Positions 1-64,000 are shown, counted from the first letter of the stretch. The stretch is 64,000 nt of DNA from Myxococcota bacterium (GCA_965140415.1 OZ223209.1:352001-416000); one strand, 5' to 3'. Notes: generated from the sequence alone by a model not told the origin. Translations and numbers: made by a program.

Positions 1-2
1 GT

Positions 3-2204
3 GCCGTTTTCCTGATCGTAGGCCGTAGACCAGACCCCGGTATATTCCGGGCTATCCTGCGGTTTCAGTACATTTACGCCAAGATATTGGCCGTTATTGG
101 AAGTGATCTGCATGCCCGGTACCCAATGCACTGGATGCGCACCGCCGCTGGCCCCGGTTTCGGAAAGCGCCTCGGTATAGTCGCCGATGGTCTCCGCGTC
201 GGAGCCGACAAACACTTCCACGCCCTCTGCGCGCAGGTTGTTCACGCGCTCGGTTTTCGTCATATCCGAATAAAGCGAAGCGTTACTGTGAATGTTCAGA
301 TCCGCCGTATGCAGGTACATGCCCGCTTCGCCGGGCGGCATTTCGATCGTGGGATCGACGATGCGGCGTAACACGACGTTTCGTGGTCCCTGCTTTTCGC
401 CATCGCCCAGATACGCGCGATAGGTGTGCTGCTCCGCGCAGACCGAATAATGGATGCCGCAGGAAACCACTACCGAATACTGGCTGTTGACGGCCCCTCC
501 CAACGGCAGACGCACCTGAATTTCTCCCGGCGTTTCGGTGGTAAAGACCGTTCGTTCAATCGGAATGTTGCCCGGCATGGAGCCGGTCGGACCGAAGTCC
601 AGTAAACCATGATAAAAGTCCACCCGCGCTCCCAGCGGGAAAGTGCCTTCGTCGCGCTCTTCATTCACCGAAATGGTTACGACCGCGCCACGCGGCGGAG
701 CGGGAACTTCCAGCCCCTGCAAGGATTCTTCCTCTACCACCGTGACGTCCAGTGCATCGGAACGTTCGCCCCAAGGAGCGACAGTAACCAGGTGCCAGTC
801 TCCGGCGGGCAACTGCAATTCGAATGCGCCCTGCGCGTCGAGGTAGCTGCTGGCGTGGATGTAGTCGTGATATTTCGGGTTTTCCGCGCTGCCGCCGATT
901 TTTCGCGTTTCGATGGCGATGATTTCCACTTCCTGCGCCTGTAAATCCACACGGTCGCTGAAATCCACCGTCCCAGAAACCGAGCTTGTTGCAACAACTT
1001 TGTTCGGAAGGCTTTCTTCCCGGAAAGCCTGCATATCGGCAAAGACCTGTTCCGCCGGACCTTCGCTGATCATGAATACCAGCGATTGCGTGTTGGGGGC
1101 GATCTCGGTAACGGCAAAGTCTTGATATCCAAGGATAAATGCCGGTTTGGGCAGCAGCATCATGGAGAACAGGTTTTTGGCTTCACCGGAAGTGACCGCA
1201 TAGGAAAAGTCCGATTTGCTGAAGGCGTAATAGGGATGATAGTAGCCCTGGAAACTGCGTCCGCCATCGAAAATGGCGATGCCGTCCGTATCCTGGCCCG
1301 GATAAAAGGGAGTCAGGCTCGAATCGGTCATGACGCCCAACCCGGGACGCACGTATTCCAGTGTCAGATCCACCGGGTCGATATCGATTTCTGCGGTTTC
1401 CGTACCCGCCTCTTCCATATCCAGATCGCCATCGGCGTCCTGCGGCTGCTGATAGATGGAAACCGTCATGTCCATGCGTAGGTAGGTGGCATCGGCATCC
1501 AGGTAATAATCCACGGTTAATGCCACCTTGGGATTGATGGGCGCGGCGAGCATGTTGTCTACCTGCTGAATCGGCCAGTCGATGCCGCTGGCGCGCACGT
1601 GTGCCGGGAAACCGCCCGAACCATTGTGAATCAGTTCGATTTTATCGGCGCGGAACATATGGATATTGCCGTCGTAGGGGAGCACGTCGGTATTGGAGCT
1701 GATCACCGGGAAAGCGTCGAACAGCAGGTCTTCGGTGCGCGTATCGCCGTTACTGTCGAGCAGCACCGCGTCCAACAACGAACCGCCGGTCAAATTGAAA
1801 CCGCGACCAGGCCCGGCTGCGGCGATGACGAAGGCTGCCTTGCTGTTATACAGTTTGAAATCGCCCACCTGCCCCTGGCCATCGGAGGCCGGAAGCTGGC
1901 TGCGTTCGCCCACCACACCCGCACGGACTTCGCCGTCCTCCAGTGCGTCGCCGACATTCAAAGGCGTGGTGTCGTTGGGATCGCCAAGATCCGTATCGGT
2001 GTCGAGATCGCCGTCGTTCTCCGAATCCGCGTCTTCGACATCCGCGTTTTCATCGTCGCCGTCGGTGATGACGTCGTCGCCATCGGTGGGCGGCTGATAA
2101 TAGGTCGTATCGTCGTTACAGGCGAAAACGAAGAGCAACACGACAAGAAGAACGATCGCTGCAAAAGGATAGTACAACGTTCCTTTTAATTGAGAATGGA
2201 TCAC
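3..2204 (-). CDS. Lipoprotein with DGD linker and C-terminal CehA/McbA-like PHP domain (3' end runs off the window; metal ligands degenerate)
   Basis: Not in the ORF track. N- and C-terminal parts translated by hand and both fall in the same frame. GTG at 2204 follows AAGGAGGAG; MIHSQLKG...VLLFVFA-C lipobox, then TDGDD repeats, GQVGDFKLYNSKAAFVI, and later ADLNIHSNAS...ERV...AEGVEVFVGSDAE...PGMQIT..NGQY, matching the PHP scaffold. Confidence 0.8.
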   Translation of the reverse strand, partial: MIHSQLKGTLYYPFAAIVLLVVLLFVFACNDDTTYYQPPTDGDDVITDGDDENADVEDADSENDGDLDTDTDLGDPNDTTPLNVGDALEDGEVRAGVVGERSQLPASDGQGQVGDFKLYNSKAAFVIAAAGPGRGFNLTGGSLLDAVLLDSNGDTRTEDLLFDAFPVISSNTDVLPYDGNIHMFRADKIELIHNGSGGFPAHVRASGIDWPIQQVDNMLAAPINPKVALTVDYYLDADATYLRMDMTVSIYQQPQDADGDLDMEEAGTETAEIDIDPVDLTLEYVRPGLGVMTDSSLTPFYPGQDTDGIAIFDGGRSFQGYYHPYYAFSKSDFSYAVTSGEAKNLFSMMLLPKPAFILGYQDFAVTEIAPNTQSLVFMISEGPAEQVFADMQAFREESLPNKVVATSSVSGTVDFSDRVDLQAQEVEIIAIETRKIGGSAENPKYHDYIHASSYLDAQGAFELQLPAGDWHLVTVAPWGERSDALDVTVVEEESLQGLEVPAPPRGAVVTISVNEERDEGTFPLGARVDFYHGLLDFGPTGSMPGNIPIERTVFTTETPGEIQVRLPLGGAVNSQYSVVVSCGIHYSVCAEQHTYRAYLGDGEKQGPRNVVLRRIVDPTIEMPPGEAGMYLHTADLNIHSNASLYSDMTKTERVNNLRAEGVEVFVGSDAETIGDYTEALSETGASGGAHPVHWVPGMQITSNNGQYLGVNVLKPQDSPEYTGVWSTAYDQENG

Positions 2205-2371
2205 GACTCCTCCTTACAACCAGATTTCATCCCACGCTATAGCGCAGATTGGATAAACGATAGAACTGCGGACTTTCAGTTGAAGAAACGGAAGGCGGCT
2301 TCACTCTCCGGTCGGGTGGCGAGGTTCGATGCGCAGGCCGGAAGGGGCGAAACCCCCGTATTCAAACTAGT

Positions 2372-3547
2372 TTATCCGCAAACGGAAGTTTGTGCAAATA
2401 GATAGTTGCCCATGCGTAACAGTCCCCGGATATCGTGGATATCTTCGTTGAAGATCGGAACGCAGGCGATTTTCTCTCCGCCTCCAAGGGCCTTATCCAG
2501 GCGTTCCACGTTCTCTCGGGCAATGGAATTCAATTGTTCGGCAACCTGCTTCAATCCTGCCAGTTTATCCACCAGACCGGGTAGACTCTGTTGCATACCC
2601 GGTTCGCTTTCAACCACCTGCTTGATGCTTTCCCCATCGAAAAGCGTTGCAAGTTCCTCTGGCTTGGGAACCAGTTTTTCCGATAATTCGAAGGCGCGGT
2701 TAACGATTACCGCCTCCAGCGGAATGTCGGCTTCGACCAGTTTATTGTGGAAATACAAGGCTTCGGATAAGGCATTCTGCTCGGCGCTGGTGACCAGTAC
2801 GAAAACGGTAGAGGAATTGCGCAGTAATTCGTTAACTTTGCGTGCGCGTTCGGCAAAACCTTCCGTCAAGCCGGTCATCGCCTGGAAGAAGTTCGTCAGA
2901 TCCTGGATGAACTTGTCTCCCACCAATAATCCCAATAACTTGAAGACGACCTCGCCTCCCTTGTGAAACAGCAGCGAACGCATGCTTTTCTTGGCCGGTT
3001 GCGTAAACCATTTGACGACGTTCTCGTCTAAAAAGGAGGCCAGACGACTGGGAGCGTTCAAGAAGTCGAGTGCATTCTTCGTCGGCGGTGTATCGAGCAC
3101 CACCAGGTCGTAGTCACGCTGCTGCATCAGTTCGTACAGACGCTCCATGGCGACATATTCCTGCGAACCGGCGATGGCGTTGGTAAACTGGCGGTAAATC
3201 ATGGTATCGGTGATCTGCTTCTCTTGCTTTTCATCGCGTGCAATGCGCCGGATCAGGCTATCCAAGCTGGCCTTGGTGTCCAGCATGGCTGCCCACAACG
3301 ACCCTTTGACCTCTACCCCGGCATCCACGAAACGATCCATGGGTACCTGGCGTTCCTCGTTGGTAAGTCCTTCCAAACCAAGCGATTGCGCCAGACGGCG
3401 GGCCGGATCGATGGTGATAACCATGGTTTTTTTGCCGCTTTGAGCAGCGTGCAAGGCGATAGCGGCGGAAGTGGTTGTTTTGCCGACTCCACCGGAGCCG
3501 CAACAAACAACCAGTTTACGATCCTGCAACACTCGGTTCAATTTCAT
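2372..3547 (-). CDS. ArsA/Get3-like anion-transporting ATPase family protein (subunit 2)
   Basis: CGSGGVGKTT P-loop, TIDPARRLA, DTPPT switch motif; ATGA overlap with upstream paralog. Confidence 0.9.
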   Translation of the reverse strand: MKLNRVLQDRKLVVCCGSGGVGKTTTSAAIALHAAQSGKKTMVITIDPARRLAQSLGLEGLTNEERQVPMDRFVDAGVEVKGSLWAAMLDTKASLDSLIRRIARDEKQEKQITDTMIYRQFTNAIAGSQEYVAMERLYELMQQRDYDLVVLDTPPTKNALDFLNAPSRLASFLDENVVKWFTQPAKKSMRSLLFHKGGEVVFKLLGLLVGDKFIQDLTNFFQAMTGLTEGFAERARKVNELLRNSSTVFVLVTSAEQNALSEALYFHNKLVEADIPLEAVIVNRAFELSEKLVPKPEELATLFDGESIKQVVESEPGMQQSLPGLVDKLAGLKQVAEQLNSIARENVERLDKALGGGEKIACVPIFNEDIHDIRGLLRMGNYLFAQTSVCG

Positions 3548-4512
3548 GAGGTCGCCTCCGCCGGAGTTTGCAACAACTGCTGAGCCAGCCGTTGCAGAGC
3601 GGAAACATCCAATTGTCCGATCAGCAGACGCGGCAGGGTGACAAGCGTCAAGCCGACGCGCTCGGATAAGGTTCGCAGGTGGCCGTCGCAGCGCCGTTGA
3701 CGATCCAGGGCGGCGGCTCCCGCTTCCAGGGCGGATTGCAGATCCTGGGTGTGAAAGTCGAGCTGGCTTAACTTGTCAAGCAGGTTCTGCTCGTCGCGGT
3801 TGAATGTACGTTCGCGCACGCCGTTGACGAACAGCAGGCCCATGTTCATTGGAACTCGTTTCTTAAGATTTTCATACAGTTCGATGGTTTCCGTTACCGG
3901 CATCTCTTCAGGTAAAGTCACTAAGTTTAGCAAGGTGGTGCGTGCATCACTAAAGAGTGTTTCATAGCGCTTCAAAATGCGCGACAGAGCACCGACACCG
4001 ACCAGTTGCTGCAACATCTGTGGCGTTTGCAAAAATGACAAGGCGTGACCGGTTGCCGGAAGATCGACCAGGATCACGTCGTATTGCGGCATCCGTGTGC
4101 CCGGTTCCCGCTCTTTTAGCAGGTTGTACAGTTTGTTGATGGAAACCAGTTCGTTGACCGCCGGAGCGGTTTTGAAGAAATACTGCAAGACGGAATTTTT
4201 ACGGATCAGATCGGCAACCATCTGCAACCTGACGTGTTGCTGGATGTATTCGGCCAGCGCCTCATCCGGGTTGATGCTGATCGCCCAGACATCGTCGAGC
4301 ATTTCCATTGGTTCGAAGCCGACGAACGGCACGTTGAAAATACGTTTCATGCTGCTTTCGGTATCGATTTCCACGATCAGGGCGCGCTTGCCCATATGCG
4401 TTGCCGCCAAGGCCAAACTGGCCACGACGGTGGATTTTCCCACGCCGCCTTTGCCGGTGAAAAACAGCAAGCGACGCGTGAAGAGATCCGAAATCTGCAA
4501 TTGTCCGTTCAT
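3544..4512 (-). CDS. ArsA/Get3-like ATPase family protein (subunit 1)
   Basis: TGKGGVGKST deviant Walker A, DLPATGH, VTLPEEMPVTET. Confidence 0.9.
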   Translation of the reverse strand: MNGQLQISDLFTRRLLFFTGKGGVGKSTVVASLALAATHMGKRALIVEIDTESSMKRIFNVPFVGFEPMEMLDDVWAISINPDEALAEYIQQHVRLQMVADLIRKNSVLQYFFKTAPAVNELVSINKLYNLLKEREPGTRMPQYDVILVDLPATGHALSFLQTPQMLQQLVGVGALSRILKRYETLFSDARTTLLNLVTLPEEMPVTETIELYENLKKRVPMNMGLLFVNGVRERTFNRDEQNLLDKLSQLDFHTQDLQSALEAGAAALDRQRRCDGHLRTLSERVGLTLVTLPRLLIGQLDVSALQRLAQQLLQTPAEATS

Positions 4513-4673
4513 ATTCTGGTTCCTCTTTCATTCGAGCCGTGGATTATACTGTATTGATCGATCTTCTTAAAGTAAAAAGTCTGCAAATGAAGTAATTCCT
4601 TGTTTTTCATACGGAATCCAATTATAATCAAAAATTAACAATGGGTTTGTTGAAAAAGCTCGGAGATCTCCCC

Positions 4674-4943
4674 ATGCCCAAAAAGAAAGATTTCGTGTTC
4701 TCGCTGTCCGCTTCGAACGACATCATCGCCGATCATCTGGAGGCTCTGGCACGAGGATTTCGCTCGGGTGAGATTATTCTGGCAATGAACGAAAAAGAAC
4801 TGGCTCTACAACCGATACAAGATATTGACCTGGATTTGCATGCTAAAATCGACGGTATTCACCAATCCGTTTCGTTTTCGATGCACTGGTATTCCAAAAC
4901 AGGGGAAAAACCGGACCTGAGCATCCGTTCCGGGAAGGATTAG
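4674..4943 (+). CDS. Amphi-Trp domain protein
   Basis: IADHLEALARGFRSGEI...L.P...LDLHAK...SVSFSMHW pattern with terminal Trp; GGAG before ATG 4674. Confidence 0.75.
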   Translation: MPKKKDFVFSLSASNDIIADHLEALARGFRSGEIILAMNEKELALQPIQDIDLDLHAKIDGIHQSVSFSMHWYSKTGEKPDLSIRSGKD

Positions 4944-4951
4944 CAGTTGGT

Positions 4952-6601
4952 GTGACAACGGCAGTGAACGTGAAAAAGCAGGCGAGGGAACTGGTTACTC
5001 AGATGGTGGGTGCGGTTCGTTCTCAATTGCGAACGGCGGTCGCCGCTTTTGTGGATCGCGACTCCCAACTGGCCAACACCGTCATTGAGCGTGACGACTA
5101 CATCGACAATCTCTACGTTTACACCGAAGGAAAAATCTTCAAACTGATGACCGGCTGTTCCGATGAAGCCCGGCTGGCCGTGTTGCGGACATCGTTGAAG
5201 ATGGCCAAAGGTATGGAAAAGATTGCCGATTATGCCGAAAACCTGGCCAAGCAGGCGCTCTATCTTCCTTCCGGTCAATCCGACGAAATGGAACTGGACA
5301 TTCAGCACTGCTACGAGCAGGTTCGAGAAGGACTCGATCAGGTTTTGAAGGGCTTTTTGAAGCTGGATGCCAAAACCATCGTGCGCGCTGCGAAAAAAGA
5401 AGCTGCGTTGGATGCGCTTTATGCCGATCTGCTGCGGCGTATCATCCAGCGTTTGCGTGAACCGGGCGCGGATGTAGATATGCTGATTACGGAAATGTTT
5501 GCCGCCAAGCACATGGAGAAGATCGGCGATATTATTCTGGATATGTCCGAAGAAATTCTTTCGTTGATCTATGGCGAACGGTTGAAGGTGCACCAGGTGC
5601 TGCACATGGATGACCTGGCGAATGCACGCGGAAAAGCCAGCTTCAACACCGAGGGCATCTGGGGAACGCGCAGCGGTGCTTCGGTGTTTAAACTGGGAGT
5701 CAATGGCAAAGAAGAATATATCTACAAAGAAGGCACCCCAGCAAAAATCAATCGTGAAATCGAGCGTTTGAAAAAGTGGAACGAAATCGAGCCCGGCCTT
5801 GTACCGGAGGTGCAGTCCACTAATTCCGATCAAGTCAACGGACGCGAAGTGCTGGTTACCAATTATTTCCATGGGGTGACTCTGAAAGATCTGTACGAAA
5901 ATTTCGAGTGGTCCGCCAAAAAGCGCGTGACATTGCAGTTGCTACAGTTATTGGAGCGGATCTGGGAAAAGACGATTCAGCCCGATCCGATTCCGTTCGA
6001 CGCCATCAGTCAAATTCAAAGCCGCTTGGACGCCGTGTTTTCCATGCATCCGGATTTCGTTCGGATTCAGCATTCCGCCATTACCTTCTGCGGCATCCGA
6101 CATCCTTCGCTGAGCACCATGCTGAATCGCTTGGAGAGCCTGTCCGAATCGCTGTACACGCCGTTTTCGGTTTTCATCCACGGCGATTTCAATTCCGACA
6201 ATGTGCTGCTTACGACCGGAGACGACAAGCTGCGTTTCGTCGATGTCAATCGTTCGCGCATGGGCGATTACCTGCAAGACATCAGTGTGTTTTTGATATC
6301 CATTCTGCGTGTGCCCATCCTTTCGGATCAGCAGGTATTGGATATTCGAGGCATTTCCGAACTGGTCATCGACTTTGCCCGTGAATTCTCGCAAAAACAT
6401 GGCGATCAGCTTTTCGAGCCGCGCCTGCAATTGCTGATGGCGCGTTCGCTGATTACCTCCACGCGCTTCGTCAATAACCCGTCTCAATCGAAAAAGATGT
6501 TTTTACAGGGCATGCTGAAACTTGAAAATGCCTTGATGATGCTGCTGCCGAAAAAAGAGCGCGGTATCTTTTCTCCCTCGGCACCATTCACCGAATCCTG
6601 A
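4952..6601 (+). CDS. PhoU-domain / aminoglycoside-phosphotransferase-like kinase fusion
   Basis: Two PhoU repeats (ERDDYID..EKIADYAENLA; EKIGD) followed by kinase motifs IHGDFNSDNV and FVD. Confidence 0.8.
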   Translation: MTTAVNVKKQARELVTQMVGAVRSQLRTAVAAFVDRDSQLANTVIERDDYIDNLYVYTEGKIFKLMTGCSDEARLAVLRTSLKMAKGMEKIADYAENLAKQALYLPSGQSDEMELDIQHCYEQVREGLDQVLKGFLKLDAKTIVRAAKKEAALDALYADLLRRIIQRLREPGADVDMLITEMFAAKHMEKIGDIILDMSEEILSLIYGERLKVHQVLHMDDLANARGKASFNTEGIWGTRSGASVFKLGVNGKEEYIYKEGTPAKINREIERLKKWNEIEPGLVPEVQSTNSDQVNGREVLVTNYFHGVTLKDLYENFEWSAKKRVTLQLLQLLERIWEKTIQPDPIPFDAISQIQSRLDAVFSMHPDFVRIQHSAITFCGIRHPSLSTMLNRLESLSESLYTPFSVFIHGDFNSDNVLLTTGDDKLRFVDVNRSRMGDYLQDISVFLISILRVPILSDQQVLDIRGISELVIDFAREFSQKHGDQLFEPRLQLLMARSLITSTRFVNNPSQSKKMFLQGMLKLENALMMLLPKKERGIFSPSAPFTES

Positions 6602-6706
6602 TTCGTAAAAATCATTTAAGCACTGCCTTAATCCAAGGCTTGTCTTTATTTGCAGGTTGTGCTGTAGTATAAATAGATACAGTGAATGCGAATAAGGGAG
6701 GTTCAC

Positions 6707-7429
6707 ATGGAACGAAACAACGGTTCCGTTGCCGGGGCGGGCTTGTTTATTGCAATCGGTCTCATCGTTTCCAGCTTCATTATGGGAAAAGCGCTGATCG
6801 ATTTCAAGTCGGTGGACCGCGTGGTGACGGTGAAAGGTCTTGCGGAGCGCGAAGTAAATGCCGATCTGGTGATCTGGCCATTGACTTTTGAAGATGCCGA
6901 CAACGATCTGAAACGCCTGAATCAGCGTATTCTGAAAAAGCGCGATGCCATCGCGGAATTTCTGAAACAGGCACAGGTTAGCCAGGAAGATCTGTCGTTT
7001 CCTCCGCCGCAGATGGTCGACTTCCAATCCACCCGCTACGTGGGAGACAATCGACACCGCGACATGCGCTACCAGGCGCGCGTGACGGTGGCGGTGCGCA
7101 GTCAGCAGGTCGATGCGGTGCGCAAGCTGATGCAGCGCACCACGGAATTGGTGGATCAAGGCATTGTGATTGTTGAGGAAGACTACCAGAACCGCAGCGA
7201 GTTTCTGTTTACGGGACTAAACGAAATCAAACCGGCCATGATCGAACAGGCCACAAAGAATGCGCGCGAGGCAGCGGAGAAATTCGCCAAGGATTCAGGC
7301 AGTGCAGTCGGCAAGATCAAAAACGCCAGGCAGGGTCTGTTTTCCGTAACCAATCGGGATCACAACTCGCCGTACCGCAAAAAGGTGCGCGTCGTCACGA
7401 CGGTGGACTATTACCTGATCGACGAATAG
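6707..7429 (+). CDS. SIMPL (DUF541) domain protein
   Basis: N-terminal TM, VTVKGLAEREV.ADL..WP, ATKNAREAAEKFAKDSG, KKVRVVTTVDY; GGAGG before ATG 6707. Confidence 0.85.
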   Translation: MERNNGSVAGAGLFIAIGLIVSSFIMGKALIDFKSVDRVVTVKGLAEREVNADLVIWPLTFEDADNDLKRLNQRILKKRDAIAEFLKQAQVSQEDLSFPPPQMVDFQSTRYVGDNRHRDMRYQARVTVAVRSQQVDAVRKLMQRTTELVDQGIVIVEEDYQNRSEFLFTGLNEIKPAMIEQATKNAREAAEKFAKDSGSAVGKIKNARQGLFSVTNRDHNSPYRKKVRVVTTVDYYLIDE

Positions 7430-7473
7430 AGGCGGTATGGATTCGGAATCTCCAATTGCTTCAAATTGCAGGT

Positions 7474-8025
7474 TTACTTGTTGCTGGCGGAAACGATTAA
7501 ATCGCCCAGGCGGCGAGACATGGCCAGGATTTTTCCCTTGCGGCGATTCTTGGTCATCATGCGCTTGAGCACGCCACCCGGATTGGCGAAACTGACGTAA
7601 TGGGCGTGTACGTATCCCGGATATTCCGCCGATGGAGTCAGTTTCCATTCTCCCTTGAACGCCACGAAATCGCCCTTGATGCGGTTCCAGCGCAGATGGT
7701 GCTTGCCGTCGTCCTGCTTGACTTCACAAATCACGCTTAATGCGCCAAACGGATGTTTGAAACGATATTCGCGTTGCGTAAGCTGTCCGGCAACGGGAAA
7801 GAGCGTCAGGTTATCGAACATTTTGGGCGCGTTTTTCGAATCCGTCAGGACTGCCCAGATCGTATCGATGTCTGCCTTGTAATACGCATCCAACACGATG
7901 CCCACTTCTCCGCTTTCTTCGATAAACGAAATTTTAGGTGGAGCGGAAGAATCGGCAGCCCACGCCAGCGCATAAAACAGACAAAGCGAAAGCACCAAAA
8001 CGGTCAACAGAGTAATTCGTTTCAT
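7474..8025 (-). CDS. Secreted SRPBCC/START-like protein
   Basis: Signal peptide (AWA); ADIDTIWAVLTD, W..IKGDF..FKGEWKL. Confidence 0.65.
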   Translation of the reverse strand: MKRITLLTVLVLSLCLFYALAWAADSSAPPKISFIEESGEVGIVLDAYYKADIDTIWAVLTDSKNAPKMFDNLTLFPVAGQLTQREYRFKHPFGALSVICEVKQDDGKHHLRWNRIKGDFVAFKGEWKLTPSAEYPGYVHAHYVSFANPGGVLKRMMTKNRRKGKILAMSRRLGDLIVSASNK

Positions 8026-8107
8026 GATCGTTCTTACCTTTTTTACAACATACTAAGCAAACTATGTATTTTGTATAACATTACAAATAGCATTAATATC
8101 CAATAGA

Positions 8108-8123
8108 TGGCAATAATTTTGCA
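8108..8123 (+). promoter_or_regulatory. Candidate sigma54 -24/-12 promoter
   Basis: TGGCAATAATTTTGCA has GG-N10-GC spacing; lies upstream of an operon encoding a sigma54 activator. Confidence 0.4.
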
Positions 8124-8141
8124 TCTTCCTTATGCAAAGCC

Positions 8142-8203
8142 GTAGCGGAGGAGTGTAACCCCGCCGTTTTTCGAAGCATGGCGGGCTAACGCCTCGCCAC
8201 TAC
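8142..8203. repeat. Inverted GTAG-type REP doublet (REPIN-like)
   Basis: Begins GTAGCGGAGGAGTGTAACCCCGCC and ends GGCGGGCTAACGCCTCGCCACTAC (reverse complement GTAGTGGCGAGGCGTTAGCCCGCC); intergenic. Confidence 0.5.
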
Positions 8204-8366
8204 AAATAAATGTAGAATTGATTTAAAGCAGCGCAGAGAATTCCCCGGATCTTAATTCACACCCCAGGAGATGTTAAAATAAAATCCATTCTTGTGACCT
8301 CACATAAAATTTCGTACACTTGATCGAAAGACGAATCCGCTTACCAAATAGAATCAGGAGGACGGG

Positions 8367-10892
8367 ATGCTGAACAGGAAAAATCGAATCTTGCAAAGCG
8401 TAGGGATGACGCTCTTGATCGCAGCCTTGGTCATGTTGTCACTCGGTTGTTTTGAAGACGAAGACGACGTTCAGGACACCGACGCCCAGGTGGAAAAAGA
8501 TCCCACGCCACCCGCCGTGGCACAAGTTGAACAGCGTAAGCCGTTGACCCCGGAACAGGTTGCAGCGCTCAACAAAGCTGTGGAACGCAAGAACAAGTTA
8601 TTGAAGCAAGCCTACGACAGCATGCCCGAGGGGGGTGAAAAGACGCTATCGCCCTATTTCTTCGTGCTCAGTGAAGATCCATCTTCCGAGCAGTTGCCGC
8701 TTAAATCCACCCGTGCGGACGTGCGTATCTCCGGCGTTATCGCCCAGGTGAACATCACCCAGGTTTATAAAAACAGCGGTGAAAAGACCATCGAAGCGAT
8801 CTACATTTTCCCGACGTCTTCCCAGGCGGCGCTGTACGCGATGAAGATGACCATCGGCGAGCGCACCATCATCGCCAAAATCCGTGAGCGTGAACAGGCG
8901 CGGCAGGAATACGAACAGGCAAAAGAAGAGGGTAAAACAGCCAGCTTGTTGGAGCAGCAGCGTCCCAACGTCTTCCAGATGAATGTCGCCAATATTCTGC
9001 CCGGCGACGAAATCAAGGTCGAGTTACAGTACACCGAATTGCTGGTTCCCGATGCAGGTGTGTACGAATTCGTGTATCCCGCCGTGGTGGGACCGCGCTA
9101 TTCCAACGTTCCAGAACAAAACGCGCCCGACACCGAAAAGTGGGTACAGAACCCCTACACCAAAGAAGGCGAGCAGGCGCTGTATACCTTCGGGCTGGAT
9201 CTGGATCTCATCAGCGGTCTGCCCATCGGCGAAGTCACTTGCCCCAGCCACGATATCAAGGCGGAATTCAGCGGTCCCAAAGCGGCGGCGGTACATCTGC
9301 CCGAAAGCACCGAATCCGGCAATCGCGATTTCGTGCTGAAGTATCGACTGGCTGGAGACAAGATCGAAGGCGGTCTGTTACTGTATCCCGGCGAAAAGGA
9401 AAACTTCTTCCTGTTGATGATGGAACCGCCCAAGCGTGTGGCCAAAAACGAAATCGTGCCGCGCGAATACACCTTCATTCTCGATGTCAGCGGCAGCATG
9501 CACGGCTTTCCCATCAATACCAGTAAGACCTTGATGCGCGAACTGTTCAGCAAGCTGCGCCCGACCGATTCCTTTAACGTCATGCTCTTTTCCGGCAACA
9601 ATTCGGTATTAAGCGAGAAAGCGCTTCCGGCGACCCAGGCCAACCTGGACAAAGCCATGCGCGTTATCGACCAGCAACGCGGCGGCGGTGGCACCGAACT
9701 GGTTCCGGCCATGAAACGCGCGATGGCGCTGCCTCGCATTGAGGGGCTCTCGCGCATTCTCATTCCGATCACAGATGGTTATGTCTCCGTTGAAAAAGAA
9801 GTGTTTCAGATCATCGCCGAGAACCTGAACGAAACGAACGTGTTTTCCTTCGGCATCGGTTCGTCCGTCAACCGTTTCCTGATCGAAGGCATGGCGCGCG
9901 CCGGTATGGGAGAACCCTTTATCCTGCTGGATGCAACGGGAGCCAAGGAAAAAGTGCTGAAGTTCCGCGACTACATCCAGAGCCCGGTATTGCAGGGAAT
10001 CCAGTCGGAATTTAACGACTTCGATGCCTACGACGTAGAGCCGATCGCCTTGCCGGATCTCTTTGCCGAAAAACCGGTCATCCTGTTCGGTAAATATCGC
10101 GGCAGCGCCAAGGGAGCCATCACCATCACCGGTCGTACTCCCAAGGGAGAATTCAAGCAGACCATTCAAGCGAAGAGCGGAACGAGTTCCAAGGAAAACG
10201 AGGCGTTGCGCTATTTGTGGGCGCGCCATCGCATCCTGCGTCTGTCCGACATGAACAAGTTGGACTCGACCGACGAGCGCAAGCAGGAAGTGACGAAACT
10301 GGGACTGGACTACAACCTGATGACCGAATTCACCTCGTTTGTCGCCATCGATTCGCTGGTGCGCGCCACGGAGAAAGGCGAAACCGTTACCCAGCCTCTA
10401 CCGCTGCCGCAGGGCGTCGGCAATCTGGCTGTGGGTGCCAGCATGGGTGGAAAGCGTCGTATGCTGCGCAGTCCCACCTCTTCCAGAAAAATTATCGCGG
10501 AAGAAGCTTCGATCGATGTCGATGAAGCGGAACCTGCTCCCGTAAAAGCGCCGGTCGGTAAAGTGACGCTGCTGGCGGACGAATTGACCATCAGTGGCGA
10601 CTGGAACAAAAAGAAAGTGATGAAGGCATTACTGCGTAGCCGTCCGAAACTGAAGCTCTGTTATGAAGATCAGTTGGCGACCAATCCGAAACTGGGCGGC
10701 AAAGTCGTGGTGGAAATCAAGCTGGACGAAAAAGGCCAGGTACAATCCGTGGCGATTATCGTTTCGGGGTTGGGTAGCGTTCAGGCCGATGCCTGCATCC
10801 TGGAGCAACTGAAGAAAGTGCGTTTCCCGAAACCGGGTAGTGCAAAACCGGCGACGATACGCGCCAGCTTCAGCTTCGAAGTGAAGAAATAG
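8367..10892 (+). CDS. VIT + vWA lipoprotein with C-terminal AgmX/PglI (TonB-C-like) domain
   Basis: SLG-C lipobox; VIT ([26 protein letters not shown]); MIDAS DVSGSM, GGGTEL, ITDG; C-terminal [16 protein letters not shown]...C.....KVRFPKP. Confidence 0.85.
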
Positions 10893-10899
10893 GCTAGGA

Positions 10900-12570
10900 T
10901 TGAAAGAGGCTGAAATACCCCGCTCTTTTGAGGAGGCTGTCATCGAATCCAAGCAACCCGTGCTCGAAATTTCCATCGGCGGTCACGCGCCGGTCATGCT
11001 GCCGTTAACGGAACGTCGCCTGCGTCTGGGTCAGAGTCCCTTCAACGATCTGAGCTTTCCTGATGCGCCCATCGCACGACAGCAATGCGAACTGTTGCGG
11101 CAGAAGCGCAGCTATAGCCTGTCGGATCGTTCCGGAGTGGGCACCTGGATCAACGGTCATAGCGCCACCGAACATGAACTGGCGGAAGGCGACCGCATCG
11201 AGCTTGGCGATGTGACGCTTCGCTACCACCTGCAACAGGTTCACACCGATAACCTTGTATCGGATAAAACTGCGATTTTGGCGAGTCCGCGCAAACAGCC
11301 GACAAGCAGGCGATTGAGTTGGACCGTCAATGGCGAGAAATTTCGACGCACGATCGAAGAACCGTTGTTGATCGGCGCATCCCATGACAATCACATCCAA
11401 CTCACCGATTCCTACGTTTCCGGTCGCCACTGCCAGTTGATTCCCACCGATCAGGGGGTCGTGCTGCGCGATCTATACAGCACCAACGGCACCTGGATCG
11501 ACGAGTTGCGCGTCGGCGAGGTGATTCTTCCGGCGAAACAGCGTTTTCGCATCGGCCAAACGGATTTTCTTTTCGAGGGCGACTCTCCCGCCGAACAGAG
11601 CCGACAGCCTTCTTCCTTTTACGGACTAGTGGGCTCGCATCCTTCCATGATGAATCTGCACCGTGCATTGCAGCGGGTGGCGCCTTTATCCGATCCAGTG
11701 CTGCTATACGGTGAAACCGGCTGCGGCAAGGAACTGGCCGCCCGTGCGATTCACGAGCAGTCGTCACGCGCCGCACAGCCTTTCGTTGCCGTTAATTGCG
11801 GCGCATTGGCGGCGCAGTTGATCGAATCGGAACTGTTCGGACATGAAAAAGGGGCCTTTACCGGTGCGACCCGCAAACACACGGGCGCTTTCGACGCCGC
11901 GAAAGATGGTACGGTCTTTTTGGATGAAATCGGCGAACTGCCGCTGGAATTGCAACCCAAACTATTACGCGCTCTAGAGCAGGCAGAAGTCAGACCGGTG
12001 GGTAGCGAACGCGTTCACCACCACAAGGCGCGCATCATTGCAGCCACCAACCGCGATCTGGCGGAAATGGTGCAGGAAGGCTCGTTCCGAAAGGATCTGT
12101 TTTACCGGCTTTCCGTGTTACCGATTACCATTTCACCGCTGCGTGAACGTCGCGAGGACATCCCGTTACTGACCGAACATTTTCTGCGTGCGGCGGGAAA
12201 GAACCTGCGCCTGTCTAAAGCGGCTTCGGAAACCTTGTTCTACTATTACTGGCCGGGGAACGTGCGCGAACTGAAAAACGCCGTCACCGCCAGCTTGTGT
12301 TATCACCCGGAAGCGGTGCAGCAGGGCTTATTGGACGACGAGCACCTGGTGTTAAACGGTCCCGGAGTATTGACAGCGGCACTGAAACAAGAAACCGCTG
12401 CGAATTCACAAGGATATCAGGGGCAAACCTTGCAGGAAGTGGAAACCGACCTGATTCGGGAAGCCTTGCTCTACTTCGACGGCAACAAGAGTCAAGTCAG
12501 CCGCGCACTGGGTATCAGTAAATCCACATTATACGAACGCATTCGACGCTATAGGCTGGAAGATCACTGA
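10900..12570 (+). CDS. Sigma54-dependent enhancer-binding protein with two N-terminal FHA domains
   Basis: FHA motifs ([13 protein letters not shown]), [29 protein letters not shown], Fis-type HTH; start uncertain. Confidence 0.9.
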
Positions 12571-12613
12571 AAGTTATTCCGAACGTACACCGCTTCTAAA
12601 GGAAACAGGTATC

Positions 12614-14239
12614 ATGCAGAATTCGACATCATCTTCACGCTGGTTATGTCTTCTACTTATTTCTTTGATTGCCTTCGCATGTGGTGACAGCAACGACTCC
12701 GGCAATGAACCGGATGGCGACAGCGACGTAGTGGAAACGGAAGAGATCGAGCTGGAACCCGTGCCGGAGGGAGAAAAAGTAGCGCTTACTTTGGACATTG
12801 AAACTCCCATTGCTACCGTGAGCGACAAGTTCCTTTCCTTTGCCGTCGATACCTCGCAGGTCGTGGGCGGTCACTGGTGGTCGGAGGGGCAACCCGCTGG
12901 AACGGTGGGCGCGCAGTTATGCGATCCATATGATTTTTCCCGTCCAAAATTGCGTTTGCTCGCAAAAGCGTTGGCTCCGGCTTATTTACGCATCGGAGGT
13001 TCGGAAGCGGATGTGGTGGCCTACGATCTGACCGACGATCCGCCCGAAGACGCTCCCGAACCCTTTGAATTCGTCTTTTCAAAACAACGCTGGGATGCCG
13101 TCAACCAGTTCGCGATGGATATGGGTTTCGAGGTTTTCTTTACTTTGAACGCCGGACCCGGCTGCCGTAACGAGGACAAGTCCTGGAACCCTGAATGCGC
13201 CAGAGAATGGATGCAATACACCCGCGAACAAGAATACCCAGTATCCATCTGGGAACTGGGAAACGAGATTAACGGTTACCCGCTGTTTCACGGTTTTGAA
13301 TGGACGATCAGCGGGGAGCAATACGCTGCGGATATCGCCAAACTCGACGATCTTCGAGACAGCGTGGACCCTCAAACTTTGATTGCCGGACCTTCCTGCG
13401 CTTTCTGGCCGCTCTGGGGTGAGATGGCGGCGATTTATCCCGATTTCATGGCGGCAGACGGAGGAAGCCTGCTCGATGTGATTACCTGGCATTACTACCC
13501 GCAGCAGTCCGAACGCTGCCCGCTGCAAAGCCTGCCAGCCGAAGAATATACGATGCTGGACCCGACAAACCTGAATGAAATCAACACCTGGGCCGATCAG
13601 GTCGAGGAAGCACGAGAAGGCGCGGCTGCTGAAACTCCGGTGTGGCTGGGCGAATCCGGCAATGCGCAATGTGGCGGTCAGGTTGGCGTATCGGATCGTT
13701 TCGTCTCAAGCTTCTGGTGGCTCGATCAACTGGGACAGATGGCCAATCGCGGACAGCCGGTGGTCGTCCGCCAGTCGCTCTCCGGTTCCGATTACGGCAT
13801 GATCAATGACAGCACTTTGGAACCTCGACCCGACTACTGGATGTCGCTGTTATGGAAACGGAATATGGGAGAACGAGTGCTGCAAGTACGGGAAAAAAGC
13901 TCGCTACTGCGTAGCTACGCGCACTGCCTGCCCTCCTTTGATGAGGATTCCACCGGCGGGGTGGCCGTGCTGCTGTTGAATCTGGACCGGGAGAATTCGG
14001 TTATCGCAACGCTGGAACAATTGCCGAGCTCGTTTGAGGTATATGAAATCAGTGCCCCCGATCTGTTGGGGTACGACGTTCGACTGAACGGCGAAACCTT
14101 GCAGGTTCCTGAAGATGGCCCGCTACCTGTGCTGGAGCCGATTCTGGTGCATCACGGCAACCCGGCCTGGTTTGAAGTCCAACCGACCAGCATGGTGTTT
14201 ATGCGCTTTACGGATGCGGATCTGCCGGCTTGTCGCTGA
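12614..14239 (+). CDS. GH79 (heparanase/beta-glucuronidase-like) lipoprotein
   Basis: AFA-C lipobox; LAPAYLRIGG, WELGNE (acid/base), VWLGESG (nucleophile), WWLDQLG, PRPDYW. Confidence 0.85.
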   Translation: MQNSTSSSRWLCLLLISLIAFACGDSNDSGNEPDGDSDVVETEEIELEPVPEGEKVALTLDIETPIATVSDKFLSFAVDTSQVVGGHWWSEGQPAGTVGAQLCDPYDFSRPKLRLLAKALAPAYLRIGGSEADVVAYDLTDDPPEDAPEPFEFVFSKQRWDAVNQFAMDMGFEVFFTLNAGPGCRNEDKSWNPECAREWMQYTREQEYPVSIWELGNEINGYPLFHGFEWTISGEQYAADIAKLDDLRDSVDPQTLIAGPSCAFWPLWGEMAAIYPDFMAADGGSLLDVITWHYYPQQSERCPLQSLPAEEYTMLDPTNLNEINTWADQVEEAREGAAAETPVWLGESGNAQCGGQVGVSDRFVSSFWWLDQLGQMANRGQPVVVRQSLSGSDYGMINDSTLEPRPDYWMSLLWKRNMGERVLQVREKSSLLRSYAHCLPSFDEDSTGGVAVLLLNLDRENSVIATLEQLPSSFEVYEISAPDLLGYDVRLNGETLQVPEDGPLPVLEPILVHHGNPAWFEVQPTSMVFMRFTDADLPACR

Positions 14240-14343
14240 AAATGCTTGAAGTTCACAAAGCCTTCCGCATCTTGAAGCCGCTTGTGGTAGGATAGCCGTC
14301 ACATTGAGAACGGAAACGCGACTGAATCGACAAGGAACGAAAC

Positions 14344-15333
14344 ATGGCGAAACATAAGGAGAAAGAAGTCAAATCGGGTATCCAGCTAACGCAAGGTATC
14401 CGCGAGATGAGCCAGGGCAAGCCCATGCTTGGCGTGGCTTTCGGCAAACGCATGAAGATCGCCATGCTGATTTTGCTGGTGGCTTCGACCTTGGGAATTC
14501 TGTTTCTGGGCTTAGGCACCAATGCCTACGTCGGTATTGCGGTGGGTGGTATGCTGCTGGCGTTGCCGATTCTGGTGCTGGTTCAGAATTATTTCTTGGA
14601 TATGGAAGTCAGCCGTAACAAGAAGAACGTGGTTTTTGTGTTGATCGTCGCTCTGATTCTGGCTACCGGCTATCCGCTTATCACTCCGCTATTGCCTGGA
14701 CGCTTTGCCCTGGATGCGTCGTTTTCGAAAGTAGGCGAAAGTTTTAATATCACGCCGCAAACAGGTGGTGAGCGAGAATGGATGGTGGATGTTGAAGGAA
14801 CGCTAGAGCCGGTTGAAGCTCCTTATGATGTTCCCTATGTTCTGCGTATCGGGGATCGGCGTCACACTTTGATCAAGGGTAGCTTGTATCGAGGCTGGGA
14901 TGACGCCACTGCCAAAGATCGCCAATTGATCGATGTGGAGAGTCGTCGCCATACGCTTAGCATCGATTTAGGTGGCAACCCCACACTCGAACTGGTGGAG
15001 CAGAATGGTCCCCTGGTTGGACCGTTGAAAGTCACCATTCACAAACCGACGGTCCCCTGGATTTACCTGCTGCTGGTCGGAATTCCATTGCTGCTGGTCG
15101 GAGCGGCTATCGATTTGTCCGAAGCTCCCAAGATCAAGCAGACTTTAGTGAGCAACATCGTGGGATTTATGCTGATTTTCAGCTTTACCTACGCCATTCA
15201 TTTCAATGCGGAAGCCTGGTTCGGTCCGGCATTGCTATCGTTATTGGGTGGCGTGGTCGGCGCATTCTTTATGGGCTGGGCGGCTCCGACTTTTTTGGGA
15301 CCGATCGCCAAGCGGCTTCCCGGTGTGAAGTAA
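14344..15333 (+). CDS. Hypothetical integral membrane protein
   Basis: Three N-terminal and three C-terminal hydrophobic segments around a soluble loop; AAGGA RBS. Confidence 0.7.
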   Translation: MAKHKEKEVKSGIQLTQGIREMSQGKPMLGVAFGKRMKIAMLILLVASTLGILFLGLGTNAYVGIAVGGMLLALPILVLVQNYFLDMEVSRNKKNVVFVLIVALILATGYPLITPLLPGRFALDASFSKVGESFNITPQTGGEREWMVDVEGTLEPVEAPYDVPYVLRIGDRRHTLIKGSLYRGWDDATAKDRQLIDVESRRHTLSIDLGGNPTLELVEQNGPLVGPLKVTIHKPTVPWIYLLLVGIPLLLVGAAIDLSEAPKIKQTLVSNIVGFMLIFSFTYAIHFNAEAWFGPALLSLLGGVVGAFFMGWAAPTFLGPIAKRLPGVK

Positions 15334-15356
15334 GCTAAGCAGCAAACCTGCCACGG

Positions 15357-17654
15357 TTATTTATAGTGGCAGAACTCTTCGACCATGCATAAGGTGTAAT
15401 TGTTGTCGATCTCTTCGCAACAGGAAGCACCATAGAATTGTGGGTCGCAGTCTTCCATCTCCTGGCACTCTTCCGTGCAAAAGCTGACACCGCAATAACC
15501 ATTGGCACATTCAGCGTGACTGCCTAAATAATTTTGGCAATCCAGACTCGAAGTGCAGCTCACCGCCTGTCCCGAGCTTTCGTCGGCGTAGAATCCAATG
15601 CAGTAAAGGCCACTGCCGCAGTCTCCAGCATCGGCATGCACCAGGCCGAAGGAACAGGTTTCTCCGGCATCCCTTGTACCCTGGCCGTAACAAAAGGCCG
15701 GCAGCAAGCAATAGCCAGGATCGTTATCCTGACAACAGGCACCTTGCCCGTAGATATCCGCCGAGCAGTCGGAGTTGCTGTTGCAGGCGGCGGTGCACCA
15801 ACTCACACCACAATACCCTTGGATGCACTGTCCCAGATTTCCGAAGTATTGTTCACAATCCGCAGCGAAGTTGCAGGGCAGCGGCGTGTCATCGTTCAGC
15901 CAGATACCGGCGCATTCCAGATCGTCGGCGCATACTCCGGCCTGGGAATTGATTTGGCCGAAACTACAGGTTTCTCCTTCCTGTCGGATGACTTCCCCTT
16001 GGCATAATACCGGCAGCAGGCATACTTCTTCGCCGGGATTGCCGCCGCAGCAGGAATCCAGGCCATAGCTGTCCATATCGCAGTGCTCTTCGGCATAACA
16101 GGCTCTGGTACACCAACTCAACCCACAGTAGCCGTTGACGCATTGCGTGTTGCCCGCACCGAAAATGTGCTCGCAGTCAAGATCTCGCGTACAGGGTAAC
16201 TCCATTTCGACTGGCCATGAGCCGTCGAACATCAAGCCCGTACAGAAGAAATGATCGTCAGCACACTCACTTTCGTTTGGGAAAATATCGCCAAAACGGC
16301 AGGGTTCTCCTGCCCGCTGTGTTGGTGGGAAATCGCAGAACTCGAAACGATAACACGAGTTGCCGTAAGTTCTATGCACGCAGCAACCACCGTCCGGTCC
16401 GAAGCCGCTGTCGGGGCAGTCTACGTCTTCTTCGCAGTTGCGCGTACAGAAGCTGTAGCCGCAATACCCTTCGGCGCAATCACCTGTCACACCGAATAGC
16501 ACACGGCATTCCTGATCGGTTTCACAGGTGATGGCCGAAAAACCGTCGTTGGAATAGGCATTTAAGCAGCGTAAATCTTCCGCGCAGGAATTGTATTCCA
16601 TGTTCAGTGGATAGGAAGGACAAGGTTCGCCAGCCTGTTGAAATTCCTCTTCTTCGCAGAACTCGAACCGATAACACATGCTGCCGCCCCCAACCGGTCC
16701 ACAGCAACCGCCATTCGGCCCGTAGCCCGGGTCCGTGCAATCGTTATCTTCATCGCAATTTCTGGTGCACCAACTTACTCCACAATAGCCGTTGACGCAG
16801 TCGCTGTTCGCACCATAGGCAGACTGGCAATCCTGCACCGAAGAACAGGGAATCCCGGCAGAACCACTGTTGGCGAAAACGCCGACACAGGAAAGAGCAC
16901 TGTTACAATATTCCGCATCGATATTCACATCTTCAAAAGTGCATGGTTTTCCCTCATTCCAGTCGCCATCAACAGTTCCGCAATATTCTTCCAGATAACA
17001 TGCCTTTGAGCCTCCAATTGGTCCGCAACAGCCTCCATAGGTGGTTCCGTATCCCGTGTCCATGCAATCCTGATCCACCTCGCAATCTTTAGCGCACCAA
17101 CTGACACCACAATAGCCCTCGGCGCAATCGGCGTGGGAGCCAAAATGAGAGAGACAATCCTGTATCGAAGAGCAGGGAATCACAGATGAGCTGTTGGTGT
17201 CATTTGCGTATGCACCGATACAATTTAAACCGGCAACGCAAGCTCCTGCATCGGCATGTACCGGACCGTAGGTGCAAATCTCTCCGGCCAGCTGCAAATC
17301 GGGAGCATCTCCGTCTACTGGTTGATCTCCATCTATTGGCAGGTCACCGTCTACCGGTTGATCGCCGTCTATCGGCAGGTCTCCGTCTACCGGTTGATCG
17401 CCATCTATTGGCAGGTCACCGTCCACAGGCAGATCCCCATCTATTGTTATGTCGCCATCGACTGGTTGATCTCCATCCGTAAACGGCTGGTCCTTATCCG
17501 CCGGGGAGTCGTCGCCATCCGAGACCGAGTCGCCGTCTGTGGGGACCGAATCGCCTTGCGAGAAAATGATCACATCATCGGAGGCGCAACCACCGATATA
17601 AAACACGACTAAAAGAATCCAGAACGCCGCCATCGACCGAAATACAGACATCAT
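15357..17654 (-). CDS. Cys-rich repeat lipoprotein (DGD linker + six ~105-aa 14-Cys repeats)
   Basis: AAGGAG then ATG at 17654; IGG-C lipobox; repeats of form GExC..G.......C...L.C.G.....C....DC...G....C..GYCG.SWC...C..D.DC....YG..CC.....C....C. Confidence 0.85.
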   Translation of the reverse strand: MMSVFRSMAAFWILLVVFYIGGCASDDVIIFSQGDSVPTDGDSVSDGDDSPADKDQPFTDGDQPVDGDITIDGDLPVDGDLPIDGDQPVDGDLPIDGDQPVDGDLPIDGDQPVDGDAPDLQLAGEICTYGPVHADAGACVAGLNCIGAYANDTNSSSVIPCSSIQDCLSHFGSHADCAEGYCGVSWCAKDCEVDQDCMDTGYGTTYGGCCGPIGGSKACYLEEYCGTVDGDWNEGKPCTFEDVNIDAEYCNSALSCVGVFANSGSAGIPCSSVQDCQSAYGANSDCVNGYCGVSWCTRNCDEDNDCTDPGYGPNGGCCGPVGGGSMCYRFEFCEEEEFQQAGEPCPSYPLNMEYNSCAEDLRCLNAYSNDGFSAITCETDQECRVLFGVTGDCAEGYCGYSFCTRNCEEDVDCPDSGFGPDGGCCVHRTYGNSCYRFEFCDFPPTQRAGEPCRFGDIFPNESECADDHFFCTGLMFDGSWPVEMELPCTRDLDCEHIFGAGNTQCVNGYCGLSWCTRACYAEEHCDMDSYGLDSCCGGNPGEEVCLLPVLCQGEVIRQEGETCSFGQINSQAGVCADDLECAGIWLNDDTPLPCNFAADCEQYFGNLGQCIQGYCGVSWCTAACNSNSDCSADIYGQGACCQDNDPGYCLLPAFCYGQGTRDAGETCSFGLVHADAGDCGSGLYCIGFYADESSGQAVSCTSSLDCQNYLGSHAECANGYCGVSFCTEECQEMEDCDPQFYGASCCEEIDNNYTLCMVEEFCHYK
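17301..17477 (-). repeat. 18-bp tandem repeat encoding DGD-x-P-x hexapeptides (~10 units)
   Basis: DGDQPV/DGDLPI alternation visible in DNA and protein. Confidence 0.9.
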
Positions 17655-17794
17655 CGGCTCCTTCGCATACGAATCGAAAACGAAACCACCCTCCACACAT
17701 GCGGATCTCATTATGCAGAACAGCTTCGATTGTTACAGATTTGACGCAGGATTGCAAGTCTTACCGGGCGGGATGACGGAAAAGAGAAGTGTTT

Positions 17795-18355
17795 TCAATA
17801 CGGAAACACAGGGGGTCCATGCTTTTCGACGTGTTGTCGCAAAGCCTGCACGAAGCTTTGCTGTTGCGCGTCGTTCTCGAATGCTCGGGTGGGAATGACG
17901 TGGGCGCTGATGCTGTCAATAAATACGAAAAGATGCTCCGCTTGCTCCACGATTTCGTGAATGCCTTCCCAGCGGGTCAGTTGCTCGCCATAGGCGGTGC
18001 GCTCCCGGAAGCCGTCTTCTTCGATAGTAAAGGTCTTTTCGCCCAGCAGACCGCTATTCGGATCGGCCAGCTTGATGACACGCCGAAAGTTTTTCAGCAT
18101 GCCTTTTCTGATTAGCCGAGGCAGGAAGGGAAGCACGATCAAGGTGGCGATGGCAAGAGGAATAAGCCGGATGAAATCATCGACATAGAGCGAAAGAAGA
18201 ATCGCCAGAGCCGCCATCAGAAGCAGATACGCGCCGATACCGGTAATGATGGTACGGCGATAGACGGAGCGATGCTTGACGAAGTAGGCGTAGCTGTTAA
18301 ATGCGACGAAATCTTCTTGTGTCACCTGCACGGTAATCGATGCGGCGGCGTCCAT
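17795..18355 (-). CDS. YcxB family membrane protein
   Basis: Two TM segments then TFTIEEDG....W..I..I.....HLFVF....AHVIPTRAF. Confidence 0.75.
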   Translation of the reverse strand: MDAAASITVQVTQEDFVAFNSYAYFVKHRSVYRRTIITGIGAYLLLMAALAILLSLYVDDFIRLIPLAIATLIVLPFLPRLIRKGMLKNFRRVIKLADPNSGLLGEKTFTIEEDGFRERTAYGEQLTRWEGIHEIVEQAEHLFVFIDSISAHVIPTRAFENDAQQQSFVQALRQHVEKHGPPVFPY

Positions 18356-18378
18356 GCTCTATCCTCTTGACGTTTCGT

Positions 18379-18759
18379 TTATTTCCCTGCGATCAGGTCG
18401 ATCTCCACCATACCGTTTGCGGGTAGTTTCGACACTTGAACCGCCACACGCGCAGGCGGGTCTTGTTCGAAAAACGAGGCGTAGACTTCGTTGACGGCGG
18501 GGTAGTCTGCCAGATCGACCATGTAAATGGTGGCCTTTAACGCATTGGCCATGCTCATCTGAGCCGCTTCCAAGATCGCCTGCAGATTCTTCATGGCCTG
18601 GCGGGTCTGGGCGCTCACATCGCCGTCCACCAGTTTTCCGGTTGCCGGATCGATGCCCAGGCTACCGGAAGCAAACAGCATATCGCCATATTGAACCGCC
18701 TGCGAATATGGCCCCAATGCTTTCGGAGCTTGATCGGTATGGATGATCTTCTTCTGCAT
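18379..18759 (-). CDS. ridA: RidA family reactive imine deaminase
   Basis: APKALGPYSQA, SGSLGIDP, NEVYASFF..PPARVAV.V..LP....VEI; GGAGG before ATG 18759. Confidence 0.92.
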   Translation of the reverse strand: MQKKIIHTDQAPKALGPYSQAVQYGDMLFASGSLGIDPATGKLVDGDVSAQTRQAMKNLQAILEAAQMSMANALKATIYMVDLADYPAVNEVYASFFEQDPPARVAVQVSKLPANGMVEIDLIAGK

Positions 18760-18858
18760 GATTTTCCTCCCACACTTCCGCATCTTGCAATACCACATCC
18801 CACAATCCGTTGTGAAACCAGTTGTGCGCTCAACAATTAAATCTTGATTGCCTTAACG

Positions 18859-19758
18859 TTACTTCTTTCTCGACAGTAGCGAAACAATTGGGATCTTCCT
18901 GAATATTTCAATGGTTTTGAACAGGTAGCGATCTATCGTTTCAAGATGACCGGTAATTTCATTAAGTTTAGGATAAATTCCAAGTTGTAGGAGAACTCCA
19001 ATACCCAGTACCCCACGTTCAATATCCCTGCGTAGCCATTCATTGGCGATTCGCGCGGTGTATATCTGATTCGAATTGTCATTGATTGAATTATTGTAAG
19101 TTACATTTTCCGAAATGGGACGTATATGGTAACAAGCAAGCTCTTCTGGAAGAACCCAAATATCGTATTTCAACAAAAATCGTATCATAAACTCAACATC
19201 GCCAGCTGAACGGTAATCAGGATTGTACATGCCGACACAATCATAAACATCGCGTCGATATACAAAACTATTATTCGGCAGACAATGATAGTAGTTTCCA
19301 AGAACAGTCACTGCTTTCAAATTCGGATTAAGAGGATTACGAGAAAGTTCTATGCAAGTATTTCCTTCAATTCTTTCTTCCACTAACATACTGCGACAAG
19401 CTGCTCCGGCAAACTGCGGATCATCACAGGCTTCCAGGAAACCAATTGTTTTTTCAAGGAATGTAGGAAACCAAGTGTCGTCATCGTCTAAAATCGTCAC
19501 ATATTTACTTTGACAACTTTGTATCGCTTTTACAGCAGCGCCTTCCATACCAATGCTTTTATCATTATGTAGCACAATTAATCTACCTGAAAAGCGGTCC
19601 TTGAATCGCGTAGCCAGTTTATTCACAGGATCAGGATCTCCCCCATCATTGATGACGACCATCAGGTAATGCTGCCAAGTTTGATCGAGAACGCTTTTCA
19701 TCGCCCGTTCGAGCAACAAGGGTCTATTCTTTGTTCGCGTAACAATAGCAATATCCAT
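18859..19758 (-). CDS. Glycosyltransferase family 2 (AT-rich)
   Basis: IAIVTRTKNRP, INDGG, ILDDDD, GDVEF..R; hand-counted 60-mers give 32-40% GC versus ~58% in the neighbouring RSH gene. Confidence 0.85.
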   Translation of the reverse strand: MDIAIVTRTKNRPLLLERAMKSVLDQTWQHYLMVVINDGGDPDPVNKLATRFKDRFSGRLIVLHNDKSIGMEGAAVKAIQSCQSKYVTILDDDDTWFPTFLEKTIGFLEACDDPQFAGAACRSMLVEERIEGNTCIELSRNPLNPNLKAVTVLGNYYHCLPNNSFVYRRDVYDCVGMYNPDYRSAGDVEFMIRFLLKYDIWVLPEELACYHIRPISENVTYNNSINDNSNQIYTARIANEWLRRDIERGVLGIGVLLQLGIYPKLNEITGHLETIDRYLFKTIEIFRKIPIVSLLSRKK

Positions 19759-19778
19759 AACCGCGATTCTCCCGTTTA

Positions 19779-21965
19779 TCAGTCCGTTCGGTAGTCGATC
19801 ACGCGCTCGACACTGAGGATTCCCTTTTGACGTCGTATGGCGCGTTTGAGCTTGTCGAGTTGTTCCTCGCTTTTAATGTGGAACTTGAAAATACTGGTGC
19901 CACGCCCGGCGTCGCTGCTGGCCCAGACACTGAGAATGTTGATACGAAAATCCGAAAAAATCGCCGAGACGTGAGTGAGCAGGCCGGGTTGATCTTTGCC
20001 GATCACTTTCAGAGCAACCGGAAGTTCCAATTGCTGTTTTTCATCCCAGTAGGCTTCCAGCACACGTTCCGGCTCGGCCTTGGGTAACATGCGGCAGTCG
20101 GCTCGGTGAATGGTTACACCGTGTCCGCGCGTCACGAAGCCGACAATGGCATCTCCGGGTATCGGTGAGCAGCACTTGGCGAAACGTACCATCATGTTGT
20201 CGATATCGGAAATACAGATACCCGACTTGGAACGCTTGTTGCGATGCACCGGCGGGGCCGGTGGTTCTTCATAAAGTTTCGCTTTATCTTCTTCTTTTTC
20301 CTGTTCGGGAGCGTGTTTCCCAAGCAACTCGGAAATGCGCGCCTTGCCACGACCGATGGCGATCAGGGCTTCGTCGATGTTGCGGTAGCGCATGTTTTTG
20401 AGCGACTCGTCCAACTCACCGTCTTTTTGCAGACGATTGAAGTTGAGCCCATGTTTCTTGAACTCACGCTCGACCAGTTCGCGCCCCAGTTCCCGGCTCT
20501 TTTCGCGCTCTTCCTCGCGCAGCGCATGGCGGATCTTGTTCTTGGCGCGCGAAGTTTTAACGAAGTCCAGCCATTCCTTGTTGGGATGCTGGTTTTTCGA
20601 AGTCATAATGGAGACTTCGTCGCCGTTTCGAAGCTGGTATTTCAACGGAACGATTTTTCCGTTGACCTTGGCACCGGTGCAATGCATTCCGACTTCGCTG
20701 TGAATCGAAAAGGCAAAATCCAGTGGCGTCGATTCGATGGGCAGTTCGCGCACATCACCGTCCGGCGTGAAAACGAATACGTAATCGCTGAACAAATCCA
20801 GCCGCAACAAATCGATGAACTCGTTGGGGTCGTCTGCTTCGCTGTAGGAGGAAGTCAACTGCCGCAGCCAGTTGATCTGCGAATGTTCCTTGGGATCGTA
20901 ACCGCTGTGGCCCTGCTCCTTGTAGCTCCAATGAGCGGCCACGCCGTTTTCGGCGATGTCGTGCATATGGCGCGTGCGGATCTGAATTTCCATGCGGTCG
21001 CCGTAGGGACCGACCACGATGGTGTGCAACGACTGGTACCCGTTGGGCTTGGGCATGGCGATGTAATCCTCGAACATGCCCTGAATCGGTCGCCACAAGG
21101 TGTGAACCAGACCCAGCGTTTGGTAACACTGCTCCAGGTTCTGCACGATGATGCGAAAGGCCACCAAATCGTAAAGCTGGTCCATGCCGATCAGCTTACG
21201 TCGGATTTTGCGATAGATCGAATAGTAGTGCTTGGTGCGTCCGTAGACCTTGGCCTCGATGTTATGCTCCGACAGCACGTCTTTCATTTGCCGCACGACG
21301 TTGTCTACGTGGGTGCGCTGTTCCTGTTGGTAACGGGCGACGTACTCGGTGATCTCGGTATATTCTTCAGGATGCAGCACACCCAGAGATAAATTCTCCA
21401 ACTCGCTTTTCAACCAGTGGATACCCAGTCGGCTGGCAATAGGGGCGTATATGTCCAGCGTTTCCTGCGCCAGTTGCTGCCGCCGGTCCGCATCGGCGAT
21501 CAGTTGCAGATCGCGCATGACCTGCAAGCGGTCGGCCAGTTTGATGAAAATGACGCGGATTTCGGAAGCCATCGCCAGAAACATCTTGCGAAAGCTTTTA
21601 GCCTGTTCGGCCTGGCGACTGCGAAAGTTGAGTCGGCTCAGCATCGTGACTTCATTGACCAGAAATGCAACTTCTTTTCCAAACTGCTGTTCGATTTCTT
21701 CGTTGGTCGCCAGATTTTCCACCTGAGCATCGTGTAATAGCGCGGCGGCCACGCTTTTATCATCCATATGTAAGCGGACAACCTGTGCTGCCACTTCCAC
21801 CGGATGCACGAGGAAAGCGTCTCCCAGCTTTGATTTCTTTTGACCGTGCCAGAGCATGGTCTGATCGTAGGCGCGCCGCAGCAGATCGGCGTCGGCGTTG
21901 GGTGCATAGCCGAGCACCTCGTCCAGAACGGACTTGAAACGAGATTTAATCGATGGGGGGGTCAT
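19779..21965 (-). CDS. relA: Long RelA/SpoT homolog (HD-SYNTH-TGS-ZFD-ACT)
   Basis: IKLADRL, IYAPIA.RLG, GRTKH, PKPNGYQSLHT, EIQIRT, GVAAHW.YK, TGS, AKCC.PIPGD, ACT. Confidence 0.95.
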   Translation of the reverse strand: MTPPSIKSRFKSVLDEVLGYAPNADADLLRRAYDQTMLWHGQKKSKLGDAFLVHPVEVAAQVVRLHMDDKSVAAALLHDAQVENLATNEEIEQQFGKEVAFLVNEVTMLSRLNFRSRQAEQAKSFRKMFLAMASEIRVIFIKLADRLQVMRDLQLIADADRRQQLAQETLDIYAPIASRLGIHWLKSELENLSLGVLHPEEYTEITEYVARYQQEQRTHVDNVVRQMKDVLSEHNIEAKVYGRTKHYYSIYRKIRRKLIGMDQLYDLVAFRIIVQNLEQCYQTLGLVHTLWRPIQGMFEDYIAMPKPNGYQSLHTIVVGPYGDRMEIQIRTRHMHDIAENGVAAHWSYKEQGHSGYDPKEHSQINWLRQLTSSYSEADDPNEFIDLLRLDLFSDYVFVFTPDGDVRELPIESTPLDFAFSIHSEVGMHCTGAKVNGKIVPLKYQLRNGDEVSIMTSKNQHPNKEWLDFVKTSRAKNKIRHALREEEREKSRELGRELVEREFKKHGLNFNRLQKDGELDESLKNMRYRNIDEALIAIGRGKARISELLGKHAPEQEKEEDKAKLYEEPPAPPVHRNKRSKSGICISDIDNMMVRFAKCCSPIPGDAIVGFVTRGHGVTIHRADCRMLPKAEPERVLEAYWDEKQQLELPVALKVIGKDQPGLLTHVSAIFSDFRINILSVWASSDAGRGTSIFKFHIKSEEQLDKLKRAIRRQKGILSVERVIDYRTD

Positions 21966-22581
21966 AATCGAATTCGGCTAGCAGCCGCTCCAGATCATCC
22001 TGGCTGAAGGAGGTTTCCGTTTGGGTCTCCGTAATAACGGCCTCCAACTCGTCGACGGCGTTTTCCAGGACGTCGTTCAAGATAATGAAATCGTAATGCC
22101 GCGCCTGGTATAGTTCTCCAGCGGCGTTACGCAGGCGTTTGGCGATCTCCGCCGGATCGTCCGTTTTCCGTTCGCGCAGTCTCCGCTCCAGTTCCATTCG
22201 GGACGGAGGCGAGATGAAGATCAGGGTGCATTCCGGATAGACTTCCTTCAACTTCTGCGCGCCCTGCACGTCGATGTCGAAGATCACCCGTTTTCCCTGC
22301 GCCAGAAGCTGCTCGACGAATTCTCGGCTGCTGCCATAGTAGTGTCCGTGCACTTGCGCCCATTCCAGGAAATCTCCCCGGTCACGCCGGTCGAAGAATT
22401 CGCGCTGGGTCAGAAAGTAGTATTCGCGCCCGTGCTGCTCGTCGCCCCGCCGGGGACGAGTCGTGCAGGAGATGGACATCATGAATTCCGGGCGGCGCGT
22501 GGACACCGCTTTGGTCAAGGTCGATTTGCCCGCTCCCGAGGGGGCGGAAACCACGTATAGATGTCTTCCCTTCTCGCTCAC
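21946..22581 (-). CDS. gmk: Guanylate kinase
   Basis: SAPSGAGKST, SCTTRPRR, EWAQVHGHYYG, DIDVQGA. Confidence 0.95.
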   Translation of the reverse strand: MSEKGRHLYVVSAPSGAGKSTLTKAVSTRRPEFMMSISCTTRPRRGDEQHGREYYFLTQREFFDRRDRGDFLEWAQVHGHYYGSSREFVEQLLAQGKRVIFDIDVQGAQKLKEVYPECTLIFISPPSRMELERRLRERKTDDPAEIAKRLRNAAGELYQARHYDFIILNDVLENAVDELEAVITETQTETSFSQDDLERLLAEFDYDPPID

Positions 22582-22625
22582 GCCCGGTCCTTCCTATCGC
22601 TATTACCCTATACAGGGCATTGTTA

Positions 22626-23504
22626 TTATTCGACGTTTTGAATCTGTTCGCGCAGTTTTTCCAACTCGCTTTTGATTTCGACCACCATGCGCGAAATGTC
22701 CGCACTGCTGTTTTTCGAGCCGATGGTGTTGGCTTCCCGGTTCATCTCCTGAATCAGGAAATCGATTTTACGCCCGACCGGTTCGTCGTTGTCTAGAAAC
22801 CCCAGAAACTGTTGAATATGACTGCGCAGCCGTGTGATTTCCTCTGTAATATCACAACGGTCGGCAAAGTAAAGCACTTCCTGGGCCAGACGCGACTGAT
22901 CCAATTCCTGTGGCTTGATGGCCGAAATTTTCTGTTCCAGGCGGTTTTTATAACTCTCCACCACTTCCGGCGCCAGTTTTTCGATTTGAATGCTTAATTC
23001 CTTGATCGTGTTACAGCGCCCTGCCATATCGACGGCGATGGCTTTCCCTTCCGTTTCCCGCATTTCCGTAACCGATTTCAGCACGGCATCCAGCGCATCC
23101 TTGAGTTTGGTCCACATCAACTCAACGTCGTCATCGGTCCGTTTCAGCGAGATCACTTCCTTGGAATTGACGATCATGCTCAGGTTGACATCCTGCTGGA
23201 TGCCGAACTTGTGCCGGATCGACTGAATCGCCTTGTAATACTTTTCGGCCAGATCCCAGTTGACGCAGACATCTCTCGGCGTGTCGGCATTGGCGGCATC
23301 ACGAATCAGGGAAACTTCAAAGCGCCCCCGCGCAAACACTTTCTTGATGTGTTGCTGGATACGAATATCCAACCCGGCCATGTCATAAGGGACTTTGACC
23401 TTGACGTCGATGAATTTGCTGTTCACCGACCGGACTTCGAGGCGGTGGTGGTAATCCGCCAGCACCACGGATACGGATCCGAATCCTGTCATTGATTTGA
23501 TCAT
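22626..23504 (-). CDS. yicC: YicC/YloC family endoribonuclease
   Basis: MIKSMTGFG, SVNS, DITEEITRL, GRKIDFLIQEMNREANTIGSK, REQIQNVE. Confidence 0.95.
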   Translation of the reverse strand: MIKSMTGFGSVSVVLADYHHRLEVRSVNSKFIDVKVKVPYDMAGLDIRIQQHIKKVFARGRFEVSLIRDAANADTPRDVCVNWDLAEKYYKAIQSIRHKFGIQQDVNLSMIVNSKEVISLKRTDDDVELMWTKLKDALDAVLKSVTEMRETEGKAIAVDMAGRCNTIKELSIQIEKLAPEVVESYKNRLEQKISAIKPQELDQSRLAQEVLYFADRCDITEEITRLRSHIQQFLGFLDNDEPVGRKIDFLIQEMNREANTIGSKNSSADISRMVVEIKSELEKLREQIQNVE

Positions 23505-23550
23505 GGTGTGTACCATCCAATCTTGTATGTTGGTAAAGTTTCATGCTGTT

Positions 23551-23579
23551 ATGGTAGAGGCAAATCGAGGCGCTGTCAA
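23551..23579 (-). promoter_or_regulatory. Sigma70-type promoter for yicC operon
   Basis: TTGACA-17 bp-TACCAT on minus strand, ~45 bp upstream of yicC. Confidence 0.6.
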
Positions 23580-23690
23580 ATCCGGGAAAATTCTATTTCC
23601 GGAGCAGACGCAATGGCAGGGAGAAAATATCGTGTTGTAGAAAAATTGTTGTGATGAAGAGAGGCGAATAGGGGAATCTTCGGAACTAGA

Positions 23691-25031
23691 TTAGATCACG
23701 TCCGTGCCTTTTTTGATAATCCACAGATCACCGACCCGACGGTAGAAGTCCTCCGGTTCCAACTCGGTTTTCATCACGCTGTTGAAGAAATTGTATTTGG
23801 ACAGGTCGTTGTCGATGATACGATCCTTCTGTTCCTCATAATATGGCGTGCCGGGCATGGGGGTGAGAATCGTATATCCTGCATACACTACACGATGTGA
23901 AGACGCATACTCTTGTAACGCGCTGAAGTCGTCTTCGGTGTAATCGGGCGGCACCACGTAATTGCCACGAATCATGATGCCGTTCTGGTGGAAAATCTCG
24001 ATGGCTTCCCGGATGAATTCGGCTTGTGAAGATTTGTTGTAGTGTCGCAGTTCCTCGTTGCGGAAGGACTCGAAACCGCAGATCACGACCTTCAAGCCAC
24101 CCTTGGCCAGTTTCTCTACCAGTTTCGGGTGCTTGGCCACAGCGTCCACGCGCAGATCCATAATGAAGAATTTGCGGATGCCTTCTTCGTCGATGCGGTC
24201 GAAAAGCTTGGAAAGAAACTCCTCACCTACCATGGAGTTGGCGTCGGCAAAACGTACTACCGGGTAGTCGTCGCAGCGTTTCAATTCCTCGATGACGCTT
24301 TCCACCTCGCGCTGGCGATACGCGCCGCCATACTGCGGCCAGATCGAACAGAAAGTACAGCGATAGGGACAGCCCAGCGATGTAAACACGTAGGTCGCCG
24401 GATCGGGTGATTTGCCGACTTTATAGGTTTCCCGCCAACGCGCCAACAGTCGCCGGTCGGGCATCAGGAAATCTTTCGTCGCCGACAGGCATTCACGTTC
24501 AGCCGGACCGGTGAAACGATACTCTTGGCCGTCGTTCAAATAGATGCCGCCGATTTGCTGCAAAGGCCGTCCCTGCTCCAACGCCTGCACGACTTCGCGG
24601 AAAACGTGCGCCGATTCACCTGGACAGACAATGTCCACCGGTTTTCCGGCGAAATCCTGCGGACACAGTGTCGCATGTAACCCACCGGCAACCGTTACGA
24701 TTTCCGGGTTGACCTGCTTGGCGACACGCAAAATCTCCATGCCGTCGTAGAATTCGGAAGCGATTACGGTAGTGGCGACGATATCCGGTTGTTCTCTCTC
24801 GATAATTTCGCGCACGAAGGCTGCAAGTGGCGGCGTATCCGGGTTCAGGTCGTATTCGCCCTTGGTTTCGATAAACACCACATCGTGATCTTTGACCGCC
24901 TCAGCGACTGTCAATAACCCGAGTGGAGGACCGATCAGCTTTTTATGGATAAAAGGTCGAGCCTGTTCGCTTGCGTGTTCCAGAATTCCGTTGTGCGGGG
25001 AACGCGGCGTGTTGATCAGCAGAATTTTCAT
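23691..25031 (-). CDS. B12-binding radical SAM enzyme
   Basis: N-terminal cobalamin-binding domain (PPLGLL, AGGLHAT) and TSLGCPYRCTFC (CxxxCxxC), GFES, ILTPMPGT. Confidence 0.92.
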   Translation of the reverse strand: MKILLINTPRSPHNGILEHASEQARPFIHKKLIGPPLGLLTVAEAVKDHDVVFIETKGEYDLNPDTPPLAAFVREIIEREQPDIVATTVIASEFYDGMEILRVAKQVNPEIVTVAGGLHATLCPQDFAGKPVDIVCPGESAHVFREVVQALEQGRPLQQIGGIYLNDGQEYRFTGPAERECLSATKDFLMPDRRLLARWRETYKVGKSPDPATYVFTSLGCPYRCTFCSIWPQYGGAYRQREVESVIEELKRCDDYPVVRFADANSMVGEEFLSKLFDRIDEEGIRKFFIMDLRVDAVAKHPKLVEKLAKGGLKVVICGFESFRNEELRHYNKSSQAEFIREAIEIFHQNGIMIRGNYVVPPDYTEDDFSALQEYASSHRVVYAGYTILTPMPGTPYYEEQKDRIIDNDLSKYNFFNSVMKTELEPEDFYRRVGDLWIIKKGTDVI

Positions 25032-25660
25032 GATACGCGACGTTTTCCAACCTGAGTGTGCGCCTGTTTGCGAATCAAGGTCTCCGCCGTCTTCAATAGT
25101 TCCTTGCGATCCACGATCAGATCCACTAAGCCGATATTGGCGGCTTCATCCGCCAGCACCGTGCGGCCCGACAAAATCAGCTCCGTTGCTCGCGATGCCC
25201 CCAAAAGCTCCGTCAGACGCACGACGCCGCCGCAACCGGGCATCAAATTGAAACTGACTTCGGGTAAAGAGAACACGGCCCGGCGTGCCGCGATGCGAAA
25301 ATCGCAGGCAAGCGCCATTTCCAGACCCACTCCCAAGCAGCAGCCACCAATAGCTGCCACCACTGGGAAAGGGGCATCTTCGAAGGCTTTGAAATTGAGG
25401 ATGTTCTCTTCCAGCCGTTCTTCCGGGTTTTCGATCAAAGGCTCTTCACTGTCGAACATCGCCTGTAATTCCGGTACGTTGGCGCCACTGCTAAAGTGCC
25501 GCCCTGCACCGTGGATGATCAAACCCTGTACCTGTAGAGAAGGCAGAACCTCTTTACGAAATTCGGTAATCTTGGCGAAAAACGCCAGATCCATTTCATT
25601 TCTGGGTGGCCGATCCAGTACCAGATAGCCGATCCCGTCTTTTTCCGTTAGACGTAGCAT
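25028..25660 (-). CDS. Enoyl-CoA hydratase/isomerase (crotonase) family
   Basis: HFSSGAN, GCCLGVGLEMALACDFRIA, SLPEV...LMPG.GG. Confidence 0.9.
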   Translation of the reverse strand: MLRLTEKDGIGYLVLDRPPRNEMDLAFFAKITEFRKEVLPSLQVQGLIIHGAGRHFSSGANVPELQAMFDSEEPLIENPEERLEENILNFKAFEDAPFPVVAAIGGCCLGVGLEMALACDFRIAARRAVFSLPEVSFNLMPGCGGVVRLTELLGASRATELILSGRTVLADEAANIGLVDLIVDRKELLKTAETLIRKQAHTQVGKRRVS

Positions 25661-26082
25661 TCCGTTTCCTGAACCACTACCAGGCCATAGGCCTGCGTCC
25701 GTGTATGCGACACACTGATGTGAAGTCTGTCGATTGTTTTTGCGGCCTGCTTGGCGGGCAGGCCCGAAAGCGTAACAATGCGTGGTGCGCCCTTCTCCGA
25801 GTGACCGAGTTCGATATCCCGTTCCGACAAAGCCGGAGAATGCGCCTCATCACCCAAATAACATAACACTGCGCGTTTCAGCGCTACAGCACCCGCCAGG
25901 CTCTGCATCGAGCGCCCGGCATATTCATCTCGTTCACGCTTGCTGAAAGAAGAGAATAGCACCTCCTCACGACGCTTGCGTAACGGATCGATTTCCACTA
26001 CTTCCAGATACGTGACGATCTGTCCGGTTTCGGCTACCGAAGAGATTTCATCGTTGAAGGTCTGTGCCGCTTTTTCTACCAT
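25648..26082 (-). CDS. AcpS-like protein with degenerate catalytic motifs
   Basis: FSKRER, SLAGAVALKRAV, DIEL....GAP, LHISVSHT..AYG match the AcpS fold; GxD is replaced by YLE and KEA by KRA. Confidence 0.7.
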   Translation of the reverse strand: MVEKAAQTFNDEISSVAETGQIVTYLEVVEIDPLRKRREEVLFSSFSKRERDEYAGRSMQSLAGAVALKRAVLCYLGDEAHSPALSERDIELGHSEKGAPRIVTLSGLPAKQAAKTIDRLHISVSHTRTQAYGLVVVQETECYV

Positions 26083-26098
26083 ATTTGCCCGATTCCAC

Positions 26099-26812
26099 TT
26101 AACGATGGCGACGCGCCATTTCACAAAACAGCGACGTTTCCTCTCGCAGGGCCTCATCTTTGGGCATACGTTCTCCATTGTGAATTGCCGTCATGATCGC
26201 ACGAATCAACTCCGGGGGACGTCCTACGGTCAGGCTGCGTAAAAAAGTCAGACCTTCTTTTTCCAAGTCCTTGGGTGCGGTAGTGCAATCCACCAGACCC
26301 ATTTCAAAAGCTTCCATGCCGGAAATCAGTTTCCCGGACAGAATCAGTGACAAGGCCCGCCCGCGCCCCATTACCTGCTGCGCACGCACAGTGCCTCCGA
26401 AACCGGGTAACAGGTCGCGTTCCGATTCGGGCAGACCCAATAGCGCCGTCGTCGTGGCGTACCGGAAATGACAGGCCAGAGCCAACTCCAAGCCAGCCCC
26501 CATGCAACTTCCTGAAATCAAGGCAATAACTGGAACGGTAGCCGTGGAAATCATGTTCAGCAGGGTTTTACCTTCGTCCAACAAAGCCGCAAAACCGGTG
26601 GCGTCCACCTGCTCGCGTAATTGCTTCAAATCCGCCCCGGCGCAGAAATGTCTCCCCTTGCCTTTAACGATCACCGCTTTGATCGTCGGTTCGTTCAGGA
26701 AATCATGCAATTCCTGCCGATCGGCGAACACCGGTTCCGTCAAGGTGTTATAGGGAGGATTGCTCAATTCAATCCATCCTATTTTATCTTTGATGGTGTA
26801 GGTCAGTTGCAA
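26099..26812 (-). CDS. Enoyl-CoA hydratase/isomerase (crotonase) family
   Basis: NPPYN, HFCAGADL, GSCMGAGLELALACHFR, GLPE...LLPGFGG. Confidence 0.9.
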   Translation of the reverse strand: MQLTYTIKDKIGWIELSNPPYNTLTEPVFADRQELHDFLNEPTIKAVIVKGKGRHFCAGADLKQLREQVDATGFAALLDEGKTLLNMISTATVPVIALISGSCMGAGLELALACHFRYATTTALLGLPESERDLLPGFGGTVRAQQVMGRGRALSLILSGKLISGMEAFEMGLVDCTTAPKDLEKEGLTFLRSLTVGRPPELIRAIMTAIHNGERMPKDEALREETSLFCEMARRHR

Positions 26813-26873
26813 TGCTGACTCCTTCCCGTTGTATCAGGATTGAAACCGCGTACCGGGCCACAACCGAAGAAAC

Positions 26874-27962
26874 TCATTCCATCGCTTTGAAATACGACAA
26901 TCCACTTCTCTCGAAAGCGAGTTGCAAGCGCCGATCCAGACCGGAGGCCTGCTCTTGTGACAACAGCGACAAAAACTCCTGTTCCGCCTGATAGACGGAA
27001 TCCAGGACCAGCTCAAGACCGTTCTCGTCGATCCATTTCCGTTGCAGCACGCGGCGGCAACTCTGTACGACAAGATCCCGCAGGTCTTCCGCCCAATGTG
27101 GTGGTTCGCTTTCTACATCCATCTCCAACCACGGCAATGGTTCACCACAAAGTAAACCATCTCTATTCTTTGTACCACCTTTACCGCGTCTTACCAACTC
27201 CGAAAGCAATTTTAATAGCGGTTCGTAGTCTTTACGCTCCGTTTCCGGCATACGCTCCAGGTAATTTCCGACCGCAGGCAATAGGACATCCAACCCGATT
27301 GCATCCATCATCGACAACTGCCCGGCAGGGATCAGCGGATGTCGGCTGGCCGATTCCACCCGAGTGGCGGGGATACCCAATAGCAGAAGACGGCAGACTT
27401 CCGCTTGAATCGGCAATAGCAGACGATTGGCGGTAAAAGCGTTTTCCTCTTTCTGCATCACGGGTTTCAGTTCGTAACGACTGAGAAAATCGAGCAGGCG
27501 CGTGTGTTTATCGGAAGGATAACCATCGGGTATTATCACTTCCACCAGGGTCGTCAACTGCACCGGATAAAAGAAGTGCAACGCGGCCAGATCCGGATAC
27601 AAATCATCCGGCAGGATGGAACTGGAATTGCTGAACAACAGGGTTTGGCGATCCAATCGCGACATGACCGAGTCGATTGCACCCTGCTTTACCGGCAAGG
27701 ATTCCGCTACGCTCTCCAATACGATATCCGGCGGTTGCGTCAGAGGATCGCCATAGCGCAGAAAACGGACGGCTGGAAGCGGTTGTGACCCATCGGAAAG
27801 ACGAGCCATGCGTTTTTGAATCTTGCTGATGCGTTTTTTGAGTTTACTCAAGCGCTCGTCATCGGTGGACATCCACCAGACGTGACACCCGCGTTGCAGA
27901 AAGTACTCCCCTATGTTTTGCGCCATTTTTCCCGAACCCAGAATCAGTAGCCGTTCGGTCAC
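26874..27962 (-). CDS. 3-hydroxyacyl-CoA dehydrogenase family protein
   Basis: LGSGKMA Rossmann motif, ESVAE...K, SNSSSI, LHFFYPV...LVEV, F.ANRLL, MDAIGLD; GTG overlaps the fabD stop. Confidence 0.85.
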   Translation of the reverse strand: MTERLLILGSGKMAQNIGEYFLQRGCHVWWMSTDDERLSKLKKRISKIQKRMARLSDGSQPLPAVRFLRYGDPLTQPPDIVLESVAESLPVKQGAIDSVMSRLDRQTLLFSNSSSILPDDLYPDLAALHFFYPVQLTTLVEVIIPDGYPSDKHTRLLDFLSRYELKPVMQKEENAFTANRLLLPIQAEVCRLLLLGIPATRVESASRHPLIPAGQLSMMDAIGLDVLLPAVGNYLERMPETERKDYEPLLKLLSELVRRGKGGTKNRDGLLCGEPLPWLEMDVESEPPHWAEDLRDLVVQSCRRVLQRKWIDENGLELVLDSVYQAEQEFLSLLSQEQASGLDRRLQLAFERSGLSYFKAME

Positions 27963-28891
27963 AGCCCCAACTCCTTTGTAAATTTCTTTCCATTGATATA
28001 CTTCATGGAAAAGGGGAAAAAGCGGCCATTCTGCGTCAGGGAAACTCCCGGTCCGCATTCGATTACGCGGGTAATGTTCTGGGCGTGCAAGGTCTCTACT
28101 ACATGTTGCCAGTGGATGGGTGTACTCAGGTTGGCGGCGGTAAAGCTTTTCAGCGCATCGGCATCTTGCATCAATACCTGGTCGATGGAGGAAACAACAG
28201 GGATTGAAGGATCCTGCCAGGCCAACGTATCTAAAAAGTTAGAGAATCGTACACTGGCCTCGCGCAAAAAGCCGGGATGGTGATAGGGAATGGAGACGTG
28301 CAGTTTTTCCGCCTTCAACGCATCGCGGCGCATGGCCTGTTGCAGAAAATGCTCGACATCCTCGATTTTTCCGGAAACAACCTTGCAGATATCGTTATTG
28401 GAATTGACCTGTACCACCGAGGCGAAACGCTTGTCCGAGAGCAGTTCATCGACATCCGGCTGGGTCAGTCCCACCACGATTCCCATACCGAAACGACCTT
28501 CGCCGCAGACCTCGTGCATGTCGGTATAAGCTTGTTGCAGGATTCTCAATCCATCCGAATAAGACAAGGCCCCGCTAACACATAAGGCGGCGTAGATTCC
28601 GAAACTGTAACCAGCCAACAGATCGACGGTGATCCCTCGCCTGCTCAACACGTTGAACACACCTACACTGAACGAATAGGTAAAGAACTGGCGTTGCGCT
28701 TCATTCAGTTCGTCAATACGCCCCGATTCAAGTCGTTTCGCCAGGTTCTGGCCGATCACATCACCGGCTTCTTCCAAAAGCGGTTTCAATTCCGTTTTCT
28801 GCGCGCGGTAGAAATCGGCTTCGCCTCCATACAGGCGCACTCCGACTCCGGGAAAAGCCGCCGCTGTTTTATGGTTGCCGGTATCCGTCAT
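27959..28891 (-). CDS. fabD: ACP S-acyl(malonyl)transferase, FabD-like
   Basis: FPGVG, AGYSFG nucleophile, VNSN...VVSG, PIHWQ, IECGPG..L. Confidence 0.8.
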   Translation of the reverse strand: MTDTGNHKTAAAFPGVGVRLYGGEADFYRAQKTELKPLLEEAGDVIGQNLAKRLESGRIDELNEAQRQFFTYSFSVGVFNVLSRRGITVDLLAGYSFGIYAALCVSGALSYSDGLRILQQAYTDMHEVCGEGRFGMGIVVGLTQPDVDELLSDKRFASVVQVNSNNDICKVVSGKIEDVEHFLQQAMRRDALKAEKLHVSIPYHHPGFLREASVRFSNFLDTLAWQDPSIPVVSSIDQVLMQDADALKSFTAANLSTPIHWQHVVETLHAQNITRVIECGPGVSLTQNGRFFPFSMKYINGKKFTKELGL

Positions 28892-29999
28892 GAATCTTGA
28901 ATATGTACCCCGCCTGCATGAACTTACTGACTTCCGTAACGAAACTCGCCACCCGATCTCCTACCGACAACGCTTCCTCGCGCACGATCCGATCCAGGCA
29001 GATCAGCGCCATGGGCGGACCGCTGTAGCCGAATTCGTGTAATTTCGTGTAGAAACGTTTTTTCGGTAAACCGATTGCCTCGAACTCATCCATTACCGAT
29101 TCCACAATATGCTTGGAAGGCAGGTTGACCTGGAACAGCTTGATGTTCCCGATGTCCGTATTTCCCGCCTGTAGCATTCGCTTGAAACCCTTGAAGAAAA
29201 TGGAACCGTCCTTTTCGTTGAAAATTTCCGTAGATAAGGCATTACGGAAATTCTGGCGCAGATGATGTGCCGCCTGCTCGAATTCCTCCACCGGATTCAT
29301 CCAGTAGGCCGGTCGATAATTGTACATCAACGACGGGCGCTTGCCACCCACCGATTCGATATAACTCTGCTCCAACTCGAATCCCTTGGAGCGCTGGATA
29401 TCATCGGTCAACAGGATCGCCCCTGCGCCGTCACACAGAAACCAGCGTAAAAACAACGACTCGCGGTCCAGTTTCTGCTGATTGTAGTACTCGGCCCGAA
29501 GTTCGGAGGAACTGACACTGGAGGAAAGCACTAGCGCGGTGTGGTTCTGGCCGCTGCGAATTAATTGGTGGGCCAGATACAGCGCCTTGTATGCGGAAGT
29601 ACAATTGGCGTGGATGGAGAACTCGCTACAGGCTTCGATGCCCAGTTCTTCCTGGATGCGAGCGGAAGCGGTCGGCATCTGATCCTGATGAGCGGATCCG
29701 TAGCAGATCAAATCCACGTCCTCGGCTTGCATCCCCGCCGCGTTCAACGCCGCCTGGGCCGCTTTGACCGACATGCTGATGTTGTCGTCGGTGAAGCTGC
29801 GTGTTTCCGGGTCCAGTGCGTAATGATACTGTTTGATATCCAATAGTTCCCGCATGACTTCATGGGTGCGGGCGATCCAGCGTTGGATAGCCGGGGGCGC
29901 TTCCGTCAGTTTGCCCAGCACCGCTTCGATGCCATCGAAAGGAACCGGCTCACCGGGAAGATAACTGCCACTGCCTGCTATGTATACCGAGGAACTCAT
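28869..29999 (-). CDS. KAS III-like (StlD/DarB/FabH-type) condensing enzyme
   Basis: VYIAGSGSYLPGEPV, catalytic HANCTS, FLRWFLCDGAGA. Confidence 0.8.
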   Translation of the reverse strand: MSSSVYIAGSGSYLPGEPVPFDGIEAVLGKLTEAPPAIQRWIARTHEVMRELLDIKQYHYALDPETRSFTDDNISMSVKAAQAALNAAGMQAEDVDLICYGSAHQDQMPTASARIQEELGIEACSEFSIHANCTSAYKALYLAHQLIRSGQNHTALVLSSSVSSSELRAEYYNQQKLDRESLFLRWFLCDGAGAILLTDDIQRSKGFELEQSYIESVGGKRPSLMYNYRPAYWMNPVEEFEQAAHHLRQNFRNALSTEIFNEKDGSIFFKGFKRMLQAGNTDIGNIKLFQVNLPSKHIVESVMDEFEAIGLPKKRFYTKLHEFGYSGPPMALICLDRIVREEALSVGDRVASFVTEVSKFMQAGYIFKIHDGYRQP

Positions 30000-30011
30000 T
30001 GACTTCCTGTT

Positions 30012-31238
30012 CTAACGTCTTGCTTCATGCCGGGAAAAGACCAGCACGCCATTGTGACCGCCGAAAGCGAACGAATTGGAAAGCACGTGCTGCAAGTTCG
30101 CCGCCCGTGGTGCGTCGCATACGAAATCCAGTTCAAAGCCATCGTCCGGTTGATGTAGATGCCAGGTGGGCGGAATCACTTGTTCCTGCAAGACTTTTAC
30201 GCAGATCACCGCTTCGACTCCCGCCGCCGCACTCAAGCAGTGCCCGGTCAGCGATTTCGTGGAAGAAACCGGCGGACTGTTTTTCTCTTCTGCATAAAGA
30301 TGAGTGATCGCCTGTACTTCGTACAAATCATTCAGGCGCGTGGAGGTGCCATGCGCATTGATGTAGTCGATCTGTCCCGGCTGCAACCCGGCCTGTTCGA
30401 TTGCCAATCGCATCGCCCGCGCCATGCTCTTGCCCTCGGGTTCGGGCGAAATAATGTTGTAGCTTTCCGAACACAACCCCGGCCTGGACAACTCTGCGTG
30501 AATGCGTGCGCCGCGCTTTTGAGCGTGTTCCAATGATTCCAGCACCAGCATGCCGGCACCTTCTCCCAAGACGAAACCGGTGCGCGTTTTATCGAAAGGA
30601 CGCGAGGCGCTTTGCATGTGTTCCACATCTTCTGATAACGCCATCAACGAGCAGAAACCTTGTACATCCAGATAACTTATGGCGCTGTCCGCTGCGCCGC
30701 TGACGACGATGTCGCATTGCCCGGAAGTGATCAGACCGTGGGCGGCATGCAGGGCGTATGCACCGGACGAACAGGCGGTGCTCACCACAAACGACGGTCC
30801 CCTGAACTTGTGACTCAAGCTGATCCAGGCCGCAGGTGCACTGGCCATATTCTTTAAAATGCGATGAGGGTCCGATTCCTCGGTTTGCGGAGCATAGCCG
30901 GTGCCGGTACCGCCGACGATAACTCCGATTCGGTCAGTATCGACGTCTTCCGGGTTGATTCCCGCGTCTTCAATCGCCATTTGAGCGCAGGTAACGGCAA
31001 TTTTCGTGCCGCGCGTCATCTGACTGCGCTTGCGTTTTTTAATCGATCGACCGAATAGCTCTTCGGCCTGTTCCGGTAATTCAATACCGAAAGGGGAAGG
31101 CAGATCCTGTGGATCGAACAGTTTAAACCGGCGGACCGGACTATTCCCCTGTAATAATCCGTTCCAAGTGGTTTGCAGATCCAGTCCCAGCCCGGTCATC
31201 AGTCCCAGGCCAGTCACCGCAACACGTGAGTGGGTCAT
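30012..31238 (-). CDS. fabF: Beta-ketoacyl-ACP synthase II
   Basis: VAVTGLG, STACSSG, SRPFD..R.GFVLGEG, INAHGTST..ND, KSLTGH, SNSFAFGGHN (Cys-His-His intact). Confidence 0.93.
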   Translation of the reverse strand: MTHSRVAVTGLGLMTGLGLDLQTTWNGLLQGNSPVRRFKLFDPQDLPSPFGIELPEQAEELFGRSIKKRKRSQMTRGTKIAVTCAQMAIEDAGINPEDVDTDRIGVIVGGTGTGYAPQTEESDPHRILKNMASAPAAWISLSHKFRGPSFVVSTACSSGAYALHAAHGLITSGQCDIVVSGAADSAISYLDVQGFCSLMALSEDVEHMQSASRPFDKTRTGFVLGEGAGMLVLESLEHAQKRGARIHAELSRPGLCSESYNIISPEPEGKSMARAMRLAIEQAGLQPGQIDYINAHGTSTRLNDLYEVQAITHLYAEEKNSPPVSSTKSLTGHCLSAAAGVEAVICVKVLQEQVIPPTWHLHQPDDGFELDFVCDAPRAANLQHVLSNSFAFGGHNGVLVFSRHEARR

Positions 31239-31327
31239 TTGTCCTGTGTCCTGTTCAAACGAAAAACCCGCCGAATCGATATTTACCGATCAACGGACAA
31301 CATTGGGGGCCACGGAATTATGAGTAT

Positions 31328-31735
31328 TCATTCCGTCCCGAACACGTACACGATTACTGCGATTTCCTTTGATGGTAATTCATCTTGAAGAATTTTGAAA
31401 ACGCTTTTTGTAATTCCACTTTGTTTTTCGAACTCTGGTGAAAATTCGATTGTCTGTAAGGATTCGTCGTGCTTCGGAAACACCTGAACTTCCAGGAAAT
31501 CATACGACTCACCAAACGACTTAACTAACGCTTCCTTCACACAAAACGCCACACAGAACTTCCAGGCCGCTTCACTGCCGGATTGTATGTATTGGATTTC
31601 CCGGTCGTTGAACAGCAGAGGAAACGGGCGGGAATCTTGCGCTAGAAGTTTTTCGAAACGATCGACGCTTTCTGCATCGATACCACAACGAAGCAGTGGC
31701 TTCGAAGCTTTAAAACTCCATGTTAACGATGTCAT
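31328..31735 (-). CDS. acpS: Holo-ACP synthase (AcpS-type PPTase)
   Basis: CGIDAESVDRF, FNDREI, FCVKEALVKS. Confidence 0.8.
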   Translation of the reverse strand: MTSLTWSFKASKPLLRCGIDAESVDRFEKLLAQDSRPFPLLFNDREIQYIQSGSEAAWKFCVAFCVKEALVKSFGESYDFLEVQVFPKHDESLQTIEFSPEFEKQSGITKSVFKILQDELPSKEIAVIVYVFGTE

Positions 31736-32018
31736 TGCCGTATTTGACGATCTGCAAGGTCATTTCCATCACTTCACCGATCGTGTTGGCAGGTTTGCTC
31801 ATCAGATGTTTTCCAAGGGTTTTCAACTCGATGGTCAATCCGTATTTCTTACGGAAAATTTCCAGCAGAGAAAGCAGCATCAACGAGTCACCCTCTAAAT
31901 CCACGATGATGTCGGTTTGATCGGTAATTTCACTTTTATCGATATCGCATTCTTCCGAAAAGTAATCGAACACAATCTCGCGGATGTCATCCCTGATTTC
32001 TTGCGTGATCGCTTCCAT
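31710..32018 (-). CDS. Acyl carrier protein
   Basis: Acidic ~100-aa protein with DLEGDSLMLL phosphopantetheine site; AGGAAGG before ATG 32018 (start uncertain). Confidence 0.85.
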   Translation of the reverse strand: MEAITQEIRDDIREIVFDYFSEECDIDKSEITDQTDIIVDLEGDSLMLLSLLEIFRKKYGLTIELKTLGKHLMSKPANTIGEVMEMTLQIVKYGNDIVNMEF

Positions 32019-32112
32019 TTCTTCCTTCCTCATCATTCGGAGCAGACCGGACTCATCCAATCAAATGGAGTGCATCCCATTTCAGACCACACCTCTGAAA
32101 ATAGAGAACCTA

Positions 32113-32141
32113 TTCCTACGCTATTTTTGTCGTGGTGTCAA
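32113..32141 (-). promoter_or_regulatory. Candidate sigma70 promoter of the ACP cluster
   Basis: TTGACA-17 bp-TAGGAA on minus strand upstream of ACP. Confidence 0.4.
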
Positions 32142-32414
32142 GATCCTATGCATACAATTGCAAATCTGCATCACCTTCGCTAATCACTGATTTTCTATAG
32201 GGAAATAGAACAGAATGTCAGTTTTGAACTCGAATCGATTGTGGTAATCCGGGGATAGGAGAGAAAATTTGACACCGCGTAGAAATCGCGTGTAGCCTAT
32301 CGAAGCCGGTACAGGTCGATCCAATACGGACTCATTGCAAACAAGGAATTGTGACGGAAGCAGTCTTGGATCTCGTTGCATCCAGACCTCGTTTCCTTCG
32401 ACTATCGACCGGTT

Positions 32415-33449
32415 TCAGGCACCGTCATTGGCGGCGCTTGCCTGCTCGTTACCGGAACCGTTTTCGCCGTTTTCGTCCAGTTCCACCTGGCTGAGTTCAC
32501 CCATGGTCATACCGAGTTTGGACAACAACACCAGTCCCAGAATTGTAATGGGAATGATTTGCGTAGCGTGAATCGCAACCGACCAGGCCAGTGCCGTCGT
32601 GTTGGCGATGCCGAAAATAGCCAGCGTTTTTACGCAGGCGAACTGAAACACGCCGATATAGCTGGGACTGCTCGGAATCAGTGAAGACAGGTTCACCACG
32701 ACCAAAGCTAATAACGCCGCCTGCAATGGAACGGAAATCCCGAATGCATACAGGTAGTTGATGTACACCATCACTTCGCAGATCCACACCAGGAAACTGA
32801 TCAGGAAGGAAATAACAAAATCCTTGGGTTGATGCAGCAGGGAAAGCCCCAATACGAAACGATTTAAAATATGCAGAATCTTAGCGGAAATAGCAGCAGG
32901 GAAAATCCCCACCAGCTTTTCGGTCAGATTCATGACCCGCTGCCGCTGATAGGCCAGCGCGAACAGGAAAAGCAAACCACCGACGAATAGCAGTGACGAC
33001 ACCCAGGCCATGTATCGCAGCCAGGCGCGATCGACATCGGCGGCGAACATCAACACCACCAGGATCATGACGATGGTCAAGCCGTCGAACAGGCGTTCCA
33101 ATACCACCGAGGCAAAGGCGGAACTGCGGCTCATGCCTTCGCTTTTTCCGGTGACGTAAGCGCGGACGATCTCTCCCAACCGTGCGGGTAGCAGATTGTT
33201 GGCCATGTAGCCGATTACGATATAGGAAAACAGCGCCGGCATACGGATGTTCTTGACCGAGCGCAACATGAAGCGCCAGCGCAGGGTACGAAAGAAGAAG
33301 GAAATCAGGTAAAAGAAAACACCCGGCAGGATGTACATGGGGCTAACGTGCTTGAAAGCCTGAACGAAATCGTTCAGGTTGAAATTCCAGACGGCCAGCG
33401 TCAGAAACAGGGCCGAAACGAGAATGGCGAGTATCGTACGTGCTTTCAT
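32415..33449 (-). CDS. Lysylphosphatidylglycerol-synthase-TM (UPF0104) flippase-like membrane protein
   Basis: RTLRW, GYMANNLLPARLGE..R, SVVLERLFD, PSSPSYIGVFQ. Confidence 0.88.
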   Translation of the reverse strand: MKARTILAILVSALFLTLAVWNFNLNDFVQAFKHVSPMYILPGVFFYLISFFFRTLRWRFMLRSVKNIRMPALFSYIVIGYMANNLLPARLGEIVRAYVTGKSEGMSRSSAFASVVLERLFDGLTIVMILVVLMFAADVDRAWLRYMAWVSSLLFVGGLLFLFALAYQRQRVMNLTEKLVGIFPAAISAKILHILNRFVLGLSLLHQPKDFVISFLISFLVWICEVMVYINYLYAFGISVPLQAALLALVVVNLSSLIPSSPSYIGVFQFACVKTLAIFGIANTTALAWSVAIHATQIIPITILGLVLLSKLGMTMGELSQVELDENGENGSGNEQASAANDGA

Positions 33450-33581
33450 TACAGCCTCACGGATTGAACTAGGCCGCCATAAATAACAATCCCCCTAAAA
33501 AAAGTCAATCATTCCTTTTTCAATGGATCGAAATGGGGTGAGTGTATCGCTCGGACAGACAGTGATACCTGATCTACTTGG

Positions 33582-35264
33582 TTACTCCTCGGATTCCCGC
33601 AACTCTTCGCACTCCACCTGTTCGCGCAGATATTCTTCGCGGCCTTCCAGAAAATCCTTCAAGCGACCGATATGAATCAGGAAATCCGAGCGACTGTCGT
33701 TCCTGTCGTTGGGATCGGCGCTGATGGATTCCCATAAGACCTCATCCAGCGCATCCGGCAGGCGGGGCAGACGTGTTTGCCAATAGTCGCTGTCGAGCAT
33801 TTCGCAGATATTCTGCCGAATCTGTTTGCCCAATTCGGGATCGAGTTGCGTGATGTGAATCAGCACGTTGGCCCAGCATTCCGGGTAGCCTTCATCCGGG
33901 CCGATGTCATCGTCGTCATCTACAAGTCCGTTCAGCCACCAATGATCGGAGCGCATGTGGTCTTCGTCGCAGATGTCTTCCGGTTCCGAATCGAAATAGC
34001 AGCCAAGCGTCAGATCCATATCCCAGGGGTAAAACTCCCAGGCGCTTTTTCCCGATTGGTTGGTCTGCCAGGAAAAGTAGAAGTTGTTCGTTGTAGAATC
34101 CGGGTCTTGAATCAGAATTTTTCCGGCCAGATAATTCATGTAGGCACTGACATGCAATAAGGGTCGGGTGCGTGTGGTCACCGTTTCATGGCGGGTTCGG
34201 TCCAATTGATCTGACTCCTCAAAATCCGGCCAGATTGCCGTTTCGATAAACTGAATCAAGTCGGAATAGTCTTCTTCATCTCCGGTTTTTTTGTGGTAAT
34301 ACGTGGGGTATTCGCTTTCATCCGGCATCGGGACAAAGGCTCCGCCTGGATAGTAAATCCCCATTTCATACATGGCGTTGTCCCGGTTGCGGCCATTGGT
34401 TTCCAGGAAGTTTCCGCCGATGCGCTCGATTTCGACCATCAAGCCGTAATAGTCCCCATTGACGTACAATTGCTTGTAGCGGACGCGCGGTGTCGGGATG
34501 CGAGTCAATGCCCGATAGGTATGATAGGACAGGAAACTGCGCATGAAAGTCGGGTCGTCCCAATCCGCTTTGTAATTGATTTTACGAGCGAATCCCGGAT
34601 GGTCCACATCTTCCGGGAACCGAATGCGGAAGCTGCTTTTGGGGAAAGACCGGGAAAAGCTACCCAGAATGCGGATTTGTTCGCCGTTATCATAACGAAC
34701 GCCATCTACAGTAAGGACACAGTCGTAAAAAGTTTCAATACCACTGGATGCACCATCCAACAGCGCCTGAAAGTCCGCCGGGTCCATCTCCAAATCCGCG
34801 CGTCCCACCAGCGCGGGCATACAGAAACTTTCAATGCAATGCTCCCCGCTGCGGCACTGCGCATCCGCAGAACAGGCTCCGCATTGTCCATTCGCCCGGC
34901 AACCTTCCAACTCCCGGCATTGCGCCGCTGTTGTACAAGCTCCACATCGATTTCCCAGAAATCCCTGTCCGGGCAGGCAGTCACGAGGACCGGTGGGCGT
35001 TAAAATGGGGTCGTCATCATAAAATGGTTCAACCGCCTCTGGCCATTCAACCTCTTGAATTTCTTTAATATCGGCATCTTCATCGCCATCGGTGTGGTTG
35101 TTGCGGTCACCATCGGTAGAATCATCCAGGTCGCCATCGCTACTTTCTGGTTGATCTGAATCACCGTTTGTATTCGTTTCGTCTGAATTGCACCCGGCAA
35201 ATAGGAACGCCGAAGCGAGCAGCAACAGTATACAAATCAGAGACAGCATATGCTTGAATGCCAT
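33582..35264 (-). CDS. CotH-family kinase lipoprotein
   Basis: FAG-C lipobox, DGD linker, short Cys-rich module, FPKSSFRIRF, LYVNGDYYGL...E, NNFYF, PWDMDLTLG. Confidence 0.85.
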   Translation of the reverse strand: MAFKHMLSLICILLLLASAFLFAGCNSDETNTNGDSDQPESSDGDLDDSTDGDRNNHTDGDEDADIKEIQEVEWPEAVEPFYDDDPILTPTGPRDCLPGQGFLGNRCGACTTAAQCRELEGCRANGQCGACSADAQCRSGEHCIESFCMPALVGRADLEMDPADFQALLDGASSGIETFYDCVLTVDGVRYDNGEQIRILGSFSRSFPKSSFRIRFPEDVDHPGFARKINYKADWDDPTFMRSFLSYHTYRALTRIPTPRVRYKQLYVNGDYYGLMVEIERIGGNFLETNGRNRDNAMYEMGIYYPGGAFVPMPDESEYPTYYHKKTGDEEDYSDLIQFIETAIWPDFEESDQLDRTRHETVTTRTRPLLHVSAYMNYLAGKILIQDPDSTTNNFYFSWQTNQSGKSAWEFYPWDMDLTLGCYFDSEPEDICDEDHMRSDHWWLNGLVDDDDDIGPDEGYPECWANVLIHITQLDPELGKQIRQNICEMLDSDYWQTRLPRLPDALDEVLWESISADPNDRNDSRSDFLIHIGRLKDFLEGREEYLREQVECEELRESEE

Positions 35265-35468
35265 GATGAAAGTCCTTACCTGCACATGGGGTTTGCATGG
35301 AATACCACGCTTTAGTTTGTTTGTCATGCTACGAGCAGAACCGAGCAACTGTCAAGCCGGTTGTCACATTCGTTTCGCTTTTCGGGATATCTGCACTTTT
35401 GCTTGCCCGCACCGAAGCGATTTGATAGCATGGCATGGTGGATTGAAAACTTTGCAAGGGGTCACGTC

Positions 35469-36416
35469 ATGAAATCCAACCGGGCCTTTCAGATCAAGGC
35501 GCTTTGCTTTTTAGTGGCTGTATTGTCCAGTACCTTTTTAATGGGCGATTTCTGCGAGGATGTTCTTTCGATTCCCATCGAAGTCGAATACGCCACCAGT
35601 CCCACCAACGACTCCGCCTCGGAGGACTACGATCCGATTTCATTGGAAGTTTCCTTTAAAGACATGGCTCCGGTAACGGTAGACGGTGATCTGGACGGTG
35701 ATCTGGAAATACCCGCCCTGGATGGCGATCTGGATATTGAAACCGGGTTGGAAGGCGACATCCCCACCGTCGATGACATTCTGGATGGCGGCTATGATTT
35801 ATCCGTGCAGCATCTGACCGTCGATCTGACCGACCCCGAAAACGGTGGTGTGCGGGATATCAACAATTACAAGGGAAACATTCTGGGCGTTTTCATCCGT
35901 TCGGTCGGTTACGAAATTCCTCAGAGCAACATCCCGGCGGATCTTCCACCACTGGAAATTTACCTTTCGATCAAAGCCCAGGACGAGGAAAACTCGGATA
36001 CTTCTTTCGATTGGGATAGCTGGGTAGCTTCGCTGGAAGATGGCCAGTCGCTGGATTACGACTGGCTGACCGATCCCGATGGCGGCAACGCCGTGCGCCT
36101 GGGTAGCACCGATCGCCTGATCTGGAATGCACCACTGGGAGCGGAAGTCAACGCAGACGGTAGCTTTACCGTCCCATTAAGGGATTTCCCGACCTCGCAT
36201 TATCTGATTTCGCCGATCGAAAACATCGATCAGGTTTCCGAAGTCATTATGGAGAACTTCCGTTTCGAAGTGCTGGTTGTTCCCGCACCGGACGAAAACG
36301 GCCAACGCTCGCGGGTTTATGTGGACGAGGCATATCGCGATCTGATCCCCGACGATCTTTCGGGAAAGATCGATCTGATTCTGCACCTGGCGGTGGTTGT
36401 AATCGCCAAGGCCTGA
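35469..36416 (+). CDS. Hypothetical exported acidic protein
   Basis: Signal-like N-terminus ending LMGDFC; DGDLD repeats; no family recognised. Confidence 0.7.
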   Translation: MKSNRAFQIKALCFLVAVLSSTFLMGDFCEDVLSIPIEVEYATSPTNDSASEDYDPISLEVSFKDMAPVTVDGDLDGDLEIPALDGDLDIETGLEGDIPTVDDILDGGYDLSVQHLTVDLTDPENGGVRDINNYKGNILGVFIRSVGYEIPQSNIPADLPPLEIYLSIKAQDEENSDTSFDWDSWVASLEDGQSLDYDWLTDPDGGNAVRLGSTDRLIWNAPLGAEVNADGSFTVPLRDFPTSHYLISPIENIDQVSEVIMENFRFEVLVVPAPDENGQRSRVYVDEAYRDLIPDDLSGKIDLILHLAVVVIAKA

Positions 36417-36458
36417 TATCCGCCTGTTTCATCACCTCGATTAGTTTGGAGAGGTTTC

Positions 36459-37250
36459 ATGTCCCGGTTACAACTACCTGACATTCGTATTGATGCACGT
36501 TTCAGTCTGTTAGTGATGGCGCTGCTGTTATTGTTCGCCTGTTCCGATTCGCATGAGGATAAGCTACCACCGGTCAAAGAACCGAACGAGCAGGACGTGC
36601 TCAAGCTATTCCACATCAATGGCGATACGCCCAACGTGCTCTATACCTACATGGACGAGAAGGGGGCCTACCAGACGGTGGAAAAATCCGACGACGTACC
36701 CGATCCCTTCCGAAACGACGTACTTGTGGTGCCGCTGTCGGTGCCACCGGAAAAACGTCTGGCTGCCACCAAAGTGGCGGTGGCCGATTTGAATTCCAAA
36801 ACGAAAGACGGCTTCTTCCCCGTCGAACTGGAAGACCGCTCCCGCTACGAGAATGCCGTCAAGCTCAAGCGCAAGTGGCGCTTGTCGCAGGTCCGCGAAC
36901 CGATGCCGCAATATAATGCGGCACAATTGAAAGGGCAGGCGCCCGCAGCGCGCGACCGCGTAGTGCTCTATGGTGCAAGTTGGTGTGGTTACTGCCGCAA
37001 GGTCAAGCATCTGTTGGAGCAGAACAAGGTGCCCTTTGTGGAGCGCGATATCGAGAAAGACGATCAGGCTGCCAAAGAGATGATGGCCAGTTGCGCTGCC
37101 GACGGCGTGCAGTGTTCCGGCGTGCCGGTTGTCGATTGGATGGGGCAGTTGGTTTTAGGTTATGATGAAGCCACTTTGAAGCGCTTGATGCACGAACGGC
37201 CTCCCAAAGCCGCCGTACCCGCTGCACCGGCGACCCCGACAAAACCGTAA
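36459..37250 (+). CDS. Glutaredoxin-domain lipoprotein
   Basis: LFA-C lipobox; VVLYGASWCGYC, ERDIEKD, GVPV. Confidence 0.8.
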   Translation: MSRLQLPDIRIDARFSLLVMALLLLFACSDSHEDKLPPVKEPNEQDVLKLFHINGDTPNVLYTYMDEKGAYQTVEKSDDVPDPFRNDVLVVPLSVPPEKRLAATKVAVADLNSKTKDGFFPVELEDRSRYENAVKLKRKWRLSQVREPMPQYNAAQLKGQAPAARDRVVLYGASWCGYCRKVKHLLEQNKVPFVERDIEKDDQAAKEMMASCAADGVQCSGVPVVDWMGQLVLGYDEATLKRLMHERPPKAAVPAAPATPTKP

Positions 37251-37266
37251 TTGGAAAGTGTAACGA

Positions 37267-38547
37267 TCAACCCTCGGTTTCCACGTCTGCATCGACTTCT
37301 GCGGTTTCCGAGAGTTCCTCTTCCGTGTCGCTATCCGGCAACAGATCGCCGTCCGGGGCGGCATCCATGTCACCATCGGTACTCGGTAGCGCTTTGCCTC
37401 CAACACCGACGGACAGCTCCGGGTTGTTCAGATCGTCGCTGCTGATCGTGATTGTTTTGTAATAATCGCCAGCCGAAGTTGGAGTGAACGATACGGTCAA
37501 TAACGCCGAATCGTCCGACTGTATGATGGTTGGCATGGCGATCGGCTGCAATTGAAACACACCCGAAGGATCGATTAGTTGAGCCTTTAATATTGCCAGC
37601 GCTTTGCTTTGATCGTTCACGTTTTTTATCAACAAGGAACCCTGGCGAGTGGTTCCGGCTTCGACTTCCCCGAAATCGAGTTGAGCCGGTTCAACGGCAA
37701 TCACGCCGCCGCCTGCTCCGCGCCCCGTTAATTCAATCTGCCAATCCGCCGCATCGGTATCGTTACTGGCAACGATTACGGTTCCGGTCGCCTCCGCCTG
37801 CAAAGTCGGACGGAAGGTGACTTCAAACGAAAGTTCATAGCCGGGTTGTACGACGCTGCCATCTTTATCGGGCAGGCTGAAAGCCGCGTCGCTATCGACG
37901 GACAATTCCAGTGACTGCACCTGCAAGGGGCCGTCGCCGCTATTGTTGATGGTGAAGCTGCGCGTGGATTGCCCGTCGATGGCCACCAGCCCGAAAGCGA
38001 GCTTGGTATCGCCACCGATGTTCGGCTCGCCTGTTACTGTATCGCCATCCTGATCGCCGTCCTCTTCCTCTGCCGGCAATCCCGGACCGAATAACGAAAA
38101 GTGATCCGTCGTTGCACTGACGCTTAGCGCCGTTGTATCCACGTCTCCTTCCAGCGCGCTCCAGGTACTCTGGAAATCGGCAGCGGTATAAATGCGGATG
38201 GCGGCAGCATCCGTTTCTTCCGGCAAGCGGCTGTCATCGTAGTTCATGCTGATGGTAATAGGTTTGGCAAACGTCGTGTCTTCCGGTCCCAGCCGGTAGA
38301 AATCCCCAAGAGGCGTTACGCCGCGTGTCGGATCTTCTACCTTGACGACACTCAACTCCAGCGCCTCTTCGACCGCTCCGGCAGGCCATTGCAAGCTTAC
38401 TCCCAAGATTGTTACACTTCCGGCTTCGGGAGTGATCCACACGCCGGTTTCCGCCGGATCGTCGCCATCGCTGGAACAGGACATGCTACAACAAACCACA
38501 ACCGCGAGTAGCAGCAGACACAAGAGCATCGATCGTGCAGGGCGCAT
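37267..38547 (-). CDS. Lipoprotein with ZU5-like and two Ig-like (choice-of-anchor D/ASH) domains
   Basis: SMS-C lipobox; ITPEAG...PAGAV...LGPE..TFAKP..TTDHFS; two FG.V....I.N.G...L....VTF.PT...SND repeats. Confidence 0.75.
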   Translation of the reverse strand: MRPARSMLLCLLLLAVVVCCSMSCSSDGDDPAETGVWITPEAGSVTILGVSLQWPAGAVEEALELSVVKVEDPTRGVTPLGDFYRLGPEDTTFAKPITISMNYDDSRLPEETDAAAIRIYTAADFQSTWSALEGDVDTTALSVSATTDHFSLFGPGLPAEEEDGDQDGDTVTGEPNIGGDTKLAFGLVAIDGQSTRSFTINNSGDGPLQVQSLELSVDSDAAFSLPDKDGSVVQPGYELSFEVTFRPTLQAEATGTVIVASNDTDAADWQIELTGRGAGGGVIAVEPAQLDFGEVEAGTTRQGSLLIKNVNDQSKALAILKAQLIDPSGVFQLQPIAMPTIIQSDDSALLTVSFTPTSAGDYYKTITISSDDLNNPELSVGVGGKALPSTDGDMDAAPDGDLLPDSDTEEELSETAEVDADVETEG

Positions 38548-38681
38548 GGTGCGTTCTCCTTCTTCATGGCAGACAATAGTGCCTATCTGGACAGTCCGAG
38601 CCGTCAGATTATGACTCTTAACCTGATATAGTGTAGCGTATTCGCGTAGGTGCTGCAATCTCTTGAAGTCGGATTGTTTCG

Positions 38682-39347
38682 CTATTTTTGCGGGAGATTG
38701 GCACGCAGGGAAGCGATGGCCTGGGCGTAGTCATCTTTGCCGAAAATCGCCGAACCGGCCACGAACACATCCACTCCCGCCTCGGCAGCGGCAGCGATGG
38801 TATCCGGCGCGATGCCGCCGTCCATTTGAATGCGGCAGGACAGGCCACGCTCTTCGATCTGTTCGCGCAGACGTCGCGCTTTAGGCAACACGGAGGGGAT
38901 GAAGGATTGTCCACCGAATCCGGGATTGACGCTCATCAGTACGACCAGATCCAAGTCATCCAGCAGGTAGTCCAGTACATTGAGTGGTGTATGGGGATTC
39001 AGCGCCACTCCGGCCTTTTTTCCCAATGAGCGAATCAACTGTACGGTTCGATGCAAGTGCGGGCAGGCTTCGGCATGTACCGCGATCCAGTCTGCGCCTG
39101 CCTTCGCAAAATCAGGGATGTAGCGATCCGGCTGCTCGATCATCAGGTGCACGTCGAAGGGTTTATCCGTTACCGAGCGAATCGACTGCACGATCAGCGG
39201 ACCAAAAGTCAGATTCGGTACGAAGTGACCGTCCATCACATCGATATGCACCCAGTCGGCACCATCGGCCACCACTTGCTTTACTTCTTCGCCCAAGCGC
39301 GAGAAATCGGCGGACAAAATGGAAGGGGCGATCTTGAAATCGGGCAT
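38682..39347 (-). CDS. rpe: Ribulose-phosphate 3-epimerase
   Basis: [47 protein letters not shown]. Confidence 0.97.
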
Positions 39348-39612
39348 CCTAATTCTCCTGGCTCATCGTGGAAATTGCATTCTCGTCTGTATCACAATGT
39401 GGACCGCTTTGCAATGCCGGGCAAGTAGGAATGTGAGCCTAAACCCACCTTGCAAACCAGGAAAATGAAATTCGCCCTTGCGGATCGGAAAATCGACCTT
39501 ATGGTTTCTTCAGAGAACGGATGTCGAACCGTACCGAACTTCCGCTGATGCTACGGAAAAACCTCCAAGCGCAACAGTGATTTGACTTTTTGATTAGAAA
39601 GGTGAGTTTAGA

Positions 39613-40026
39613 ATGAGCAACAATCCCATGGAATTGACGATCAGCCTGCCCGGCGGAAAGCGCGTAGATGCGCAATATATGAATTTCGAAATCAAAACCG
39701 ACCAGTCCGTCAAAGTGGGCGGAGGTGGCACGGCTCCCGAGCCGTATACACTGTTTCTGGCTTCGTTAGGCACCTGCGCCGGTATTTACGTCGTGGGCTT
39801 TTGTCAGAGCCGAAATCTGGACTATGAAGGCATTACCATCAAGCAACGCCTGATTCCCGATGCGGAAGGCAAGAAAATCGGCGAGATCGCTTTGGACATC
39901 CAGGTGCCGCCCGAATTTCCCGAAAAATACTACGATGCCCTGGTGCGTTCCGCCAATCAGTGCGCCGTAAAGAAAACCATCGAGAATCCACCGAAGTTCA
40001 GCATTCAAACGGTTGTCAACAACTGA
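39613..40026 (+). CDS. OsmC family protein
   Basis: TDQ....GG...P.P..LFLASLGTC ... CAVKK. Confidence 0.85.
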   Translation: MSNNPMELTISLPGGKRVDAQYMNFEIKTDQSVKVGGGGTAPEPYTLFLASLGTCAGIYVVGFCQSRNLDYEGITIKQRLIPDAEGKKIGEIALDIQVPPEFPEKYYDALVRSANQCAVKKTIENPPKFSIQTVVNN

Positions 40027-40050
40027 TTGCATAATCTGATCAACTTCTAC

Positions 40051-40093
40051 ACGCCCCTGGTTTCGGATGCTTCCGGAGTCAGGGGCGTTTTTT
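40051..40093 (+). terminator. Rho-independent terminator
   Basis: ACGCCCCTG...CAGGGGCGT stem followed by T-tract after the OsmC gene. Confidence 0.75.
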
Positions 40094-40302
40094 GCTTCAA
40101 CAATTCTCTTTAAAGACCTCTAAAAAACCTGTTTCCGGCGGGTGCGTCTAAAAAAGACATATGAAGGCAAGTATCCTTGTTTAAAAATGCTACTTTGCTT
40201 GCAACAATTTTTATGACCCATAAGGTGCTGATAACAGTGAGAATTATTAAGATTGTGTCAGCACGATTTCACCTGGATTTACAATAATTCAAAATTAATC
40301 TA

Positions 40303-40331
40303 TTGCCAACCGGTAGCATTTGGGTTATATA
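40303..40331 (+). promoter_or_regulatory. Candidate sigma70 promoter giving ~160-nt csp 5' UTR
   Basis: TTGCCA-17 bp-TATATA; long leaders are typical of csp genes. Confidence 0.45.
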
Positions 40332-40497
40332 ACAAATTAGGGGAATTGTAGACAGATCGAAGTTTTGGAAGCTAATCAAAGCCAGGGGGTGGGCACTTCG
40401 CTGTTTGACAATTAAACAGGGTATCAATTTCCCGCATCTGGGGCGGGGAAAGAAAACGAGGGGAAGAGAAAAGTATGTGCAGTAAAGGGGGTTCATC

Positions 40498-40767
40498 ATG
40501 AGTATGGAAGTCGGCAAAGTTAAATGGTTCAATGATGCTAAAGGGTTTGGCTTTATCAAAAGAGACACGGATGAAGATGTATTCGTACATTACACAGCCA
40601 TCGAGGGGACTGGATTTCGATCTCTTTATGAAGGCCAGGAAGTCGAATTTGAATTAACGCAAGGGCCCAAAGGTCTATTGGCCAAGAAGGTCATCAAACT
40701 GGAGCGCAAAAACGCTCTAGCCGGGGAAGACAACTTGGAATCTGGCGAAACAGCCGCTACAGCCTAA
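40498..40767 (+). CDS. Cold-shock domain protein
   Basis: [15 protein letters not shown] (RNP1), DVFVHY (RNP2), GPKG; ~20-aa C-terminal tail. Confidence 0.95.
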
Positions 40768-40796
40768 TCGAAATTTACTTTCCTTCCGCCCCACAT

Positions 40797-40826
40797 GGCC
40801 CGATGCTTTAGCATCGGGCCTTTTTT
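40797..40826 (+). terminator. Rho-independent terminator
   Basis: GGCCCGATGC-TTTA-GCATCGGGCC followed by TTTTTT. Confidence 0.85.
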
Positions 40827-40937
40827 GTTTGGCGGCGATCCCGCTGCCGCTACATTTGCATTACGGAGCGAATCTGTTATGACTATCTGCTGGTGTATAC
40901 CTGTCTGTTATAACTATCCGAAGTGGGAGTGTGTAAT

Positions 40938-41732
40938 ATGAGTGAAACGTGGGATTGGACTTTGGCCGCCCGCCGTCATCCACAGGGACGGGAAATCCTG
41001 CGCCAGCTCGGGCGCGCCTCGATCGACTTCGAGTTGATCGAAGCCGGCGACCGCATCCTCGTTGCCTGCTCGGGTGGCAAGGACAGCTATACACTGTTGT
41101 GGGCGATGGAGCGGGTTCGACAGCGGGTACCCTTTACCTTCGAAATCGTGCCATTGAACATCGATATGGGTTTCGGTCAGTTCGAACAGGCGGTTATCGG
41201 CGACTATATCCGTAACCAGGGATTGGATGTGGAACTGGTGCAGGAAAACGCCGGAATGGTGATTGAAAAAAAGATCGGGCAGCAGGGAAACGCCTGCTGG
41301 CTTTGCGCGAGACTGCGCCGGGGAATCCTGTATACACAGGCCAAGCGCTTGAACTGCAACAAAATCGCGTTGGGACATCACGCCGATGACAGTATCGAAA
41401 CGTTGTTGATCAATCAGTTTTTCGCAGGACGCATCAAGGCCATGCCGCCTAAACTGCGTACCGATGACGGCAGCCTGCTGGTGATTCGTCCCTTGATTTA
41501 TTGCTATGAAGCCACGATTCGGCAATTTGCGGCGGATATGAAATTCCCGCTGGTCGGTTGCAACTGTGCCTATGGATCGGGTTTGGACGACGGGCAGCGG
41601 CTTGAAACGAAAAAGCTGATCGAAGAGCTTTCCCAGCGCATTCCGGATCTGCGCTCCCACCTATTAGCCAGTCTGACACATGTGGTCCCCGATCACCTGA
41701 TGGATCGTGATCTATTCGATTTCAAACTGTAG
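40938..41732 (+). CDS. ttcA: tRNA 2-thiocytidine(32) synthetase
   Basis: PP-loop SGGKDS, CWLCARLRRG, ALGHHADD, MPPKL, IRPL. Confidence 0.9.
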   Translation: MSETWDWTLAARRHPQGREILRQLGRASIDFELIEAGDRILVACSGGKDSYTLLWAMERVRQRVPFTFEIVPLNIDMGFGQFEQAVIGDYIRNQGLDVELVQENAGMVIEKKIGQQGNACWLCARLRRGILYTQAKRLNCNKIALGHHADDSIETLLINQFFAGRIKAMPPKLRTDDGSLLVIRPLIYCYEATIRQFAADMKFPLVGCNCAYGSGLDDGQRLETKKLIEELSQRIPDLRSHLLASLTHVVPDHLMDRDLFDFKL

Positions 41733-41744
41733 CGCTTGGGGAGG

Positions 41745-42749
41745 TTAAGGGGTCGGCTTCTTTTTGGAAACTGTGTGGATCACGATTTCGGCCTGCACGA
41801 AATGATGATCGGAAATCCCTTTGGAATCCAGGCGCTGAATACGTTTAACCTGTGCAGAGCCATCGGCCAACACGCCATCGATTGTCACCAGCGGTTCCGG
41901 TAGCGGATAGGTTGGCGAACAAACAGGAGTTTGCTCCGGTATCAATCCCAGTAGCTTCGGCCAGAAATTTCCAGATATCTTCGAAGCGTTCCAACCGTGA
42001 ACCGCCATCAATTCCTGTGGCAGTGCCGCCGGGCTAGCTTGCGGTAAGGGCTGGTTGAAATCTCCACCGAGAATCCAACCGGATTTCGGTAAAACTTTTA
42101 CGATTCGTTCAAGCTGGATGCGCCGGTTCTCATCGCTGCGATAGTCAAGGTGGGTCACTCCCACCCACAGTGATTCACCGGACGGCAAGGGCCATTGTCC
42201 GGATAGCAGCACCCGCGATTCATTGACCGGCCAGCCTTCGTTTTCCGGCGGATTGGGTAGCAGTGCGCGTTGTATCTGCTGTAGCGGTTTTCGTGAAAGC
42301 AGGGCAATGCCATAGCGACAATCTTTCAATACCTGCGGCATCGCGGCGGTGGGTTGCCCCCAGCTATCCAGTGTCACCGCGCGATAGGCGTGCATACCGA
42401 GTCTCTCGGCCAAAAACGCCGCCTGATCGATACACCCGCTGCGGCGGGCATCGAAATCAACTTCCTGCAACAACAGCAGATCCGGTTTGACTTGCGCAAA
42501 CAGCGTTGCCGCCCGCTCCAGTTGGATGCGGATGTCATCTTCGGATTTTCCCTGCGGCGGCATTGTCTCTACGCCTGCCGCGACGTGCAGGTTGGCGCTG
42601 ACGACTGTCAAATGCAATGCGGAAGGTGAAGCGGTTTCGACATTCATTTCTTGTTGCGAGGGTGAAGCTGATTGAGGGGCTGCGGTCAAGTTTACCCACG
42701 CACCCCAAACCAACAATAAAACAGCCGGCACTAGCCAGTTCGACTTCAT
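41745..42749 (-). CDS. Secreted endonuclease/exonuclease/phosphatase (EEP) family protein
   Basis: Signal peptide; SANLH, LLQEVD, THLD, GGDFN, ID, SDH. Confidence 0.85.
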   Translation of the reverse strand: MKSNWLVPAVLLLVWGAWVNLTAAPQSASPSQQEMNVETASPSALHLTVVSANLHVAAGVETMPPQGKSEDDIRIQLERAATLFAQVKPDLLLLQEVDFDARRSGCIDQAAFLAERLGMHAYRAVTLDSWGQPTAAMPQVLKDCRYGIALLSRKPLQQIQRALLPNPPENEGWPVNESRVLLSGQWPLPSGESLWVGVTHLDYRSDENRRIQLERIVKVLPKSGWILGGDFNQPLPQASPAALPQELMAVHGWNASKISGNFWPKLLGLIPEQTPVCSPTYPLPEPLVTIDGVLADGSAQVKRIQRLDSKGISDHHFVQAEIVIHTVSKKKPTP

Positions 42750-42790
42750 GTTGTTACGTTTCGTTTCGACGGTTTTTTGGCTTCGATCCG

Positions 42791-44218
42791 TCAATCCCAG
42801 GGATTCCAGGGAATGTTCTTCTTTTCCATTACTTCCCAATTACCATTCATGATGCCGTGTACCGACCATAGCTCGTCTTCAGGCTCTTTAATGCCGATAT
42901 AGGCCCGGTCATCCATCGGGAAAAACACCACCTGGACTTCCGCTTTCTTGCTGCATTTCAAGGTATGCAGCAATTTCAATTGGGAGTAACCACCATCCCG
43001 TTTGAATATCATCACGCCGCCGCTTTTGACCCGGGTCACGAGTTCCAACTCGCCTTTCGGATCGATGTCCGCCAACCAGGCATCTTTGAACTGGTTCGGA
43101 CTGATGGGCGGCTCTCCACCATAGGCGCGCGAGGCGTCGTAAAGCGGATGCAGTCTGGGATCGGTTCCGCTTTTGGCTACGAAACCGGTTCCATATTTAC
43201 CGAAAGAAAGACTCGGGCGAGGATTGTCGATGTCGAATACATATGTCTTTGACTTGGGATCTTGCGAGGCGATCAGTTTGCCGCCATCCGTGCTCCAGTG
43301 TCCGACATGCGTTACGGATTCAAAGGGAGCAACGACATACATTTCCATCACACCGGAAAGGTACATGCATACAAAGGCTCCGGTTGGATTGACAAAACAG
43401 GGTGGATGCTCCAATTCGGCCAGCGGCGGAATAACATATGGCTGGGTGCTGATCCTGAACTTGTTGGGTACCAACAGTCCAATTTTGTTGGGCATCGGCG
43501 GGTTTACGGTGGGATACAAATAAGGTTCGACAACCTCCATAACCAGTTGCATCGCCATTCCACGCTTTGCATCGACCTTGATCGGCTGCTCCAGATTATA
43601 GTATTTTCCACCCGTCATTTGGGTGTCGATGCCTAAGCTCCGAACCAGGATTTTTTTCAGTTCTCCGGTATGCTTGATGTCCGGCGCGGCATCTTTCTTG
43701 TCCAGTTTTTCCTGACCGGGTAATGGCTCCAGTTCCGGTACGCCATCCAGGCCAAAATTGACATACTCTACCGGTCCCAGATATAGCGTCACCCGCACTT
43801 TTTCCAGATTCTTCGGAGGAAATTTCTCCATTTTCGACGGTTCGGGAAGTTCACCAATGAAAAATCCCTGGATTTCATCGATATCCTTCTGTAGCAACGC
43901 GGCATAGGAAACCATTTTCAGCGACTGGTCGAAATCCTGGTATTCCTGACCGGCATTTTCCAGCACCGGCAAGGTGCCTTGTGTCTTTTCTCTCACGATC
44001 ACAAAACGATCGAAGTAATACACGCTTTGCAGATCCTGTTGTCTGGCAATCGGATAATTCCAGATATCTTCCGGCGAACCAAGATCGGGTTGTTCGGCTT
44101 GTGCAGCTGAGTTCTGCGGTTGCGACTTTTCAGCCGGTTTGTTATCCGCTTTTTCGCTACAGGCAAAAATCGCTAGGGAAAGCAATAAGATGATAAGGAC
44201 GCAAACCCATCGCTTCAT
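42791..44218 (-). CDS. Hypothetical lipoprotein
   Basis: MKRW...IFA-C lipobox; no family recognised. Confidence 0.7.
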   Translation of the reverse strand: MKRWVCVLIILLLSLAIFACSEKADNKPAEKSQPQNSAAQAEQPDLGSPEDIWNYPIARQQDLQSVYYFDRFVIVREKTQGTLPVLENAGQEYQDFDQSLKMVSYAALLQKDIDEIQGFFIGELPEPSKMEKFPPKNLEKVRVTLYLGPVEYVNFGLDGVPELEPLPGQEKLDKKDAAPDIKHTGELKKILVRSLGIDTQMTGGKYYNLEQPIKVDAKRGMAMQLVMEVVEPYLYPTVNPPMPNKIGLLVPNKFRISTQPYVIPPLAELEHPPCFVNPTGAFVCMYLSGVMEMYVVAPFESVTHVGHWSTDGGKLIASQDPKSKTYVFDIDNPRPSLSFGKYGTGFVAKSGTDPRLHPLYDASRAYGGEPPISPNQFKDAWLADIDPKGELELVTRVKSGGVMIFKRDGGYSQLKLLHTLKCSKKAEVQVVFFPMDDRAYIGIKEPEDELWSVHGIMNGNWEVMEKKNIPWNPWD

Positions 44219-44341
44219 GGTGGTTCTCCCCATCGTCACCGCTCCACCAAACGGAACGGTTCGTTAATAAAGCACCAACTGTACTGTTGTAGCACAGCCG
44301 GTCAGCCCTCGCAATGGGGAACGAATATCAGACCCCGAATA

Positions 44342-46480
44342 TCACGCTTGCAAACGTCGCCTGATCCAGGGGAGAGATAGAAGCAGGATCACCCACGGCA
44401 ATGCGGATGTTCCGGTTTGATGACAACCGGAACTGCTGCCGCCTCCATCGTCTCCGTCCACCTGGGGGGTGCCGGTCGAGTCGTCTTCGTCGCCATCAGT
44501 CCAGTTGATGTCCGGGGGAATGTATGGGTTGCTGTCTCCATCGGTGACAACGGTATCGCCATCGGTCAAGGAATCGCCGTCGGTTACTGTATCACCGTCG
44601 GTCGGATTGCCGTCACCGTCGGTAACGCCGCCGACGCAGACATTCTCTACGCATTGCGCCTGGTTGGCGCAATCGGAATCTTGGGTGCATTCGACACAAA
44701 CCGTTCCCTGGGAACACACCGGCGTATCGGCGGGGCAGTCGCCGCAGGAGCCGTTACAGCCGTTATCACCGCAGATTTTACCCGTACAATCCGGCTCGCA
44801 ACCGCAGATGCCGCCGACGCATTCTTCCCCGTTTTCGCAGCTGCCGCAGGAACCACCACAGCCATCCGAGCCGCAGTTTCGATTGGTGCAATCCGGGTTA
44901 CACACGCAGTGGCCATTCTCGCATTCTTCACTGACCGAACACAGGCCACAGGAGCCGCCGCAACCGTCGTCGCCGCAATCTCGTCCCAGGCAACTGGGTG
45001 TGCATTCACATTGCCCCGCGATGCAGGCCACGCCGTCATCGCACTGGCCGCAATAACCGCCGCAGCCGTCCGGCCCGCATTCCCGACCATCGCAATGCGG
45101 GGTGCATTGACAGATGCCGTTGGAACAGGGAATGCCGTTTAAACAACTGCCACAGGAGCCGCCGCAGCCATCATCACCGCATTCCTTGCCGTCGCAATCC
45201 GGGGTGCAATCGCAGACACCGTTTACGCAGTCGATGCCGGTAGGACAAGTTCCGCAGCTGCCGCCGCAACCGTTAGGACCGCAATTCTTTCCCTGGCAAT
45301 CCGGGGTGCATTGGCAGACACCCGGTGAAAGACAGCGTCCGCCATCGCCGCAGTTGCGCACCGGTAATTGGTAATCGTTGCAATCCCGATCCCACATGCC
45401 GCATTCGCAGTCGCAGTATTGTTCATCCCAGAATTTGTTTAAATCACAAGTCCAGTATTCCGTTTGATCCTGGGTGGCTTCCGCTTCGGAATCGACCCGC
45501 ATGGAGTCCGCGCCGCTACTATAGCGGCAAGAGCAGGAATAGTCGTACCAGCCATTGACCGAGTAGGAGTTGGCCGCTGCAATGCGATACGCACCGCTGC
45601 TGTAATAGTAACTCGGACCGCCGCTCATGCCGCTGATGAGGATATCGGCGAAACAGATGGTGTAGTCGTTCACTTCGTTGACGCTGGCGCTATCATGCAC
45701 CAGGTAATAGCCGGTGAAACCTTCCGCACCCGGATATCCAGCGGCGCGGATTGTACCGTAGTAATTGCTGCTACTGCCGCCATACATCGGGGAGTGCCAG
45801 CCGGTCAGCGCACCGATATTGTGGTTGACGGTCAACACCGCGTAATCGCCACGGAAATCTTCACTTTGTACCCACCAGGATGTCGTATGGACGCCGTCGG
45901 CTTTGACTTCCGTACCACCGAAAGGCGTGGAGTAACCGGCGGAAGAACTGGCCGGGTAGACTTCGATGCTCGACGCCCAGCCGTAGCTTTCCGAGTCGTG
46001 ACTGAACACACAATGTCCGGCGGTGAAAATTGTATGCTGGCCGATGACCGTGCCCGAGCAGCCCGCCATCACGTTATTGGGAAAGGTCATCACCAACTTC
46101 ACCACGGTACGGAACATGGTATCGTTCCAGGGTTTTTCTTCCAATACGGGCGAACGCCCGGCTTTGCTGTCTTTCGGCTCAAGCTGGACAACGTCCATTT
46201 CCGGGGGTTGTACAGCTTCGGATACGTCGAAATCGCGGAAGGTGGTTTCGCCGGTTCGAAGATCGTAGCGCACTTTTTGCAGCGGCTCGCTCGGCAAGGT
46301 GCTTGCATCGCGGAAGCGGGCGGCCTGCTCCGGTTCCAGCGTTATACCCATGGGGCGGATACAGTCTTCGCCTCGCCATTCGCAGGGTCCATAGCTGACT
46401 TTCGCCGATGCCGGAGCGACTACGAACAGCAAGAGCAGTAAAGATAGGACAGATACAACTGTGGCAGGGCGGGCAAACAT
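44342..46480 (-). CDS. Trypsin/V8-like serine protease with Cys-rich repeats and MYXO-CTERM-like anchor
   Basis: Signal peptide (ASA); TAGHC, DYAVL, GMSGGP triad; six CTPDC.GK.CG.DGCGGSCG.C repeats; C-terminal SSGC...LLLSLPWIRRR. Confidence 0.88.
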   Translation of the reverse strand: MFARPATVVSVLSLLLLLFVVAPASAKVSYGPCEWRGEDCIRPMGITLEPEQAARFRDASTLPSEPLQKVRYDLRTGETTFRDFDVSEAVQPPEMDVVQLEPKDSKAGRSPVLEEKPWNDTMFRTVVKLVMTFPNNVMAGCSGTVIGQHTIFTAGHCVFSHDSESYGWASSIEVYPASSSAGYSTPFGGTEVKADGVHTTSWWVQSEDFRGDYAVLTVNHNIGALTGWHSPMYGGSSSNYYGTIRAAGYPGAEGFTGYYLVHDSASVNEVNDYTICFADILISGMSGGPSYYYSSGAYRIAAANSYSVNGWYDYSCSCRYSSGADSMRVDSEAEATQDQTEYWTCDLNKFWDEQYCDCECGMWDRDCNDYQLPVRNCGDGGRCLSPGVCQCTPDCQGKNCGPNGCGGSCGTCPTGIDCVNGVCDCTPDCDGKECGDDGCGGSCGSCLNGIPCSNGICQCTPHCDGRECGPDGCGGYCGQCDDGVACIAGQCECTPSCLGRDCGDDGCGGSCGLCSVSEECENGHCVCNPDCTNRNCGSDGCGGSCGSCENGEECVGGICGCEPDCTGKICGDNGCNGSCGDCPADTPVCSQGTVCVECTQDSDCANQAQCVENVCVGGVTDGDGNPTDGDTVTDGDSLTDGDTVVTDGDSNPYIPPDINWTDGDEDDSTGTPQVDGDDGGGSSSGCHQTGTSALPWVILLLSLPWIRRRLQA
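44694..45310 (-). repeat. Six ~102-bp repeats encoding 34-aa Cys/Gly modules
   Basis: Repeated C-x-P-x-C-x-G-x-x-CG-x-DGCGG-x-CG-x-C. Confidence 0.85.
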
Positions 46481-46682
46481 CGGATCTCCTTTCGCGGGGC
46501 AGCAAAGCAATGCGGCGAACTCATGCCATTTATTTGCTATCTGGCGAGCCCAAAAAAACGAACCACCGAGGCATGGATCTGTTGAAACCACGAAATAAAA
46601 CGTGACATCAAATCCAACAAAGCAGTGTAGCAGTATTAATTCCAACGTCAAGGCTTTGTTCCATTAATGGAAAACAAAATGC

Positions 46683-46711
46683 TTGCAAAAATGGACCCTT
46701 ACGTTTACATT
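46683..46711 (+). promoter_or_regulatory. Candidate sigma70 promoter for secA
   Basis: TTGCAA-17 bp-TACATT, ~40 bp before ATG. Confidence 0.45.
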
Positions 46712-46752
46712 CTCCAACCTTGAGGGAATTTATGTGTTTTGGAGGTAACCCG

Positions 46753-49626
46753 ATGTTTAAAGCGATCGGCGACAAATTGTTCGGAACCCGCCATGAACGT
46801 GAAATAAAACGGTTGCAGCCGTACGTGGACCAGATCAACAGCCTGGAAGACGATATCAAGAAACTGACCGACGACGGTATCCGGGCCCGTATGGCCGAAT
46901 TTCGCGAGAAAATCGCCATCGCTACGAAAGATGCCGGTGACCACGCACAATTACGCAAGATCGAAGAGGATATTCTGGCCGAACTGTTGCCGGAAACCTT
47001 TGCTTTGGTAAGAGAAGCCGCCTGGCGCAGTCTGGGAATGAGGCACTACGACGTGCAACTGGTCGGTGGCATGGCTCTGCATGGTGGTCGCATTGCCGAA
47101 ATGAAAACCGGTGAAGGTAAAACCCTGGTGGCGACTTTGCCCATGAGCCTGAACGCCTTGACCGGTCGCGGCGCACACCTGGTTACGGTCAACGATTATC
47201 TGGCAAAACGCGACTCCGAATGGATGGGGCGCGTCTATAAATTCCTCGGTTTTTCCGTAGGGTTGGTTGTCCATGGATTAAGCACCACAGCGCGCCGTGA
47301 GGCTTATGGAAGCGATATCATTTACGGCACCAATAACGAGTTCGGCTTCGATTATCTCCGTGATAACATGAAGTTCCGTTTGGCAGATTACGCCCAGCGC
47401 GACCTGCACTACGCCATCGTCGATGAGGTGGACTCCATTCTGATCGACGAAGCCCGTACTCCGCTGATTATTTCCGGTCAGGCAGAAGACAGCACCGACA
47501 AGTACTATCAGGTCAATACCGTCATCACCAAGCTGGTCAAGCTGGCACAGACCGAAGGCAAAAAGCGCGCCCAGGTGGCCGAGCGCAACATCGAGGAAGT
47601 GGTAGAGGAAGAAGGCTTACGCGCTATCGCCAGCACCATCAAGGGGCGCCGCAAGCGCAAGGATCTGGCCGGAGATTACTACTATTTCACCATCGACGAA
47701 AAGGGCCGCAACATCGTGCTTTCCGATGAAGGCGTCACCTGGGTAGAGGAAAACTTCAACGTCAATAACCTCTACGAACCGCAGAACATCGAGCTGTTGC
47801 ACCACGTCAATCAGGCGCTGCGCGCGCACATGATGTACAAGCGCGAGCAAGAGTACATCGTCAAAGACGGCCAGGTGGTAATCGTCGATGAATTTACAGG
47901 ACGTTTAATGCCGGGGCGGCGCTGGTCCGACGGTATGCACCAGGCGGTGGAAGCCAAGGAAGGCGTTAAAATTCAGAACGAAAACCAGACTTTAGCCTCG
48001 ATCACCTTCCAGAACTATTTCCGTATGTACGACAAACTGGCCGGTATGACCGGTACGGCGGAAACGGAAGCGGAGGAATTCAAGCAGATTTACGGCCTGG
48101 ACGTACTCACGATTCCCACCAATCTGCCCATGGTGCGCCAGGATCATCCCGATGTGGTTTTCCGCACGGTGAAAGAAAAATACGATGCGGTTGTCGAGGA
48201 AATCAAAGGCGTGTACGAAAAAGGCCAGCCGGTGCTGGTCGGTACGATCAGTATCGACAACTCCGAAAAGCTCTCTAAAATGCTCAAGCGCAAAGGCGTT
48301 AAGCACAACGTGTTGAACGCCAAGTTCCACGATAAGGAAGCCGAAATCGTCGCCCAGGCCGGACGCAAAGGTGCAGTGACCATCGCCACCAATATGGCCG
48401 GTCGCGGTACGGATATCGTGCTGGGCGGTAACCCGGAATTTCTGGCCTGGGAGGAAGTGACGCGCGAGGCGGAACTGGACGTGTTCAAGCAGGCGCTGGA
48501 GAAATACACCGAACAGTGCAAACAGGAAAAGAAATTTGTGTTGGAAAACGGTGGCTTATACATTCTAGGCACCGAGCGTCATGAATCGCGGCGCATCGAT
48601 AACCAGCTTCGTGGTCGTTCCGGTCGTCAAGGCGATCCGGGCGATTCGCGCTTTTTCCTGTCATTGGAAGACGACCTGATGCGCATCTTCGGCGGCGAGC
48701 GCATCAAGGCGATCATGGATCGCATCGGGGTGGAGGAAGGCCAGGTCATCGAACACGGCATGATCAGCCGGGCCATCGAAAAAGCACAGAAGCGGGTGGA
48801 AGGTCACAACTTCGACATTCGTAAAAACCTGCTCGAATATGACACCGTCATGAACGAACAGCGGCGTACCATCTACCGCATGCGGCGTGAAATCCTGGAA
48901 GGAAAAGAGCAGGAAGATCGCGTCCTTACCGCATTCGAGGATGTGGTCATCAGCCTGGTAAGCGAAGTCTGCCAGGGCCCCGCGCCGGAATGGGAAATGG
49001 ACCGGCTGATGGACGGCGTCAAGGGCATGTTCAACCTGGACCTGGATCTGCATTTCGATGCCCAGGACAAGGAAAACCTGCCCGATGTGGAACAGATCCA
49101 GGAGAAAGTCTATTATGCCGCCGAAACGGCCTACAAGCAGAAGGTAAGCAGCCTGGGCGAGCTTTTCGGCGATGGCGGCGAGAACTGGCGTCAGATGGAG
49201 CGTGAGCTGCATTTGCAGATTCTAGACAAGCTCTGGCGGGATCATCTGCTGCAAATGGATCACCTGAAGGAAGGCGTCAGCCTGCGCGGCTATGGCCAGA
49301 AAGATCCGAAGCAGGAGTACAAAAAAGAAGGCTTCGCGATGTTCGAAGCCTTGTTGGACCGCATTTCGCGGGAATTCGTGCAATATATCGCCCGTATTCA
49401 GATTCAGACCGAAGACGAACTGACCGAAATGCGCAAGAAGCAGGAAGAAGAACACGAACGGCGGCAGATGAACTTCGAGCGCGGACGCGCCAAAGAGCAG
49501 GGCAAAGCGCCCACCGTGCAGCGTGCCGTCGCCAAAATCGGTCGAAACGATCCCTGTCCCTGCGGCAGCGGCAAAAAATTCAAGAAATGCCATTGGGGTG
49601 AACCCGGCTACGAACAATACATGTAA
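46753..49626 (+). CDS. secA: Preprotein translocase ATPase SecA
   Basis: [84 protein letters not shown]. Confidence 0.99.
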
Positions 49627-49653
49627 GCCCATGGTGGATGAAAGCAGCCTGTG

Positions 49654-50763
49654 ATGAAAGTTCTGATGATCACCAAGCCGCTGGTTCCCCCCTGGGATGA
49701 CAGCGCGAAAAACCTGGCGAGGGATATCCTGCTGCACTGCCCGGAAGTGCGCTTTCACGCACTGACCAGCGGAGAGTTCAGCTTCGAGCAAAAGCACATC
49801 CGCGAAGAGCGCCTGTATTCGGATGCCGGTGCCTACCAACCGCCATTGTGGAACAACATCAAGGTCTTTTTCAGATTATTGAAGCCCGACGATATGGACC
49901 TGTACCATTTCTTCTTTGCGCCCAACCGCAAAACCTCCACCATGGCCAAGTTGGCGCTGAACATGCAACCGCACATACACACCGTGCAGACCGTCTGTTC
50001 GGCCCCGCAGAGCTTCGACGGCATTCAAAAACTTTGTTTCGCCGATCACACGATAACCGTCTCCAAGGATACGCGCGACAAGCTGATCGCCGCCGGGGTG
50101 AATAACGTGCGCTGCATTTATCCGGCGGTGGCTGATGAAGATATCCCGACAGAGCAGGAAAAGCTGGCCAATCGACGCGCTTTCAAACTGCCGGAACGGG
50201 GAGTCATCGCCTTGTTTGCGGGCGATCTGGATTTCTCCAACGCGGCGGAAACGCTGCTTGAAGCGTTGCCCGAAGCATTGAAAGAACCGGATCTGACGGT
50301 GGTCTTCTGCAATCGCGTCAAGACTCCCGCCGCAGAGGGCATCCGCGAAAGGATCAAACAGCGCGTAAACGACATGAATCTGCAAGAGCGTGTACTTTTT
50401 ATTCCGGCGCAGAAAGATTTACGCCCGTTATTGCGCGCCATCGACATCATGCTGATGCATCCGGACACGCTGTATGCAAAAATGGATCTTCCGCTGGTGC
50501 TGTTGGAGTCGATGTCCCACGGTACTCCGCCGATCGTCAGTTCCCTGCCGATGCTTCAGGAAGCACTACAGAGCACCGACGCGGGACTGACCGTCCAGGC
50601 GGGCGATGCCGCCGGACTGGCACAGGCGCTGCGCAGCCTGACTGCCGATCCCGAATTGCGCAAACGTATCGGACAAACCGCGCGCGAAGTCGTGCGTGCT
50701 GAATTTTCTATGGAAACACTGGGCGCCCATTATCGGGAGCTGTACCGCGAAATCGGTTCCTGA
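49654..50763 (+). CDS. Glycosyltransferase family 4
   Basis: GT-B pattern TVS...R..L, PLVLLESMSHGTP, D...LAQAL..L..DPELRKRIG. Confidence 0.85.
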   Translation: MKVLMITKPLVPPWDDSAKNLARDILLHCPEVRFHALTSGEFSFEQKHIREERLYSDAGAYQPPLWNNIKVFFRLLKPDDMDLYHFFFAPNRKTSTMAKLALNMQPHIHTVQTVCSAPQSFDGIQKLCFADHTITVSKDTRDKLIAAGVNNVRCIYPAVADEDIPTEQEKLANRRAFKLPERGVIALFAGDLDFSNAAETLLEALPEALKEPDLTVVFCNRVKTPAAEGIRERIKQRVNDMNLQERVLFIPAQKDLRPLLRAIDIMLMHPDTLYAKMDLPLVLLESMSHGTPPIVSSLPMLQEALQSTDAGLTVQAGDAAGLAQALRSLTADPELRKRIGQTAREVVRAEFSMETLGAHYRELYREIGS

Positions 50764-50782
50764 CGAACCGCCGCAAGGAGTG

Positions 50783-51499
50783 ATGATGCACGAGGAAACC
50801 CAGAAATATTACGATGAATTTGCGAAAGTCTACGAAGCCCACCGCCACGAAGGCTATCATTTGATGCTGGACGAATTGGAAGTCGAAGTGCTGCGCCCCT
50901 TCGCCACCGGCAAGAGCGTGCTGGAAGCGGGTTGTGGCACCGGCCTGATTCTGGAGCGTATCGCAAAGATCGCCAGCGAAGCGCAGGGCGTGGACCTTTC
51001 GCCGGGTATGCTAGAACTGGCCAAGCGACGCGGCCTGAACTGCCAGGTCTCCGATTTAAGCACGCTGCCCTTCGAAGACAACACCTTCGACTGCGTTTAC
51101 TCTTTCAAGGTGCTTGCACACGTTCCCGATATCCGCAACGCGCTGTGGGAACTGGCGCGCGTCACCAAGCCGGGCGGTCACATGGTGCTGGAATTCTACA
51201 ATCCCTACAGCCTGCGGGGACTCGTCAAGCGCTTGAAACCGGCTACGACCATCACGGAGCAAACCGACGACGAACAGGTTTACACCCGCTACGACAGTTT
51301 GAACACGATCCGCACTTATTTGCCGGTGGATGTCGAACTGGAAGACACGCGCGGGATTCGCATTCTGACCCCGGTCGCAGCCGCTCATCGCGTGCCGGTA
51401 CTGAAAACCCTGTTGCGCCAGGGTGAGGAAAAACTGTTGAATTCTCCCTTGAAGAATCTGGCGGGTTTCCTGGTGGTTATCCTGCGGAAAAAGGGCTGA
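50783..51499 (+). CDS. Class I SAM-dependent methyltransferase
   Basis: VLEAGCGTG, GVDLSPGML, LPFEDNTFD, RVTKPGG. Confidence 0.9.
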   Translation: MMHEETQKYYDEFAKVYEAHRHEGYHLMLDELEVEVLRPFATGKSVLEAGCGTGLILERIAKIASEAQGVDLSPGMLELAKRRGLNCQVSDLSTLPFEDNTFDCVYSFKVLAHVPDIRNALWELARVTKPGGHMVLEFYNPYSLRGLVKRLKPATTITEQTDDEQVYTRYDSLNTIRTYLPVDVELEDTRGIRILTPVAAAHRVPVLKTLLRQGEEKLLNSPLKNLAGFLVVILRKKG

Positions 51500-51517
51500 G
51501 GAAAACGGAAAAGGTTT

Positions 51518-51559
51518 CCGGCAGGATGGCAGCCGGAACTGCCATCTTGACCGGTTTTT
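51518..51559 (+). terminator. Rho-independent terminator
   Basis: AGGATGGCAG...CTGCCATCTT stem followed by T-tract. Confidence 0.65.
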
Positions 51560-51690
51560 ATTTTGATTTCAGTGCTTGCACTATTCTGTCACCCCCGCGT
51601 GAGCGAGGGGACAGCCTGTTGATATCACTTTAAAATTCAACCTTCACGAAAACGACATCGAATCGCGCATCTTGAAACATCTGTATGCGC

Positions 51691-52332
51691 TTACTCCGCC
51701 GCGCAGGAGAATGCACCGGTGACATGGAAATTGTCGGCGCTGTCTTGCGGATCGTAAAGCAGGCAATCGAAGCTGCCGTTGTTGTCATCCACAACCGTGA
51801 TCGTACAAGGTGTGGTGGCCCAGTATTCCACGGTGGTATCGGTCTGGATGTCGTTAAGCGACCACTGAACGACGGCCTTGTCCAGTCCGGTGTACGTGCC
51901 TGCGCCATCATAAGTTTTGGCAGTCAGTTTGATTGTCGTGTAGCTGTTGTCCGGATCGTACATTTCCACGCGCAGTTCCGAATCCACCACGTGACAACCG
52001 GAAGTCGGCACCGCCGTGAATTGACCGTACACGTAACTGCCCGCCAAATCACCGTTTTCGACATCGAAGCACAGTTCATCCGCCTGCGGCGTGCATAGCT
52101 GCGCCACGGCATCGCCATCTACAGTCTGATCGCCATCAGCGGTATCGCCGTCCACTACCACATCGCCATCGGCAGTATCGCCATCCACGATCGTCTGATC
52201 GCCATCGGCGGTGTCACCATCAGTGGTGTCACCATCGGTGGTCGTATCGTCATCATCGCCGCCGCAACCTGCAACAAACAGCGCGAACACCAAAATTACC
52301 GCTAACAGCCAAAACGTTTTCTTTTCCATCAT
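51691..52332 (-). CDS. Hypothetical lipoprotein with DGD-repeat linker
   Basis: VAG-C lipobox, ~8 DGD units, ~135-aa beta-rich domain; AAGGAG RBS; TTGACA-17-GACAAT upstream. Confidence 0.8.
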   Translation of the reverse strand: MMEKKTFWLLAVILVFALFVAGCGGDDDDTTTDGDTTDGDTADGDQTIVDGDTADGDVVVDGDTADGDQTVDGDAVAQLCTPQADELCFDVENGDLAGSYVYGQFTAVPTSGCHVVDSELRVEMYDPDNSYTTIKLTAKTYDGAGTYTGLDKAVVQWSLNDIQTDTTVEYWATTPCTITVVDDNNGSFDCLLYDPQDSADNFHVTGAFSCAAE

Positions 52333-52455
52333 GATCGGCACTCCTTCTTATTCGGTCAGCGTAAAAGGTCTCTTTTAGAAACGGCGGTATTGTCCCCGAG
52401 AGAAGCCGGAATGTCAACTATTGAAGGTTGTGAATTCGTGGTGGGCATAAACAGA

Positions 52456-52484
52456 GACGAGGCGGGCTGAATGCCCGCCTCGTC
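52456..52484. terminator. Stem-loop downstream of the giant lipoprotein
   Basis: Perfect 12-bp stem GACGAGGCGGGC-TGAAT-GCCCGCCTCGTC. Confidence 0.65.
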
Positions 52485-52524
52485 GTGTCGATCTCAATGG
52501 TGGAGCGATCTCCACCGTTCAATC

Positions 52525-55500
52525 TTATTCAGGACAGCTACGAGGCGTATCGCCTTCCGTTGCTTCCGTCGTACACGAATACTGGCTGTAGGTGCTCGAC
52601 CAGCCGCACAGCGGATAGTCGCCCTCGCAGGTGAATTCATGCACCAGGCCTGCCTGGCAGCGACGCAAACCGGTATCGCCAACACAGCAGCCTTCCTCTT
52701 CGGTGATGCCGTAGCATTCATCGGCTGGATTCCCTTCTACCGTCAAGGTGAATTCCTTGCTCGTGTAGCTGCTGGGAAGTTCGCCATCAACCACCAGATG
52801 GTAGGTGCCGGTGGCCGGAGCGGTGAACTCGAATGCATCGAAGGTGGTTCCATAATACTGATCCACACCAGCCAGACAAACCATGCAGTTTTCGCCGATG
52901 TACGCACCCAGATCCAGCGAATCGTCGGTGGTATCCACGCGAACGCGGATGGTATCGCCTTCCGTCAGATCCAGTTCGAACATCAGATCTTCACCAGTGG
53001 TCACCCAACCGGTGCAGTCTTCACCGAAGTCGAAGCTGGCTTCGTTCACTTCGTGCGTGCCGGTGTAAGGCAGGTCGGCGAAAGCGCCCAGGTCCACATC
53101 CGCAGTCGGACAGGCCGGAACAGCCTGACAACTGCCACCCTGAACCGAGCGCGTCTGCATCTGCAAGGTATCCCCGGCGTTCACGTTCATTTCGAACCAG
53201 TCGGCATCGTCGGTGCCGATGTAACCCGTGGCCAGAGCGGGAATGACGATTGCATTGGCTTCGCCCATGGCGTTATTGGGTTCGGTTTCGCTGATGGCAT
53301 TGTATCCGTTGCGCACCGGAGTCTCTTCTGAAACGAGCTGGTAGTATCCGGTGGAAGTGGAGCTGTAGCCGTACACTTTAAGGTAATACGTGCCGTCTAC
53401 ATCGAAAGTGTGAGAGATCAGTGAATACAAGCCTTCACCGCCGTCGTCGTTGTAGGCGATATATTCAGCGCCGTCCGACGCCCACAGTTCCAGTTTGGTA
53501 TCCACCGTGTCATCGGTCATCGAAGTGTCGCAGTACAACCCGCTCTGACATTCGAAGTTTTCGCTGCACGCGCCGTCTTCGGGAACCGTGCCGAACTGAC
53601 CGTCATCGACGCAGCGATTGATGTCACCCTGATTGCTCAAGGTGGCGCAGGTGTAGTTTGCCGGGCAGGAATCACTGTCGCCACGAGCAGGAGCACCGAA
53701 GGTGCAGTCTTGATTGCACTTGCCTTCGTAGCAGACTTCACTGTCACATTCCAGATCCGTTTCGCACAGCGAACCGAAAGGTTTGTTCGCTTCGGCACAG
53801 GTAAAGGTCAGCGTGTAATCGCTGACGGCACCACTGTAGCCATCTACCACGATGAAGTAGCTGACTCCAGCATCGGCGTTGAACTGAATCTGCTCATCAC
53901 TCGTTCCGGTCGAACGGGTGATGCAGGTATTGGGATCGCAACTGCTGAGCAGGAAGAGATCCAGATCGGCGCTTAGCCCCGTCAGATCGACCGTGATCAA
54001 CTTGTCCGTATCCGATACGAAATTGTACAGCACTTCCGGTGCGGATTCCGTAAGCGTCGTGCAGGAATACAGGTCGTAGTTGGAACTGCCGTTGGTTTGG
54101 TTGTTGTGGGTGAAGCTGTCGTCACAGGTGGCATCGAAATCGGTGGTGCAGCAATCGACGTTCAGACGGCAGTCGTAATCATCGCAATCGGTGTTGCCGT
54201 CTTCGTCGTTATCGATGTCGTCGCCACAGTTTTCTTCGCCGCCTCCGATCAGGTCGCAGCTTCCAGCTTCTGCGTTGCATGTGGCGTTGCCGTCCACACA
54301 CTCTTCGGCAAGGCGCATGATGTCGCAGGAATCGGTGTTGTACAGATCGTTGTCCTGACAGACCTGCGGAGCCGCATCGGGTGCGCAGATATAGGTGCCG
54401 TATCCGATGTCTATACAGGTGCTATCCGGCGGACAAACGCCGCTCGTACTGCAATCGACGGTGCAGAACCAATAGTCCGAACCCGTGTACGCCACACACA
54501 CGCCGCTGTCTCCGCAGGAGTCGGTGACGTCCGGGTCGCAGGTGTCGCACTGTACGCTGCCTCCGCAGTTGTCGTCGAACTGGCAATCCACATCATCGCA
54601 ATCGGTGTTGCCGTCTTCGTCGTTGTCGAGATCGTCTCCGCACATTCCGACTTCACCACCGCCGATCAGATCGCACACACCATCAACATCATTGCATTCT
54701 TCATTGGTGGCGTCGCAGTCGGCATACAGTAACGAAATGCCGCAGGTGTCGACGGAGTAAACATCTTCCTCCGTGCAGGAGTAGCTGTCCAGAGTCGGTA
54801 CGCACCAGGAGACATCGCCGACCGAGGTGCAGTCCATGCCGTCTCCACAGGTTTCACCACCAGTGCAGTCCAGCACGCAGAACCAGTTGTCATCGTCTGT
54901 GTAGTGAATGCACTCGTAACCGGTGTCGCAGGGCTGGTAGTTTTCCGGGTCGCAGGTTTCACACTGCACTCCGCCGCCGCCGGTGCATTCCGATTCGGTA
55001 TAGGTGAACTGGTAATTGTTGATTTCGTTGTTGTTGCCGTATTCATCGACCTTGACGTAATAGGTGCCAGCCGGCAGGCAACCGACGCGGATGCGTGAGA
55101 ACAGGCCGGTATCATCGTCGTTGTAACCAATCTCGTTATCACTGGAATCATAAAGCCACATGCGCGTATCGCCGCTGGCTCCGGAGGTCTGCATTTCAAC
55201 CGTGGTCTCGGCAGTCAAGGTGAAGGTCCACCAGTCTACATCGGTAGCCGGGCAGATCGAGTGATCCTCGGATACGCCATTAACCGGTGTCGTGGCTGCG
55301 GTGGATTCGTTATCCGATTCATAGGCATCGTTTTCACAGGGAGGAACATCCTCGTCGCCGTCGATATCGCCATCGATATCGCCGTCGGTGGCGCAGTCTG
55401 CACTGTCATCGAAGTGATCGTCCGGATAGACGATGGCGCAGAAATCGTCGCAGTAGTTATCACCCTGCCAAGCACAGGGGTCCGCCGCCGCACAAGAACA

Positions 55501-56946
55501 GTTGTCGTAATAGGTGCCGCAAACATAGCTGTCGCAACTATCATAGTTGCAGGCGCAACCTTCAATGGCATCTACACACATACCCGAGTCATATCCCGCA
55601 CCCGTACAAAGCGCATTGCAGTCGCCGTTGCCGTAGCAATCCGCGTTGTCGCCGTCTACGTCGCCATCCACATCACCGTCGGTGGTGCAGTCCGCGCTGT
55701 CGTCGAAGTAATCATCCGGGTAAGCGAGGGCACAGAAGTCATCGCAGTAGTTGTCGCCTTGCCAGGAGCAGGGGTCCGCCGCCGAACAGGAGCAGTTGTC
55801 GTAGTAGGTGCCGCACACGTAAGAATCGCAGCTATCGTAGCTGCAAACACAGCTTTCGGTGGTGTCGTTGCAAATGCCGGAATCGTAGCCTGCATTGATG
55901 CAGCCCGAATTGCAATCGCCGTAACCATAGCAATCGGCGTTGTCACCGTCGACCACATCGCCATCGACCACATCGCCATCGATCACATCACCATCGATCA
56001 TGTCGCCGTCGATCATGTCGCCATCGATCATGTCGCCGTCGACATAGTCTCCATCGATGAGATCGCCATCCGGGTTGCAGGCTTCCTGGCTGAAGACCAG
56101 GGTGCAATAGCCGGGGCAGGTGGCGGTTACGCTGCCGTCTTCGTTGGTTGAAATGGTGCAGATTTCCAGAATAGGCATTTCGTCGATTTCGCAGCCTTCG
56201 ATATGAACTTCGGCATCGTCCTGACCTTCCAACACGACGGTAATGGTGAATCCACATTCGACATCCGTGTCTTCTTCGACCACGGCATACTGCGCGACCA
56301 ACTGATCGCACGCTGGCCCGGTTTCCGAAGCGATGCAGTAGGTGCCCGGGAAGTCCGCACAATCGGCACAAGGATCATCACCGTCAATCATGTCGCCATC
56401 GGGCATGTCACCATCAGGCATGTCGCCATCGGGCATATCACCATCGGGCATGTCGCCATCGGGCATGTCGCCATCGGGCATGTCACCATCGGGCATGTCA
56501 CCATCGGGCATGTCACCATCGGTCATGTCGCCATCGGGCATGTCGCCATCGGGCATGTCGCCATCGGGCATGTCGCCATCGGGCATGTCGCCATCGGGCA
56601 TGTCGCCATCGGGCATGTCACCATCGGGCATGTCGCCATCGGGCATGTCACCGTCGGGCATATCGCCATCGACCTTGTCACCGTCAACCGAGTCGCCATC
56701 GATGGTGTCACCATCCGTGGTGTCGCCGTCGACGGTGTCACCGTCTACCGTGTCACCGTCCACCGTGTCACCGTCCACCGTGTCACCATCTACCGTATCG
56801 CCGTCCGTTTGATCGGCATCGGTTTCGGTATCGCCATCAGTCGTGTCACCGTCAATGCCATCATCACTATCGCCCCCGCACCCCATCGTGCCCAGCGACA
56901 ACAGCAACACCAATAGCAACAGCATCCAAAATTGCGTGGTCCGCAT
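52525..56946 (-). CDS. 1473-aa Asp/Cys-rich surface lipoprotein with DGDMP array and multiple PPC-like domains
   Basis: TMG-C lipobox; DGD pentapeptide array; duplicated Cys modules; CGDD.DNDEDG.TDCDD.DC motifs; four PPC-like beta domains (GTYYVKV, SYFIVVDGY, GTYYLKV, GTYHLVVDG). Confidence 0.9.
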   Translation of the reverse strand: MRTTQFWMLLLLVLLLSLGTMGCGGDSDDGIDGDTTDGDTETDADQTDGDTVDGDTVDGDTVDGDTVDGDTVDGDTTDGDTIDGDSVDGDKVDGDMPDGDMPDGDMPDGDMPDGDMPDGDMPDGDMPDGDMPDGDMPDGDMTDGDMPDGDMPDGDMPDGDMPDGDMPDGDMPDGDMPDGDMPDGDMIDGDDPCADCADFPGTYCIASETGPACDQLVAQYAVVEEDTDVECGFTITVVLEGQDDAEVHIEGCEIDEMPILEICTISTNEDGSVTATCPGYCTLVFSQEACNPDGDLIDGDYVDGDMIDGDMIDGDMIDGDVIDGDVVDGDVVDGDNADCYGYGDCNSGCINAGYDSGICNDTTESCVCSYDSCDSYVCGTYYDNCSCSAADPCSWQGDNYCDDFCALAYPDDYFDDSADCTTDGDVDGDVDGDNADCYGNGDCNALCTGAGYDSGMCVDAIEGCACNYDSCDSYVCGTYYDNCSCAAADPCAWQGDNYCDDFCAIVYPDDHFDDSADCATDGDIDGDIDGDEDVPPCENDAYESDNESTAATTPVNGVSEDHSICPATDVDWWTFTLTAETTVEMQTSGASGDTRMWLYDSSDNEIGYNDDDTGLFSRIRVGCLPAGTYYVKVDEYGNNNEINNYQFTYTESECTGGGGVQCETCDPENYQPCDTGYECIHYTDDDNWFCVLDCTGGETCGDGMDCTSVGDVSWCVPTLDSYSCTEEDVYSVDTCGISLLYADCDATNEECNDVDGVCDLIGGGEVGMCGDDLDNDEDGNTDCDDVDCQFDDNCGGSVQCDTCDPDVTDSCGDSGVCVAYTGSDYWFCTVDCSTSGVCPPDSTCIDIGYGTYICAPDAAPQVCQDNDLYNTDSCDIMRLAEECVDGNATCNAEAGSCDLIGGGEENCGDDIDNDEDGNTDCDDYDCRLNVDCCTTDFDATCDDSFTHNNQTNGSSNYDLYSCTTLTESAPEVLYNFVSDTDKLITVDLTGLSADLDLFLLSSCDPNTCITRSTGTSDEQIQFNADAGVSYFIVVDGYSGAVSDYTLTFTCAEANKPFGSLCETDLECDSEVCYEGKCNQDCTFGAPARGDSDSCPANYTCATLSNQGDINRCVDDGQFGTVPEDGACSENFECQSGLYCDTSMTDDTVDTKLELWASDGAEYIAYNDDGGEGLYSLISHTFDVDGTYYLKVYGYSSTSTGYYQLVSEETPVRNGYNAISETEPNNAMGEANAIVIPALATGYIGTDDADWFEMNVNAGDTLQMQTRSVQGGSCQAVPACPTADVDLGAFADLPYTGTHEVNEASFDFGEDCTGWVTTGEDLMFELDLTEGDTIRVRVDTTDDSLDLGAYIGENCMVCLAGVDQYYGTTFDAFEFTAPATGTYHLVVDGELPSSYTSKEFTLTVEGNPADECYGITEEEGCCVGDTGLRRCQAGLVHEFTCEGDYPLCGWSSTYSQYSCTTEATEGDTPRSCPE
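55360..55950 (-). repeat. Two direct repeats with 294-bp period (98-aa Cys-rich module)
   Basis: DNADCYG.GDCN..C...AGYDSG.C...YDSCDSYVCGTYYDNCSC.AADPC.WQGDNYCDDFCA occurs twice; anchors at 55636 and 55930. Confidence 0.9.
56386..56805 (-). repeat. 15-bp tandem array, ~28 units (19 x DGDM-x, 9 x DGD-T/S/K-x)
   Basis: Plus-strand unit GGGCATGTCGCCATC repeated with mostly synonymous variation. Confidence 0.97.
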
Positions 56947-57079
56947 TGGTCCCCTCCTTTACATATTCTTCTCTTGAGTTAATAGGTTCCCCATTGTCAT
57001 CCCATTTCCCACATAAGCGAACAAACCGGAAATGTCTAAACTTCCGGCTCGTTCTATCTGTAATTCATTAGACGTACTC

Positions 57080-57107
57080 ATGCTAGCACGCCGGGCGGGC
57101 ATGTCAA
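57080..57107 (-). promoter_or_regulatory. Candidate sigma70 promoter for the giant lipoprotein
   Basis: TTGACA-16 bp-TAGCAT with TG extended -10. Confidence 0.45.
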
Positions 57108-57175
57108 GCGAATTGAATCATGAAGGACTTACACAAGGAAGTGAATGCGCAATAATAACGGTCAGATAAGGTTTG

Positions 57176-58579
57176 TCAGCGCCAAGACGAGTGCCGCTGT
57201 TCGAGTTGCTCGTCGAGCATCTTCTGAATCCGGTTACGCACTTCGTTGGAAAGACGATTCACCACTACTCGGTCGGTAGCGGCTTCTGGACCGAACTGAT
57301 TGATGAAGATCGGCTCGCCGAAAACGATGGTCCACTTCGACGGTAAAGGCAACAATCCAAACGGTCCAAGCCACGGGAATTGAGGCGTAATCGGCAAGAA
57401 CGGCAATCCCAGACTCTTTGCCAGACCACCCAGATTGGCCATAACTGGATGCGTTTCTTCCGAACCGACCACCACCATTGGAATCACTGGAGAATCGGTT
57501 ACCAGACAGAGTTTGACGAAACCTCCGCGTCCAAAGCGCTGCAAACGATAGCGATTACGGTAGGGTTTGACAACTCCCTTGATTCCCTCGGGAAATACGC
57601 AGGTCAGTTCGTCTTCCAACAACAGGCGCTGTGCATTTTCCTGACAGGCGCGCACCATGCCGAAGCGGTTGAGAATCGGTCCCAGAATCGGAGCGTAATA
57701 GAAGTAATCCTCGATCAACGGCCAGACGTTACGCTTGCATTCCCAGCGCACCGCATTGCGAATCATCAAACTGTCGAAAGGAAGAATGCCCGCATGGTTG
57801 GACACCAGCACAGCACGTCCCTGCTGCGGAATGTTCTCCGCTCCCAGTACCGTGACGCGATAGTAAAAACGATACAGGAATTGAATCAGGGGTTGAATGT
57901 GCTTGGAATATCCCGGATCGAATCCATATTCCTGACCCAATTCAAAACCTTCCGGGCGCAACAGTTTCAGCAGGTCCGGATCGCCGCCCCCGATAGCCAT
58001 CGACGGACGCATCTTGGGAGTTGCATCCTTTTTCTGAGCGACGGTTTTTTTCCTGGCTACAGCTTTTTTCGGCGCGGGAGTTTGTTTTACCTGTTTCGGT
58101 GTATCCGCTATTGCGGTTTTCGTTTTCGCAGTCTTCTTCGAAGCTGGTTTTACAGCAGCGGCAGTTTTAGAAGCGGTACCGGTTGATTTAGCGCTTTGCT
58201 TTGCTGCCTTTTTAGCGGGAGTGCTTTTTGCTGCTGCTTTCGTAGGAGCCTTTTTAGTTGTGGTTTTCTTCATTGCCGTTTTCTTTGCGGCAGCCGGTTT
58301 GGAAGCCGTTTTGCTGGCTGTCGGTTTTTTAGCCGCAGTCTTTTTGGGAGCCGCCTTCTTCGGGGTTGCCTTCTTTACCGGTTTCTTACTGGTTTTAGAA
58401 TCCCCATCCGGTTGTTTTGCAGCTTTGGCCGGTTTCGTTGGCTTTTTCTTTTTCTCGGCTTTCGACGCAGCTGGTTTCTTGGCGGATTCCTTCTTTTCGT
58501 CGCCTGCGGATTTCTTTTGAGAGCCGGTTTGACTCTCGATCTGCTGGAAGGGATCGCTACCCAATACCGATTTTGCCAT
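57176..58579 (-). CDS. PlsC-family acyltransferase with Lys/Ala/Pro-rich histone-H1-like N-terminus
   Basis: VSNHAGILPFD (HxxxxD), VFPEG, FGRGGFV; first ~190 aa are KKPA/KKTA/KAA low complexity. Confidence 0.88.
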   Translation of the reverse strand: MAKSVLGSDPFQQIESQTGSQKKSAGDEKKESAKKPAASKAEKKKKPTKPAKAAKQPDGDSKTSKKPVKKATPKKAAPKKTAAKKPTASKTASKPAAAKKTAMKKTTTKKAPTKAAAKSTPAKKAAKQSAKSTGTASKTAAAVKPASKKTAKTKTAIADTPKQVKQTPAPKKAVARKKTVAQKKDATPKMRPSMAIGGGDPDLLKLLRPEGFELGQEYGFDPGYSKHIQPLIQFLYRFYYRVTVLGAENIPQQGRAVLVSNHAGILPFDSLMIRNAVRWECKRNVWPLIEDYFYYAPILGPILNRFGMVRACQENAQRLLLEDELTCVFPEGIKGVVKPYRNRYRLQRFGRGGFVKLCLVTDSPVIPMVVVGSEETHPVMANLGGLAKSLGLPFLPITPQFPWLGPFGLLPLPSKWTIVFGEPIFINQFGPEAATDRVVVNRLSNEVRNRIQKMLDEQLEQRHSSWR

Positions 58580-58599
58580 CTGCTGCTTCTCCTTTATCT

Positions 58600-59589
58600 T
58601 CAGGCGGCTTTGTTACGGCGCGTTTGTTGCAGACTATTGAGTGCTTCGAAACAGGTATACTTAGGAACGAAACCGAATTCCAATGCGGCCTTGGTTCCAT
58701 CCGCCACCCATGGATACTTGATGTGGTTGATATACTCACTTGGAACATCGTAGAGCTTCAGATTCCACAGCAACGAACTGGTCGCGCGTAAAATCGAATC
58801 CGGCGCGGTCAGGCACTGTCCCCCGGCGCGCTGCACGGCTTCGGAATAGCGCACGACGCCTTTTCCCACGATGTTGTAAATACCCTCCACATCATTCAGA
58901 ATCACCTGTTCGTAGGCATCCATCAGATCGTTTTCATGAATGAACTGCATCATGGGATCGTAACCCAATACGCGCGGAGCGCGGGCGGAGGTCAACACGT
59001 TGCTCATGTAGTTGGAGGCGGTCGGACCCAAGGCGGTGCAATCGCGCAGGATCGCCACCTTGCATTCTTCATGGTGGCGCGCATACTGTCGCATCTGCCG
59101 TTCCAACTCGATTTTGTCGGAGATGAAACTGTCTTTGGCCTGCTCGTCCACCGGATGCTGCTCGGTCAGGAAATTCGGGTTGCCTCGTTTTGCACCATAG
59201 ACCGCCGTGGTGCTTCGTGCAACGATACGGCGTACTCTGGCTTCCGAACAGGCGTCGAGCACGTGCATGGTGCCGATGGCTTCCAGTTCGTGCGCCAGCA
59301 GGCGATTACGAGCGACGGTATACGCAACGATCAGATGTACGAAGGTGGAAACACCCTCGGATTGGAACAGGTTGATCAGCACTTGCTGAGAGGCCGGGCT
59401 GGTCAGATCGACCTTGTGGTAGATGAGCTTGGGATGCTCGATTTTCGGTTCATTGACATCTACCGCGACCACCCGCGAAATACCCGGTTGATCGAGCAAA
59501 CGTTTGAGCAGTCCGACGCCCAGGTAATTGGATGCACCGGTCATTGCCAGTACCTCACCCGTTTCTACCGCTTTTTGTGAGCTGTTCAT
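58600..59589 (-). CDS. NAD-dependent epimerase/dehydratase (extended, atypical SDR)
   Basis: TGASNYLG, GT.HVLDAC, STTAVYGA, QFIHEND, GIYNIVG; YxxxK position reads FISDK. Confidence 0.85.
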   Translation of the reverse strand: MNSSQKAVETGEVLAMTGASNYLGVGLLKRLLDQPGISRVVAVDVNEPKIEHPKLIYHKVDLTSPASQQVLINLFQSEGVSTFVHLIVAYTVARNRLLAHELEAIGTMHVLDACSEARVRRIVARSTTAVYGAKRGNPNFLTEQHPVDEQAKDSFISDKIELERQMRQYARHHEECKVAILRDCTALGPTASNYMSNVLTSARAPRVLGYDPMMQFIHENDLMDAYEQVILNDVEGIYNIVGKGVVRYSEAVQRAGGQCLTAPDSILRATSSLLWNLKLYDVPSEYINHIKYPWVADGTKAALEFGFVPKYTCFEALNSLQQTRRNKAA

Positions 59590-59791
59590 GCTCTCCTCCC
59601 TGTGGCGTGCGTCCTTCCAGATTTCCGGCTGCGGCTCATTCGGCAGAGTCGCTTCCCCGATTGGCGCGGAAACCAGAGCCTCTCCGTTTCCCGCAGGATG
59701 ATGAGCGAAGCGCCGCTCATCCCTGCCGAGCCCCAGGCATCGCAACCCCCACCTAAAAAACGATCTCCACATCCAGCCGCTCGGATTTTTC

Positions 59792-61228
59792 TTACTGCTG
59801 GAATAATTCGTTGGTGCAGTCGGCCACGCAGTACTTGCCCGCGAACTGCCCGTCCTCCATCTTCATGCAGGAGTAGCCGCGCGGACACATCACCGTGCCC
59901 TGGTCCACGCCGTCGTCGGTATTGACGGTGCAATCCCACTTGATCAGGCAGAAGTAACCCAGCGATACATCTTCGTCTTTCAGCTCGAAGCAGGCACCGT
60001 CCGCTCCGCATTCCTGGTTCTGGTTATTCGTGTCGGTGCAGGGGTCACAGAATTTCTGCACGCCAAAAGGATTGGAGCATTCGCCGTCTGCTTCGTGCTT
60101 GGGATTGAAGCAGCAGCCGCGCTCTTCCGGCGACAGATCGCGACCTTCAGTGGTGCACATCTGCGCCAACGCGCATTGATAGGTGCCGTCGCAGCCGATG
60201 CGTTCCACGCACTCATACTCGGTTTTACCATCGGGAATCAGACATTCGTTGTAGGCGGAGCAGTCCGCATCCACTTCACAACCCGGAATACAGGAGAAGG
60301 TGCTGACGTCGCACAGGTGTTCCAGCGGGCAATCATCCTTGCTGACACAGTCGCCTTCCAGGCATTTGCCGTTGTAACAGACCTCGCCGCCCAGACAGTC
60401 CTTGTTGATCAGGCAACCTATCTGGCAGTAGCCGTTGCGGCTATCGGAAGGATCGTCATAGCAGACCATCCCCGCCGGACAGGCGGAACCGCTGCCGCAA
60501 CCTTCGAAGCATTTTCCGGTCAAGGTGTTGCAAACCAAAGGTTCCGCGCAGTTTTCATTTGTGCAGCAATTGTCACCGACCTGACCGTTTGCGATACCGG
60601 AGGAAAAGACACACTGGTTGGTGTTCAACTCCGCAATCGGGAGGCAATCGTAATCGGTCGGGCAAGGATCGCTGGCCGAGCAGTAACGCCCGCAGACATT
60701 GCCGTATGAATCGGGCAGACAATAATCGTCGTCGTGACCGCATTCCCGGTGATTGTCGCAGGGTTCACAGGGTGCCAGGCGGCGACGGCAGATGCCGTTT
60801 TCCTCGTCGCAGTAGTCGTTCCCGTAACAATCGCCATCGTCGTAGCAATCCGGCTCGGGACCGGTGTCCTTGTCGCCGTCGACCGGTGTGATAACTACCC
60901 CGCCGTTGTCGCCGTCAGCCTGATCGCCATCCGCCGCATCCGTGTCGCCATCGTTGGAATTATCGCCGTCGGTAGAGTTGAGCACGCAGGTATGATTGCC
61001 GAGATTGCAGATCTCTCCTAGCTGACAATCTTGATCGGTTTTGCAGGCCACGGCCTCGCATTGTCCGTTCGAGCAGATCCTCTTGTCACCGCAGTCGTCG
61101 TCCGTGGTGCAGGATGTATCGTTATTGCCCTCGTCTTCATCCGATCCGCAACCGGCGGCGAATGCAACCAATAGTGATAAAACCAACATTAAGAGAAGAG
61201 CGCCGTTGCTTCGATCCAAGCGTGTCAT
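59792..61228 (-). CDS. Cys-rich lipoprotein with DGD linker
   Basis: AAG-C lipobox; many C..D.DC....C.....C modules; AAGGAGG RBS. Confidence 0.85.
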   Translation of the reverse strand: MTRLDRSNGALLLMLVLSLLVAFAAGCGSDEDEGNNDTSCTTDDDCGDKRICSNGQCEAVACKTDQDCQLGEICNLGNHTCVLNSTDGDNSNDGDTDAADGDQADGDNGGVVITPVDGDKDTGPEPDCYDDGDCYGNDYCDEENGICRRRLAPCEPCDNHRECGHDDDYCLPDSYGNVCGRYCSASDPCPTDYDCLPIAELNTNQCVFSSGIANGQVGDNCCTNENCAEPLVCNTLTGKCFEGCGSGSACPAGMVCYDDPSDSRNGYCQIGCLINKDCLGGEVCYNGKCLEGDCVSKDDCPLEHLCDVSTFSCIPGCEVDADCSAYNECLIPDGKTEYECVERIGCDGTYQCALAQMCTTEGRDLSPEERGCCFNPKHEADGECSNPFGVQKFCDPCTDTNNQNQECGADGACFELKDEDVSLGYFCLIKWDCTVNTDDGVDQGTVMCPRGYSCMKMEDGQFAGKYCVADCTNELFQQ

Positions 61229-61266
61229 CAGATCCTCCTTATTACTTCCCACGAAGAAGCAAATGG

Positions 61267-62634
61267 TTATTTGCTTGTAACATCTACTGCCGTTTTCTTA
61301 CGCTGCACTTGCTTTCTAGGTGCACGTTTCAACCCTTTACCGGATTTTTTAAGCGGCTGCGTCGGATTTTGCAGCATTTTTCTCAATTCGTTTTGCGCCA
61401 GTTCTTTCTTGTCGGAAAACTCGATCGTTCCGAAACGATTCAAGGTGTGGAAATCACCGACCAATGTCGGCGACCACATGGCGGCGATGGTGCCGCGCTT
61501 GGCCGGACGTTCCATGCGATACAGGTTCAACCGCCATTTGTCACCCGGCTTGGGCGGCATATTGGGAGCATCTTTCATGGCCGCCAGGGGAATTGCCATT
61601 TCCACAATCCAGCCCTGATCCTTGTCCGTACGCTGGTTGACGGTACCCTTTACCTGCACCGCCGATTTCAGCCCGGCGTCCCAGGAGATGTCCATGCCCT
61701 TGCGCCGTTTCGGGAAATAGGCGTCGTACACGGCATTGACCGGGTTGACCTGCATCTCGTAGTAGGTGGAGCCACTGCCGTCTGCATCGATCATGACTTC
61801 GGTGGTTTCTTCACGATACAGGGGATCGTCTTTCTTGTTGTAGTTGGTCCAGATGTCACTGTCGGAACAATCAAAGGCGATATACAGATTCGTGTCGTCC
61901 CACAGCATTTTGGCGCTGGTGGTCGGCTTGACCGGACCTTCTCCGCTCAGGTTGCCGAAATCGCCGGTGGAACGGGCGCGTGACCATGCGGCTTCGTCGA
62001 GTTTACCATCGATCGTGATGGCCTGATCGGCGCGCAAAACAACCAGATCGCGCTGAATGGAGGGCGGGTCGTCCAGCGGCAATACCGCCAGCTTGGCGCG
62101 GCCTTCGCCGTCGGCTTTGTCCCGGCTCTCTTTGGCGATGGGCATACGTTTGTCGCCTTTGTAGAAACCGCCCCACAGGACGCCTTCGTTATAGGGGAAT
62201 CCGGCTGGCATGTGGCTTTTGAACGTGTCGCGAATGATATCGCCCTTGCGCCACTGCGAGGTTTTGTATTTGCCGTCTGCAACGTGGTGATCCATTTTAC
62301 CCCGGAACAGCGGACCTTTGCTCGGTTCGAAATGCCCGAAGAACTGGTAATCACCCGGAATGGTATCCAACGCCTGCATGAAGAAAGTGATGGTGTAATC
62401 CTGGTTGTGCTTGAGCGGCTTGGGGCTGTAATTCAAGCCCAGAATGCGGATTTTGTCGTCGAGATTGACGTTGATCTCCACATCGTATTTCTTGGGGGCA
62501 CTGGCAAGCAGGAAGGGTTTGTCCGCAATGGCTTTGCCTGCTGTGGCAGTATTTTTAGGTTGCTCGCAACCTGCGACAAACAGGACTAGCATGACAAACG
62601 ACATACAATATGCTACACCACGCAAACCTCTCAT
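61267..62634 (-). CDS. CBM9-like sugar-binding domain lipoprotein
   Basis: VAG-C lipobox; ITIDGKLDEAAW, LWDDTNLYIAF, E..EVMID, YYEMQVNP, WIVEMAIP, WRLNLYR. Confidence 0.85.
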   Translation of the reverse strand: MRGLRGVAYCMSFVMLVLFVAGCEQPKNTATAGKAIADKPFLLASAPKKYDVEINVNLDDKIRILGLNYSPKPLKHNQDYTITFFMQALDTIPGDYQFFGHFEPSKGPLFRGKMDHHVADGKYKTSQWRKGDIIRDTFKSHMPAGFPYNEGVLWGGFYKGDKRMPIAKESRDKADGEGRAKLAVLPLDDPPSIQRDLVVLRADQAITIDGKLDEAAWSRARSTGDFGNLSGEGPVKPTTSAKMLWDDTNLYIAFDCSDSDIWTNYNKKDDPLYREETTEVMIDADGSGSTYYEMQVNPVNAVYDAYFPKRRKGMDISWDAGLKSAVQVKGTVNQRTDKDQGWIVEMAIPLAAMKDAPNMPPKPGDKWRLNLYRMERPAKRGTIAAMWSPTLVGDFHTLNRFGTIEFSDKKELAQNELRKMLQNPTQPLKKSGKGLKRAPRKQVQRKKTAVDVTSK

Positions 62635-62739
62635 ACCCGGCTACCTCCATAAGTGGGTGAATTTCGATAAAACATGTTGAAATCGTTTATAATTCAACCG
62701 GAAAAGCATACCGCAGGGCAGGAAAGCACGTCAAGCAAA

Positions 62740-62781
62740 ATCCCCGCCACTTGAAATAAGCAGCGGGGACTCTCTTTTTTT
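62740..62781. terminator. Probable terminator hairpin
   Basis: TCCCCGC...GCGGGGA stem flanked by A- and T-tracts. Confidence 0.5.
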
Positions 62782-62826
62782 AGTGAAAACCCAGGTTAAT
62801 CTGTTCAAAAAGAGGCGTGCTATGAC

Positions 62827-63285
62827 TCAGCCTGCCAGAAGGCGTGTGGCGATCTCTTTGACCAATGCGGCATCCACCTGACCTTTGTACTCTTTCATAA
62901 CGGCACCCATCAGGCGTCCGATCTGGTTGGCTCCGGCGATACCCTGCTTTTCGATCAGATCGGCCACCAGTTTTTCGGTTTGCGCTTCGCCGAGCATTTT
63001 GGGCAGGAACTGCTCCAGGTACTCGATTTCAAAGCGGATCTGATCCAGCTTTTCCTTGCCGCGCTCACCGGCCTGTTCGAATTGCGGCAGCGCTTTCTGC
63101 TGCTGCTTGACGTAGGTGCCGATCACTTCCTGCGCCATTTCGTCGGTCAAGGGACCGGCAACGCCTTTTTCGGACAGTTTCAGTTGAAAACGCGACTTGA
63201 CCATGCGCAACACAGCAAGTTGCTGCGCGTCCTTTTTCTTCATCGCCTCTTTAAGGCGGGTGTTGAATGTCTCAAGAATTCCCAT
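62827..63285 (-). CDS. GatB/YqeY domain protein
   Basis: LKEAMKKKD...L.VLRMVKS, EIEYLEQFLP, GRLMGAVM....G.VD. Confidence 0.9.
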   Translation of the reverse strand: MGILETFNTRLKEAMKKKDAQQLAVLRMVKSRFQLKLSEKGVAGPLTDEMAQEVIGTYVKQQQKALPQFEQAGERGKEKLDQIRFEIEYLEQFLPKMLGEAQTEKLVADLIEKQGIAGANQIGRLMGAVMKEYKGQVDAALVKEIATRLLAG

Positions 63286-63302
63286 CGTTTTCCCCTTTTC
63301 GA

Positions 63303-63890
63303 CTACAGATCGCCGTCGGTGGTTGCCGTGTCGCCATCCGTCGTGGTGTCGTCGCAACCGCCTGCGGACAGAAATACGTCCAAGCTGGTGAAGCTCTGGC
63401 TGTAGCTGCCGGCACCCATCAGCACGTTGTAGCCGTACATGGCCGAGTGTGCCGCGTAATCCTGATCGTAGAAGAAAAAGCGGGTGGAAGACGCGCCGTT
63501 GACGTTGCCGTCGGCTTCCTCATTATACGTTTCGTTACCGTCTTTATCGAGATAGCTGTACACCAGCACCTCGGTGCGCTGCGTGACGCCATCGCCGAGC
63601 AGATCCCACTTTACGTCGGAGGCGGGCAGGGTTTCCAGTGTCAGGAAAAAGTTGGGCGAAGAGGTGTCGATGGCGGTAGAGGCAATCTCGCGTAATTCAT
63701 TGTCCGCCGTGCTTGCCATGGCGCCCACGCGCAGGTTTTCGGCATTTCCCGTTACCTGACAACCACCGATGCGGCCATTAAAGCTGCGTGCGATCAACGG
63801 ATTCTCGTCGTCGTCATCGCCGCCGCAGGCAACGCACAGACCCAGCATCATTCCCATCACAGCCAACATGGCTACCCATCGCTTACTCAT
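63303..63890 (-). CDS. Hypothetical lipoprotein with C-terminal DGD tail
   Basis: CVA-C-GGDDDD lipobox; ends TTDGDTATTDGDL. Confidence 0.75.
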   Translation of the reverse strand: MSKRWVAMLAVMGMMLGLCVACGGDDDDENPLIARSFNGRIGGCQVTGNAENLRVGAMASTADNELREIASTAIDTSSPNFFLTLETLPASDVKWDLLGDGVTQRTEVLVYSYLDKDGNETYNEEADGNVNGASSTRFFFYDQDYAAHSAMYGYNVLMGAGSYSQSFTSLDVFLSAGGCDDTTTDGDTATTDGDL

Positions 63891-63919
63891 CACGCTTCTC
63901 CTTCTTAGGATATCTCCGT

Positions 63920-64000
63920 TTAGCGAATCACTTTTTGATAAAACTCTTCGGCCAGCGCACCGACCATCACGGCTCCGCGTCCGCTGGCATCGTATTCCCA
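63920..64000 (-). CDS. 3' end of a CDS entering from the right edge (possibly ParA-like C-terminus)
   Basis: WEYDASGRGAVMVGALAEEFYQKVIR*; only 26 codons visible. Confidence 0.35.
   Translation of the reverse strand, partial: WEYDASGRGAVMVGALAEEFYQKVIR

Follow-up and report, generated by a model that had tools for sequence, protein, structure and literature searches.

The described systems closest to the locus analysed here are the DarABC/StlCDE pathways to dialkylresorcinols, cyclohexanediones and bacterial stilbenes, with the dar genes present in flexirubin and arcuflavin clusters counted among them. According to an extract of PMC13748660, the substrates of DarB/StlD are a 3-oxoacyl and a 2-enoyl thioester, and in the available part of PMC3949708 the Azoarcus dar cluster has, in addition to darA and darB, genes for an ACP (darC), a ketosynthase (darJ) and a BtrH-like protein (darE). 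Comparison was also made with the aryl polyene and flexirubin type II polyketide synthases, with anammox ladderane-candidate clusters (KS, inactive KS and a TIGR04072-type B12 radical SAM enzyme) and with the beta-branching HMGS cassettes of trans-AT polyketide synthases.

In the window, by which we mean the whole 64,000-nucleotide stretch of DNA that was analysed, positions 23691-32018 hold ten ORFs, all co-oriented on the minus strand. The family of each ORF was assigned from Pfam and NCBIfam profile scores. Listed in gene order (5' to 3'), with a promoter-like element on either side, the features are:

32136..32141, minus strand: weak promoter candidate, a TTGACA hexamer some 118 nt ahead of the ACP start
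31710..32018, minus strand: ACP, dedicated, 102 aa from the ATG at 32018; PP-binding 33 bits
31328..31735, minus strand: PPT1, AcpS-type phosphopantetheinyl transferase; PF01648 47.3 bits (cut-off 25)
30012..31238, minus strand: KSII, FabF-type elongating ketosynthase; fabF 404.6 bits
28869..29999, minus strand: KS3, KAS III-like enzyme of thiolase fold, sister to StlD/DarB; StlD/DarB subfamily 129 bits, FabH 81 bits
27959..28891, minus strand: AT, FabD-fold acyltransferase; fabD (TIGR00128) 144 bits, under the cut-off of 261
26874..28058, minus strand: HCDH, 3-hydroxyacyl-CoA-dehydrogenase-family oxidoreductase; 3HCDH_N 68 bits, 3HCDH 35 bits
26099..26812, minus strand: ECH1, crotonase-fold enoyl hydratase/dehydratase; ECH_1 124 bits
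25648..26178, minus strand: PPT2, degenerate AcpS-like protein; no Pfam match, AcpS models 29-33 bits (NCBIfam)
25028..25660, minus strand: ECH2, short crotonase-fold protein of 210 aa; ECH_1 114.5 bits
23691..25031, minus strand: class B (B12-binding) radical SAM enzyme; PF02310 54.4 bits, PF04055 66.1 bits
23551..23579, minus strand: promoter-like site belonging to the operon that follows, which is unrelated (yicC-like, gmk, relA/spoT); promoter scan, 10/12 matches

The initial annotation had proposed ten co-oriented genes in this order, and each ORF was recovered with an assignment backed by Pfam or NCBIfam. It had counted five overlapping junctions; longest-ORF coordinates give six (ACP/PPT1, KS3/AT, AT/HCDH, ECH1/PPT2, PPT2/ECH2 and ECH2/radical SAM), the overlaps of 100 and 80 nt probably arising from over-long start calls. 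The TTGACA hexamer suggested as a promoter in front of the cluster is indeed present at 32141-32136, but the -10 hexamer 17 nt downstream of it agrees with TATAAT in just 3 of 6 positions, and this site was not called by the promoter scan, which found 4 promoter-like sites versus 6.8 expected by chance. The separate promoter claimed for the next operon was called by the scan ahead of the yicC-like gene (TTGACA-17-TACCAT, 23579-23551), and this site marks the downstream boundary of the cluster. FabG, FabZ and FabI had been described as absent; accordingly, no SDR, hotdog or enoyl-reductase domain was found by Pfam in the ten proteins.

The ACP, whose ATG at 32018 is preceded by an AGGAAGG-type ribosome-binding site, carries the phosphopantetheine serine in a DSL motif and has orthologues in 29 of the 47 related loci described below (46-67% identical). 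PPT1 belongs to the AcpS-type transferases, its GxD and KEA..K motifs being conserved across 6 orthologues. PPT2 falls outside them: the AcpS models cover only its C-terminal two thirds, and KRA replaces KEA, with loss of the Glu. Its true start probably lies near 26082, and it is detectable by tblastn in 8 related loci. KSII scores above the cut-off of PRK07314 (390.8 bits against 387) and under that of the fabF equivalog (493.75), and its Cys-His-His active-site motifs are conserved in the 38 best matches; profile and motif evidence thus class it as a FabF-type beta-ketoacyl-ACP synthase II. AT had been called FabD-like, which holds for its fold and its 144 bits but not for a malonyl-type activity. 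In alignment to solved FabD structures it retains a Ser96-His204 dyad, whereas the malonyl-binding Arg117 of FabD aligns to Ala121, an Ala in 30 of 30 orthologues; FPGQGSQ of FabD reads FPGVGVR in AT, which has no GQGSQ motif. As AT lacks the malonyl-binding Arg, its active-site residues are not those of a malonyl transferase.

HCDH shows GxGxxG, NSSS and HFF.P...VE motifs conserved across 42 orthologues. Both catalytic Glu residues are present in ECH1, at positions conserved in 40 orthologues, and likewise in ECH2, whose nearest solved proteins are ordinary enoyl-CoA hydratases. The last protein, with a CxxxCxxC cluster motif in its translation, is a class B radical SAM enzyme that remains under the cut-off of every named subfamily (HpnR 149/650 bits, BchE 136/481 bits) and reaches 24.8/360 bits on TIGR04072. 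Its nearest solved structure is 9ccb (E 4e-12), an entry cited, in the part of the paper available, in work on the MgmA glutamine C-methyltransferase.

KS3 is the signature enzyme of the set. Profile scores place it far from the named families: it reaches 129.1 bits on the StlD/DarB family NF005293 (cut-off 450, StlD/DarB-like representatives scoring 484-526 bits in 5 of 7 cases and 408-445 in the other 2) and 101.7 bits on the DarB model NF053539 (cut-off 550); its score on NF005293 is no better than the 110.9 bits of a FabH-like control. StlD is the best solved match by sequence, over the full length (E 8e-19), and StlD chains are the top Foldseek matches of the KS3 AF2 model (pLDDT 95.3; TM 0.85, E 8e-32), followed by AbyA1 (TM 0.77) and, among the other matches, FabH (TM about 0.7). 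A quick maximum-likelihood tree, which leaves out 10 of the 76 rows, groups the KS3 clade as sister to the StlD/DarB-like clade with SH-aLRT support of 96; KS3 also has in common with StlD/DarB the FLRW..DGAGA motif and a length of about 375 aa. KS3 thus shares the StlD-type fold and a common ancestry with StlD/DarB; judged from its sequence, it is itself not a DarB. Using residue numbers derived from alignment to 5gk0/5gk2, Glu154 (from the GSE motif), His302 and Asn335 of StlD are replaced in KS3 by Ser, Asn292 and Tyr325, and all three replacements occur in 120 of 120 close homologues. The roles of these StlD residues are presumably those known generally for KAS III enzymes and suggested by the title of the H302A mutant entry. 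Cys133 is the only canonical catalytic residue retained (120/120 homologues), and His245-His246 and Tyr325 are invariant. With only one of the four StlD active-site positions unchanged, KS3 may differ in its chemistry. Across phyla, KS3 proteins are 55-73% identical.

The gene set was found again at 47 loci from metagenomes, labelled with at least five phyla; many of these loci are cut off by contig ends. Best blastp hits were counted for KS3 in all 47, HCDH in 42, ECH1 in 40, ECH2 in 40, KSII in 38, AT in 30, ACP in 29 and the radical SAM enzyme in 25 (at least 45% identity). All ten genes appear in the order of the window in three loci (L009, L011 and L051), and a fourth, L010, holds ACP to HCDH with no ECH or radical SAM gene detectable downstream. 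The six genes flanking the cluster in the window occur in none of the 47 loci. Of 401 genomes of the phylum, 10 have an orthologue of KS3, and the same 10 have one of the radical SAM enzyme; leaving aside the genome of the window, the two genes lie about 5 kb apart on one contig in 8 of the remaining 9. The cluster was found in none of the 5 genomes searched of its own family and in none of the 4 searched from other families of its order, while the labels of the module records include Bacteroidales/Prolixibacteraceae, Desulfocapsaceae, Fibrobacterota, Myxococcota, Neomarinimicrobiota and Calditrichaceae. Its recurrence in other genomes puts the clustering far beyond chance, and the conserved co-occurrence called for by the initial annotation is borne out.

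In the Bacteroidota-labelled loci the module is embedded between flexirubin-type genes, counted over the 47 loci as CLF (15), polysaccharide deacetylase (14), LolA (14), LolB2_flexi-like (13; 74 bits against a cut-off of 60 in L048) and GT2-DUF2062 (13). This gene content matches the published flexirubin cluster as given in the accessible portion of PMC3992019. In L009 a DarH-like BtrH acyltransferase lies 4 kb from the module (293 bits, cut-off 300). No polyene genes adjoin the module in the genome of the window or in the Desulfocapsaceae-, Fibrobacterota- and Myxococcota-labelled loci. As many as two additional B12 radical SAM families stand beside it, in 27 and 19 of the 47 loci respectively, one of them near TIGR04072 'lipid biosynthesis B12/radical SAM' (315/360 bits), and the Desulfocapsaceae-labelled version includes a CrtI-like desaturase. 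Paralogous KS3 clusters, 40-43% identical, adjoin KS-CLF fusions in other genomes.

Outside the cluster, the genome carries a housekeeping fabD at C1:109337 (313 bits, above its cut-off), at least four other FabF-like genes and four other ACPs, so the ten genes do not include its only copies. A housekeeping FAS II operon was rejected as an identity for the cluster on these copies and on the missing SDR, hotdog and enoyl-reductase domains. Dispersed flexirubin-like genes comprise a DarH-like gene beside an ACP, an ammonia-lyase-family gene, a LolA2_flexi-like gene, an FlxB-like SDR and a KS-CLF fusion with ApeI-like dehydratases; a KS-CLF fusion with two ACPs is located at 993-996 kb. The ammonia-lyase-family gene scores higher as histidine ammonia-lyase. 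As dsrA scores above its cut-off, the organism is, by gene content, probably an anaerobe.

How does the locus compare with the described systems? The initial annotation held that it fits no class. Its nearest class is in fact the dialkylresorcinol (dar) branch, with defined differences, as KS3 is sister to DarB/StlD, its relatives stand in flexirubin-type clusters, and darC, darJ and darE accompany the dar genes in the part of PMC3949708 cited above. KS3 is closest to StlD/DarB in sequence, fold and tree, the dedicated ACP and FabF-type ketosynthase parallel the Azoarcus darC and darJ of that same text, and a BtrH/DarH-like acyltransferase lies near the module in some loci. The cluster differs in lacking the DarA/StlC aromatase (all ten genes being assigned by Pfam/NCBIfam to other families), in a KS3 far under the family cut-offs with its Glu, His and Asn positions replaced, and in adding the Arg-less AT, HCDH, two crotonases, two AcpS-like genes and the B12 radical SAM enzyme. 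No match to TIGR04556, which we take to be the DarA model, was obtained across 401 genomes, the model being run without a positive control. With the aryl polyene and flexirubin synthases the locus shares discrete enzymes on an ACP, its position inside such clusters in Bacteroidota-labelled loci and the dispersed flexirubin-like genes of its own genome. It differs from them in that its ten genes include no CLF or hotdog dehydratase (Pfam), as the initial annotation had it, nor an SDR ketoreductase, LolA, LolB-type protein, GT2-DUF2062 or exporter, and in that the module is solitary both in the window and at 8 loci whose labels name other phyla. The ladderane-candidate clusters are likewise accessory ACP-based acyl pathways combining condensing enzymes, a crotonase and a B12 radical SAM enzyme; here, however, the latter scores poorly on TIGR04072, an inactive-KS partner is missing and a KS3-type enzyme defines the set. 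Beta-branching cassettes also bring together an ACP, a KS, an AT, a thiolase-fold enzyme and two crotonases, but the active-site Cys of KSII is present and conserved, which excludes a decarboxylating KS, the hydratase Glu pair is intact in both crotonases, and KS3 reaches only about 30 bits on HMG-CoA synthase models (cut-offs 244-360), in line with the reported absence of such a homolog. No description of a characterised cluster with the same gene set was found in the literature searched. With the set conserved across phyla and housekeeping copies elsewhere, the proposal of a dedicated, self-contained and apparently undescribed pathway stands.

Our tentative preference, held somewhat short of an even chance, is that the module corresponds to the dar branch of flexirubin and aryl polyene pathways but works without DarA, as a stand-alone, horizontally spread unit joining two fatty-acid-derived chains, for example into a cyclohexanedione- or resorcinol-like lipid. 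PPT1 would activate the ACP, PPT2 would be a non-catalytic relative, and the Arg-less AT would move a non-carboxylated acyl group onto or off it. KSII would then add one malonyl unit, presumably supplied by the housekeeping FabD, to give a 3-oxoacyl thioester, part of which HCDH and the crotonases would convert into a 2-enoyl thioester; there the chemistry would stop, as the cluster encodes no enoyl reductase. Without that step, KSII, HCDH and ECH would supply both substrates of DarB/StlD. KS3 would join the two chains through Cys133, and the B12 radical SAM enzyme may methylate the product, or oxidise or cyclise it without oxygen. Several points count against this reading: KS3 has a low profile score and replaced active-site residues, L010 shows no ECH or radical SAM gene, no aromatase was identified in the cluster, the part assigned to the radical SAM enzyme is guesswork, and HCDH and crotonase families usually act on CoA rather than ACP thioesters. 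A link to pigments would rest on the Bacteroidota-labelled loci and the dispersed genes. The product may be a methylated or cyclised acyl compound, as the initial annotation proposed.

Close to that earlier idea is a line in which KSII, HCDH and the crotonases iterate towards a conjugated polyenoyl- or hydroxy-acyl-ACP, the radical SAM enzyme methylates or cyclises it, and KS3 only primes or releases the chain. Condensation, ketoreduction and dehydration with no enoyl reduction is the logic of a polyene synthase, most class B radical SAM enzymes methylate carbon (9ccb being nearest here), and the further B12 radical SAM families and CrtI-like desaturase beside the module would fit as well. We nevertheless consider it rather unlikely, given that the module has neither chain-length factor nor hotdog dehydratase, that Bacteroidota-labelled clusters already contain separate KS/CLF polyene machinery, and that an StlD-like KS3, the most conserved protein and one co-occurring with the radical SAM enzyme, is left unexplained. 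The same strict pairing is unaccounted for if KS3, ACP and AT prime an unusual starter for a KS/CLF polyene synthase whose genes lie elsewhere. Some type II polyketide synthases do use KAS III, ACP and AT-homologue priming units; the corresponding trio is present here, paralogous KS3 clusters adjoin KS-CLF fusions, and the genome has such a fusion of its own. To this we give little credence, as decarboxylative priming requires a His and an Asn that KS3 lacks. The ammonia-lyase-family gene would also suggest an aromatic starter, as in flexirubin, an argument weakened by its higher score as histidine ammonia-lyase.

Cys-only KAS III-like transferases form a known enzyme class, and KS3 could accordingly off-load an acyl chain or attach it to an acceptor, the rest of the module making a hydroxy- or enoyl-acyl donor. 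The nucleophilic Cys is the sole canonical residue kept and the second-best fold match, AbyA1, is a non-FabH condensing enzyme; yet the ten-gene unit has no acceptor-forming gene and the tree groups KS3 with the C-C-bond-forming StlD/DarB, which makes this improbable. By far the least credible reading is a redundant housekeeping operon for fatty-acid synthesis or beta-oxidation with no special product. All the proteins do come from general families of fatty-acid metabolism, but fabD, fabF-like and ACP genes exist elsewhere, AT is not malonyl-type, the cluster was missing from the genomes searched in its own family and order yet occurs in distant phyla, and a dedicated PPTase, ACP and B12 radical SAM enzyme misfit catabolism.

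If the DarA-free reading is extended, oxygen-avoiding bacteria of several phyla would make two-chain lipids, resorcinol- or cyclohexanedione-type or otherwise ring-closed, joined by a novel type of thiolase-fold enzyme in which Cys133, His245-His246 and Tyr325 replace the Cys-His-Asn triad, the strictly co-inherited B12 radical SAM enzyme providing oxygen-independent aromatisation, cyclisation or C-methylation; we regard this extension as unlikely. Two enzymes are targets for enzymology: an StlD-like KS3 that has lost three of four catalytic residues while remaining well conserved across phyla, and a B12 radical SAM enzyme whose substrate appears to be a carrier-bound acyl group. The unit is compact, with its own carrier and activating enzyme, and therefore suits heterologous expression. 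As the module is widespread in uncultured bacteria, many with labels of anaerobic lineages, its product would be a new lipid or pigment component of anoxic habitats, where it is possibly abundant; should the route prove to be DarA-free and the lipid ring-closed, anoxic sediments would contain a class of lipids or pigments so far unrecognised.

Open reading frame analysis combined with Pfam and NCBIfam searches bore out the ten co-oriented genes of the initial annotation and their order, as follows.

Genes of the cluster (position in the window, strand, product, profile matches)
31710-32018, minus strand, acyl carrier protein (ACP): PP-binding, 33 bits
31328-31735, minus strand, AcpS-type protein (PPT1): ACPS, 47 bits
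30012-31238, minus strand, FabF-like ketosynthase (KSII): fabF, 404.6 bits; PRK07314, 390.8 bits for a cut-off of 387
28869-29999, minus strand, KAS III-like enzyme (KS3): StlD/DarB subfamily, 129 bits
27959-28891, minus strand, FabD-like acyltransferase (AT): fabD, 144 bits for a cut-off of 261
26874-28058, minus strand, 3-hydroxyacyl dehydrogenase (HCDH): 3HCDH_N and 3HCDH
26099-26812, minus strand, crotonase (ECH1): ECH_1, 124 bits
25648-26178, minus strand, degenerate AcpS-like protein (PPT2): no Pfam family; AcpS models at about 30 bits, confined to the C-terminal part
25028-25660, minus strand, crotonase (ECH2): ECH_1, 114.5 bits
23691-25031, minus strand, B12 radical SAM protein (rSAM): B12-binding and Radical_SAM

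The most likely start of the ACP gene is the ATG at 32018, preceded by a purine-rich ribosome-binding site, and the DSL serine is present. No SDR, hotdog or enoyl-reductase domain was detected by Pfam in any of the ten genes. The TTGACA proposed in front of the cluster does exist, at 32141-32136, but its -10 element is poor and the promoter scan made no call there. A better promoter-like site at 23579-23551 agrees with the separate promoter proposed for the next operon, whose genes are of housekeeping type (YicC-like, guanylate kinase, RelA/SpoT); taken as a whole, the promoter and terminator scan did not exceed chance (4 sites versus 6.8 expected). Upstream, positions 32415-35348 encode an LPG_synthase_TM-family membrane protein and a CotH-kinase-family protein. 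Elsewhere in the window, a 784-residue ORF (15357-17711) matched no Pfam family at E ≤0.001.

The window corresponds to positions 352001-416000 of the single contig (C1) of a 5.98 Mb genome. The possibility that the cluster holds the sole fabF, fabD and acp copies could be discarded: the genome contains another fabD at C1:109337 (313 bits, above its cut-off), at least 4 other FabF-like genes and 4 other ACPs.

Homologs of KS3 at 65-73% identity number more than 100 in a large protein collection, the few that are named carrying Calditrichaceae, Chitinivibrionales, Thermodesulfobacteriota or Pseudomonadota labels. A scan of species-representative genomes yielded 49 loci, of which 47, all from metagenome bins, encode a KS3 at 55-66% identity. 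Their labels are Bacteroidota-type (34), Desulfocapsaceae (3), Polyangia, Myxococcota or Deltaproteobacteria (3), Fibrobacterota (2), Neomarinimicrobiota (1) and Alphaproteobacteria (1), with 3 unlabelled. The other two loci (24-26% identity) were excluded from the counts: L055 resembles a housekeeping plsX-fabH-fabD-fabG-acpP-fabF operon in order and gene sizes, as judged from ORF sizes and tblastn only, and L056 gave a single weak match. Across the 47 loci, partners of the remaining genes were counted as best blastp matches to ORFs, and since many of these loci stop at a contig edge the counts are lower bounds. HCDH has a partner in at least 42 loci, ECH1 and ECH2 in at least 40 each, KSII in at least 38, AT in at least 30, ACP in at least 29, rSAM (at ≥45% identity) in at least 25, PPT1 in at least 6 and PPT2 in at least 4 (8 by tblastn). 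By contrast with these, none of the six genes flanking the module in the window was matched by blastp in any of the 47 loci, and neither the LPG_synthase_TM protein nor the CotH kinase lies beside the module in any of them.

The complete ten-gene set occurs in the order of the window in three loci (L009, L011 and L051), and four others (L008, L012, L013 and L014) keep this order among the genes present or detected. The Polyangia-labelled locus L010 (13147-21116) retains ACP to HCDH in order, with no crotonase or rSAM gene detectable in the 8 kb downstream, and may be a variant or decayed module. The Bacteroidota-type order is ECH1-ECH2-KS3-(second rSAM)-HCDH-KSII-ACP-AT, and the orthologous rSAM lies on the opposite strand.

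Within the phylum, 401 evenly drawn genomes were searched. A KS3 ortholog (≥59% identity) was found in the source genome and in 9 of the 19 genomes of one other family, and in none of 5 genomes of its own family or 4 from other families of its order. The rSAM ortholog occurs in exactly the same ten genomes and, in 8 of the other nine, lies about 5 kb from KS3 on the same contig. The view of the cluster as a conserved unit is upheld by this co-occurrence and by the recurrence of the gene set in the scanned loci, and the patchy distribution suggests that the module spread horizontally. A KS3 paralog at 40-43% identity was detected in four more genomes of the sample; at 2 of the 5 places inspected, the order KSII-ACP-KS3-HCDH-ECH-AT adjoins a KS-CLF fusion. 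In L075 and L077, from other genomes of the phylum, the paralogous KS3 sits in its own KS-CLF/KSII/ACP/KS3/HCDH/ECH/AT cluster devoid of the orthologous rSAM. Such clusters lacking this rSAM indicate that the KS3-centred core predates the ten-gene form.

In Bacteroidota-labelled loci the module is flanked by genes for ACP, KS, CLF, a KS-CLF fusion, a polysaccharide deacetylase and LolA, with hotdog and thioesterase genes on one side and a GT2-DUF2062 gene and an MMPL exporter on the other; one protein matched the flexirubin LolB2 model at 74 bits for a cut-off of 60. Over the 47 loci, thioesterase genes were counted in 29, hotdog in 23, CLF in 15, deacetylase and LolA in 14 each, and LolB2-like and GT2-DUF2062 in 13 each. 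These surroundings match the content of published flexirubin clusters, where darA and darB are responsible for the dialkylresorcinol moiety (PMC3992019). Other members of the Azoarcus dar cluster are an ACP (darC), a ketosynthase (darJ) and a BtrH-like protein (darE) (PMC3949708). The Desulfocapsaceae-labelled locus L009 associates the module with a CrtI-like desaturase, two more B12 radical SAM genes and a BtrH-type protein that reaches 293 of the 300 bits required by the NCBIfam 'DarH' model; of the 47 loci, 27 contain one of these two accessory radical SAM families and 19 the other. In L009 the CrtI/phytoene-desaturase-family flavoprotein lies between PPT1 and KSII (7110-8597), as it does in L011 and L012. 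Desaturation or aromatisation of the product is a conceivable role for it; the window's cluster has no gene of this family.

The closest solved sequence relative of KS3 is StlD (5gk0; full-length alignment, E 8e-19). An AlphaFold2 model (pLDDT 95.3, pTM 0.94; input alignment of 66 rows) found StlD chains as best fold matches (TM 0.85, E 8e-32), followed by AbyA1 (TM 0.77), FabH, PqsD, CorB, MxnB, OleA and BioZ remaining near 0.68-0.75. A quick maximum-likelihood tree, built for 66 representatives after removing 10 of 76 rows with apparently frameshifted or truncated C-terminal regions, places the KS3 clade (support 97) as sister to a StlD/DarB-like clade (support 100) and sets the two together apart from other KAS III proteins at a support of 96. 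The StlD/DarB cut-off of NCBIfam is passed by 5 of 7 tested members of the StlD/DarB-like clade. Membership of KS3 itself was rejected, at 129 of 450 bits compared with 110.9 for a FabH-like control. The ESM Atlas names for KS3 are the generic 'KAS III' only.

The active site was compared through the KS3-5gk0 alignment, which sets the numbering of StlD Cys126, Glu154, His302 and Asn335; the roles of these residues are presumed from PDB entry titles and general KAS III knowledge. Only the Cys is retained in KS3, as Cys133. Asn292 takes the place of the His and Tyr325 that of the Asn in all of 120 close homologs, and Ser replaces the Glu of the usual GSE motif. Because both His and Asn are lost, established KAS III knowledge argues against a decarboxylative, FabH-type condensation by KS3. 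The clade has invariants of its own, namely an HxNC motif around the Cys, the His245-His246 pair and a Gly-Tyr pair, which are kept in relatives of 32-58% identity, as His297 is not; His245, His246 and Tyr325 are candidate replacement residues.

In AT, which aligns over its full length with solved FabD structures, the Ser is present in 30 of 30 orthologs and the His in 29, and the FPGQGSQ motif of FabD reads FPGVGVR. Arg117 of FabD binds the malonyl carboxylate. Its position is Ala121 in all 30 orthologs, and AT therefore probably handles non-carboxylated acyl groups, for loading, CoA/ACP shuttling or release. KSII has an intact Cys-His-His active site, and HCDH retains its nucleotide-binding glycines, NSSS motif and His...Glu pair. 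Both hydratase glutamates are conserved in ECH1 and ECH2, and among solved structures ECH2 is closest to ordinary enoyl-CoA hydratases. As crotonase-fold enzymes can use ACP thioesters, hydrolyse, decarboxylate or close rings (RpfF, MenB, BadI), one may speculate that the second crotonase does more than dehydrate. PPT1 carries the AcpS motifs; PPT2 is indeed degenerate, the KEA Glu being gone (KRA) and Pfam giving no match. The rSAM translation contains the CxxxCxxC motif and scores under the cut-off of every named subfamily (best HpnR, 149 of 650 bits, and BchE, 136 of 481). Its closest solved relative is 9ccb (E 4e-12), a code that occurs in a paper on MgmA, a glutamine C-methyltransferase.

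DarB and StlD condense a 3-oxoacyl with a 2-enoyl thioester, and the resulting cyclohexanedione is aromatised by DarA/StlC (PMC13748660). KSII, HCDH and a crotonase, working without an enoyl reductase, would provide both substrate types of a DarB-like enzyme; KS3 would then join the two chains and rSAM would methylate or oxidise the product. We favour this DarA-free equivalent of the dar genes, tentatively and at somewhat less than an even chance, because the substrate supply fits, StlD/DarB are nearest to KS3 and the module lies within flexirubin-type clusters. The rewired KS3 active site counts most against it. With the same intact KSII, HCDH and crotonases, the genes might instead form a polyene or methyl-branched acyl line, which we consider rather unlikely. 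An acyl-transfer role for KS3, whose Cys alone is retained, appears improbable, and so does a priming module.

Counterparts of the genes that accompany the module in other phyla are dispersed in the source genome.

Dispersed loci of the source genome
C1:4209753-4211588 (4.21 Mb), an ACP followed by a BtrH/DarH-like acyltransferase (DarH model, 226 of 300 bits)
C1:993-997 kb (L061:8003-11862), a KS-CLF fusion (720 aa), two ACPs, FabA-like and ApeI-like dehydratases
5.76 Mb, two KS, GT2 and MMPL
C1:426396-432684 (L080:10396-16684), flexirubin/aryl-polyene-type accessory genes, 42-49 kb beyond the cluster

The last locus encodes an aromatic ammonia-lyase-family protein (361 of 700 bits on the FlxA model NF053541, HutH models scoring higher), a YbgC-like thioesterase, a LolA2_flexi-like protein (107 of 125 bits) and a FlxB-like SDR (321 of 340 bits, NF053542). 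The 993-997 kb locus is a small PKS locus of the aryl-polyene type that lacks the export genes normally found with it. Three adjoining B12-binding radical SAM genes, with a LolA-like gene near, lie at C1:5317683-5322791 (L057:6684-11792); two of them (5.318-5.321 Mb) are orthologs, 42-51% identical, of the accessory radical SAMs flanking the module in other phyla. This dispersed set is not proof of one pathway with the module. TIGR04556, a model named only 'PKS_assoc' which we take to be DarA, matched none of the 401 genomes, in a search with no positive control for it.

A full-text literature search turned up no description of this gene set. A term search of a review on B12 radical SAM enzymes from 2026 (PMC12931638) gave no match for 'lipid', 'fatty acid', 'acyl carrier' or 'polyketide'. 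The dsrA gene of the genome scores over its cut-off (580.9 bits), and the source organism therefore probably reduces sulfite or sulfate and hence lives anaerobically. Failing membership on defined features, its cluster is an orphan relative of the dar pathway.
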